Of a stretch of DNA of 51,847 nt, positions 1 through 51,847 are shown in pieces. The translations under genes were made by a program, and so were the position numbers. The notes under the pieces are model-generated. The model was not told where the DNA came from and did no database searches. It saw only the letters and a program-made list of their open reading frames with translations. The DNA is taken from NCBI GenBank assembly GCA_002269645.1, contig NIVC01004283.1:1-51847 (forward strand), read 5' to 3'. Every line of letters begins with the position of its first letter. Within the stretch, counting starts at the first letter, position 1. The DNA comes from Macrostomum lignano. Taxonomy: Eukaryota.

Positions 1-63
1 AAAATATCAAAATTCCGATCTTTTTCGCTTTTACTTTGCTCTCCAAACAGTGAAATCGGCCTG
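1..63 (+). repeat. Host flank paralogous to ~42665..42730 (empty-site copy); left TSD candidate GGCCTG at 58..63
   Basis: tttgctctccaaacagtgaaatcggcctg vs tttgctctctaaacagtgaaattggcctg ending at 42730. Confidence 0.75.
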
Positions 64-215
64 AGTAGAGAGATAACAAACTCTGCCGCAGGGAAAGCCA
101 CGGAAATTCCGTGGGCCCGGATCAGAAGGGCGCCTGTGTGTTTGCATAGCTCAACTCTGCCGCAGGCAAAGCCATGGGAATTCCGTAGACTCCTAGTGAG
201 AGTACATAGGCACCT
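64..215 (+). repeat. Left TIR of the Maverick, with two internal ~40-bp direct repeats
   Basis: aactctgccgcagg(g/c)aaagcca(c/t)gg(a/g)aattccgt occurs at ~79 and ~153; the inner half matches the inverted copy at 16764..16847. Confidence 0.88.
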
Positions 216-353
216 GTGTCCCATAGGGTAGGCCCCTAATGTGAATACATAGCCGCATGTGTCTACATTGGAGATAAACCAGAAAATTTGTTTTCACAAA
301 TAAAAAAATTTTTTGAAATTCTCGCTCCGTTACATCGTAATAACTAATTAATA

Positions 354-851
354 ATGGTCGATATTGGAGAAGGCTACAAACTTCAAGTACAAGAGTATGA
401 AGGAGTACAGTTTATTGCGATTCGGAAATTTTATCGACATGGCAGCACAGCAAGTTTAAAACCTGGCGTTCCCGGATTTAACCTCAACATCCGACAATGG
501 GAGAAGTTGAAAGAACTGAAGCGAACTCTCGTGAAGGCGGCCCTAGGCGGGCAACAGAGGATCATCAAACTCGGTTTTGATAAGTTTGTTGAGGTTAAGA
601 ACGGCATCATCTGGCTAAGACGGCTTCCAGAAGATTGTTGCGAAGAATTTTTGAAGCGAAACACTGTGGCTTTGGCACCAGCTCTGTGGCGAAAACTGTG
701 GGAGCAGGCTGCATGGATCGACGAGCAGCTGTCTGCCCCACGCCAAATTTCTGATGTGTATGAGCTGGAGTCGGGATCTTCGAGCGAGAGCAACGGTGAT
801 GATGATGACAACAGCAACAAGGACGACACACGTGCGGCTTGCGAAGACTGA
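354..851 (+). CDS. PC4/p15-like ssDNA-binding or coactivator protein (probably two PC4-fold units plus acidic tail; may continue by frameshift into 754..1098)
   Basis: VQVQEYEGVQFIAIRKFY..G..LKPGVPGFNLNIRQWEKL resembles the PC4 signature (V.I..F.G...vDIR.fy......PgkkGisL...QW..L). A second unit (KFVEV...IWLRR...VALAPALWRKL) is weaker. Confidence 0.75.
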   Translation: MVDIGEGYKLQVQEYEGVQFIAIRKFYRHGSTASLKPGVPGFNLNIRQWEKLKELKRTLVKAALGGQQRIIKLGFDKFVEVKNGIIWLRRLPEDCCEEFLKRNTVALAPALWRKLWEQAAWIDEQLSAPRQISDVYELESGSSSESNGDDDDNSNKDDTRAACED

Positions 852-1356
852 GGATGAGGGCGTCCAATCAAGCACTCTGCGCATCGACGATGAAGTGGTC
901 ACATCAACGCCTCTACCGGTGACAAGTGCTGCAGCTGGCTTTATCCCAAAGCAGGATTCGGATTTGCTGCAGGACCCAGTCTGGTATCGCTTCCGGGCTG
1001 AAGCAGCTGCGGTCGAGAACGTCAGGAAGCGCAAGCAGCCATATCCGCTGCGCAGGCAGAATGCCATGAGACTGCGCCTCAATGAGGATGAGGAGTGAAG
1101 AAGAAGAATAATAAGAAGTGCTTTGAAGAACTTTGGTGACTGGTGACGACTTAAATTGGCTCATTTAACAATTTCTATAATTAACATTGCTCATTTATCC
1201 AGAAAACTTAATTAAGTCTCTCCATTTAAGAAAATCATGCAACTTATTGTTTCTTATCGCTGAAATATATAAAAGCTTCTTTTCATAAAAAAATTGTTTT
1301 CCTTTGTTCTTGTGCTTAAGAAAAAATTAGACTGTTGACTTTTGTTTCTTGAGAAA

Positions 1357-1500
1357 ATGGAAAAAAATTACTTTGCTCCTGGCCAACCAGCTAGTTTTTC
1401 AATTTGCTCAAAGCTGCTGCATCAAGTTGGAGAAGAGGGTGGGCATAAAAATTGAAAGAGCATTGAACAGTGGCTCAATGAGCAAACCGCGAACAGAACT
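1357..1500 (+). pseudogene. Degenerate duplicate of the integrase N-terminus
   Basis: Reads MEKNYFAPGQPASFSICSKLLHQVGEEGGHKN*KSIEQWLNEQ vs integrase MEKIYYNPAQPASFSGVSKLLHELKK...KSIGQWLTEQ; same frame, one TGA. Confidence 0.75.
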
Positions 1501-1545
1501 TTAAAAAAATTGTTTTGCAGGCTTTCATTCAGCTTGATTTTGATA

Positions 1546-2615
1546 ATGGAAAAGATCTACTACAACCCTGCTCAGCCTGCCAGTTTCTCGGGTGTCTCAA
1601 AGCTTCTGCACGAGCTCAAGAAAACACAGGATAATCGTGAATCTAAAAAGAGCATCGGACAATGGCTGACTGAGCAGCCTGTGTACACACTGCACAAGCA
1701 AGCTAGGAGACGCTATCCTATGGCACCAATCATTGTTAGGGCTATTGATGATCAGTGGGAACTTGACCTGGTTGAGATGATACCATTTGCAAAATACAAT
1801 AACGGCTACAAGTATATTCTCACATGTATAGATGTCCTCTCTAAATCTGGTTGGGCCAGGCCTCTAAAAAACAAATCAGCTGCGGAAGTCAAGTTCGCAT
1901 TCGAGAGTATCCTGAGGTGCTCAAAGCGCCAGCCACGCACAGTCCGCACGGATCAAGGAAAAGAGTTCATCAATACCAATTTTCGGGAGTTCTGTATAAG
2001 CAAGGGAATTTTGGCATTCCCCACTAATAGTGAGCAAAAAGCAGCCATCATAGAGAGGTGGAATAGAACTTTGAAAAACAAAATGTGGCGATATTTCACC
2101 CACAAGAGCACTTTGCATTGGGTTGATGTGTTGCCAAAGCTGGTCAAGTCGTACAACAACACTTACCACAGAAGCATCAAAATGGCACCGACTAGCGTAT
2201 GCAAAGAGAATGAGACTGAGGTCTGGATGAACCTTTACAATGGAAGAGCCATTGAGACTGTGAAGAAGCCAAAGAAGCCCAAATTCAGTGAAAAGCAGTC
2301 AGTGAGAATTTCCAATGCACCCAGGCTATTCTGCAAAGGATACAAGGCCAACTGGAGTGAGGAGGTGTACACTGTAGTATGTAGGGCACCGAAGCACTAT
2401 CCGTACATGTACAAGATTAGGGACATGAAGGGTGAGGAGATCCGGGGTCTCTTTCATGAGCATGAGCTGCAGGCGTGCCGGACTCACAGCGACTGTATGT
2501 GATTGAGAAGATTCTGAAAACGGAGAAGCGGAAGGGAAAAATTCGCTATCTGGTGAAGTGGGCCGGCTACGACTCGACAGGCTGGGTGGATGAAAAAGAC
2601 TTAAGAAAGGTTTAG
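1546..2615 (+). CDS. int: Maverick retroviral-like DDE integrase with C-terminal chromodomain (one -1 frameshift near 2475)
   Basis: WELDLVEM / TDQGKEF / AAIIERWNRT catalytic triad. The -1 frame 2481..2615 reads DSQRLYVIEKILKTEKRKGKIRYLVKWAGYDSTGWVDEKDLRKV*, a chromodomain. Confidence 0.93.
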
Positions 2616-2634
2616 CTTTTGCGCATCTCTTCTC

Positions 2635-3458
2635 ATGAGGTTTAACATTATAATGCGAACTATTTTGATTAACAGTGAGCATGCTGAAGGTACTCCTAGT
2701 GACTTTAATTTTTACCTGCCTTCACCTATTTACTTGGATCGAAATGTGGACTATGAGGCAGGTCTGGCTGAAATCCATCTGCCTGCTGCATGGTTCAATG
2801 TTGACGAGCCTTACTGCTTCACTGTCTCAGATGGAAGAGAGCATGAGGCCCTGGTTCTTCAACCCGGACGCTTTGCTAGAGTGGAGGAGCTGGTGGAGCG
2901 CCTGAATGAGCTGCTGGCCAACTCTGATTCGCTGTTCTTTGATGCGATGAGTGACAGGGAGTCTGAGATGGAGGCTGATGAGTCCGGCCTGATGGGGCGT
3001 AGTGGCAACAGGGAATTCGGTATGAAGTTCGAAATCCACAACTCACGAACTGTGGTGCACAACAACACTGCGAGAGCAGAGCTGTTTCTTCCATCTAGTA
3101 AAATTCTGCATTGGCTGGGATTTGGAAACCAGGCTGTGAAAATCCAGCCAGGGAGCGTGTCCGAGCACTGCATTGGCTGCCCGCGCACCAGCTTAATCAA
3201 TGTGCACTGCAGTATCGTTGAGTCAACTAATTGCAACTTGGGCTCCCTGTTGAGAACAGTTGGAATGAAAGCCGGCATTGAATGGGGCAACTATCAAACA
3301 AAAATATTTAAGAAAACAATATTCTTCCCGATTCAACGAATCAGTCTTCTTCACAGCATTCGAGTTCAGCTGCGTGACATCTATGGTTGCCCAGTGATTG
3401 CCCAGAACTCAGCCCTGTTCTGCTCACAGTTCAGATTCGGGAGAAACGCATTCAATGA
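2635..3458 (+). CDS. Minor capsid protein (penton); probable frameshift near 3400
   Basis: N-terminal PSDFNFYLPSPIYL...YEAGLAEIHLPAAWFNV and C-terminal IRVQLRDIYG are typical of Maverick pentons. The -1 frame ends LLTVQIREKRIQ* with TGA overlapping the next ATG (ATGA at 3455..3458). Confidence 0.8.
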
Positions 3459-3817
3459 ACTACCAGCAGCTGATCCAGCAATATTCGGGGGTGAGGACAG
3501 GACACGAAAAGCCTGCACTCTATGGCTGTGGGAGCTTTCCGGGGATCATGACATACCAGCCTCCTCCAGCGGCTACATCATCATTCTCAACGCATAGCAA
3601 TGTCAGGCGCAAAAGAAATACTGAAGCAAGTCCGAAACGATTGAAGAAGAAGAAGTACACCCGAAAGGCAACTGGTAGAGATCGCACTAATAAGAGGTGC
3701 AATGAAAGAAATCCGAGCAAGGCTAGTAGGAAAAAGCTTAAGAATAGGAAGACGAAAGCAAAGAAGAATAGGCAGGTGGAGGAAAGCGAAAGCGAAAAGT
3801 CAGCAAGAAAACTGTGA
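3455..3817 (+). CDS. Small very basic protein, putative virion core/DNA-condensing protein
   Basis: K/R-rich C-half; located between penton and hexon; contains LYGC^G matching the adenain (M/I/L)XGX^G consensus. Confidence 0.55.
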   Translation: MNYQQLIQQYSGVRTGHEKPALYGCGSFPGIMTYQPPPAATSSFSTHSNVRRKRNTEASPKRLKKKKYTRKATGRDRTNKRCNERNPSKASRKKLKNRKTKAKKNRQVEESESEKSARKL

Positions 3818-3845
3818 AACGCGTGCTCGACTCTCTGTCATAGAC

Positions 3846-6153
3846 ATGGCTTACGGATTCAATCCCAGACTTGATTTATTTAAGACGCCTGTTCTACAAA
3901 CCTGCATTGAAAAAGCTACTTATGTTGATATTCACCCAGTAAATTCCATTACTGCAAACTCCCCCATTGAATTTGACTGCCACCAATCTGCCGATGAATA
4001 CACTGATTTGCTTAATTCTTTTCTTTATATTCGCTGCCGCCTTGTGAGACTGTATGGGGGTTTGCTGAGGGAGGATGTTCGAGATGGAGATGGCATCATC
4101 ACCGAGCGCAAAGACAGTGATGTGCACCCAGAAAACTTTGTTCTGTCTACAGCCTTCTCAGATGTAATTGTGAGCATTAACCAGCGAGTGGTGTCTGGTG
4201 GAGACCAGCTCTATCCCTACCATGAGTACTTCAAAGCACTAATGAGCTCATCCGATGCCCAGCAACTAAAACTTTACCCTGCTGGCTTCCTGGAGCCGAA
4301 CTCGGCAGCTGAAGAGCACACGGAGAGCCACAGGGAATCCCGATGGATGGAGTTGTAGAGTATTATATCTCCCAGAAAAGTTATTTAAAATTGTTAACGT
4401 ACTACTTAAATAGTAGTAATTTGAGGAGCATGTATAAGGATATGCGCTGAACCATACATATATTCGAATTAACCAATAGAAAGAGAGAAATCTCGAGCAT
4501 GCTAATTTTAGAAATCACCCAATCACGTGCGACCAACAACTGTCAATTCAAACCCCACCTTCAAGTCATCATTTGGTTTGCACTCGGGTTGCACCCGGAT
4601 GAACCAATCAAAGTCTACCAGCTACGGTAACCAATCATGCGCTTTTACAGTAGACTAGTTGCGCAACTTTCTACCCTGTCATGCTTGACAGCCACCGAAT
4701 CGTGACCCTTTGACATTTGCGAAGACAGTGATGTACGACCTCGAGAGAGGTCTGAACGCCTATAAATACAAGTGGTCTGGAACGGACTCAGAGCCAACAA
4801 TTCCTCCGGAAGGAGAAGAGCTCCGAAGAGGAAGCCACTACAGGACTTCCTACAGAAGACTCGTCGAGTTCTTGCGGTAAGCCTTACTCATTTGCGCCTG
4901 TGTTTCGAGACGTCTCGTTGGAGTTTAGTTTGAGTCTGTTGAGACTCCTGAGTCTGTCTAGACTCTACTGGTTGCAGTCTCCAGAAGGACTGCCCCTGAT
5001 AGATCTTAGAAGACTATCAGTGGTTTCCGGAGCTATATCTAGAGTGCATAGAGGCACTGCTAGAAGGAGTAGGCTTATATTAAACCGCAGTTTGGCGCAG
5101 GGTACCCATTGTTGATTTGGAAGCTTCCCATTGGTCCGCACTACAGATACCGGCCGGAAACGACTTCAGTGGACGAAAAGGAACGCGGACCTGGTTACGA
5201 ACATAGACGTCTAACGAAGTTCGAGGGTCAAAGGAAGTCCGAGAACTACAGAACTACAGAAGAGCTCTCCGATACAGGACTCAAGGTAATACATACCTTC
5301 ATTTGATTACTGGGTTGCCTAGCTACAGAGCTAGAAGTGAGTGTTCTTTGATTACCAAAAGTCGGGTAATAAGGAACACATCAGAGTATGCGAGACCGCT
5401 CTTCAGCGATGTTTTCCAGTGCCCAGTGTTTCTGCTAAACAATCTGCACTTGCACATCAAACTGGTGCCAGCGATGGGGCATTTGCTATCAGAAGCCCGA
5501 ATGCAAACAACGCGGCATATCGCATGGAAATCTCTCACTGCATTTTGCATCTTCGCCGAGTCAAAGTGGTGCCCCACATCAGCCTGGCCCACGAGCAGGG
5601 GCTGACAAACCAAAATGCACTGTATCCCATCGAGCGAACTGAAATGCAGAACTTCATCCTACCCCAGGGCATTCAATCTAAAAACATTGAAGGATTCACT
5701 CATGGAAAATTGCCGAAGTTCATCATGCTGGCCTTCGTGAGCCACCGTGCATTCAACGGTCATCATCACGTTCCAGTTCCAGAGCTTCAACCTTAGCTGG
5801 TTGGCTCTAAAGAAAGGTGGGGAAACCGTGTGCCACGGTGCCTTCACACCTGAAAACAATTCCTTTGTAAGAGAATACTTGCACTACCTGAAAAGCTGTC
5901 AATCTGCAAGCCACACGAACTCGGTTCCGTGGATCCCTTACCAGCTCTTCTCCAACAACAACACGGTTTTTGCTTTCGATCTCACACCGAGGGAGCGGCT
6001 CTGTGGTACGGACAGGAGGAGGGCAACCTGCGGCTGGAGATTCGCTTCCGACAGGCTCTGGACGAAACGGTGTCCCTGATCGCTCTGTGCCTGTATGACT
6101 CGCTGATTGAGGTCACCAAGCACCGGGAGCTTTTGCTGGACTATTCCTCTTAA
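3846..6153 (+). pseudogene. Major capsid protein (double jelly-roll hexon-like), interrupted by a solo LTR and ~3 frameshifts
   Basis: LDLFKTPVLQTCIE...PIEF...YTDLLNSFLYIRCRL (3846..4353). After LTR removal it reads RWMEYARPLFSDVFQ...LHIKL, then LHLRRVKV..ISLAH...YPI.R.E...GKLPK...AFNG, VFAFDLTP, GNLRLEIRF...ALDETV..I....YD..IEV across ORFs 5303, 5341, 5747, 5929. Confidence 0.92.
4354..5383 (+). mobile_element. Solo LTR (1030 bp) inserted in the hexon gene
   Basis: Begins TG, ends CA, flanked by 4-bp TSD GAGT (4350..4353, 5384..5387). Removal restores the hexon frame. TATA-like cctataaata near 4760 and CCAAT motifs upstream. Confidence 0.85.
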
Positions 6154-6158
6154 CTGGC

Positions 6159-6666
6159 ATGGAAGCAATTCAACTACTCCATCTCGCCAGAAAATTTTTG
6201 TCTTGCCGAAAATTCCTCATCATTACTTTACATTCACGCTATAAAAATGTATTGTCTTTGAGTCTAAAAAGAAAATATCGATCAATTCCCTTTGAAAACA
6301 AGTTTGTGTTTATCCTACTACAGCACAATGGCTCATTTGGTCATTGGGTGGTGTGCTATGCTGGGCAAGGAAATTGCATTGAGCTGTTCAACTCCCTCGG
6401 CTGGGAACCTGAAATTTTAATCTGTGGTTTATAATTTGTTTCGAGAGATTAAACAACTGGCTTTTCTCCGAAGCAATAAAAACAGATTTCAATGTGCTAA
6501 CTCTAATAAATGCGGAGTGTTTTGCATCTATTTTGCTTATCAAAAGTTGCTGATCAATCGGTCATTTGAGGGTATTTTAAAGAGTTTGCACTCTAATGAA
6601 AAAAATCATTTGAATGATAGAATCTTACAGAGGTTTGAAGCCAACTTAAGAAAAAGATGTCCGTGA
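6159..6666 (+). CDS. Adenain-like cysteine maturation protease (frameshift near 6425)
   Basis: GHWVV (His), ELFNSLG (Asp/Asn position), FQCANSNKCGVFCIYF (oxyanion Gln and catalytic Cys). Confidence 0.88.
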
Positions 6667-6695
6667 TTTTCTAGAACTATATTTATGCATTAGAC

Positions 6696-7342
6696 ATGGG
6701 AGAAAAGCGAGTTTGCTACGATATCCGCCTCAGGCAGGGAAGCTGCATGATTGTCTGCGGGCCCACCAATGCAGGAAAAACAACCTTTGTCAAACACCTG
6801 ATCCAGTACAGAGACGTCATGTTTGATGTGAAGCCTGGCAGAGTTCTGTGGTACTATGGGATCTCACAGGCAGGCCATGCAGAACTGAGCAGCCTAGGTG
6901 TGCAGCTGCGCCAGGGATTTCCCACCAACATCGAGGCAGCACTTAGGCCCAATGACCTGGTTGTTTTCGATGACTTAATAGAGGAAACTTCAAATTCTGC
7001 TTCAATGCGAAATTTTTTCACAGGAATCGCACATCACTTGCCGTGCTTTTTGGTGATGCTGACTCAGAATATATTTTTCAAGGGAAAAGAGTCGCGAACA
7101 ATGAGCTTGAATGTAATGTATTTAGCTATCTTGAAAAACCCCGAGACCAGCTGCAGATTGCAGCACTGGGCAGGCAGTGCTTTACAGAGAAGCCCGGCTT
7201 TCTGCTGTCAGTGTTCAAGCACGTGACCGCGCAGAACAGGGGAGCCTACCTGTTCCTAGACTTTCACCCATCAACTCCCGATGAGCTGCGAGTGCGGGCC
7301 AGAATTCTGCCCAACCAGCGACCCCATCTTGTATTTGCTTAA
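6696..7342 (+). CDS. FtsK/A32-like DNA packaging ATPase (frameshift near 7140)
   Basis: Walker A GPTNAGKTT, Walker B LVVFDDL, HHLPCFLVMLTQN, then in the shifted frame PRDQLQIAALGRQ...AYLFLDFHPSTPDELRVR. Confidence 0.93.
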
Positions 7343-7384
7343 GAAAGTGAAGCTTGTTTTTTATCAGCTATTGTTTTCATCGCT

Positions 7385-7723
7385 ATGGAAGTGCTTGATT
7401 CACATGCAAGTCTTTTTGCGGTTCTTGCGTCACCTAAATATACCGTGCGCTTCAAGCGGCTGTTGATAAAAAAATGTCCAAAAGAAGTGCGTTATTTTCT
7501 TGTTGAGGCCTGTCATAATCTCTTACAAAACAATTTATCGTTTTCGATCGATGAAAAAGCTGTTCTTGCAAATTCAAAAGAGATAATTCGAAAAATTACT
7601 CAGCAGAGAAGAAAGAAAGACCTGTTAAAGGCTGGCTTCATCAAAATACTCCCGATTCTGCTTAAGCTGGTAAAGAAGAAGAAGCAAAATGAACAAATTT
7701 TCAGAAATGGTTCTGATTTCTAA
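7385..7723 (+). CDS. Conserved small Maverick virion-module ORF with C-terminal hydrophobic/amphipathic helix
   Basis: LVEACHNLLQNN...KKDLLKAGFIKILPILL resembles the conserved CEC..N.L.GN / KGGFL..LL ORF found next to Maverick ATPases (from memory). Confidence 0.6.
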   Translation: MEVLDSHASLFAVLASPKYTVRFKRLLIKKCPKEVRYFLVEACHNLLQNNLSFSIDEKAVLANSKEIIRKITQQRRKKDLLKAGFIKILPILLKLVKKKKQNEQIFRNGSDF

Positions 7724-8309
7724 AGCAGAGTATGAGATGTTGGTGCAGAATTTTAAGCCAAATGAGACTAGCACTGACGCTGACTTGAAGCAGGCTCAGA
7801 AGAAATGCGATGATATCTTGTATGCCGATGATTATCCAGAAGATGTGAAAACCGCCATGTATCAAAGTGCAATGCAAAGTTTGCTGGCCAAGCGCAAGCA
7901 CGCTGGAAAAGAAGGATCACGAAATACTGAAGCCAAGTTGATGAAAACAGAGACACCCCAGATGAACACCTGGGAAGAGAAGATCAGCAAGTCGGTGCCA
8001 CAGAAATTCAAAACCAGGGCTCGCAGTCTATGGACGATCCTGTCCACCAATCCAGAGTTGATTCGAGTTTGTGAAAACGGGGAGGTGGAAATCACAGGCA
8101 CTTCAATCCCTTCCTCAAACATACTGGACTTGATTCAGCACGCAGTGAGGGATTCGCCATGTGAGCGTGAACCAGTTGGGTGGAACGAGTTCATCGATTT
8201 GCTGCAGCAGAAAAAGCTTAATGTTCCGCTTTCTGCTGTTGGTAAATCAGTTAAAAGAAAATGGCAACCAGCAGAGGGGGTGAACTGGAGAAAGAACAGG
8301 AGAGTCTAG
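7689..8309 (+). CDS. Conserved Maverick hypothetical protein
   Basis: Intact 206 aa. MVLISKAEY..., DDIL..DDYPEDVKTAMYQ, GEVEI.G..IPSSNILDLI...V, PVGWNEFIDLL...NVP are motifs I recall from Maverick ORFs. Confidence 0.65.
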   Translation: MNKFSEMVLISKAEYEMLVQNFKPNETSTDADLKQAQKKCDDILYADDYPEDVKTAMYQSAMQSLLAKRKHAGKEGSRNTEAKLMKTETPQMNTWEEKISKSVPQKFKTRARSLWTILSTNPELIRVCENGEVEITGTSIPSSNILDLIQHAVRDSPCEREPVGWNEFIDLLQQKKLNVPLSAVGKSVKRKWQPAEGVNWRKNRRV

Positions 8310-8367
8310 TCAAGGGGTACGGGAGCAACACAGCCTGGCTGAAACTGCCGGAAGAAAATATATAAGA

Positions 8368-8830
8368 ATGGGAACTGACTCCGAAATTTCGAGGGAAAGC
8401 TGCATCATGAACTACATTGACTTCCAAGGATTCCCGTGCAACAGCAAAAAATTTGTTGTGAAGGAGTTGGCAGTTGTTCAAGTCAGAGTGGGAAGCTACC
8501 GCATTGCTCACCATGTGTACGCACCTCCGTATCCATGGGAGAGAGTCTCACCTGACATGCGAGTTTGCTACAGACAGCTATCAAAGAGTCTGCACCAGTT
8601 TAAGTGGAATGATGGAACCCGTCCGTACATGGAACTGGCGGAAGACATTCTGAGGCATTGCCAGTGGTCCGATCTGGACAAATGGGGAAAGGAAGTCTAT
8701 TTTCCTGACTGAGCTGCTTGGTAGACAGGTTTATAACCTAGAAGATTTGGGAGCACCCTCGACTGAAGATTCAGATACTGGCTGTGCAGTGAGAAATTCG
8801 TTGCTGCACTACAGTTGGCTTAAGCCAAAG
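8368..8830 (+). pseudogene. DEDD-type 3'-5' exonuclease-like protein, frameshifted near 8705; end approximate
   Basis: YIDFQGF...FVVKELAV (ExoI-like), PPYPW, W.DG..PY. The shifted frame continues ELLGRQVYNLEDLGAPS...CAVRNSLLHYSWL. Confidence 0.6.
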
Positions 8831-8921
8831 TTCTGCATCAACTTAAGAAGCGAGCAGTGTCCGTGGCACACGAGCAGTAAAGTTGGCAGAAGCAGATTTG
8901 GTGAAGAAGTTGACGATCGAA

Positions 8922-9512
8922 ATGAGCCCACCAGCTACAGCCCTAAGAGTGACCAATCTGGTTGGCGGAGTAGATCTGAGGCTGGATGGTGGCAGGGGCG
9001 CTCAGCTACCTCTACGGGAACTGGCTCTCAGCATGGCTCATGTGATCTACCGGCCCGTCTGGCCCCGGGTGCTCATCAAGCGGATGCGGAGTCCCAGAGT
9101 GACTCTGCTACTCTACCCTACTGGGCAACTGAGCATCTGCGGTGCCAAGACCCACGCAGACGCCAAAAGGGCTGCCCGTCGCTTCGTGGCTATGCTGCAT
9201 CGGAGAGTGCCAGCTCAACTGCTGCCTCCTCAAGCCATTTGTGTTCGGATTAAAACTATTACTGCTCATGGTAAATTTAACTTCTGCAATGCTTTGTCCC
9301 TCGCAAATCTTGCTGCCTCTGGCATACTGTCTTACGCTGAGTATGAGCCCGAGTCGTTCTCTGCTCTAATTTCTACATTACGTTATTGTAAATGCTTGTT
9401 ATTTCATACTGGTTCTTTTGTTCTTAGTGGAGCAAAATCTATGAGCATGTTGCGCTTCGACCTTTCTACGTTGCATAGTTTAATCAGCCAGTTTATCACC
9501 TATCAAAAATAA
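8922..9512 (+). CDS. TBP: Divergent TATA-binding protein (TBP) homolog, intact two-repeat saddle, 196 aa from ATG 8922
   Basis: Repeat 1: VTNLVGGVDL..LPLRELAL....IYRP.WPRVLIKRMRSPRVTLLLYPTGQLSICGAKT...AKRAARRF. Repeat 2: EYEPESFSALI......CLLFHTGSFVLSGAKS. Colinear with eukaryotic TBP (QNIV..VNL / [25 protein letters not shown] / YEPELFPGLI / LIFVSGKVVLTGAK). Confidence 0.9.
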   Translation: MSPPATALRVTNLVGGVDLRLDGGRGAQLPLRELALSMAHVIYRPVWPRVLIKRMRSPRVTLLLYPTGQLSICGAKTHADAKRAARRFVAMLHRRVPAQLLPPQAICVRIKTITAHGKFNFCNALSLANLAASGILSYAEYEPESFSALISTLRYCKCLLFHTGSFVLSGAKSMSMLRFDLSTLHSLISQFITYQK

Positions 9513-9633
9513 ACAAAAAGTGTGTTCCGTTTGTTCTTGATACGGATAAAGGCGAGTATATGTTTGAAGAAACCAAAGACTAAATATTCAGAATAAAATG
9601 TGTAGAGGCCGTGTGATAAAAAGCTATACTCAG

Positions 9634-12600
9634 TCACTTATTAAATTCGTGGTCTTCTTCCCGGCGCCGCTTTCGGGAGGCTGTAGCATTCACGTGCTGT
9701 TGCAGCTGCGACGACTCCGGATGAAGAAGTTGGAAATGGCCAAACGGGAGACTGTAGTTCGGTGCCAGCCAAGCGCGCTTGTCCTCCCAAATGCTTAAGG
9801 CACACTTTCGCTGCTCCAGCGTGAATAGCCTGTGTTGGATGCTTGCGATCCTGTGGATGATGACGGACATGCTACTCAGATCATTGAAGACTCTCAAGTA
9901 ATCACTATGCGCAATCTCCTTCTTGACGACACATCCTTGAATGCCTTTGGCTTTTTTCTTTTCAGCAGCTGCAGTGCTAGCGAGAAAGGAATACAGCTTT
10001 GGTCTCAAAAGCAACCATTCGAGATAGCGAGCTCCAGCTCCTTCGTCCTTGATGCAACCGAGGCGAGCTTTCAATTCATTTGAGAACAGCGGGTGCTCAG
10101 GTGAATAGTTGGAAGTGTCAAGGAGTTTCTTTGCTTTTAGCAGTGGAAGAACTTCCGACTGCACATCCATATTCTGAATGCAAAGAAAGAGCGAGTCGGT
10201 GTCTCCACCACAGAGCCGAACACGGGCACCCTCTTGCTCAAGCCAAGGCTTCAATTTGTCGTAGAATAACTCGTACATGATTAGCTTCGAATAGTCAAGA
10301 ACACACTGGCCAATAAAAATCGGACGATCAAGCTTGACCTTAGTCTTCTGGAATTCAATTATGCTCAGTGAGTCGGTAATTATGATAAAGTTCTTAATGG
10401 ATGGTTTTGAAGCCAGCACCTTTGCTTTTGCAGTGTTGGTGCAAATCCGAATGTCACGTCGCTTACGCACGTTTTCCATTGTTTTTCCGAAGAGCGCATT
10501 GTTTTTTAGTTTGTAGTAGTCTTTCTCGAAGCTGTTTGTCGCAGCAGCTCTTTTCACGCTGTTCATGTTAACATAGTCAGCAAATATCGGCTCCTGTTTG
10601 TACTCAATCATTCGATTAATTCGTTTGATTTTCATTCCATGCCTCAAGTAGAATGCCAAGATAGCCGAATGAAGCACATAACTCTGCTTGTCATGGCAGG
10701 TGAGCAGAAGTTTTTCTGCCGAACGATAGGCTGCTTTGTCTCCAGTAATCTGCCTCCAAAGCTGTTGCATGTAGGCAGGAAATTCTTTGAATTTTGGTGC
10801 TTCTTTTTCTGGTGCAAAAGGCAAATCTTCAGTGGTGGAATGTATCTCTGCTGGATATAGAAGATCGACATCGAGCAGATAAGCAATTGGATCTGAGATT
10901 TTGAGCCCTCGGATACGATCCTCGGTCCACAGCTGTAGCTCATCTTCGGAAAGCCAGCGAAATCCATTTGCAGGTAAGTTCATGGTAAGAGCTTGACCGT
11001 AAAGGTTGTTAGCATCTACTGCTAGAAGCTCGGTAGGAACAGCTTGATCAGCGCCCTCGTCGTGACAGTCATTATCATCATCATCATTGTCATTGCAGAT
11101 AGTCTGATTGTCAGCTGCTTCCAAATTTTTTCTAATATCTGGAGAGTTGGCTGACACTCTGTGTATGTTCACAAATGACATGCCACCGCGAATACCGCGC
11201 TCGAATGTTGCATACATTTGCGAATCCGTAATCAGCTCGATTCTGGATTTGAGAGACTTCAGTGCTGAAGCAAAAGATAATCCCGGGGTTGAAACGAAAT
11301 GCACCGGATCAAGGCCATCATCACGAAGGCTGAGCTTGCGAAAATTTTCAAAGACATCGGCGAGCTGCCGAATGTCAAGCTCAAGGTAGCATAGCATGTA
11401 CTCTTTCAACGTTTTAACTTGGAATTCGTGCCATGCTTTCTGTGCATGCCTGTAATCCTCATCACTGCAGTGGCTTTTAGTCAGAACGTTGTAGAATTGT
11501 TCTTTACTTGGCAGCTCGGTATCCTCAAGGACATTTGAATTGGTTAAGTAGTCGTACGGAAAAGTGCATTTTCTGAATAAAACTTCTGGAGACAACAGTG
11601 GAAACTTACTTTTTAGCAGGCTAGTGATGGTGCACTCTTCTTCTGGCAGGTTCTTGATCAGCTGAGCCAAGCTGGCGTTGAGAAATTGGTTAGAATCAAT
11701 GAATTGAATGGTAAAGAACAATGGCTTAGTCTTTCCTCCCCTCTCGTACTCATCGATTTTGAAGTCAACTTTAATTGAAACAAACTGCTCAGGATTCTGT
11801 GGAATAACCGAAATCCTCCATCCATCCATGAGATCCAAAGCCGTTGACATAATGAGATGAAGGTCATAGCCTTTTAGATTGTGGAAAACCACAGGAAGAA
11901 AGCGCCTTTTTAGACGAGCCTGCATGTTGCACTGAGCACAGGCTGCACCTCGGAATTCGCCACTGAGGTGATCATGATCCCAGTGCTTTCCGCTTTCACT
12001 ATCAAAGCCGCTTCCGCAGTAGTGACACGATATAGCGTCGCGGAAGCGTTGCTTTGCAGCCTCCGTTCTAATAGCCGTCTGATGACTGAACTCCGTGTTC
12101 CAGCCATAAACCTCTCGAGCTAGCTGTTCAAGGGACTGCAAGAAGTCAGAAACACACTTTTTCGGATTTTCACTCACAAATATGTTAACATAATTGTCGA
12201 CTCATATAGGTGATAACCCTGTGAGGCCTGCTCGGTGCACCACCAAGTAACCAGCAGCAACGGCAACATGCTCTGTCAGCTTTACAGTGCTCGAACCAGC
12301 TTCAGTCTGCTGCCCTGTGTGAGGTGCATTCAATGCCTCGAAGTCGGCGTACACAATGAATGGTGGGCTGATTGTCTTTTCCCACGCCGTAAACCGAAGT
12401 ACATTGTGATCTTCATCCGGAAGTTCTTCCTGTACAAAAATCCCACCAGGCTCACAGACATCTTCACAGTGCTCATCGAACGCCTTGCTAGTGTGAAATG
12501 ACAGCAGACAACGCTCACACCACTTTCGCTGGTACAGGTGGGCTTTACTGTTCAACAATCTGTTGATGTTCGAGACAGCACACCAATGACCACCAGCTGA

Positions 12601-13467
12601 GTTCTCGTTCGTGGATGGTGGAAGAAACATCAGCAGGACAACTGTTCGTCCTCTCATGGTAGCTGCGCTTGGCTGTCGGAGGACTTCAGCAGCTTCATTC
12701 TCCCAGGTGAAAACAGTGAAGCAAAGGGTTGGATTTAATTCCTCGACAGCAGACAGATCGTACAAATTGATCGGCAGACTCAGTCCCGTAATGTTAATCT
12801 CATCTAGCCATTCGGTGTACGAGGATTCTCGTTGAGCTGACTTCTTAATACGGCAGTGATCTTTGTAAAGAAAGGCAAGGCACGCGTAAACAAAGCAATT
12901 TTCACCGCTGCTAGGAGGAGAAATGACGGCCTTCTTTTGAAAAAGCGCAGTCGGCAAACTAAACCCAGCCGCATGCCCCGAATAGTAGGGAGTTCGAACA
13001 GCGAGGGCAGAGCAAAGGTCGAAGAAATTTATTTTGTCAATGGCCCATCTACTGCCATTAGCGTTGTACACGTCTACTATCTGCTCTAACTCTGCAAATT
13101 GCTGCCTCCACCAGTCATCAAATTCCTGCACATCAACCAGCATACAAAGATTTGTACTCATCCATTTGTTTTCAACATTGACTGCTTCTGCTGCCTGCAC
13201 CCGAATCATGCGCACGTTTAGCTTAATTTGTGCTCTTAGCGAACAGTTGTCAATGGAGTCAAGACGAACTTCGAGATACTGCAGAACCGCATGTTTGACC
13301 AGGTCTAGAAACTCGAATGGATCAATGTCAGCTGTTGGGGCGAAGCGATGAATCTGCAGTACATCATCGTGGGCACTGTTCACCAAGGAGATAACACATG
13401 AAGACCCTAAAAATAAAATCGAGAGATAAGATAGTGAAAATCGAGAAACATAAACTGAGAGTCTCAT
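9634..13467 (-). CDS. pPolB: Protein-primed DNA polymerase B with N-terminal extension, C2H2-like finger and endonuclease-VII-like insert; single in-frame TGA at 12202..12204
   Basis: ORFs 12202..13467 and 9634..12177 share a frame, linked by TGA plus 8 codons. Motifs IVYADFE, VVFHNLKGYDLH, FIDS, FPYDY, DANNLYG, KLKNNALFGK, GDTDS, LRPKLYS, KAKGI; CHYC...DHDHLSGEFRGAACAQCN is the EndoVII-like motif. Confidence 0.96.
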
Positions 13468-13566
13468 GATTGCTTATAAATCCAGCTCAATTAGCTATTC
13501 ATAATAATCGATGTCTGTATGCAGAATCGAGGAGGGTTTTTTTGGATGTATACAATCGATATAGGT

Positions 13567-14020
13567 GTGCAGAGGTGTGCGAAGTCGAGGTGGGGTGTCC
13601 AGAGTCGAGGTGGGGTGTCCAGAGTCGAGGTGGGGTGTCCGGAGTCGAGGTGGGGTGTGCAGAATCGAGGAAGGGATGTGCAGAGTCGAGGAAGGGATGT
13701 GCAGAGTCGAGGAGGGGGTGTGCGGAGTCGAGGAGGGGGTGTGCAGAGTCGAGGAGGGGGTGTGCAGAGTCGAGGAGGGGGTGTGCGGAGTCGAGGAGGG
13801 GGTGTGCGGAGTCGAGGAGGGGGTGTGCGGAGTCGAGGAGGGGGTGTGCAGAGTCGAGGAGGGGGTGTGCAGAGTCGAGGAGGGGGAGTGCAGAGTCGAG
13901 GAGGGGTGTGCAGAGTCGAGGAGGGGGTGTGCAGAGTCGAGGAGGGGTGTGCAGAGTCGAGGAGGGGGTGTGCAGAGTCGAGGAGGGGGTGTGCAGAGTC
14001 GAAGACGGGGGTGTGCAGAG
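13567..14020 (+). repeat. G-rich tandem repeat, 20-21-bp unit (gtgcagagtcgaggagggggt), roughly 22 copies
   Basis: Directly visible; no spacers between units. Confidence 0.95.
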
Positions 14021-14179
14021 TCAGGGTTGGTGTACGGACTCGGGGTGGGCGGGTGTTATTACGTATTAATTAAAACTGAATTAGTTACACATTTCGAGTT
14101 GAAGGTTTAAAATTTTTCCACTTCAAATATTGGTAAGAAAATAATTGATTTTTTACATTAACAGAGTGGCAAAACTCAC

Positions 14180-14228
14180 CTGCCCCTTCACCTTCTCCTC
14201 GCCTAGAACATGTTGTAGGATCCTGCAT
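14180..14228 (-). CDS. Candidate 49-nt first coding exon of pPolB (MQDPTTCSRRGEGEGA-G)
   Basis: aacATG at 14228, donor CAG|GTGAGT at 14180/14179, acceptor with long pyrimidine tract ...ttttatttttag|G at 13407/13406; phases match the pPolB frame. Confidence 0.45.
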
Positions 14229-14986
14229 GTTGCGACTGCCGGCTGCCAGGCAATGCTGATGCAGATTTGTCTGCTTCCAGCTTCGAATTGATCAATTTTA
14301 AGGCCAATGGCAATGCTTAGCTTAAAAAGGAATAATTAAGAAAAATGCAAAGTAGAGATCGAATCTAGTTAAGATGCTCTTATTCTATTCGCGATATTGA
14401 GACTTAACACGAGCACCAAGCTATAGAAAAGAAGCCCGCTGATAGTAAAAACCTCAAAATCAAAACTAATAGTCGGGTAATGCAAACAGGTTGCCATGAT
14501 GCGATAGCTTTTAGCATCAAATCCACCGATACGAGTTGATTTTATATTTTTCTGTCTATTTTGCGTTTTTTCTAAAATAATTCAATGTTTATTATGAGAA
14601 AAAAACAATGCAAAAACAACGTGTATTTGGGATAAACGGCTTTGTAGCAAAAAAATAATTTAGAAGAAGAAACTTTTATTTAGCATTAAATTACAAACTT
14701 TCTGCATAGAAAGCAGTATAATTCATTATAAGCTACCATGTACATTCTTGCTCTCCTAATAACTAAATATTGGTATCAAAGAGCCTCCAGCTTGATAAAC
14801 TGCTTAGCCCAGCCCAACGAGATAAATCACAGGTGACATGCACTGAAAAGATTAATTTAATTTAAGCAGTTTTTAACTTCTTTTAGAGCTCCTCCCCTTA
14901 TCAAAAGTCCACTCATTTTTGTAGAACTTTTTTGTGCGCTAAAAATTCGTTTCCCTTGCCAACAAAATACTCCAGGCTAAAGCAAA

Positions 14987-16224
14987 TTAAGAGTTACTCA
15001 AGCGAATACGGATCCCCCCTCCAAAGTCAATTGAGTACTCGCCCACAACGCTACTCGGTAGGACGAATTGAAGGCAAACTGACGGTGCAGCCATCGGTTC
15101 AGCGGCTTGGACTCCTGCTGATTGTTGAACCACCGGTGGGGTAGCATGAGGTTCGACTCCTGCTGATTGTTGAAACTCTGGTACCACCGGTGGGGTAGCA
15201 TGAGGTTCGACTCCTGCTGATTGTTGAACCACCGGTGGGGTAGCATGAGGTTCGACTCCTGCTGATTGTTGAACCACCGGTGGGGTAGCATGAGGTTCGA
15301 CTCCTGCTGATTGTGGAAACTCTGGTACCACCGGTGGGGTAGCATGAGGTTCGACTCCTGCTGATTGTTGAAAGTCTGGTACCACCGGTGGGTAGCATGA
15401 GGTTCGAAATCTCGTAGGAGATCAGACAGGCTGGCATCCGCCATCATTCCAGCCATATTTTTTCCAGCGACTGGAACAGCCCTGTGCGGTGGCTGCTGCT
15501 CGACCGTGGCTTTTTCGTTCGTATCCTCTGACTCCAACTCGTGCTCCTCAAAGAAAGCCGTGTCCAATTCTGGCGGAGCAACAAAATCAGCGGCAGCAGC
15601 ATCATCCTCATAGCGATTTACCGGTGTCTGAAGACTGAGAGCACCAGCCGCTGGAACGTCGACGCTGGCAGCTTGATGGTCGATGCCAGCAGGTCCAGGA
15701 GCAGCAGCTGAATAGTCGACGCTGGCAGCTTGATGGTCGATGCCAGCAGGTCCAGGAGCAGCAGCTGGATAGTCGACGCTGGCAGGTCCAGGAAGGCTGG
15801 CAACATCAGCTGGATGCTGATCTGCAGCAGCAAGTGCAGCGGAAATCAAATCAAAAGTACATGTAGTTGAAATTATTGCAGATTGATTTCGCACACCTTG
15901 AATCGTCTGGCTCAGGGTGCTGACCGGGGCTCGATGACGCTCGATCATGTTGAGTTGCTCCTGGCGGTGGGCGGCCTCCAGTACAGTAAAGCGGGCTCGT
16001 TCGATGCTATCAGGCGAGCTCCAATTAATGATGGTGCGATTTTTATGGGCCCGAACTTGGCGGCGCACATTGAACAGCTCAGTTGTGTGGCACTCGTGGC
16101 AAAGCAACCAGCGACTTATAATGCAGCTGTCTTTTTTGTTATGGAGCTTTAACCCACCGAGCTCACAGGAATTGCAGCTGATGCGCACCTCGTGCACGTA
16201 GGATGGACACCGAGATTTATTCAT
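14987..16224 (-). CDS. Maverick accessory ORF: Cys/His-rich N-terminus (CNSC, CHECH), acidic linker, tandem peptide repeats; frameshift near 15390
   Basis: ORF 14998..16224 reads sensibly to FEPHAT. The adjacent frame (14987..15385) continues with (SAGVEPHATPPVV[PEF]QQ)n and ends IRIRLSNS*. TATA-like ggtatataagag ~80 bp upstream. Confidence 0.6.
15105..15405 (-). repeat. Coding tandem repeat, 45/54-bp units, ~6 copies
   Basis: Repeated gttcgactcctgctgattgttgaa...ccaccggtggggtagcatgag. Confidence 0.9.
15650..15800 (-). repeat. Coding tandem repeat, ~57-bp unit (AAAPGPAGIDHQAASVDYS), ~2.5 copies
   Basis: Visible duplication of gtcgacgctggcagcttgatggtcgatgccagcaggtccaggagcagcagct. Confidence 0.85.
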
Positions 16225-16763
16225 TATTTAAAATTTATCTATGAGAAATTTAGTTTAAAATAAAGTTTAAATTTAAACTTCTCATATGCACATATTTAGC
16301 CTCTTATATACCCACTTCAACCAAATCTGTGTTAATAAAAACATAGCCGCTATGTTTTCAGCTTTGCTATGTTTACAGTCAGCCACCCAATGTCCAATGA
16401 TTTCATCAGCGCATCCAGGTATTGAGCCCTTGTTAAATTCCCGCACGCCCCGCTAAATTCTTTTGAATACGCCGCCAACTTTACCCCACCCAGTCGAGGG
16501 TGGCAATAAAACTGATAACTGAGCACTCTCTCCTTTCAGCAACAAAGCCGCCGCCGCCGCCGCCAGCTCCCAGACAGCGGGAGAGAGGCTTGGCTACCAC
16601 TATTTTTGTTTACAGAAGTTTGTTATTACCGATAAAATTATACAATAAAGTATTAGTATAATACTGAATACAATAAAATACCGCTGATATTTGCCAATCG
16701 TTCAACACAATTTCTAGAGATTCCCCTAGCTCGCCTCTGTGCATACTTGCGGATTCCCCCATG

Positions 16764-16847
16764 AGGTGCCTATGTACTCTCATTAGGAGTCTACGGAATT
16801 CCCATGGCTTTGCCTGCGGCAGAGTTGAGCTATGCAAACACATAGGC
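16764..16847 (-). repeat. Right TIR remnant (inner 84 bp only)
   Basis: Reverse complement of 132..215 with 2 mismatches; the counterpart of 64..131 is absent. Confidence 0.9.
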
Positions 16848-17172
16848 CATTGTGCCTTCCAAGTTTTTTATATCTATCTTAGCCTTAGTTGCCAGCTATA
16901 GCTATCTTCTACTTGCTCATATGACATTCGAGCCGTGACTTATAAGCAGACCGAAACACAGAAGACCGAAAGGTTTTTGTGCATGCCAAGAAAGTGCAAC
17001 GTCGGAAACTGCTTAACAAACTACACTAAATATAAGGGCCCACCAACGCCAGTGTATTCCTTGCCAAAGGACTCCCAGGAGCGCGAGCGATGGCGGCTTT
17101 CATTGCCGACCCCTTTGACGGTACGTGCATCTATAATTTATTGGTGTTTGCATGATTCTCACGTATACGTTA

Positions 17173-20100
17173 TGATGTAACCACGCTCTGGTCGCGGGAT
17201 AGGGCAGGGGAACTTTTTCAAAAGTGCCTCCTATCGCCGTGCACCGTCTGCACAGAACTGTTGAGACTCGGCCAGGTCTTTGACCAGGCCTGCAGACTCC
17301 AGCTCTGCTGCACCCCCCTGCTGTCTTGGCTCCGTCTCCCCTGCCACCACACTTGCCTTTCCGGAGCTCTCGGTCCCTCTCTATACCTCCCCCTCTACCC
17401 TATCTCCTCTGCGCTCAGCCCTATTCTTCGTGTACTTTTCCTGTCTCCCCTCTTTTTGCCCTTTTCGCACTATTTTCCTGCGCTGTCCCCTCTTTCTCTG
17501 CGTCTACTTACAGTATTTTGTGCGCTCACCGTCACCTCATCCCTTCTCAAACTCCCAAACGGTGACGCAAGTCATGTGACCACTCCTTCCCTCGATGACT
17601 CATCGATGACTCATCCCCCTCTCTTGCGCAACCTTTTCTCATGCTATTGTTCTCCTCCCCAAATTTCTCATGCGACACCCACCCCACCTCCGCTTCTATT
17701 GTTCTCGTTTTTGATTCTTTTGTTCTCTTTACCCGCACAAATTATCACATCTTCTCCGATTTTCTCTTTCCATTGTTCTCATTTTCGCACCTAATTATCA
17801 CCTTTTCTCCAATGTTTGCTTTTCTATTGTTCTCGATTCTCCCCAATTATCCCCGATTTCCAATTCCTTTGTTCTCGACCCCCGACACCAGCCCCATTGT
17901 TCTCAATGTTTGCTTGCGCAACACTTTTGCGACCTCCCGCTGCGCCAATTATCCCCCACCCCACCTCCGGATTGCGCAATTCTCCCATTTCTCATGTTGC
18001 TATGCTGTTCTCACGCTTCTCATCATGACTCATTCTGACGTCATTCTGCCGGCAGCCAATCAGAGAGAGGGAGTCATGGAAACGACCTTGGAGCGGCGGC
18101 TGGGAAGGCTATATAAGGAAGCGGTTTTCGGCATGAGAATCCTTAACCTTCGGGCTCCTCGTCTTTCTTTAGACTTGCTGTCAGACGTAGCTCTGACCTA
18201 TTCGTCTATAGGACGAACCTCTGCCGGTCCGCGGTCTGATACCGCCAAGTTACCTTAGCTCCCCAAGTGAGCTTGCCTATCGGCCAGCGGTCTGATACCG
18301 CCCAGCAACATCAGCATCGCCTGATCTACATCAGCGCCTTGTCGCTTCAGCGCATCGCCGCTTCACTGTCTGCCTGACTGCAGCCTACAGCCGCCCTCAG
18401 TCACTCCGCCTCTCTCTCTGTGCAGCTGCCGGTAAGTTCCTATTACTAATTTTTGCTCTAATCGCCTTTGCTTATCCGGGGTTTGCCTATTTTCTATCGC
18501 TTGAGTAGAGAGCTGAGCCAATTGTGATACCGTAACTTTTTGCTGTATTTTACTAAATAGTGAAGCCGCCTAATTGCCTGATTATTTGCCTAAGGGCCTA
18601 ATTATTAACTATTAACTAACCTCATCATTATTCACTCTTTCACCATCATTTCACTCATGGCTTGCTAAGCCTTTCTCCCGGGGTGGCAAAGCATAAGGAA
18701 GTTGGGTAAGCTAATGGCCTCTCCCCGTGCAAAGCCCGCCTTGCTGCTGTGATAAATAGGCAATTAGATAAATAGCATGCACGGTGAGCAATTATTTAGG
18801 CCCTAGACAAACCTACTTGGAGCGTTCGAAGATTTTAAAGCTATTAATCCTAATCGCCTATCGCCGGTCGGCGAGTCCTACCAGTCTTTCTCCAATAGCC
18901 GCAGGTACAGTACAAGAAAATAAAGAACACGAAGGAACACAAACCGAAAGATTTAGAGAGTGATAATCCTATTTCAAGAATAACTAACTTGATTGACGGT
19001 TTAATTTGATTAGCTGAGTTACAAGATTTAGACAAACGGCGCAGATAACTAGAGTTGACAAAACGACAACAACGGTTAATAAATAATGATTATATACGCA
19101 CTGACAAGCGGATCTCAGCTGAAGAAGAAGGAGGCACCGAACACAGGACCACGGAGAAAGACTCCTAACCCCTGGCCTAAGCCAGAACCTACACTCAAAC
19201 GAGAGCCCTGCCGAATCGACCGTTCAACGGAGTACCGACTAAATTCTATCGGCACTGCCCTTCAGTGTAACACTGAGGCCCTCGGGGTCGAGGCCGCGTA
19301 CTTGATCAGATCCGACAGTCTCTATCTAACCGCGCTTGATAGCGACGACTTCAGACAGAAATTTGCCGTAGACGTTACGCCACAAGACTACTGCGGTTGG
19401 GCGGGAACAAAGATACGGACCGGGGGTGATGAAATCAAAACGCCTCAAAGCGCGAATCGAGGGGAAACAGGCCACCGGCCGGGAAGCTGGACAAGACAAA
19501 ACCGGGGAAAGGGAGCAAGAAGGAAAAAAAGTGAGATCCGATTGCCAAACACACTTTCATATATAGTCAGAGTCAAACCCTCACAAAACCCCCCTCAAGC
19601 CGGGTGGTGGTCGTCTGGCCGGCCGCTTGCTTAAGCCGAATTGCACTGTGCCCGCGGCGCCGGGTAGAATTGAAACTTGCCGCGTGCCAGGGTCCAGGCC
19701 GGTTCTGATTGGCTGACCGCGCAAAGCTGGGGTTCGCAGACAAACTCAACCCTCCGCTGAGTCACAAACGGCGTCTAACTCTAACCTGTTTACGCAAAAT
19801 TTATTCTAACTAACAAGGAAAAAGTACACCAAAAACGTATGACTAAACTAAAGCAAAATAACAATTCAATAACAATAATGCAAAACCTAACTAATAGAAT
19901 ACAAGGCTATCGCAAAAGATGCTCACACTACACTGCGGGCCGTGTGTGCGTGCAGTAGAGGGAATTAGCGAGTCTTGGCACAGAATGGCAGTAGGAAGGT
20001 TGCAACCCCATGCTGACGCGTCCCTTCGCCCTGAGCAATCTAAACTGTTAACCTCACACTACTCTTAGTAATTAAAGCCGCAAGTCAGCCTCGCTCACAG

Positions 20101-20516
20101 CCACAAAGGATCCCCTGCTGAGAAATCCTCCAGATTGAGCCCAGAGTTCCCGATTATGCCCCAAGCAGAGTCCCTGTACTCGGCTGCATGTGTCTCCCCT
20201 GTTAGCCTAAATCTCCTGGTAACCATCCCAGGCGGGGCTCTAGCCTCGAGAGGTCTGGTAGTAAGATCCAGGTGCGCCAGGTCACATAGAGTGGTGGCAG
20301 CCACTCGGTCATACTATGACCGAGTGACCAACTATTGCACCTTGGCTACAGGTGGGGTCCATGTGGGTCCTTGGCCCTCTGGTCACAAAGCGCTACCAAA
20401 GCTATCAATCATGTGGGCGGGACAGTCTGGTGCTGGAGGTCCGTCAGGTCATTGCCCCCTCTGGTAATGTGTTCGTGTCTCAACGGAGCGGACAGGCGAC
20501 AAGGGCGGTTACATCA
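17173..20516 (+). mobile_element. Large solo-LTR-like insertion within the THAP intron
   Basis: Termini TGATGTAACC...GGTTACATCA (10-bp inverted), 4-bp TSD GTTA (17169..17172, 20517..20520), CCAAT near 18056 and TATA gctatataagg near 18110; no coding domains recognised. Confidence 0.75.
18748..19932 (-). mobile_element. Second solo LTR nested in opposite orientation
   Basis: TGT...ACA termini, 4-bp TSD CTGC (18744..18747, 19933..19936), minus-strand TATA (ctatatatgaaag ~19560) and CCAAT (~19708). Confidence 0.55.
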
Positions 20517-22349
20517 GTTATATATTCTACATTGTTTAATATTCAGACCATAACGGATGGTATGGGTATATGTGCAAATCACTTGCCACCAGCTACTCCA
20601 ATGGTCCGGAAAGGCCGATTTGGGCGCCCTATGGAACAACCAACTGTTTTTAATGGTGTTTCCAAGTCATACTTTGTTCAGACACAAGGTGAGTGAGATT
20701 TAAAAGGCACAAATAACTGATTCATATTGATAAATTCTAACGGTGGTCGCGTTGCAGCTCTCGTATGCGATAATCATCCAACAAAAAAAATGTTTCACTA
20801 TCTTTAGTCGTGGTGAGTCGAAACCGTGGATAGGCAGAGATCCTGCACAAACTTCAAGTTTCTTTCTTCTTCATGATGTCTTCCATCTTTTGAAGTGCAT
20901 CCGAAACAATTGGCAAACAGAAAATAATGGTGTAATTTCTCTTCGTCTTCCGGACTCTAGTAAAATTGTCGACGCAAAGTGAACAGATTCAGTGCGCCTA
21001 TACAATGCGGAAGCCTCCAATACAGTTAAGCGTACTACTTTACTGCGCGCAGCATGTTTCCCATCTAACATTCAAAAAACCAAGGTAAGCTTGGCTTTGC
21101 AGGTATTTAATGACAACGTTGCCGCAGCCCTGAAATGTGATGGGTGCACAGATACAGCTGCGTTCATTGAAACAATCAATAAATTCTGGAAGATTATGAA
21201 CTGCAAGAATACATCGCTGCACAAAAAACTCAATGATCCTGACAGGCGCCCATAGAATGTGTCGATGATTCCAGCATAACGTTTCTCTGTATGTTAGCCG
21301 CCTCAATCAAGGAAATGGGCAGTGGAAAGGGAAGGGCAAGGCATCGAGCACTGACGACGGAAACTAAGACTGCACTGGTGAACACCCTTCGTGCCGTGAC
21401 TGAACTATGCGAAGAGCTGCTAAAAGATCCGAGTGTCGTCTACATTTTATCAGCAGAACTTCAAAGCGACCCTCTGGAGGCGGAATTCGGTGTGTATCGC
21501 CAAATGAGTGGCGGAAATTATTTTATCTGCGTTGAACAAGTGCTGCTGAGCGCTCGTCTTCGCAGAATGAAGCTTTACTCAGCGTTGCAATTGGAAGATT
21601 TTGTACACTCCACGGGAAGTTGCTGTACCACTCCTTTGTCAGACGATGAGCTGGCTACTTTGGATGATTGCTACGAAAAAAGTGATGCACTTACAATGAG
21701 TGAAAGGGCTTCTCTCTACTATATCAGCGGTATGCATTTTTGCCTTTTTCTTGATATCAAACACCATCTAAAATAAGTACACGGGCGTACGTCTACACAC
21801 ACCGTCCGTTTTTACAGGTTATACTGCATTCAGTGAGTCCATTGAGAGTTCAGCAGTATCAGGCCTTTCGGGCACTCCCATCAGTGAATTTACTGAAATG
21901 GTTTCTCGTGGCAAGCTAAAGCAGACTGGTTGTTCCACTTCTCTACACTTTGCTATGGGTGCTTCAACAGCCTATGTTTGCCATAGTTTTCATAATGTTT
22001 TAATAATGTTGTTTCTTTGGTGCTTCGTTAAGTAACTATTTTAATCCAGTTTTGCTTGTACTTGCGTACCAAATATAGTTTAATATTCATCTCATTGTAG
22101 TCGCGGTGTTGATGCAATAGTTTACTCTGCAGAATAGTGTAGTGACAGAATCATCAAGAATAGAATTGACATCCGACTGTTGATGATAGAAGCTGTCAGC
22201 GATCGCTATAACATTTTACTAGTCCTAGTCGTTTAGCTTTTTGCTGAAAACAGACTGTTGCATCATTATTGCATCACGTGTTGTAATAACATTGTATTGT
22301 AACATTGTATTGTATCTTCTGTTCAAAATATACAAATTTTCCTTCGATT

Positions 22350-22609
22350 TCCTTCGACTTTTCCTTCGACTTTATCGGAAAATTGTGTGTTCCTTCGAAT
22401 CCGACTTCATCGGAAAATTGTGTGTTCCTTCGAATCCGACTTTATCGGAAAATTGTCTGTTCCTTCGAAATAAAGAATTTCGGCAAATCAGGAATTTCGG
22501 CAAATCGGGAATCGGCGACTCGGGAATTTCGGCGAACCAGGAATCGGCGAATCGGGATTCGGCGAGCTGGGAATCGGCAAATCGGGATTCGGCGAATCGG
22601 GGGTAAACC
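22350..22609. mobile_element. Right end of a non-autonomous TIR element: 35-bp tandem repeats (~3x), short subterminal repeats, terminal GGGGTAAACC
   Basis: 22480..22609 is the reverse complement of 43679..43800; followed by GCTGCCTG. Confidence 0.65.
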
Positions 22610-22746
22610 GCTGCCTGGTCTCTTCCGGTCGGCAGAGCGGGTGCGGAGTTAAGGAGATTTCTAAAATATTGGCGAAGAATCTCTTTCGAAAGGTGTCGCT
22701 AACGTTCGACAACAAAAGCAGACAATTTTCACCGAGATGAAAGAAA

Positions 22747-23175
22747 TGTGGAAATCCTGAAATCTCTACCTGAGTCCTCAGGTAGAAATCAGAATGACAA
22801 TCAAAGTGAGCACATACTTAATCGATTTACACATTGCGAGCCATAAGAAAGAACTGTCTAAGGTCGACATCATTTCTGAGACCACTTTTCGAAAACTTGT
22901 TAAAATACAGTTTGAGCTTGAACTTGAGCTTGAGCTTAAGCATCGAGTAATCGGACTTTGACACGTCTGAAGTAAATATTTACCCCAGGGGGACCTGGTC
23001 GACACAGCCTTTATATTAAAAAAGGAGAGCACATAGCCGCGGTGTGGGCCTGGTAGCCACTCTGTAGAGCAGGCAACCACGTGCACACTGCAGACGACAG
23101 CCCAGCTGGTATGTGCTTTCTCGATTCAGGAGTGGCTCAGGTTCCGGTCAGCGACCGCTCCTGATCAGCGGCACT
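22747..23175 (-). repeat. Distal part of the 3' LTR of the minus-strand Gypsy fragment; proximal part at ~28185..28315
   Basis: Ends ...tttccaca on minus, TATA-like taatataaagg; the proximal piece follows a purine tract (ggggagg) downstream of the integrase stop at 28441; split by the LINE. Confidence 0.5.
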
Positions 23176-23350
23176 GCTGCTGTTGTTGTTGTTGTTGTTG
23201 TAGTTGTTGTTGTGTGTTGTTGTTGTTGTTGTTGTTGTTGTTATTGGTGTTGTTGTTGTGTGTTTTTGTTGTTTCTGTTGTTGTTGCTGCTGTTATTGTT
23301 GTTATTGTTGTGTGTTGTTGTTATTTTTGTTGTTGTTTTGTTGTTGTTTG
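23175..23350 (-). repeat. (CAA)n-type microsatellite at the LINE 3' end
   Basis: Imperfect (TTG)n on + strand. Confidence 0.95.
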
Positions 23351-26300
23351 CGGAAGGTGGTCTAGGGCTGCCTATGCAGGCAGTCCAAGAACCTAGCCAC
23401 CAGATCGCCATCGGCCAAGTCCTCCAGTTGGTGTAGGTCCGTCGCGTGTCGAGCCCTGGCCAGGGCCGGACATTCGAGGAAGTGGTCCTTGTCTTCTAAG
23501 AGGTCGCACCGGAGGCATCTGCTATCCTCCCTAGTGCCTATTCGGTGCTGATAGTACGCCGTAGAAGGATCGTGACCGGCACGCATTTGAGCTATGGAAA
23601 CTTGAAGCGCGCGAGGGCGAGCAGGCATCGAGGGGGTCTTGCTGTAGACCCGCTTCAGCCGGTCATTCAGGAGAGGCTTATAGTTGATGAAACGGCGTAT
23701 ACGGCTTCGGGCGGCCTCGATGTCGATCCCTAGAAGGTCCTGGGGGAGCAGACCGGCGTTCTTAGCCTCGGTGTCGGCTCTCTCGTTACCGGGAGTCCCA
23801 GAATGACCTGGGATCCACTGCAGGACCACGTCGGCGTGGCTCTCCACCTGCGTCAGCTTGCGCTTGAGCGACTCGAGCAGAGGGTTCAGGGAGTGCTGCC
23901 GACCCTTGAGCGCCGCAATGGCCGATTGGCTGTCGGTGAGGATCAGGGCAGAGTCCTGCTTAGTCTCAAGGATGTGGTCCAGGGCGAGGTGCAGAGCTGA
24001 GAGTTCAGCTTGGAGACTTGGAGAGAGTTCAGCTACACCAGCGCCCGGTAGCAGCTCCCTCAATCCAAACCACCTGGCCCGAAGTAGGGGCGACTGCCAC
24101 ACAGGCTGCCCTTCCATTCTCCGTTCCTTCGGATGCAGATCCGTCAGTGAAATAGTGGATCTTGCGGTCGCCCCATGATTTAATGGTGTCTTCCGTCGCT
24201 GACCGCCTGGTCTCTGGCGGATCGCTCCTGGAAATCGGCTGAGTCAGGTGTTCGCAAAGGGTGACCCGATCCTCGATTCTCGTAAGCCAGGGCTTGTTTC
24301 TGATCCAGTTCGATTCCCGGCGTGGGCAATGCAGAATCTGCTCAGATTCCAGCTTGGCTTGATCCCGGAGACCTTTGTTAGCTTTGAGCCTGCGCCGGCT
24401 TTGGTCTTCGCAAAGGCTGCGCCAAGGGTCGTGGGCTGGCCGCCGGAGGGCCTTCTCGACAGCCAGCAGGGCTCTTCTGTGTCCTTCAACGGAAATGGGA
24501 TCGGTTCCGAGTTCGAGGTAGACGGCCTCCTCCGGAGTGGATTTAGGGAGGCCGGCCACGATTCTGAGCGCTGCCCGTTGAGCCCGTTCGAGTTCGTTCA
24601 ACCGGCTTTTGGATAGCTAAGGTAGCCAGGCCGCAGCCGCGTGCCATATGACGGATTCGACCATAGCGGTGTACGTACGCATCAGTAGCTTGCGGTCCCA
24701 GCCCCAGCTCCTTTGTGCTAGCGCTCTCACGATGTTGGTGCGCTTGGCCATCTTTTCTTTGACCGTTTTGACTTGTTGAGCAAAGATGAGTCCACGGTCA
24801 ATCCAAATGCCGAGGTATTTGAGCGACTCCGTGAAGCGAAGTTGGGTGCCGGCTAGACGGAGATCAGGTGGCCGGTCAAAGTCGGCCCGGTTCCTAGAGA
24901 AGAGGCACGCCTGGGTTTTAGCTGGATTAACTGAGATGCGGAGGTCTCTGATCCAGGTTTTGATGAAGTCCAGGGCGCTCTGCAGCTTACTGGTGAGGTT
25001 CTGAAGGCTACTGTCGGTAGTCCATAGGCAGAGGTCGTCTGCGAATCCTCCAAGTTGAACTTCAGTTTCAGGGAAGCCAGTCCAATCATTGACGTAAAGG
25101 AGGAATAGAACCGGGGAGCACACCGCTCCCTGGGGAACTCCACTGGTGATGCGGCGCCACTTCCCGGTGGTGTTGCCGATTTTGGCACGGATTGCTCTAC
25201 CTTCCAGAAAATTGGCTAGCCAATGCGTCATACGATCGGGCATGTCTTCGTCCATCATCCGATTAATTAGCTTGTCGTGCCAAACTGTGTCGAAGGCTTT
25301 GGAGCAGTCGAGGGCGATAGCTGCGGTCTTGAGGGGAGGTTTGCGTTCCCACCCGTCTTGGATCGATTGGACCAGACGGGCGACCTGCTCCTCACAGCTG
25401 CGGCCTCTTTGGAAGCCCGCTTGCCAGTGTTTGAGGATGTTGAAGGTCTCGATCCAGTGGAAGAGGCGGTCTAGGACTATGCGTTCCATTATCTTGGCGC
25501 AGATCGATGTGAGACTGACAGGTCTATAGCTATCGCAGCTCTGCGGGTCTTTGCCGTCCTTCAGGAGGTGCACCACTATAGCTTGTTTCCAGATGCCAGG
25601 GCAGTGGCCAATCCTCCAGCTACGGTTGAAGAGTTTGAGCCAGGCTTCCGTCCAGCTTTCTGGCAGGTGCTTGAAGAAGGCTGCCTCTATCTTGTTCGGC
25701 CCTCCTTTCTTGTTGATGTCCAGGTGGTCGATAGCTCTCACAAGTTCACTCTTGGTGAAGGGGGCGTCATAGTCGCTGGCATGCGGGTGATAGGCACTCA
25801 GACGATTGGAGGTGAGTTTCTTGTAGCGGCGATCACCCGGTTGTTGGTCGGGTCTGCAGACCTTGGCAAAGTGTCTGCCAAACGCTTCGGCCTTTTGTTT
25901 GTCAGTCTTACATTCTTTGCCCTGAACCAAGAGGGTCTCGTTGGGGGTCGCCCCGTTATTACCCGTGTTCAAACATTTAATGGTCCTCCAGACAGCCTTA
26001 GGGTCGGAGGAGGAGGAGATTTTGTCGAGGTACTCTCTCCAGAACTGAGCTTTCTTCTCAGCGCACCGACTGGTCAGCTCTTGGGTCTTCATGTTCCAGT
26101 CTTCGACCGGGCCTCCCCGTCTACGGAGGTTGTTCCTCTCATCTCTCAGCAGGGAAAGTTCCTCGTCCCAGAAGGGGCGGTTACGAGGGGAGACTTTCTT
26201 CAGCGGGATGGATTCATTGGCCGCTTGCTTCATAGTCGTACAGAGCCGGGCAATTTGCTGTTTGATAGTGCCAGTGTTCAAGTCAGCAGAGTGCTCTTCA

Positions 26301-27638
26301 AGGTAGGAGTGATAGCGGTTCCAGTCGGCCTTTTTCCAGGCCCAGGAAAACCTGGGTTCTTTGGCCAGGGCCGGGCGGATACCATGAATCGTGATGAGAA
26401 TCGGCTTATGGTCAGAACCCAGCTCCGGCAGGACAGTCCAAGAGCACCGCCAGCTAGGGATCTGCTGGCGAAAGAAATGTCCGGGGCGCTCTCCTGTCCT
26501 GACCGGCGGTCGACACAGGTGAGTGCCGTGGTTGAGGAAGCGGTAGTCGTTATTCTCGACCCAGTCAACTAGGCAGCCGGCTTCAGTAACGTCTTCTGGT
26601 CCTTGGCCGGGTTTGCTGCCCCATTTCTGGTGGTGCAGGTTAAAGTCTCCCACAATGAGCTCCGCATTGTGCGGGGTGAGCCAGGAGACCACACTAGGGT
26701 TGATTCTTCTGTCCACCGTGTTGGAGCGCCGCGTTGGTGGTCGGTAGACATTGGTCAGAACTATAGTCTCGTGGGCGGTGATGTGCAAGGCGATACGATG
26801 CCCTACCGTGATGCCACCGCCCCAGTACCGAAGCTTTCGGAAGGAGATAGATTGGCGCACGAAAACCAGCAGCCCTCCTCCTTTGGACTCGACTCCATTG
26901 CGGGAAATTTGCCGGTCTTTTCTGATGGTGGAAAAACCCGGAATCCTGGGGTTGGGATGCTGTTTTTTCCAGCTTCGATTCCTGGACGGCGATAAGGTCA
27001 ATAGAGAGCCGATTGGCTATTTCTTCAAGTTCTCCCAACTTATTGCGGATACCATCCGCGTTCCATTGGAGGAGCCTAATACCAGGCTCCGACATGTCTT
27101 CGCTGGTGGTTTTGAAGTCCTGGCTGGGATCAGGTGAGCGCTGGTTCGGTTGCCCTTCCTCAGCCGGTCCGTTAAGGTGATGCAAGCAGGTTTCGCAGGT
27201 CCAGCGGCCCGTGGCGACGTCCCGTCGGATAGCCTCTATGGTCTGCTTGGTGCAAGCGTTATGGAACAGCCTCTCGCACACTTTGCACTCCGCAATAATG
27301 GCGGAGATGCGGACGGGCTTGTTGCAATCACCGCACTTTGGTTTTTCTCTTTGAATGAGCTGCATGAGTCTGGTACGGCGTTGAGTGGTCATGGGTTTGC
27401 CATCCACCTCCGGCGCGGCCGGGGGGGTGTGGTTCTGATTCTGTTGGGTGGAGCATGCCGTATCGTTCCGGTTGTCCTGGGAGCAAACAGTGCATTGCCA
27501 GGTCGTCCAGTCGGTGCGATCAGCCCTCCATCGCGTGAGACCCGATCAGGAGCTCTGCCGGTGAAAATGGCGCAGGCAATTAGAACAGACCGCGGGGTTA
27601 TTGCGAATCGAAGTGCCGCAGTTCGGGTGACCACAATC

Positions 27639-27692
27639 CGGTCCCGGGTTGGGTTCGACATCTCCGGCCATAAGGAGCAGCGCAAGGAGCTG
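27639..27692 (-). other. 2A (StopGo) peptide coding sequence QLLALLLMAGDVEPNPG^P
   Basis: Exact D-V-E-x-N-P-G-P motif preceded by a Leu-rich helix, immediately upstream of the PHD fingers. Confidence 0.9.
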
Positions 27693-27791
27693 GGGGGCCG
27701 GGCGCCCAACTCCGTAGGTCTTAGGCCTCAGTTCGTGCGCTCTCGTTCTACGTAGCCAAACTAGACCAGGTGGCGATCTGGTGTCCGAGTT

Positions 27792-27864
27792 TAGGCGCTC
27801 TTCGGGCTCCGCCAAAAAGGCGGGGCGACCCCTCACGACGATGACGTGGCGCCTAGCAGGAGCC
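27792..27864 (-). ncRNA. Candidate HDV-like self-cleaving ribozyme at the LINE 5' end
   Basis: Minus strand folds by hand: P1 GGCUCCU/AGGGGUC, P2 UAGGCGC/GCGCCUA, P3 CACG/CGUG with L3 UCAUCGU, P4 GCCCCGCC-UUUUU-GGCGGAGC, J4/2 CGAA. P3 is 4 bp and there are 2 extra nt before P2', so it is not canonical. Confidence 0.65.
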
Positions 27865-27904
27865 AACGGTGGTTGTCCGGTGGGCCAGAGGTAAACCGCG
27901 GCGG

Positions 27905-28135
27905 GTGTTGTTGTTGTTGCTGTTGTTGTTGTTGGTGTTGGTGTTGTTGTTGTTGTTGTTGTTGTTGGTTTTGGTGTTGTTGTTGTTTTTGTTTTTGTTG
28001 GTGTTGTTGTTGTTTTCGTTGTTGTTGGTGTTGTTGTTGTTGTTGTTGTTGTTGTTTTTGCCGTTGCAGTTACTGTGGTTGTCGTTGTTTTTGTTGTTGC
28101 TGTTGCTGTTATTGTTGTTATTGTTGCTGTAGTAG

Positions 28136-28170
<35 letters not shown>

Positions 28171-28182
28171 GCTGTTGTTGAT
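27905..28182 (-). repeat. (CAA)n-type microsatellite upstream of the LINE 5' end
   Basis: Imperfect (TTG)n on + strand. Confidence 0.95.
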
Positions 28183-28440
28183 GCCAGCTCTGCCTTAATC
28201 AGCTACAAGCGTCGGCCGTTCGGATCCCAATGACGGGTGCTTCTTCCACCATTCCCAGTGCCGCAGCGCCTCTTCCGCCTGCTCGCAAACCACACCGATG
28301 TGTCTGCAGCACCAGGCCGCCTCCCCAGTGCGCATTCTACTGAATATTTGAATTGAATGCAGCAAAAACGTAAAAAAACTTCAGTCCGCATATTACGGAA
28401 AAGAAAGTCAGTTAATTTCAGTCATTGCAGGATTTCAAAT

Positions 28441-29585
28441 TCAGTCCTTGTAGATTTTCACGCCCGCCCGAGCAGCGCGGGAGTGCGGGCGCAGTTCCAC
28501 GGGGGAGGCGGGTGGATCTCGGGCCGCCTCGCCCGAAGCTCTCGGTGCAGCGGTCTGCGTTTGGGCGCCGGCGTCGGCCAAGTCGGGGCTGACGACTTTG
28601 ACCGCCGTGCAGTGCCGCCAGCAGGTCGTGCCGTCCCGGCGTAGCAGCAGTGAGTTGCCGGCCACCCGCTGGACTGTCCAGGCACCGCTCTCGAATGGCG
28701 TCTGCGTCTTGCTGGCACCGACCCGCCGTCGTAGCACCGAGTCGCCGACCTGGACGTCGTGCCGCCGTGGTCGCCTTTTTGCGTCCGCGTGCTGCTTCAT
28801 CGCCGCCTTGGCGCCAGCGTCGGCTTCTCTCAGCCGCTGCTCGTTGATGCGGACTCGCTGGGACGGCCGGGCGGCGGGGATGATGTCGTTTGGCCGCCGG
28901 CCCATCAGCAGCTCGGCTGGTGCGCGCCCGGTGGCCGTGTGCGGCGTGTTCCTGTAGGCCAGCAGCCACTCGTCCAGAGCGGCCCTCCGGTCCCGCCGCT
29001 CCTCGATGGCTGCTCGCACGACTTTGTTGATGGAGCGGTTCAGTCGCTCTGTCATGCCGTTGGCCGCTGGGTAGTAGGGCGTGATGAGGCGGTGCTTGAT
29101 CCAGTAGCTCACCAGGAACCGGCCGAACTCCTTGGACGAGAAAGGTGGTCCATTATCTGTCACGAGCTCCTGTGGGATCCCGAAGCGGGCAAACATCTCT
29201 CGCAGGCGGGGAATCAATGCCTCGGCCGTCGTCGTCTGCATGAGCTGCACCTCCGGAAACCTTGAGTAGCCGTCCACGCACACCAGCAGCATTTTTTTGT
29301 TGATGGGTCCCACGAAATCGGCGCCGATCGACAGCCAGGCGCCCGCGGGGATCGGCGTCGGCTGCAGAGGCGTGGCCCGGACGGCTGGCGTGTGCGACGT
29401 GACGGCGCAGCTGCGGCATCGACTGACGAATTCCTCCGCTTGAGTTGCCATCCTCGGCCACCAGACCTTCGTGAAGAGTCTGGCGATCGTCTTCTGCGCG
29501 CACTGGTGCCCTTGATGCGCTAATTCGAGCATCTGCTGACGCAGATCAGCTGGCACGACGATTCGATGGTGTCGAAGGAGGACCT
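28441..29585 (-). pseudogene. Ty3/Gypsy pol fragment (integrase: HHCC zinc finger, DDE core), 5' part lost
   Basis: ELAHQGHQ...VWWP...C..C; GADFVGP; VTDNGPPF; GMTERLN. The N-terminal 20 aa of the listed ORF come from an A-rich tail and are spurious. Confidence 0.92.
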
Positions 29586-29719
29586 TTTTCTCTTTCTCTC
29601 TTTTTTCTTTTTTCTCTTTTTTATTAGCATTGACTTTATTGTATAGCCCCATCTTGTTTTACCAACCAGAAATTTAGCAAGTCCGGCCCAATTTCCGGTA
29701 AAACTGACACGACAACAAT

Positions 29720-30135
29720 CAAATTAGCACCACTCCCCCAGATTAGCACAGCTCCCCCAGATTAGCACCACTCCCCGAGATTAGCACCACTCCATCAGAT
29801 TAGCACCACTCCACCAGATTAGCACCACTCCACCAGATTAGCACCACTCCACCAGATTAGCACCACTCCATCAGATTAGCACCACTCCCCCAGATTAGCA
29901 CTACTCCCCCAGATTAGCACCACTCCATCAGGTTAGCACCACTCCCCCAGATTAGCACCACTCCCCCAGATTAGCACCACTCCCCCAGATTAGCACCACT
30001 CCCCAGATTAGCACCACTCCATCAGATTAGCACCACTCCACCAGATTAGCACCACTCCACCAGATTAGCACCACTCCACCAGATTAGCACCACTCCATCA
30101 GATTAGCACCACTCCACCAGATTAGCACCACTCCA
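29720..30135 (+). repeat. 19-20-bp minisatellite (cagattagcaccactccac), roughly 22 copies
   Basis: Directly visible; lies just upstream (minus strand) of AATAAA and an A-rich tail at ~29585..29640. Confidence 0.93.
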
Positions 30136-30828
30136 TCACTTCAGACAACAATTAATAGCACAGGTCAAGAAGTTAGTAAAGAGAGTTAAGATTAGGCAAT
30201 TAACCCCTCGCTAATTTATAATGAATTTTCCCGATGCAGTCACTGCAAAACTGTCCGCGTTAGCAACTTCTCACGCCTTCCAGACATCGTCGCAATTCCA
30301 ACCGATTCCCATGGTTTCCCTCACTCTTGCGACGTCTGGAATGTCTCAGTGTTCAGAATGTAATTAACCCCCCCCCCACATAAAGGCATGCAACCCTTTG
30401 AAGTGGAACAGACTTTTAGGGCGGCCTGCACTCGCCCTTTGCACTGCCGTCCTCGAGCGCTTGTGGCATTTTGTAAGAGTGCAGCTGTCCTAAACTGCTA
30501 CACTCCACCACGCTCTGATAACAGTGTAGTTTGCTAATTCCCTTACCTAAATTCTAAGTCCTATTCCTAATACGTAGTTCCTACAATAGTCCCTAGATGA
30601 CAGTCAATTGCCATTCTTATACCACCTTGCTCAGGTGCATGAGCTTTTCGCGGTCCGCCATTGCGAAAAAATTGCAAAAAAATCGACACGCGCTTGACAG
30701 GTCAGCGAGAGTCGCTTCGCATGAAATAATCGCCACCCAAGCCGGGGGCACGTGACCAAAGCCACTCGTTCAACACCCAACTAAGCTACGCCGGTTGAAC
30801 CAATAGAGCACTCACAGACAGTCAATTG

Positions 30829-32590
30829 AAGTATCCCGGGGCACGAATGCTCCGCCCAACTGCGATTGAAGATGTCGAGCCAGCGAGCTAAGAACTGTTC
30901 GGGCATGTTCTTAAGGAACCGTACCTCAATACCGTCGACGCCACCTTTTTTGTCTGCAACCATCTGGTCCAGTGCGACTTTGAGTTCTTCGCGGATGAAC
31001 GGGGTGCGGAATTCAGCGCCCTCGTTGTACGTCTTAAGTTTCTTGGCCACCTCAACTCTTAACGCCCGCTCTTCTTTACCCAGCTGGACTTTGCTGTTTG
31101 ATGCATACAAATTAATGAAGACCGCCGCTTTTTCCTTATCCGTTCTGGCTTCTCGACCTTCGTTAACCACGATTTCGTTTGGGACGCAGTCCTCCTTAAC
31201 CGCGTGCAGGGTCTTGATCAGCCTACATGTGCTTTTGCCGTCATTTCCTTCTTGCAGTTTGCTTACGTGCTCTCTCCAAAAGGCGGTACGTTTCTCTTTG
31301 ATGAGGTTGTTTAGGGTTTCGTTTGCACTGTGCCAATGTGCTCTATACTATCCGTGCTTTCTCTATTTTCCATGGCACGTAAGGCCTGGGCCTCCAAAAG
31401 TTGTTCATCCCAGAATGGCAAATGGCATAAATGAGCTCCTGCGCCTCGCGCTGATCTTGATGGCTTTGCTCAGCCGTGGCACCCGTGAAGCAGCGTGAAG
31501 ATTGAAGTCACCCAGGATAAGTTCCCGGCGATCGGGGCTCATCCAGTCCCACACGCTGTCTCTGTCTCTATCGTCTTCCCCTTCCACCGTCCTTATCGGG
31601 GGCGGTAAACGTTGGTGATCACAAGGCGCTCTTTTTCGCGTGCTTAATATTGTGCTTAATCAGAGTAATAAAGCCGCCCCCTCTAGCTTTCTCACTGCGG
31701 CGGATCTCTCTGCGGTCTTTGCGGACCGTCGTGTACCCTCTAATACGGGGGGTCTCACTCGCCTCCGTAAGTTTCGACTCCTGAAGGACAGCAACGTCGA
31801 CGTCTAGACTGTGTAGAAACTCTTCCAGTTCCGCCCTTTTGTTGCTAACGCCGTCCGCATTCCACTGCAGGATGCGTAGAGTACTCTTGCGATCAGCAGC
31901 CCATCCGGCACTCGTTTCGCCCGTGCGGGTGTTTTGATCATCTGTGGCGGAGGCCTCCTCCGAGGTCAGTCGGATACGGTCCAGGCAGTCCGTGCAGGAC
32001 CACTGTCCGCGCCTAACTTCGCCTTCGATGGATGCTCTGCTAGCGCCCGAACATTTGTTGTGGAACAGCCCGTGGCACTCCTTACAGCGCACGATGACCT
32101 TAGTGATTTTCAGCTTATCCTTGCATCCTTTAAAAGAGCAGGAGTCACCGTTTCGAATGGCTTTTGCGTCTCTTTCCCAGCTGGCGCGCTCCTCAGCATC
32201 GTTTTCTTCTTTCCACTGGCAGTCCAGCTGGCAGTTCGAACAACGCCAGTGGAGTTTCTGTCTGGCTCTCTCCTGCGCTGATCGGGTGAGCCCAGTGCAT
32301 GCACCATGGAAGTCCTTGTTGCATTCTTGGCATTTGATTGGCCTGTGGCCCGACGTAATCACTTTACTGCAACGCCCACAGCGTCCGGGATTCCTTTCGA
32401 CGTCCATGGCAATCGGTACTATCTCAGTTGCTCTCCATCCTATACGCTCATCTATCACGCGATTTGGTATTTCCTCCTCCGCCTCTCCTCTCCAACGAAG
32501 GTGTTCCGAGTTCGTCCAGTTGTTCGAGTCTCCGTCCCAAGAGGGGCTGGCGCCCACTCGCCGCGAAGAGGCTACTGGACAATAGAGTGG
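30829..32590 (-). mobile_element. Second Ingi-like LINE, internally deleted and 3'-truncated (degenerate 2A, PHD fingers, partial APE and RT)
   Basis: AMDVERNPGR; C-x2-C...H..C PHD pairs; ILQWNADG..QESKL; LGDFN; TPF..EEL...DGIE..FLK...FNRSW...CPG, then breaks off. Confidence 0.88.
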
Positions 32591-32646
32591 GTGTTGTTGT
32601 TGTTGTTGTTGTTGTTGTTGTAGTAGTTGTTGTTGTTGCTGCTGTT

Positions 32647-32679
<33 letters not shown>

Positions 32680-32705
32680 CTTAGTGGTGTTGGTGTTGTT
32701 CTTGT
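32590..32705 (-). repeat. (CAA)n microsatellite at the 5' side of the second LINE
   Basis: Imperfect (TTG)n on + strand. Confidence 0.93.
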
Positions 32706-35700
32706 TGTACTCTGCCCCCCCCTTTCTCGGCACGTTGATTTTAACTCCTGTGTACATTGCATCATAGATGTACACTTACTCTAGAGCAATCGATTACAGA
32801 GCTTTGAGCTCAAATATATCATCGCACCCCACGCCCAAGTCGGGGCCGTAAGCTTTTGGTTCATCTAAACTTCTGTCTCTCGCGTCAGTCACTACACTGG
32901 CGTCGCAAGCTAAGCTATGTCTACTGAAAACAGTGGCCAGACACGTAACGTTGTTCAACTGCAACTGCCTTCACCTGAGCCATTCAACGTCAACCAAGAA
33001 GCACACGCACTGTCATCACGGTGGGAAGATTGGTCGTCGCGCTTTCTGTGCTTCATCCACGCCTCCGGAGTCAAGGATCCGGCCCAGCAGAGACAAGTCC
33101 TGCTCTACACAGGCGGGAGGGAGCTGGCCGAGCTATACAAACAGCTGACTAACAACGGAAACACCGTCGAAGAACTCATCAAGGCTTTCAAGGACACTTC
33201 ACAGGCCGCAGGTGCGTGGTGTTCTCAAGATACGAGTTCCGAAACTGCACGCAGCAACCAGGCCAGAGCATCGACGCATGGGTCAGTCAGCTATACAAGG
33301 CCGCGGAAAGCTGCGACTTCGACAATTTGCGCGACTCCCTCATCCGCGACCAGATTGTCGCCGGATGCAACACCGAGCAACTCAGAAGACGGCTACTGCA
33401 GACCGCCAACATCAACTTGCAGGATGCACTTCAGCTGTGCCGAGCCTTCGAAGCCGCTAGCTACCAGTCAGCGGCCATAGAGTCACGCCGCGACGAGACA
33501 GTCAACTCAATGAGGCGCACCAGAGGTGAGCAACAAGACGGACCATCGTACAAGCCTGGCAGCAAGTCCAAGTGCTACCGATGCGGAGAAACCGGACACC
33601 GTAGCTGCGACGCGGCCAAAGGCAAAACATGCAACATCTGTAAAAAGGTGGGCCACCTGGCGAAGGCCTGTATGTCTAAGGGCAACTCCAGAGACCGCGT
33701 GCACACCATTGGCGGTCAGCATCAACACCCGGAAGAATCCAGCAAGTCACCAAGCGACGAAGGGGAGGTCTTCTGCCTGATTGCGAATAAGCTGCCGCTG
33801 ATGAGCATCTCTATCAACGGTAAGCGGGTCGAGGCGCTCATCGATAGTGGCGCCAGCTGCAATGTCATCGACCAGGCGACTTTTCAAGATCTCAAAACAG
33901 CCAAAACGCCACTGCTTCGATCAGTACGGCAGCTGTACCCGTTCGGCTCGAAGACACCACTGGCGACCGCCGGCAGAGCTGAGCTCCTTGTCAAAATCAG
34001 CGGTCTCGAGGAAGTAGTGGACTTCACAGTAGTGCAAGACCCGGGCGTCACCATTCTCGGAAGGGCAACGAGCGAGAAGTTCAGAGTACTACGAGTGGGT
34101 CCGGCGCCGGAAACTCGCATCAACAGCATCGGGAGTGCCGACAAGGCAAAGGCAATGGAGTCCTCGAGTCCGGAGGCCAACTCAGCTAACCTTCCAGCAA
34201 ACCTCCAGCTTGATAACATCCTCAAAAAGCACCGGGCGCTCTTCCAAGGAGTTGGCTGCGTCAAGGACGTCGAAGTGAGCATCCGACTCAAGGACAACGC
34301 TATCCCAGTGTGCCACCCGCCTAGCCGAGTGCCAATCCACCTACGAGACGCAGCCATCAAAGAGCTCGACGCCCAGCTCAGCGAAGGCATCATCGAGCGA
34401 GTATCTGAGCCTTCCGAATGGGTCGCTAGAATGGTAGTGGTACCAAAAAGCACTCCGAACCAGGTGCGAATCACCCAAGACCTTCGAGACCTCAATCAAT
34501 ACGTAGTGCCGGAGAAGCAGCCGATTCCGACCTATGAAGAGGTCACAGACGAAATGGCCGGTTCACACTTCTTCTCGGAGCTAGACATCAATAAAGCCTT
34601 TCACCAAATCAAGGTCGATCAGGAGTCACGCAAGTTTCTGACCTTCTCGACACCACTGGGCTTAATGAGGCTCACGCGCCTCTGTATGGGTTTCACGTCG
34701 GCTTCAGAAATTCTACAGCGTGTGATGTCTACAGTACTCAGCGGCCTGCCAGGAGTGAGATGGGTGCACGACGACATCATTGTGTATGCCCGGGACATTC
34801 AGGAGCACAACAGTCGCCTAGCTAGCTGCCTTCAGCGTCTTCAGGGACACGGCCTGACTCTCAACCCGTCCAAGTGCAAATTTGCGGTGCCGGAGGTCAA
34901 CTTCCTGGCCATGCGACTGTCGGCAAAAGGGATCCAGCCAGCTGAAGCCAAGGTGTCGGCGATCAAAAGCTTCAAAGAGCCAACGAACGCCTCGGAAGTC
35001 CGCTCCTTCCTCGGTCTGGTTACGTTTGTCAGTCGCTTCATGCCAGGCCTGGCGGACATGACGAAGCCGTTGCGGGACCTGACCAAGAAGAGTGCAAGCT
35101 GGCAGTGGGGCGAGCAGCAGGCCAAGGCTTTTCAAGAAGTCCGAGATCGCATCGCAGTCGACAGCCCACTGGTCTTCTTCGACAAGCACCGGCATACCGA
35201 ACTCGTTGTCGACGCCAGCCCCATCGGACTCGGCGCCATTCTTTGCCAGATTCAGTCCGACGGCTCATCCAAGCCGGTTGCATTCGCAAGCAGAGCCCTA
35301 TCGGCAGTCGAGTCGAGGTACTCACAGACGGAACGGGAGGCTCTCGCAATCAAGTTCGGCTGCCTGAAATTTCGACACTATCTCAGCGGCGCCGCCAACT
35401 TTACTGTCGTCACCGACCACAAGCCGCTGACCATCATGCTCAAGCCCGGCTCGCGCCCACCTCCACGCATCGAGCGCATGGCGCTCAGCATCCAGGACAT
35501 GCAGTTCAGCGTCATCTATCGGCCAGGCCCCTTCAACCCGAGCGACATCCTCAGCCGGCAGCCAGAGCCCGCTCCGACATCGATCAACATCGGCGAGATC
35601 CTAGACACAAACTTCATCGGCAGCATCGCGCAAGCGGCGACGCCAAGAGGCCTGTCCCTGCAGCAAGTCCGGGAAGCCACGGCCCGTGATGCCATTCTAT

Positions 35701-36821
35701 CGACTGTGCTGTCATCATTGAGAACAGGCAATTGGGATCTGCGGGACGACAGCATCCGACGACTGCACGCCGCCAGGCACGAGTTGACCGAGGCTTCTGG
35801 TGTTCTGCTGCGAGACCAAAGATTGGTAATCCCAAAAGCCCAGCGGCCCGTTGTCCTGCAGCTGGCTCATCAAGGACATCAAGGCGAGACCAAAACACTG
35901 CGCCGACTCAACTCCAAGGTCTGGTGGCCCGGAATGTCAGCTGAGGCCAAGCAACTGGTGGCACAGTGCCTGGAATGTGCGGCCACCAACCATCAAGCGG
36001 AAGTTTCGGCAGCCCCACTGCAACCGACTGAGCTGCCAGAGTCTGCCTGGTCCACTATCGGCATCGACTTTCTTGGACCTGCCAACGGTCGACATTTCCT
36101 GGTGATCATAGAGCACTACTCGCGCTACCCCATCGTCGTGGTGATGAAGTCGATCACAGCTGACCGCACCACCAGACAGTTACAGCAGGTCTTCGCGACC
36201 CTCGGGATTCCCCAGCAAATCGTGACGGACAACGGTCCGACATTCACATCAGAAGCCTTCAGGAGTTTCGTCACAAGCCACGGAATCAGCCACCGGCGCA
36301 TCACACCGTACCATCCCGAGGCCATTGGCATTACCGAGCGAATCAACAGGTCCCTGAACAAGCTGCTCCGCATCTTCAACGCCCAAGGAACCGACTGGAG
36401 GACGGCATTGCAGGAGTGGCTCGCCGCGTACCGCAGCACTCCGCACACGGCCACAGGAGTCGCCCCAGCCGACCTGATGTTCGGGAGACCAGTCCAAGAC
36501 TGCATTCCAGGAGTCAAGCCGCAGGCTGCAGCAAAGACGGTCAGGAACAGAGACCGTCAGTACAAAGCCGCCATGAAGCACTACGCCGACGCGACAAGAT
36601 CAGCCGCAGAGCATCGCATCCAAGCTGGCGATAAAGTCCTCCGCAGAAAAATCCAGCCATCGAAAACGGACACGCCATTTGAAATTCAGCCTTGGACAGT
36701 CACGGAGGTCAAAGGCGATTCTGTCATCCTGGAGAGCACGGGCGGCAGCAACTGCATGCGCCACGCCAGCGACGTTAAGCGACTGCCAGAGCGGCCAACA
36801 GGAGACGGACCAGACGAGACC
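32704..36821 (+). mobile_element. Ty3/Gypsy element A: short 5' LTR (~32704..32896), PBS at 32898, gag-pol; 3' end missing
   Basis: ...cactaca then TGGCGTCGC PBS; no 3' LTR, and the ORF runs into FReD-derived sequence at 36822. Confidence 0.85.
32917..36821 (+). CDS. Gag-Pol polyprotein of Gypsy A (one frameshift near 33195)
   Basis: Two CCHC knuckles, LIDSGA protease, VHDD RT, VDAS..GLGAIL RNase H, HHCC and TDNG/ERIN integrase. Confidence 0.93.
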
Positions 36822-37113
36822 GACTCTGTCGATTCGCATTGTTAGGCTTGGGCGGGGCTTCGCACTGTTTATTATTTGATTGCTTATTTTACTGGTGCTT
36901 GTACTTTTGTTCAGTCTGAGTGTACGTATCAAGTTATTATTGTCATCGTGCTCTGTTGTGCAGTGCGGTGAGTTTTAGTCCTGGGTTGGGGGGTTGTCGC
37001 GGGTTCGTGCTTTATCGTTGATAATAAATAGTTTCGCACGGAGCATTGGCTCAGAGCTATCGTTTTCTCGTCTCATAGCAATTGCTCGCCTTAGCTTGTC
37101 ATTTCTAACATTT

Positions 37114-37132
37114 TGGCGTCGCGAGCAGGATC
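37114..37132 (+). promoter_or_regulatory. Primer binding site, probably tRNA-Ser
   Basis: TGGCGTCGCGAGCAGGATC; its complement ...ATCCTGCT....CGCCA resembles tRNA-Ser 3' ends (from memory). The same core occurs at 32898 and 51345..51363. Confidence 0.7.
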
Positions 37133-37138
37133 GCATGC

Positions 37139-40100
37139 ATGTCTATCAAGCTACGAGACCCACTGCCACTGGAAAGCGTTGAAGAGCTGCGGGCATGGGT
37201 CGAAGTCTTCGATGCTCAAGCGAGGTCAAAAGGAGTGCAGGACACCGACGGCAACTTGGCACTGACAGACGCTTTTCTGGGCTGTCTGGGCGTGGCTCAG
37301 CTAATCAAAGTGAAGCAGCTGGTGGCACCGAGCCAGCTTTCTAAGATGAAGTGGGCCGACATCAAAGCGTGCCTGATTCGATTTCTGGAACCCCAGAAAA
37401 GGCTGCTGATTTCGGAGCGGGCGGCCTTCATGTCCATGCGCCAGGGCGAGGGTGAGAGCATCACCGGCTTCGCTGCCCGTCTTCGAGAACAGGCAGTGGT
37501 GTGTGAGTTCGAGAAGCTAAAGGACGAGGGTGCGAACCCAGCAGAGCAGCTGATCAAAATGCGACTGATTGCTGGCCTCAGCAATCAGGACATCAGAAGC
37601 AAAGTGCTCGAACGTGAGGTTTCGTCGGAGCTTTCGGTGGACCAGATCTCAGACTATGTGCAGCAGCTACAGATGGTGAGCACCTTCTTGACTGGGCCGC
37701 TGACTGCGTTAGGCCAGGCTCAAGTTGGTTCAGCGGTGCACCAGACGGCGCCTAGCCACGATGCGCCACGCCGGGACCTCGAAGACGCGGCCGGTGTCAA
37801 TGCGGTGGAGAAGTCGAGACCGAATGTGAGTGGAAGCCAGATCTGCCAGCGCTGCGGCCAGAAGTCTCATCGCAAGCCAACTGACTGCTGGGCGCTGAAA
37901 GCCACCTGTCGCCAGTGCGGAAAACTCGGACACTTCGCCCGAGTCTGCAGGAGCGCCAAAACTCACTTCGCCGCAGAAAAAGCAATGTCTGCAGATTCTA
38001 CCAGTTATGAGCCCGTCTTCTACTGCGGTGAGGGCACCCCGGCTGCTTTCTGCATGGTCAAGATCAACGGCAAGCAGGTGAAGATGGAGAAGGATAGCGG
38101 TGCGGCGTGCTCGCTGATATCAAGAAAGATCTGGGAAGATCTTGGCAGACCGCCACTGAAATCGGCGAAGTCCCGGATGCTGGCCTACGACGGTCATGTG
38201 ATGAAGCAGCTCGGCATCCTGGAGTGCCTGGTGGAGACTGACGGCACGGACGGTCGCTTCATTGCCGCTGAGTTGCCTGTCATCGACTGCCAGCAAAAGT
38301 TTGGACTGCTAGGCCGGGATTTGCTCAACTCGCTGCCAGCTCACCATTCTGATGAGGCCAAGGCACCCAGCAGCAACAGGTATGAGAGCTTACTGGGTAT
38401 TAAGGGAGCAGTCGGAGAGATTCGGTTGAAGACAGGAGCCGGGCCGATCTTCCAGCCAGCCAGAGAGCTGCCATTGGCGCTGCGTCCGTTAGTAAAAAAG
38501 GAGCTGGACTTGATGGAGAAGGCGGGAATAGTCGAGAGAGTGACATCGTCGGAGTGGGGCAGCCCGATTGTGGTGACGGTGAAGTCAGACAAGGCGTCAG
38601 TGAGGATTTGCGGAGACTACACAGCAGTCAATCAGTGGGTGCAGGATCAGACATACCTGACTCCATCAATAGAGACAGCGTTTTCCAAGATGGCCAACAA
38701 GAAGCTGTTTTGCCGTCTTGACCTTTCTGATGCCTATTATCAAATACCGCTGGACAGTGAGTCTAAAGACATCACCACCATCAACACTCCATTTGGCTGT
38801 TATCGCTTCAATAGGCTGCCGTACGGCATCAAAGTCTCTCCGTCTGTGTTCCAGCGTGAGATGGAGAAGCTGCTAGGCGAACATCCAGGTGTCATTGTGT
38901 ACCAAGATGACGTCCTCATGGGCGCGGTGACGAAGGCAGAGCTGGAGAACATTCGCACAGGAATACTCGACAAGCTGAGAGCGGCAAATGTTAAAGTCAA
39001 TGAAGCAAAGTGCATCATGGAAGCACCCAGTTTGAAGTTTCTTGGCCACATAATAGATGAGGAAGGAATCAAGCCAGATCCTGGCATGGTTCAGCGGATT
39101 CAGGATGTGGAAGCTCCAAAGAACAAGAAGGACCTCGAGCGGTTTCTGGGACTGGCCCAGTTCTACGGTCGGTTGGTCCCCAATTTTGCTGAGAAGTGCC
39201 GGCCTTTGCAGGAACTTCGCCGGGCGGACCGGGTGTTCGAGTGGAGTTCTGTGGCCGAAGCCGCGTTTGCCTGTGTGAAGCAGAGCCTAAGTTCGAATCC
39301 GTGCGTGAAACCATTTGATGTCAGCTCTCCTGTCTGTCTCCGCGTGGATGCTAGTGAGCAGTCATTGGGTGCTGTTCTGGTGCAGTTAGGTCATCCGGTT
39401 ATGTACCTGTCACGTGCTCTGACGAAGTCTGAAGCAAATTACTCGAACATTGAGAGAGAGGCCCTTGCAATTGTTTGGGCAGTGGAGAGAGCTCGCAAGA
39501 TGCTGCTAGGCAAGAGGTTTACTCTCCAGACCGACCATGAGCCGCTAAAGTATATTTTCAATCCGAGCAAAAACCTTCCCAAAACGGTGTCAGCAAGACT
39601 AATGCGCTGGGCTTTGAGACTGTCGGCTTTCGATTACGTGGTCGAGTACGTGCCTGGGAGGCTGATGACGGATGCTGATGCTTTGTCACGTTTGAGCTTT
39701 GCCGAGAAAGATGCACAGAATGATTTAATTCACCAGCTGGAGTCTGAGGTCGTCACTGAAGGGGCTCTGGTGACCTTGCAAGAGCTACGTGAAGGAACTC
39801 GGAGGTGTTCGCTGTTGACACGGCTCCGGCAGAGAATCAGAACCGGCAGGTGGGGCCAGGTGTCGCAGGTGGAGAGACCGTACAAGGCGTGTCGTGAGGC
39901 TCTGTCAGTCGAAGATGGCCTGGTGATCCATGGAACCAGAATTGTGCCGCCACCCATTCTCCGCAGGCGCATCCTGGAGGCGGCCCATGACGAAGTACAC
40001 CCGAGTGCTGACAACACCAAGGCGCACATCTCCAAGGAATTCTGGTGGCCTGGCCTGGATCGCGAGGTGCGGACTTTTGTGGAGCGCTGTCCGCAGTGCT

Positions 40101-40963
40101 CAGAAACTCGACCGGTGCTTCAGCGGAAAATCGACATCTGGCCAGCCGAGAGTGAGCCATGGGCGCGAGTTCACATGGACCACTGTGAGATCTCTGGTAT
40201 TGGGCTGCTCCTGCTGTTGTCCGACTCCTATTCAGGGTGGCCTGAGGCGATTCAGGTGCCTGATCGATCTGCAGAAAGTGTACTGCGTGTTCTAAGAGCG
40301 GTTTTTGCGAGGAATGGAGTGCCTCAGACGCTGGTGTCGGACAATGCGCCGGAGTTTAAGTCGGAGAAGGTCTCGCAGTGGCTGCGCAGCATTGGTTGTC
40401 GTGAACTGCACACCCCGCCGTATCATCCCGCCTCGAATGGTCAAGCTGAGAGACTGGTGCGAATCATTAAGGATGGTCTCAGAGCGTGGACTAAGGTGGT
40501 GCCGTTCGACCATTTTCTGCAAAAGCTGTTGCTGACGATAAGGACCAGCCGGCCAAGCGGCAATCGCGCAGCCTCTCCAGACATCCTCATGTGGGGCCGT
40601 CGGCTTCGACACCCGCTGACAATGTCGGAGCAAGCTGGCGATCCAATCTGGCTGAGGATGCGACCTGGAACTCCTCCGGTGCCAGCCAAGTTCATGGTGC
40701 AGCACGGCCTGAACACGGCGCTGGTCACTCCGGCCAATCAGCCTGGCGGTGGCCTGCGGCTGGCGCACTCAAATCAGTGGACCGGCCGGCCGGACTCTCC
40801 TAAGCGGCTTGAGACACCTGAACCCGATGGTGCGCTGACTGACCCGGTGGTTGCCGTGGAAGACGACCCGCGGCTCGACCTGGAGCGTCAGGAGCCCGGA
40901 AACATTTGCCACCGGGAGCCGTACGAGTTTCGCCCTCGGCAGCCTGTTTGCTACAAGGACTGA
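37139..40963 (+). CDS. Intact single-ORF Gag-Pol (1274 aa) of Gypsy B
   Basis: CCHC x2, KDSGA protease, YQDD RT, VDAS RNase H, HHCC and SDN/AERLV integrase; no stops. Confidence 0.97.
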   Translation: MSIKLRDPLPLESVEELRAWVEVFDAQARSKGVQDTDGNLALTDAFLGCLGVAQLIKVKQLVAPSQLSKMKWADIKACLIRFLEPQKRLLISERAAFMSMRQGEGESITGFAARLREQAVVCEFEKLKDEGANPAEQLIKMRLIAGLSNQDIRSKVLEREVSSELSVDQISDYVQQLQMVSTFLTGPLTALGQAQVGSAVHQTAPSHDAPRRDLEDAAGVNAVEKSRPNVSGSQICQRCGQKSHRKPTDCWALKATCRQCGKLGHFARVCRSAKTHFAAEKAMSADSTSYEPVFYCGEGTPAAFCMVKINGKQVKMEKDSGAACSLISRKIWEDLGRPPLKSAKSRMLAYDGHVMKQLGILECLVETDGTDGRFIAAELPVIDCQQKFGLLGRDLLNSLPAHHSDEAKAPSSNRYESLLGIKGAVGEIRLKTGAGPIFQPARELPLALRPLVKKELDLMEKAGIVERVTSSEWGSPIVVTVKSDKASVRICGDYTAVNQWVQDQTYLTPSIETAFSKMANKKLFCRLDLSDAYYQIPLDSESKDITTINTPFGCYRFNRLPYGIKVSPSVFQREMEKLLGEHPGVIVYQDDVLMGAVTKAELENIRTGILDKLRAANVKVNEAKCIMEAPSLKFLGHIIDEEGIKPDPGMVQRIQDVEAPKNKKDLERFLGLAQFYGRLVPNFAEKCRPLQELRRADRVFEWSSVAEAAFACVKQSLSSNPCVKPFDVSSPVCLRVDASEQSLGAVLVQLGHPVMYLSRALTKSEANYSNIEREALAIVWAVERARKMLLGKRFTLQTDHEPLKYIFNPSKNLPKTVSARLMRWALRLSAFDYVVEYVPGRLMTDADALSRLSFAEKDAQNDLIHQLESEVVTEGALVTLQELREGTRRCSLLTRLRQRIRTGRWGQVSQVERPYKACREALSVEDGLVIHGTRIVPPPILRRRILEAAHDEVHPSADNTKAHISKEFWWPGLDREVRTFVERCPQCSETRPVLQRKIDIWPAESEPWARVHMDHCEISGIGLLLLLSDSYSGWPEAIQVPDRSAESVLRVLRAVFARNGVPQTLVSDNAPEFKSEKVSQWLRSIGCRELHTPPYHPASNGQAERLVRIIKDGLRAWTKVVPFDHFLQKLLLTIRTSRPSGNRAASPDILMWGRRLRHPLTMSEQAGDPIWLRMRPGTPPVPAKFMVQHGLNTALVTPANQPGGGLRLAHSNQWTGRPDSPKRLETPEPDGALTDPVVAVEDDPRLDLERQEPGNICHREPYEFRPRQPVCYKD

Positions 40964-41303
40964 TGAGTGAAATTGACTGTGGGGATTTCAAGTGACTGTC
41001 TTTGAATTTTGTTTGCTTTTTGTGGGGAGCAGTGTTAGGCTTGGGCGGGGCTTCGCACTGTTTATTATTTGATTGCTTATTTTACTGGTGCTTGTACTTT
41101 TTTTCAGTCTGAGTGTACGTATCAAGTTATTATTGTCATCGTGCTCTGTTGTGCAGTGCGGTGAGTTTTAGTCCTGGGTTGGGGGGTTGTCGCGGGTTCG
41201 TGCTTTATCGTTGATAATAAATAGTTTCGCACGGAGCATTGGCTCAGAGCTATCGTTTTCTCGTCTCATAGCAATTGCTCGCCTTAGCTTGTCATTTCTA
41301 ACA

Positions 41304-42364
41304 CGCATCGATCCCAATACGCTCCGATCGCGCAAGGGCTCGTCGAAGAAAGTCGGCCGCGTGTCGATCATCGGGCTGAATGTGAAGGCGGACCAAGGCT
41401 TGTCCAGCCGACAGTCCGGGCTTTCCGTGATGGCGAAGGTGAAAAACTCGGGCAGGAGGGCCGACCTCGTCTTCCTGTGCAGCTCGTTCCGCAGGTGCAA
41501 GCATCTCAGAAACGAGCTCGTGAGCAACCCGTCGAACATCGGCCAGGCGCTGCATTTCGAAGCTCTCGGCAGAGTCGGCAGCATTCCGGTGAGGTTCGGC
41601 TTCAGGAGCAGCGCCAACCTGCCGAGGCTGAGCTGCAACCGGCACCGCTGGATCGTGTTCCAGAGGCGGGTCGACGGCAGCCTCTCGTTCGCTCAGAACT
41701 GGGACTCCTATGTGAAGGGATTCGGAAATCCCAGCTCCAACTACTGGATGGGTGAGTTGAGCAGAAGCGGAGATAAAGAGCATCAGTTTCCTGGTGAAAG
41801 TAGCATCCAGTCCTTTTTTATAAAATTGCAAACTTGCTTTTTACAGTTTCGAAGTAGGAGCTAATTGCAAAAATATTTAACAATAAAGTAGCTCATATTC
41901 TATTTTCACCCACAGGCTTGGACCGGCTGTCCGAGATGACGAAAACTGGTGAAAAGAACGGCTACGCCCTGACTTCTCGGTGCCGGTTAAGAATCGAGGT
42001 CCAGAGCTTCAGAGGCGGGAGGTACAACGCCGAGTTCAGAATGTTCCAAGTGCTCGGTCCTGAGCAGCAGTACCGCCTGCGCGTCGGACTGCAGGTCGGC
42101 CGTTCAGAACTGGGCAACCGATTTCTGCACCACAACGGGAAGAGGTTCAGCACATTCGACAGAGATCACGACACGTCCAAGCATTCGTGCTCTCGATTGT
42201 TCGGCTACGGTGGTTGGTGGTACGGCGGGTGTCACTGGGTGAACCTGAACGGAGCCTACACCACCGACACAAAAATCACTAACGATCCAACGTACATGAG
42301 CTTCTACGTGCACGAGAAACACGTTCCAATGAGGCGCAGTCTGATGAAATTCAGGTGCTATTGA
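41304..42364 (+). pseudogene. Fibrinogen-related (FReD) gene copy 1, disrupted by Gypsy B; 5' part lost except 36822..36839; intron 41752..41915
   Basis: WIVFQRRVDGSLSF...W..Y..GFG.....YWMG|LD.L...; FSTFDRDHD...C....GGWW...C...NLNG. Near-identical to copy 2. Confidence 0.92.
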
Positions 42365-43678
42365 TCTTCCGCTCGTACTGTTCAGAAGACAGTTCTGACT
42401 CTTGACTGCTTATTTTTTATTCAAGATTTCTTGGTACATGGTGCTTTTCTGAATTCGGGTCATAAAATCAATACAATTACTATCTTTTAGCTTCCTCACG
42501 TGAGAACAGACTCAAAGTTTCTACAAAGTTGCCAAAGAGGAAAACGCAAAATAAATAATAATTATTCTTGTGGTTTTTACAATAGCCACACGGTGTTTTA
42601 GTGAAGATTTAATTTATGATTGTAAGATGCGCTCAATGTTAAATGTAGGGTGAAAAGTTTATCTTTAAAATTTAAAAATTTCGATCTTATTTGTTTTTTA
42701 TTTTGCTCTCTAAACAGTGAAATTGGCCTGTCCCTAGGCAAAGAATATTAAGATCCATTCATTTAGACGAATTAAACAAAGGGGCTTCAGAGCACCTTCT
42801 CCACATTTTAAGAACAAAACAGAAACAGTCTGAATGTGTCTGTGAGTTCTGGTAGAAGCCAACCTTGGAATGGATAAGAGAATATTCGATGGAGAGTATT
42901 TTATTGCTACTCTTCAGTAGGCAAAAGAGCTTGTAGAGAGTTAAAGAGACAAAGGTTCGATTTGTTTTAGCAAGTGTAGCTTAGCAATCGCTGATTGCTA
43001 ACAAGCATTCTAAGAGCTGGCAGAAACCTGCACAGGTACAAACATCGATAAGTACATTTGCTGAGGTTTGTCGAGTTTTGCTCATTTACTGCGAGATTGT
43101 TTTTATGTGCAAAACTCTGGTTGCCTTCAATAAATCTTAGATTCCATTTTGCCCTCCAAGTTTTTTAAATCTATCGTTTTTGCATATGATTATTGATTCC
43201 CTCAATCAGAAATTTGTCCACAGAGGTGGGTGAATGGCCTGTGCTGAACTCTAAATACGATAATTAAAAATACATCTTCACATATCTTGCAAGGACTTTC
43301 GGATATTCTGGGACAGTTGCATAAATTGATGGCTTTTGAAGTTCGGTAAAGAAAATTTTCAACAGTTTCGTGTCCATGGACGCTTGACTTGCTGTGTTCA
43401 AGGACTTCACTGGCCAGGACACAGCAGCTCGAGCTCGAGTGAAATTCGCTCAGATGCTCAGTGGTTCCGAGGCTGACCCCGTAGCAGTGCATAGCCCTTT
43501 CAGACACTTCGAGTCAGCCGATGACAGTCCCAGATTCATGCAGTTACTCGAATGGATTTTTCGAGCAAGGCATTGATGAAGCTTCAACTGAACCGACTGC
43601 ACCAAAAAAACAATTGATTCAGAATTGCTGCACGTTCGCCAGTTCCGGTGAATGAGAATCCAGAGACATTGCTGCCTG

Positions 43679-43885
43679 GGTTTACCCCGAGTCGCCGATT
43701 CCCGATTCGCCGATTCCTGGTTCGCCGAAATTCCCGAGTCGCCGATTCCCGATTTGCCGAAATTCCTGATTTGCCGAAATTCCTTATTTGCCGAAATTCC
43801 TCATTTGCCGAATCCCGACTTGCCGATTTCCTGGTTTGCCGAAATTCCTCATTAGCCGAAATTCCTGATTTGCCGAAATTCTTAA
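43679..43885. mobile_element. Left end of the TIR element family seen at 22609 (GGTTTACCCC plus gccgaaattcc-type subterminal repeats)
   Basis: Inverted match to 22480..22609; preceded by GCTGCCTG. Confidence 0.65.
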
Positions 43886-43929
43886 TCGCTGCTCTGGAAC
43901 TTTTTGAACTTTTTTGAAGAAATTACCAC

Positions 43930-44130
43930 TATGGATATGGATAATATGGATAATACGGATATGCAGATACATGGACATCTGGATAATACGGATATGCAGA
44001 TACATGGACATCTGGATAATACGGATATGCAGATGCATGGACATCTGGATAATACGGATATGCAGATACATGGACATCTGGATAATACGGATATGCAGAT
44101 ACATGGACCTCTGGATAATACGGATATGCG
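43930..44130 (+). repeat. 33-bp tandem repeat (ggataatacggatatgcagatacatggacatct), ~5-6 copies
   Basis: Directly visible ~110 bp upstream of FReD copy 2. Confidence 0.93.
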
Positions 44131-44243
44131 AATCCTCTCAGCGCAGTGTCAATCGGGTATATATATTCCCAGTCTTGCCGCGGCCCTCATCGCCTCGGTC
44201 AGAACTCAGTCAAGCACTCTAACAAGCTCAACTTGCACCAAAA

Positions 44244-45566
44244 ATGCAGTCCTGGACTCTGCTCACCGGCCTTCTGTTGGGTCTCGCCTGCTGCACGGTT
44301 TCTGCAGATTCCAACGGACAGTCGGGTTACATGGACGTGAGCAGCTTCGCTCGAGTCGGCACCACCACATTCAAAGGATCGAAGTTGGGCGTCTTTGAAA
44401 TCGATGGCGTTCGCGTTGCCGAGCCGAGAGTCTCGTTCCAGTCCTCATGCAGTGCCGTGGAGTTCAGTCGGATGTACATGAAGTACCAACTGACTCTGTC
44501 GATTTGCATCGATCCCAATACGCTCCGATCGCGCAAGGGCTCGTCGAAGAAAGTCGACCGCGTGTCAATCATCGGGCTGAATGTGAAGGCGGACCGAGGC
44601 TTGTCCAGCCGACAGTCCGGGCTTTCCGTGATGGCGAAGGTAAAAAACTCGGGCAGGAGTGTCGACCTCGTCTTTCTGTGCAGCTCGTTCCGCAGGTGCC
44701 AGCAACTCAGAAACGAGCTCGTGAGCAACCCGTCGAACATCGGCCGGGCGCTGCAGTTTGAAGCTCTCGGCAGAATCGGCAGCATTCCGGTGAGGTTCGG
44801 CTTCAGGAGCAGCGCCAACCTGCCGAGGCTGAGCTGCAACCGGCACCGCTGGATCGTGTTCCAGAGGCGGGTCGACGGCAGCCTCTCGTTCGCTCAGAAC
44901 TGGGACTCCTATGTGAAGGGATTCGGAAATCCCAGCTCCAACTACTGGATGGGTGAGTTGAGCAGAAGCGGAGATAAAGAGCTTCAGTTACTGGTGAAAG
45001 CAGCATCCAGTCCTTTTTTTACAAAATTGCAAACTTGCTTTTTACAGTTTCGATGTAGGAGCTAATTGCAAAAATATTTAACAATAAAGTAGCTTATTCT
45101 CTATTTTTAACCCACAGGCTTGGACCGGCTGTCCGAGATGACGAAAACTGGTGAAAAGAACGGCTACGCCCTGACTTCCCGGTGCCGGTTAAGAATCGAG
45201 GTCCAGAGCTTCAGAGGCGGGAGGTACAACGCCGAGTTCAGAATGTTCCAAGTGCTCGGTCCTGAGCAGCAGTACCGCCTGCGCGTCGGACTGCAGGTCG
45301 GCCGTTCAGAACTGGGCAACCGATTTCTGCCCCACAACAATATGAGGTTCAGCACATTCGACAGAGATCACGACACGTCCAAGCTTTCGTGCTCTCGAAA
45401 GTTTGGCTACGGTGGTTGGTGGTTTAACAGGTGTCACAGTGTCAACCTGAACGGAGCCTACACCACCGACACAAAAATCACGAATAATCCAACGTACATG
45501 AGCTTCGTCGTGCACGGGAAATACGTTCCAATGAGGCGCAGTCTGATGAAATTCAGGTGCTATTGA
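44244..45566 (+). CDS. Secreted fibrinogen-related protein (FReD copy 2), two exons 44244..44952 and 45118..45566, apparently intact
   Basis: Signal peptide MQSWTLLTGLLLGLACCTVSA; GT..AG phase-1 intron 44953..45117 restoring YWMG-LDRL; complete FBG domain motifs. Confidence 0.92.
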
Positions 45567-46489
45567 TCTTCCGCTCGTGTTGTTCAGCAGACAGTTCTGA
45601 CTCATGACTGCTTATTTTTATTCAAGACTTGTTAGTGTGTTGGAAAGTACACTTTTTCTTTTTTTATGGCTTGCTTTTGCGAGATCATTCTCAAAATTTC
45701 AATTATTTTGGCAAGAGAAAAACGCAAAATTATAACATCTTATTCTATTTGATCTATTTGCGTACATTCAAAGACGCTGCAAATATGTACGAATGCTGTT
45801 TTTGTGGCAAGTCAATTAATCAACGATTAATTATTTAATAAAATCAAATTATGATTTCGATAATAAAAGTAGTTTTAAAATCTTAGAAAGCGTCCTTTTG
45901 TATCTTCTTTGCCAACTGTCTGTCAGTGATAGCGAACTTGTATTTGATTGCACGCTCACCCGCATCCTCAATCATGTACGTAATTTTATGGATTTTTGAG
46001 CTGCATTGAATCGACTGAAATCGAATATTTGTATTGCCGTGTAACACGAGCTGCTTTTACAAAAACAAACTTCTCTTTCGTCGCGCGCTCATTACACTTT
46101 GAAAATCGGAAAGTTGCTTTGTTTCTTTTCGCTTTGCTCTCCACTCCAGGAAGCGGCACCGGCCTGTCCCAGCCCAATTTTAAAAAAAATGCGGACTTAT
46201 TAAATTTGAAAAGTCCACAAAAGATTGTCCGATGTATTTTAGGGCACCTTCTCGCACCTGAAACGCAGCAGAGAATATTCGAAAAATCGCATCAGATTCT
46301 TTTATTGCTACTCGTCAGTAGGGAAATACGTTGTAAAGGGTTAGCTGAAGGTCGACTTAACGATCTTTCTATCTTTCGAGTAGGGATCATTTATATGAAG
46401 CTTCAACCGAACCGACTGCACTAAAAGACCAATTGATGCAGAATTGCTGGCACGCCAGTTCCAGTTAATGATCCATCATGTAGAACCCA

Positions 46490-47130
46490 TTCGCTGGTCT
46501 ACGTCGTTTGGCAAGGCGGCTTACAGAGTTTGATTTCTAAATTTTTTCTGTTCAGATTTACGCAGGCTGAATTCCAGATGCACTTTGTTTGGGCAACTGA
46601 TGCACCGTTTCGCCAAAAAACGAGTTATTCCTCTGGCGAATCCTTAAAATCGTTCTTTGCATTCGAACACTTCTCACTGTTCATCGCGATGTACTCAGCA
46701 AAAACTGGCTGTCGTTTGAATTCAATCATTCGGTGCACCTTGAGCAGCTTTCTGTCTTGCAAACGGTAGTACTGTAAGAATGCAAAACGTAAGAAAAAAT
46801 ATTGTGGCATCTGCACTACATGGTAATGCATTGCACCCTCATTTGAACTGGTGCCATTTTGTGGTTTTTTGTGGTTGCTTTGTTGTCTACTCAGTTTTCG
46901 GGTGATGCATATTTACAAATGACATTCCTCCACGAATGCCCTTCTCAGATATTATGTTCATTTTCTATGGCATGCAGTTGAAAAAAGTGTACGGCTTTCG
47001 AGGTTGTCAATTGCTGCAGGCTAAGCTTTCGAAACCCTAAAAAATGTCATGAGCTGGCCGAATTTTTACAGTTCTTGGTAAGCTAGCATGTAGTCGTGCA
47101 GCTTTTTTCCAGCAGAATGCATTTGCTGAA
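46490..47130 (-). pseudogene. Decayed relic of a second Maverick pPolB (polymerase part)
   Basis: Minus-strand pieces KKLHDYMLAYQEL...FRKLSL, EKGIRGGMSFVNMH, KVHRMIEFKRQPVFAEYIAMNSEK, NNSFFGET match the first pPolB (KTLKEYMLCYLEL..FRKLSL, ERGIRGGMSFVNIH, RINRMIEYKQEPIFADYVNMNSVK, NNALFGKT). Confidence 0.85.
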
Positions 47131-50100
47131 TGTTGAAATGAACAAGTCATGAGCTGAGAGTATGCGAGACAAGACGAATGTGCCAAGTGCACCGACCGCC
47201 AACGATACGATTTATTACAAGCGAGGTTCAATAGTAGCCACCCCCACCCCAGGGCTAAAACACCAACAATGTACATTAAAATCACGATAGAGCAGAGACG
47301 TGCAAAGAGCGTGAGCCACGGACCAAGAGTACACGCACAGAGTTAAGAATACAAACAATACACGGAGTAAAAGCGCACCCCAACCCCACGCACCAGGCCC
47401 AACACTGCCCCCGCCAAAGCAAACAAAGACTGAAACCACAAGAACAAAATCAAAGAGTCAAGTACAGTCACAAAGAGTCACTAGACTTTATAGCAGACAG
47501 GCTGGCGAGGCCGAAGCTCGTACGGCTCTCGCTGGCCACTGTTCATTGGCGCCACCGTTGGTTCCGGATCAGGAAGGTGCTCAACCATGGCGCCAGGAAG
47601 CTGCTCCGGCAACTCCGCCTCAGGTTCAGCCCCCTCAGGCGACCCAGGCGCACTCGGCCGGCCGGTCCACTGATTCGAGTGCGCCAGCCGCAGGCCGCCG
47701 TCCGATTGGTCCGCAGGGGCTACCAGAGCCGTGTTCTGGCCGTGCTGCACCACGAACTTGCCCGGAACCGGCGAAAATCCCGGACGCATCCTCAGCCAGA
47801 TTGGATCGCCCACCTGCTCAGTCATGGTTAGCGGGTGGCGAAGGCGACGACCCCACATCAGAACGTCCGGAGATGCCGCTCTATTTCCACTGGGCCGGCT
47901 GGTCCTGATCGTCAGCAGCAGTTTCTGCAGGAAGTGGTCGAACGGCACTATCTTCGTCCACGCCTTGAGTCCATCCTTGATGATCCTCACCAGCCTTTCT
48001 GCCTGACCGTTCGAGGCCGGATGGTACGGTGGAGTGTGCAGCTCCTGGCACCCGATGCTGCGCAGCCACTGGGACACTTTCTCCGACTTGAACTCCGGCG
48101 CATTGTCCGACACCAGCGTCCGAGGCACTCCGTTCCTGGCAAATACCGCTCTCAGAACCCGCAGGACACTGTCCGCAGTTCGGTCTGGCACCTGAATCGC
48201 CTCAGGCCACCCGGAGTAGGAGTCCGACAGCAGCAGTAGCAGGCCGACACCAGAAATCTCACAATGGTCCATGTGAACCCGGGACCATGGCTCACTCTCG
48301 GCTGGCCAGGTGTCGATTCTTCGCTGCAGGACTGGCCGAGTTTCTGAACACTGCTGGCAGCGCTCCACAAAGCTGCGAACATCGCGATCGAGACCCGGCC
48401 ACCAGAACTCCTTGGAGATGTGCGCCTTGGTGTTGTCGGCGCTCGATGCACCTCGTCGTGCGCCACCTCCAGAATGCGCCTGCGGAGAACAGGTGGGGGC
48501 ACAATTCTGGTTCCGTGGATCACCAGACCGTCTTCCACCGACAGCGCCTCCCGGCACGCTTTGTACGGCCTCTCCACCTGCGACACCTGGCCCCACCGGC
48601 CTGTTCTGATCCTCTGCTGCAGCCGCTTCATCAACGCGCACATCCTGGTTCCCTCACGAAGATCCTGCAGAGTCACAAGAGCTCCTTCTGACACGACCTC
48701 TTCATGCTCCAACTGGTGCACAGCGTCACTTGGAGGGTCTTGGGCAGCAAAACTCAAGCGAGACAAGGCATCCGCATCCACCATCAGTCTTCCTGGCACA
48801 TACTCAACCTCGTAGTCAAAAGCAGACAGTCGCAGGGCCCAGCGAGTTAGTCTTGCCGACACTGTTTTAGGAAGGTTCTTGCTGGGATTGAAGATGTACT
48901 TCAGTGGCTCGTGGTCAGTCTGGAGCGTGAACCTCTTCCCCAGGAGCATCTTGCGGGCTCGCTCCACCGCCCAGACAATGGCCAGAGCCTCCCGCTCAAT
49001 TTTGGAGTAGTTGGCCTCAGACTTGGTCAGCGCCCGAGAGAGGTACATGACTGGGTGCCCTGACTGCACCAGCACAGCGCCCAGAGACTGCTCGCTAGCA
49101 TCCACCCGCAGACGCACCGGCGAGTTGACGTCAAACGGTTTCACACACGGATTCGAGCTCAGGCTCTGCTTCACATTGGTGAACGCTGCCTCGGCAGCCG
49201 CACTCCAGTCAAACACACGGTCCGCTCGACGAAGTTCCTGCAGAGGCCGACACTTCTCAGCAAAGTTGGGAACCAACCGACCATAGAACTGCGCCAAGCC
49301 CAGAAACCGCTCTAGATCCTTCTTGCTTTTCGGAGCCTCCACATCCTGAATCTTCTGCACCATTCCCGGATCCGGCTTGATCCCCTCTTCATCGATGATG
49401 TGGCCCAGGAACTTTAGGCTTCTGGCCTCCAAAATGCACTTCGCTTCGTTGATTTTCACATTAGCCGCCCTCAGCTTGTCCAGCACCTTCTCTCTGATAT
49501 TCTGCAGCTCCGCCTTTGACACTGCTCCCATGAGCACATCATCCTGGTACACGATGACACTTGGGTGCTCACCCAGCAGCTTCTCCATCTCGCGCTGGAA
49601 CACAGATGGAGAAACCTTGATGCCGTACGGCAGCCTGTTAAAGCGGTAGCAGCCGAAAGGGGTGTTGATCGTGGTGATGTCTTTTGACTCATTTTCCAGC
49701 GGAACCTGATAATAAGCGTCAGATAAGTCCAGTCGGCAGAACAACTTCTTGTTTGCCATCTTTGAGAAGGCTGTCTCGATGGACGGAGTCAAGTACGTCT
49801 GGTCCTGCACCCACTGATTGACAGCTGTGTAGTCTCCGCAGATCCTCACAGACATCTTGTCGGATTTCACCGTCACCACTATGGGGCTGCCCCACTCTGA
49901 GGACGTCACCTTCTCAACTATGCCCGCCTTCTCCATCAGGTCCAGCTCCTTCTTCACCAATGGACGCAGCGCCAGCGGCAGCACTCTGGCTGGTTGGAAA
50001 ATCGGCCTGGCTCCCGCCTTCAACAGGATCTCGCCAACTGCTCCCTTAATGCCCAACAAGCTCTCGTACCTGTTGTTGCTGGGCGGCTTGGCCTCATCTG

Positions 50101-51640
50101 AGTGGTGAGCTGGCAGCGAGCTGAGCAGATCCCGGCCGAGCAACCCGAACTTCTGCTCGCATTCGATGACGGGCAGCTCCGCCGCAGCGAAGCGGCCATC
50201 AGGGCCGCCAGTCTCCACCAGGCACTCCAGGATGCCGAGCTGCTTCATCACGTGCCCGTCGTAGGCCAGCATCCGAGACTTGGGCGACTTCAGTGGCGGC
50301 CTGCCGAGTTCTTCCCAGATCTTTCTCGAGATTAGTGAGCACGAGGCGCCGCTGTCCTTTTCCATTTTGACCTGCCTTCTGTTGATTTTCACATCGCAGA
50401 ATGCAGCAGGGGTGCCCGCACCGCAGTAGAAAACCGGCTCGTCTCTGGTCACGGCTGAGTCAGAGTGCTTGGATTCGTTGGGTGCGACAAAGTGGGTCCT
50501 GGCACTCCGGCAGACCTTCGCGAAGTGGCCAGTCTTCCCGCACTTGTGACAGGTGACCTTCAGGGCCCGGCAGTCTGTCGGTCTGCGATGTTGCGCCTGG
50601 CCGCAGCGCTGGCAGCTCTGGCCTCCACCGGCTCTGGGCCTCACCATCTCAGCCGCGTTGATGCTGTTGGCACCAGCAGAATCCTCTTCTGGCACCTCCT
50701 GGCTAGCGGGCGATGCCTGATGCACCGCCGAGTCTCCTTCAGCTTGGCCGGAGGCAGTCGTGGCCCGAACGGAAATTTGCTCACCATCTGAAGTTGCTGC
50801 ACGTACTCGGTGATCTGGCTCACCGAGAGCTCTGCGGAGACTTCGCGCTCGAGAACCTTGCTCCGGACCTCCTGGTTGCTGAGACCGGCGATGAGGCGCA
50901 TTTTGATCAGCTGCTCAGCTGGATCAACATTCTCGCCCTTCAGCTTCTCGAATTCGCATACCACCGCCTGCTCTTGAAGTCGGGCAGCGAAGCCGACAAC
51001 CGTCTCGCCGTCTCCTTGGCGCATGGACATGAAAGCCGCTCTCTCGGCAATCAGCAGCCTCTTCTTGGGTTCCAGAAAAATCACGAGGCACTCCTTGATT
51101 TCCGCCCACTTCATCTGCGAGAGCGGTTTGGGCGCGACCAGCTGCTTCACTTTGATGAGCTGAGCCACGCCAAGGCAGCCAAGGAAGGCATCGGTCAACG
51201 CCAGATTGCCGGCTGTGTCTTCAGTGCGATCGGTGTCCTTCAATCCTTTTGATCGCGCCTGGGCGTCAAAGACCTCGATCCATGCCCGCAACTCTTCAAT
51301 GTTGTTTAGAGGCAGTGGGTCTCGTAGCTTTATAGACATCTGTAGATCCTGCTTGCGACGCCAAAATGTTGAAATGAACAAGTCATGAGCTGAGAGTATG
51401 CGAGACAAGACGAATGTGCTAAGTGCACCGACCGCCAACGATACGATCTATTACAAGCGAGGTTCAATAGTAGCCACCCCCACCCCAGGGCTAAAACACC
51501 AACAATGTACATTAAAATCACGATAGAGCAGAGACGTGCAAAGAGCGTGAGCCACGGACCAAGAGTACACGCACAGAGTTAAGAATACAAACAATACACG
51601 GAGTAAAAGCGCACCCCAACCCCACGCACCAGGCCCAACA
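47131..51640 (-). mobile_element. Full-length Ty3/Gypsy (Mag-like) element C, related to B
   Basis: 274-bp LTRs (47131..47404, 51367..51640) with ~2 substitutions, 5-bp TSD CTGAA, PBS 51345..51363, PPT ggcgggggcag. Confidence 0.96.
47481..51339 (-). CDS. Gag-Pol of Gypsy C with two frameshifts (~50720, ~48440)
   Basis: Starts MSIKLRDPLPL at 51339; highly similar to the Gypsy B polyprotein throughout; ends RPRQPVCYKV*. Confidence 0.93.
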
Positions 51641-51645
51641 CTGAA

Positions 51646-51847
51646 CAAGACGAACATCGCTGGAGATGGAGATGCGTGAATACCTTTTTTGCATCGCAGC
51701 TGCAGGCACATGCTCCGCCAACTTTGTGGCATTCTGATCCTTCTTTCACTGGGAATTTTTGACACTTCATAATCGGTATAAACGACAACTGGGAGACTCA
51801 GCGTCTTCTACTAAGCCATAAATTGCACTACATTGTCACTTTCATCT
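51646..51847 (-). pseudogene. Upstream part of the pPolB relic (ExoI region), separated from 46490..47130 by Gypsy C
   Basis: DESDNVVQFMA**KTLSLPVVVYTDYE and TKLAEHVPAAA vs first pPolB DEDHNVLRFTAWEKTISPPFIVYADFE and VKLTEHVAVAA. Confidence 0.8.

What the first reader, a model, noticed from the sequence alone, without database searches (positions are those of the whole stretch)
8922..9512. A Maverick/Polinton carrying its own divergent TATA-binding protein
Seen: an intact 196-aa ORF with both TBP repeats lies inside the TIRs, after the virion module and convergent with pPolB. It has no stop or frameshift while most neighbouring structural genes do, and it is intronless. Established: TBP is near-invariant in eukaryotes, TBP-like genes occur in some giant viruses, and it is not part of the standard Maverick gene set as I know it. 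Seen: of the four DNA-kinking Phe positions the first two appear as W (RPVWP) and Y (LLYPTG) while the last two are F (ESFS, LLFHTG); the repeat-1 Asn is kept (TNL) but the repeat-2 Asn is Thr (KTI). Inference: a captured, re-specialised factor that either drives element promoters with altered specificity or acts as a decoy for host TFIIA/TFIIB/TAFs.
Basis: partly seen in the sequence, partly recalled or inferred. Interest (0 to 1): 0.88.

Follow-up and report, generated by a model that had tools for sequence, protein, structure and literature searches.

The report
Flatworm Maverick's own TATA-binding protein
A virus-like jumping element in a flatworm genome carries its own conserved, altered TATA-binding protein, and six of its genes sit behind one shared TATA-like word, so the protein likely switches on the element's own capsid and integration genes.

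Summary
Confirmed. 8922-9512 encodes a two-repeat TBP (PF00352 E 1e-24; model pLDDT 95, Z about 20 to TBPs) inside a Maverick/Polinton. It is not a decaying host copy. There are 151 matches in this genome, dN/dS across copies is 0.14-0.22, and a tree test rejects grouping with host TBP.

All four Maverick groups sampled in the genome carry their own TBP, and each has its own TATA variant before its genes: CTTAAGAA here (6 seen, 0.17 expected), TATAAGAA, TATAAGCA, TATAAATA. The TFIIB-contact stirrup is kept and the repeat-1 DNA face is remodelled. Best reading: an element-encoded promoter factor that recruits host Pol II to the element's genes (0.62). Binding, start sites and expression are not shown. 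Host TBP could also read these words, and I found no TBP-less control.

Two corrections. The first Phe position holds Pro48, not Trp47. 'Intact among broken neighbours' is no evidence, because a twin of the same insertion has most neighbours unbroken.

This scan reported Maverick TBPs before on other DNA, and one published figure legend labels a TBP in a related virus.

The parts
8922..9512 (+). Element-encoded TBP, 196 aa, two repeats; N12, V14, L63, Y65, E142-P-E144, F146 and F161 kept or conservative; P48 at the first Phe position, R49, S71, C73, T112, T114, S147 and K157 changed
   Evidence: yeast site numbers recalled and anchored on host TBP
8842..8849 (+). CTTAAGAA, 80 nt before the TBP ATG (putative self-promoter)
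   Evidence: kept in 5 of 5 family-A sister copies examined
1315..1322 (+). CTTAAGAA before the integrase (41 nt before a degenerate duplicate start here; 41 nt before the start in C84)
2600..2607 (+). CTTAAGAA, 35 nt before the putative minor capsid gene; lies in the last integrase codons and is also present in family B
3307..3314 (+). TTTAAGAA variant, 148 nt before the small basic core-like ORF
3737..3744 (+). CTTAAGAA, 109 nt before the major capsid start; absent in C84 and C130
6645..6652 (+). CTTAAGAA, 51 nt before the packaging ATPase
7338..7345 (+). CTTAAGAA, 47 nt before ORF112
8359..8366 (+). Canonical TATATAAG before the DEDD-like gene (putative host-TBP promoter; overlaps a TATAAGAA)
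   Evidence: fits TATAWAWR
9508..9513 (+). AATAAA overlapping the TBP stop; only 299, 6475 and 6505 precede it in the module, so nested 3'-coterminal transcripts are likely
   Evidence: inference
8407..9253 (+). DEDD/Maelstrom-like ORF (283 aa in sisters, frameshifted here) whose tail overlaps TBP repeat 1 in the +2 frame
   Evidence: (Maelstrom 0.88, a lead only); the DEDD label is recalled
64..215 (.). Left TIR starting AGTAG; preceded by GGCCTG (58-63), which recurs after the right end in twin C211 (6-bp target duplication)
16764..16847 (.). Inner part of the right TIR; about 490 bp including the outer TIR are missing in this copy
354..851 (+). PC4-like coactivator gene (247 aa in sisters)
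   Evidence: PF02229 E 2e-7
1546..2502 (+). Integrase (rve; chromodomain in sisters)
3846..6150 (+). Major capsid gene, interrupted by an insertion
   Evidence: low-confidence model of a sister ORF hits double-jelly-roll capsids
4354..5383 (.). About 1.03-kb solo-LTR-like insertion (TG...CA ends, GAGT duplication) in the capsid gene
6159..6434 (+). Adenain-like protease, 5' piece (169 aa in sisters)
   Evidence: PF00770 E 0.003, below cut-off
6696..7226 (+). A32-like packaging ATPase, 5' piece (215 aa in sisters)
   Evidence: P-loop; Pox_A32 E 0.011, weak
7385..8309 (+). Two conserved ORFs of unknown function (112 aa; 230 aa in sisters)
9634..13467 (-). B-family DNA polymerase in two pieces (1277 aa in sisters), convergent with TBP
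   Evidence: polB motifs DANNLYG, KLKNNALFGK, GDTDS; Endonuclease_7 domain
14998..16224 (-). Accessory ORF with TATATAAG 79 nt upstream (16303)

Best explanation
This Maverick family carries a conserved, remodelled TBP gene, and the protein likely binds the element's CTTAAGAA word and would recruit host TFIIB and RNA polymerase II to the integrase, capsid, ATPase and TBP genes. SHOWN: the fold, conservation under purifying selection, the residue changes, and the position and excess of the word. INFERRED: that the word is a promoter about 30 nt before the start site; that the element's TBP, rather than or better than host TBP, binds it; that TFIIB is recruited through the kept YEPE stirrup; and that genes behind canonical TATATAAG (DEDD-like gene, accessory gene, PC4 in some subfamilies) are read first by host TBP, after which the CTTAAGAA before the TBP gene gives positive feedback, as in an early/late viral cascade.
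For: 1. Selection: median dN/dS 0.14 in repeat 1 (189 of 351 pairs with dS>0.1) and 0.22 in repeat 2 (278 of 351 pairs, 29 saturated) among 27 distinct natural CDSs.
2. All four Maverick groups sampled in G000 carry a TBP; 8 of 10 group C/D capsid loci have one within 13 kb.
3. CTTAAGAA is the top de novo word of the module (6 seen, 0.17 expected, corrected E 0.002, none on the other strand). All six + strand copies in the 51.8-kb window lie before element genes, and the word is kept in subfamilies only 70-76% identical in DNA.
4. The other groups show other TATA variants in the same register, mostly 35-60 nt before an ATG.
5. The central Asn/Val/Leu of repeat 1, both repeat-2 Phe and basic residues are kept. 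The acidic stirrup is kept in all groups; the KSHV mimic lacks it (10.1101/2025.08.25.672222).
6. V122 to Ser and T124 to Cys open the pocket that, by pseudo-symmetry, faces TATA position 6, where the word has G (inference from the pocket listed in PMC13566119).
7. The element also encodes PC4.
Against: 1. There are no binding, start-site or expression data.
2. CTTAAGAA fits the permissive rule for canonical TBP binding in PMC13566119, so host TBP could read it.
3. I found no TBP-less Maverick in this genome to serve as a control; two loci (C1390, C105) had no TBP match, but close relatives do.
4. The word reaches corrected E<0.01 in only 4 of 12 modules tested. Family B is not significant (E 2.5), and TATAAATA is not among the top six words of C181.
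5. The residue-to-word match is not clean: L117 has G at position 6 but Leu at 122.
6. The first intercalating Phe is lost, and Giardia TBP, which lacks three of the four, prefers single-stranded DNA (PMC12209930).
7. Some sites lie 12-28 nt from the first ATG, too close for a TATA unless a later Met is used.
8. The protease gene has no CTTAAGAA word.
Confidence: 0.62

Rival explanations
1. Host TBP reads the TATA-like words. The element's TBP is a modulator: a decoy that titrates TFIIB, NC2, Mot1 or TAF1, or a repressor or booster at these or host promoters.
For: The words fit the permissive TBP rule. The acidic TFIIB stirrup is the most invariant feature across all groups while the DNA face varies. 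F99 is lost and N159 and V161 are changed. Group D uses a canonical TATAAATA.
Against: The DNA-face substitutions are themselves fixed across families A and B at 38% identity (P48, R49, S71, C73, T112, K157), which a pure decoy does not need. Each group has drifted to its own word.
Confidence: 0.2
2. The protein binds DNA for replication or packaging (terminal repeats, or displaced single strands together with PC4), not for transcription.
For: It lies next to pPolB. Loss of intercalating Phe goes with single-stranded DNA binding in Giardia TBP.
Against: No CTTAAGAA occurs in the TIRs. The TFIIB stirrup is kept. The replication module is swapped between subfamilies at a crossover inside the TBP gene while repeat 1 stays with the capsid module.
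Confidence: 0.08
3. The word is a TAAG-type late initiator read by a helper virus polymerase (baculovirus/nudivirus style, recalled), and the TBP gene does something else.
For: TTAAG is contained in the family-A word. A few sites lie only 12-28 nt before an ATG.
Against: Group D has TATAAATA with no TAAG. Most distances have a floor near 35 nt, as expected for a TATA. No helper is known to me for this host (not searched).
Confidence: 0.07
4. A recent, decaying retrocopy of host TBP that happens to sit in this element.
For: The ORF is intronless.
Against: 151 matches in the genome; dN/dS well below 1; 29% identity to host TBP; the AU test rejects grouping with it; the host TBP core is itself single-exon.
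Confidence: 0.01

Closest known systems
Cellular TBP (PF00352; host copy on C70/C713/C1301) and TRF2/TBPL1 (host copy on C350/C3090/C3513)
   Same: Two-repeat saddle fold, central Asn/Val, repeat-2 Phe pair, acidic YEPE stirrup.
   Different: 29% and 26% identity; first Phe replaced by Pro; fixed changes at 100, 122, 124, 159, 161, 191 and 203; no N-terminal extension; encoded by a mobile element in many copies.
Beta/gamma-herpesvirus TBP mimic (KSHV ORF24) and its TATTWAA late promoter (10.1101/2025.08.25.672222: abstract, introduction and section 15 read)
   Same: Works like it, by inference: a viral TBP fold paired with a TATA-variant word before virion genes.
   Different: ORF24 is a multi-domain protein that binds Pol II directly, needs five viral partners and lacks the TFIIB-contact acidic residues. 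This is a bare TBP core that keeps them.
TBP-like genes of giant viruses (ASFV B263R homolog, Mimiviridae, phycodnaviruses) and mirusviruses (search listing only)
   Same: Virus-encoded TBP fold.
   Different: Those viruses usually carry their own RNA polymerase (recalled); this 17-kb element has none among its ORFs. Structural matches are weaker (8-21% identity) than to cellular TBP (23-26%).
Mavericks/Polintons/adintoviruses (PMC8097293 passages; PMC8502044 passages and section 10)
   Same: TIRs starting AG, 6-bp target duplication, integrase, pPolB, ATPase, protease, capsid.
   Different: TBP is not among the eight vertebrate core genes named in PMC8097293. PMC8502044 has a 'TBP' label in the legend of Fig. 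5 (MELD viruses with adintovirus-like PolB); I could not see the figure or which element carries it, and the text read does not discuss it.

Membership tests
TBP family (PF00352) | Two TBP repeats above the Pfam cut-off | tested here: met
   86.5 bits against cut-off 22.9, two stretches
TBP family (PF00352) | Saddle fold | tested here: met
   pLDDT 95.4; TM about 0.8; Z about 20, rmsd 2.0-2.1 over 177-179 residues; the alignment held canonical TBPs
Canonical TBP orthologs | Four intercalating Phe and both central Asn | tested here: not met
   P48, Y65, F146, F161; N12 kept, T112
Canonical TBP orthologs | Groups with host/eukaryotic TBP in a tree | tested here: not met
   AU p 0.0045 against grouping with host TBP (LG+G4, long branches)
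Canonical TBP orthologs | Acidic TFIIB-binding stirrup | tested here: met
   E142 and E144 invariant in A1 and A2; E at 188 invariant in A4
TBP family (PF00352) | Binds and bends a TATA-type sequence; recruits TFIIB | not testable with these tools
   needs EMSA, SELEX or pull-down
TRF2/TBPL1 | TRF2-type loss pattern and grouping with host TRF2 | tested here: not met
   different residues at 99/116/190; separate branches
Herpesvirus vTBP (ORF24 type) | Extra Pol II-binding domains, no acidic stirrup | tested here: not met
   196-aa core only, stirrup kept
Maverick/Polinton | Terminal inverted repeats and 6-bp target duplication | tested here: met
   152-155 bp TIRs in C211, C1113, C1297; GGCCTG in C211; right end truncated in the window
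Maverick/Polinton | Retroviral-type integrase | tested here: met
   rve E 5e-13; rve plus chromo in a sister
Maverick/Polinton | Protein-primed B-family polymerase | tested here: inconclusive
   polB motifs present, but no Pfam polymerase hit and no PDB hit; protein priming not shown
Maverick/Polinton | Double-jelly-roll major capsid | tested here: met
   pLDDT 49 model of a sister ORF; all listed hits are DJR capsids, best E 6e-8; low TM
Maverick/Polinton | A32-like ATPase and adenain-like protease | tested here: inconclusive
   hits below curated cut-offs (E 0.011 and 0.003)
Maverick/Polinton | Minor capsid protein | not tested
   assigned by position and recall only

The most novel reading that the evidence does not exclude
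TBP is an overlooked standing gene of a broad invertebrate Maverick lineage, and each sub-lineage has evolved an orthogonal TBP-promoter pair (CTTAAGAA, TATAAGAA, TATAAGCA, TATAAATA, TATAAGAG). Co-resident elements in one genome would then each switch on their own virion genes through a private TATA code using host Pol II: a natural series of altered-specificity TBPs and a route to inducing Maverick late genes.
Probability: 0.3. Interest if true: 0.85.

Novelty: new variant of a known kind. Interest (0 to 1): 0.68.

Why it matters
How Mavericks express their capsid genes, and whether they form particles, is open (PMC8097293 abstract: particles not observed). A dedicated TBP with a matching promoter word gives a concrete, testable late-gene switch in a laboratory flatworm with RNAi. 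Four TBP and word pairs in one genome allow a direct 4-by-4 specificity test of how a near-invariant factor can be re-tuned. It also warns that 'TBP-like' genes annotated in bivalve genomes may be element genes; I did not check their context.

Tried and rejected
EXPRESSION. No RNA holder listed. Contigs of four runs only guessed to be RNA cover the TBP bins and bridge the insertion site; this does not show transcription, strand, start sites or level, so it is not used as evidence.

SEARCHES THAT FOUND NOTHING. Viral-contig scans with the TBP alignment, the L117 TBP and a capsid protein found nothing. The profile search of 1.84 billion representatives gave only seven clusters above 160 bits before canonical TBPs, so it missed the wider Maverick-type set that later found.

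TBP-LESS CONTROL. I sought one among ten other capsid loci. The first 20-kb stretches showed TBP in 4 of 10; a genome search raised this to 8 of 10. No clean control remains.

PHYLOGENY. A single origin of 21 Maverick-type TBPs is neither shown nor rejected (AU p 0.416). The tree had five mis-trimmed rows and was replaced.

OTHER IDEAS DROPPED. The rule 'Ser/Thr at 122 goes with G at position 6' holds in groups A, B and C, and D has Ile with A, but L117 breaks it. Selection on the overlapping +2 frame was rejected: omega is 1.9-4.2 there against 0.11-0.17 in the TBP frame. I ran no complex prediction: the host TFIIB gene is split by introns and TBP-TFIIB is a textbook pair.

ROWS LEFT OUT. Of 49 distinct CDSs, 6 were dropped before dN/dS (3 cut by a locus edge, 3 fused by frameshift), 15 were family B, and L079 (family A) was mis-binned and left out of the 27. 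I inspected 9 of 18 metagenome loci.

LITERATURE. A search for the Pro191 role found nothing relevant, so that point is recalled only.

Full report
1. OBSERVATION. The ORF at 8922-9512 is real: 196 aa, ATG to TAA, with AATAAA across the stop. It hits Pfam TBP at E 1.1e-24 with both repeats and PDB TBPs at E 3.5e-15. AlphaFold, given a 60-row alignment that included canonical TBPs, gave pLDDT 95.4. Foldseek TM was about 0.8 and VIA Z about 20 to eukaryotic and archaeal TBPs, with weaker matches to giant-virus TBPs. Source labels name the host as Macrostomum lignano.

2. THE ELEMENT. It starts at 64 (AGTAG...). TIRs are 152-155 bp in three sister copies. C211 is the same insertion, and there a 6-bp duplication GGCCTG flanks it; the window copy lacks about 490 bp at the right end. 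The + strand order is PC4, integrase, putative minor capsid, core-like ORF, major capsid (interrupted here by a 1.03-kb solo-LTR-like insertion), protease, ATPase, two unknown ORFs, DEDD-like ORF and TBP. The polymerase is convergent. The minor capsid, core-like and DEDD labels are recalled, not from a call.

3. TWO CORRECTIONS. C211 differs from the window by 27 gap openings and 29 mismatches in 15.4 kb, and has most neighbouring ORFs unbroken. The window's frameshifts therefore look largely like assembly indels, and the TBP's intactness in this copy (chance about 0.36) proves nothing. Ungapped alignments and the model's strand register put P48 at the first intercalating Phe and W47 on the preceding Arg. 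Whether W47 substitutes structurally could not be tested.

4. A STANDING GENE UNDER SELECTION. The genome search gave 151 matches. About 90 of the 150 listed are full-length and stop-free at 76-100% identity (hand count). The assembly is redundant (host TBP appears three times), so these are not independent insertions. Among 27 distinct family-A CDSs, median dN/dS is 0.14 in repeat 1 (189 of 351 pairs with dS>0.1, maximum 0.27) and 0.22 in repeat 2 (278 pairs, maximum 0.41, 29 saturated) (Nei-Gojobori, pairs not independent). Family B is 38% identical in TBP and 43% in capsid, and keeps the gene at the same place. Repeat 1 is 95-100% identical in DNA to several subfamilies whose repeat 2 is only 37-75% identical, and whose polymerase arms also differ, so modules have been swapped at a crossover inside the gene.

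5. FOUR LINEAGES, FOUR TBPs. A distant capsid query revealed further groups. Of ten loci fetched, 4 showed a TBP in the first 20 kb and 4 more had one 11-13 kb from the capsid gene; C1390 and C105 had none found, though close relatives do. I did not map TIRs for groups C and D. In metagenomes, 4 of the 9 loci inspected (of 18) have a TBP beside Maverick-type genes. A profile search found 127 relatives, some named from Crassostrea, Mercenaria, Pinctada, Mytilus and Saccostrea (context unchecked). All Maverick-type TBPs have Thr/Ser for N159 and V161 (120 of 120 and 119 of 120 listed hits; partly circular because the profile carried this feature). L103 keeps the Asn. Families A and B form a clade (100/99), and grouping with host TBP is rejected (AU p 0.0045). 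A single origin of all Maverick-type TBPs is neither shown nor rejected (p 0.416). Long branches limit both trees.

6. THE PROMOTER WORD. CTTAAGAA is the top over-represented 7-8-mer of the window module (6 seen, 0.17 expected, corrected E 0.002, none on the other strand). In the whole window it occurs six times on +, each before an element gene, and once on - far outside. Five of the six sites persist in subfamilies 70-76% identical. Group C shows TATAAGCA (E 0.001 in C297), group D TATAAATA, family B TATAAGAA and L117 TATAAGAG. Only 4 of 12 modules reach E<0.01, and B is not significant. Most distances to the ATG are 35-60 nt, as expected for a TATA, but a few are 12-28 nt. A canonical TATATAAG precedes the DEDD-like gene and the accessory gene. 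I had seen earlier scan notes proposing such a word in other genomes before running these counts; those notes are unchecked and are not counted as support.

7. MECHANISM. Yeast numbering is recalled and anchored on the host TBP. It agrees with the five A. thaliana residues named in PMC13566119 at a recalled offset of 42. Kept: N69, V71, T112, L114, R105, the acidic YEPE stirrup, F190, L205, F207, V213. Changed and fixed in families A and B: F99 to P, A100 to R, F116 to Y, V122 to S/T, T124 to C, N159 to T, V161 to T/S, P191 to S/N, V203 to K. By pseudo-symmetry with the position-3 pocket listed in that paper, 122 and 124 face position 6, where the word has G. Loss of P191 would relax position 1 (recalled), where the word has C. 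L117 breaks the 122 rule. The KSHV mimic lacks the acidic TFIIB residues (that preprint numbers them E184 and E188, my recalled numbering gives E186 and E188), whereas these proteins keep them. The most likely reading is therefore an element promoter factor that enters the ordinary TFIIB-Pol II route (0.62). Against it: the words fit the permissive rule for canonical TBP, there is no TBP-less control, and nothing is shown about binding, start sites or expression. Rivals are modulator or decoy (0.2), replication or single-strand role (0.08), helper-polymerase initiator (0.07) and retrocopy (0.01).

8. WHAT IS KNOWN. Viral TBPs are known from giant viruses and, as mimics with TATT words, from herpesviruses. 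[quoted passage not shown] I read passages and section 10, not the figure. The one held supplement had no hit, and preprint supplements are closed, so an annotation there may exist. PMC8097293 (passages) lists eight vertebrate core genes without TBP and has no TATA mention. PMC12209930 and PMC13566119 were read as passages (plus section 10 of the latter); the other papers were seen as listings only. Ten searches found no paper describing TBP as a conserved gene of animal Mavericks or pairing it with a promoter word; the library lacks most subscription journals. This scan has at least eight earlier notes of Maverick TBPs in other genomes, and none on this genome or sequence.

9. VERDICT. The feature is real, selected and lineage-wide. 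It is a true TBP-family protein, not a canonical ortholog, and it probably works like a viral late-promoter factor. New variant of a known kind; interest 0.68. What this genome adds is four co-resident lineages with four TBPs and four words, which makes the specificity question directly testable.

Noticed in passing
window 8924-9253 and sister copies: The upstream DEDD-like ORF runs on in the +2 frame over TBP repeat 1 for 90-131 codons in all 43 distinct family A and B CDSs examined. Chance under my null is 0.4-2% per family (too low for A, whose 5' half is GC-rich). The amino acids of that tail are not conserved.
   Followed up: partly
G000:C297:261415-262818 (L141): A group-C element TBP is fused in one frame to a deoxynucleoside kinase domain (PF01712 E 2e-23).
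   Followed up: partly
L129:1645, L145, L150, L156, L141 (group C TBPs): Their homology begins right after a pyrimidine tract plus AG, so these element TBP genes appear to be spliced.
   Followed up: no
window about 9240-9270: Crossover hot spot inside the TBP gene: GC drops from 0.60 to 0.39, and at least six repeat-2 types are joined to near-identical repeat 1.
   Followed up: partly
window 4354-5383: Solo-LTR-like insertion in the capsid gene, shared with twin C211.
   Followed up: partly
window about 1356-1545: A degenerate duplicate of the integrase 5' end precedes the integrase ORF.
   Followed up: no
L014, L082, L101, P0008: Frameshifts in some copies fuse the DEDD-like ORF to the TBP frame; one such fusion is annotated as a host protein.
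   Followed up: no
P0312, P0317, P0349, P0352, P0372, P0384, P0388: Bivalve proteins, some annotated as TBP or TBP-like, fall in the Maverick-type set and may be element genes.
   Followed up: partly
L127 (G000:C3758), ORF at 3309-3887: A dUTPase-like ORF (by eye) behind a TATAAGTA word in a group-C element.
   Followed up: no
window 23362-27392, 28441-29652, 32917-40963, 47481-51339: LINE-like and several Ty3/gypsy-like retroelements, one pair in inverted orientation with 236-275 bp LTRs (labels by eye).
   Followed up: no
window 41305-42364 and 44244-45566: Tandem duplicated fibrinogen-domain-like host gene (by eye).
   Followed up: no
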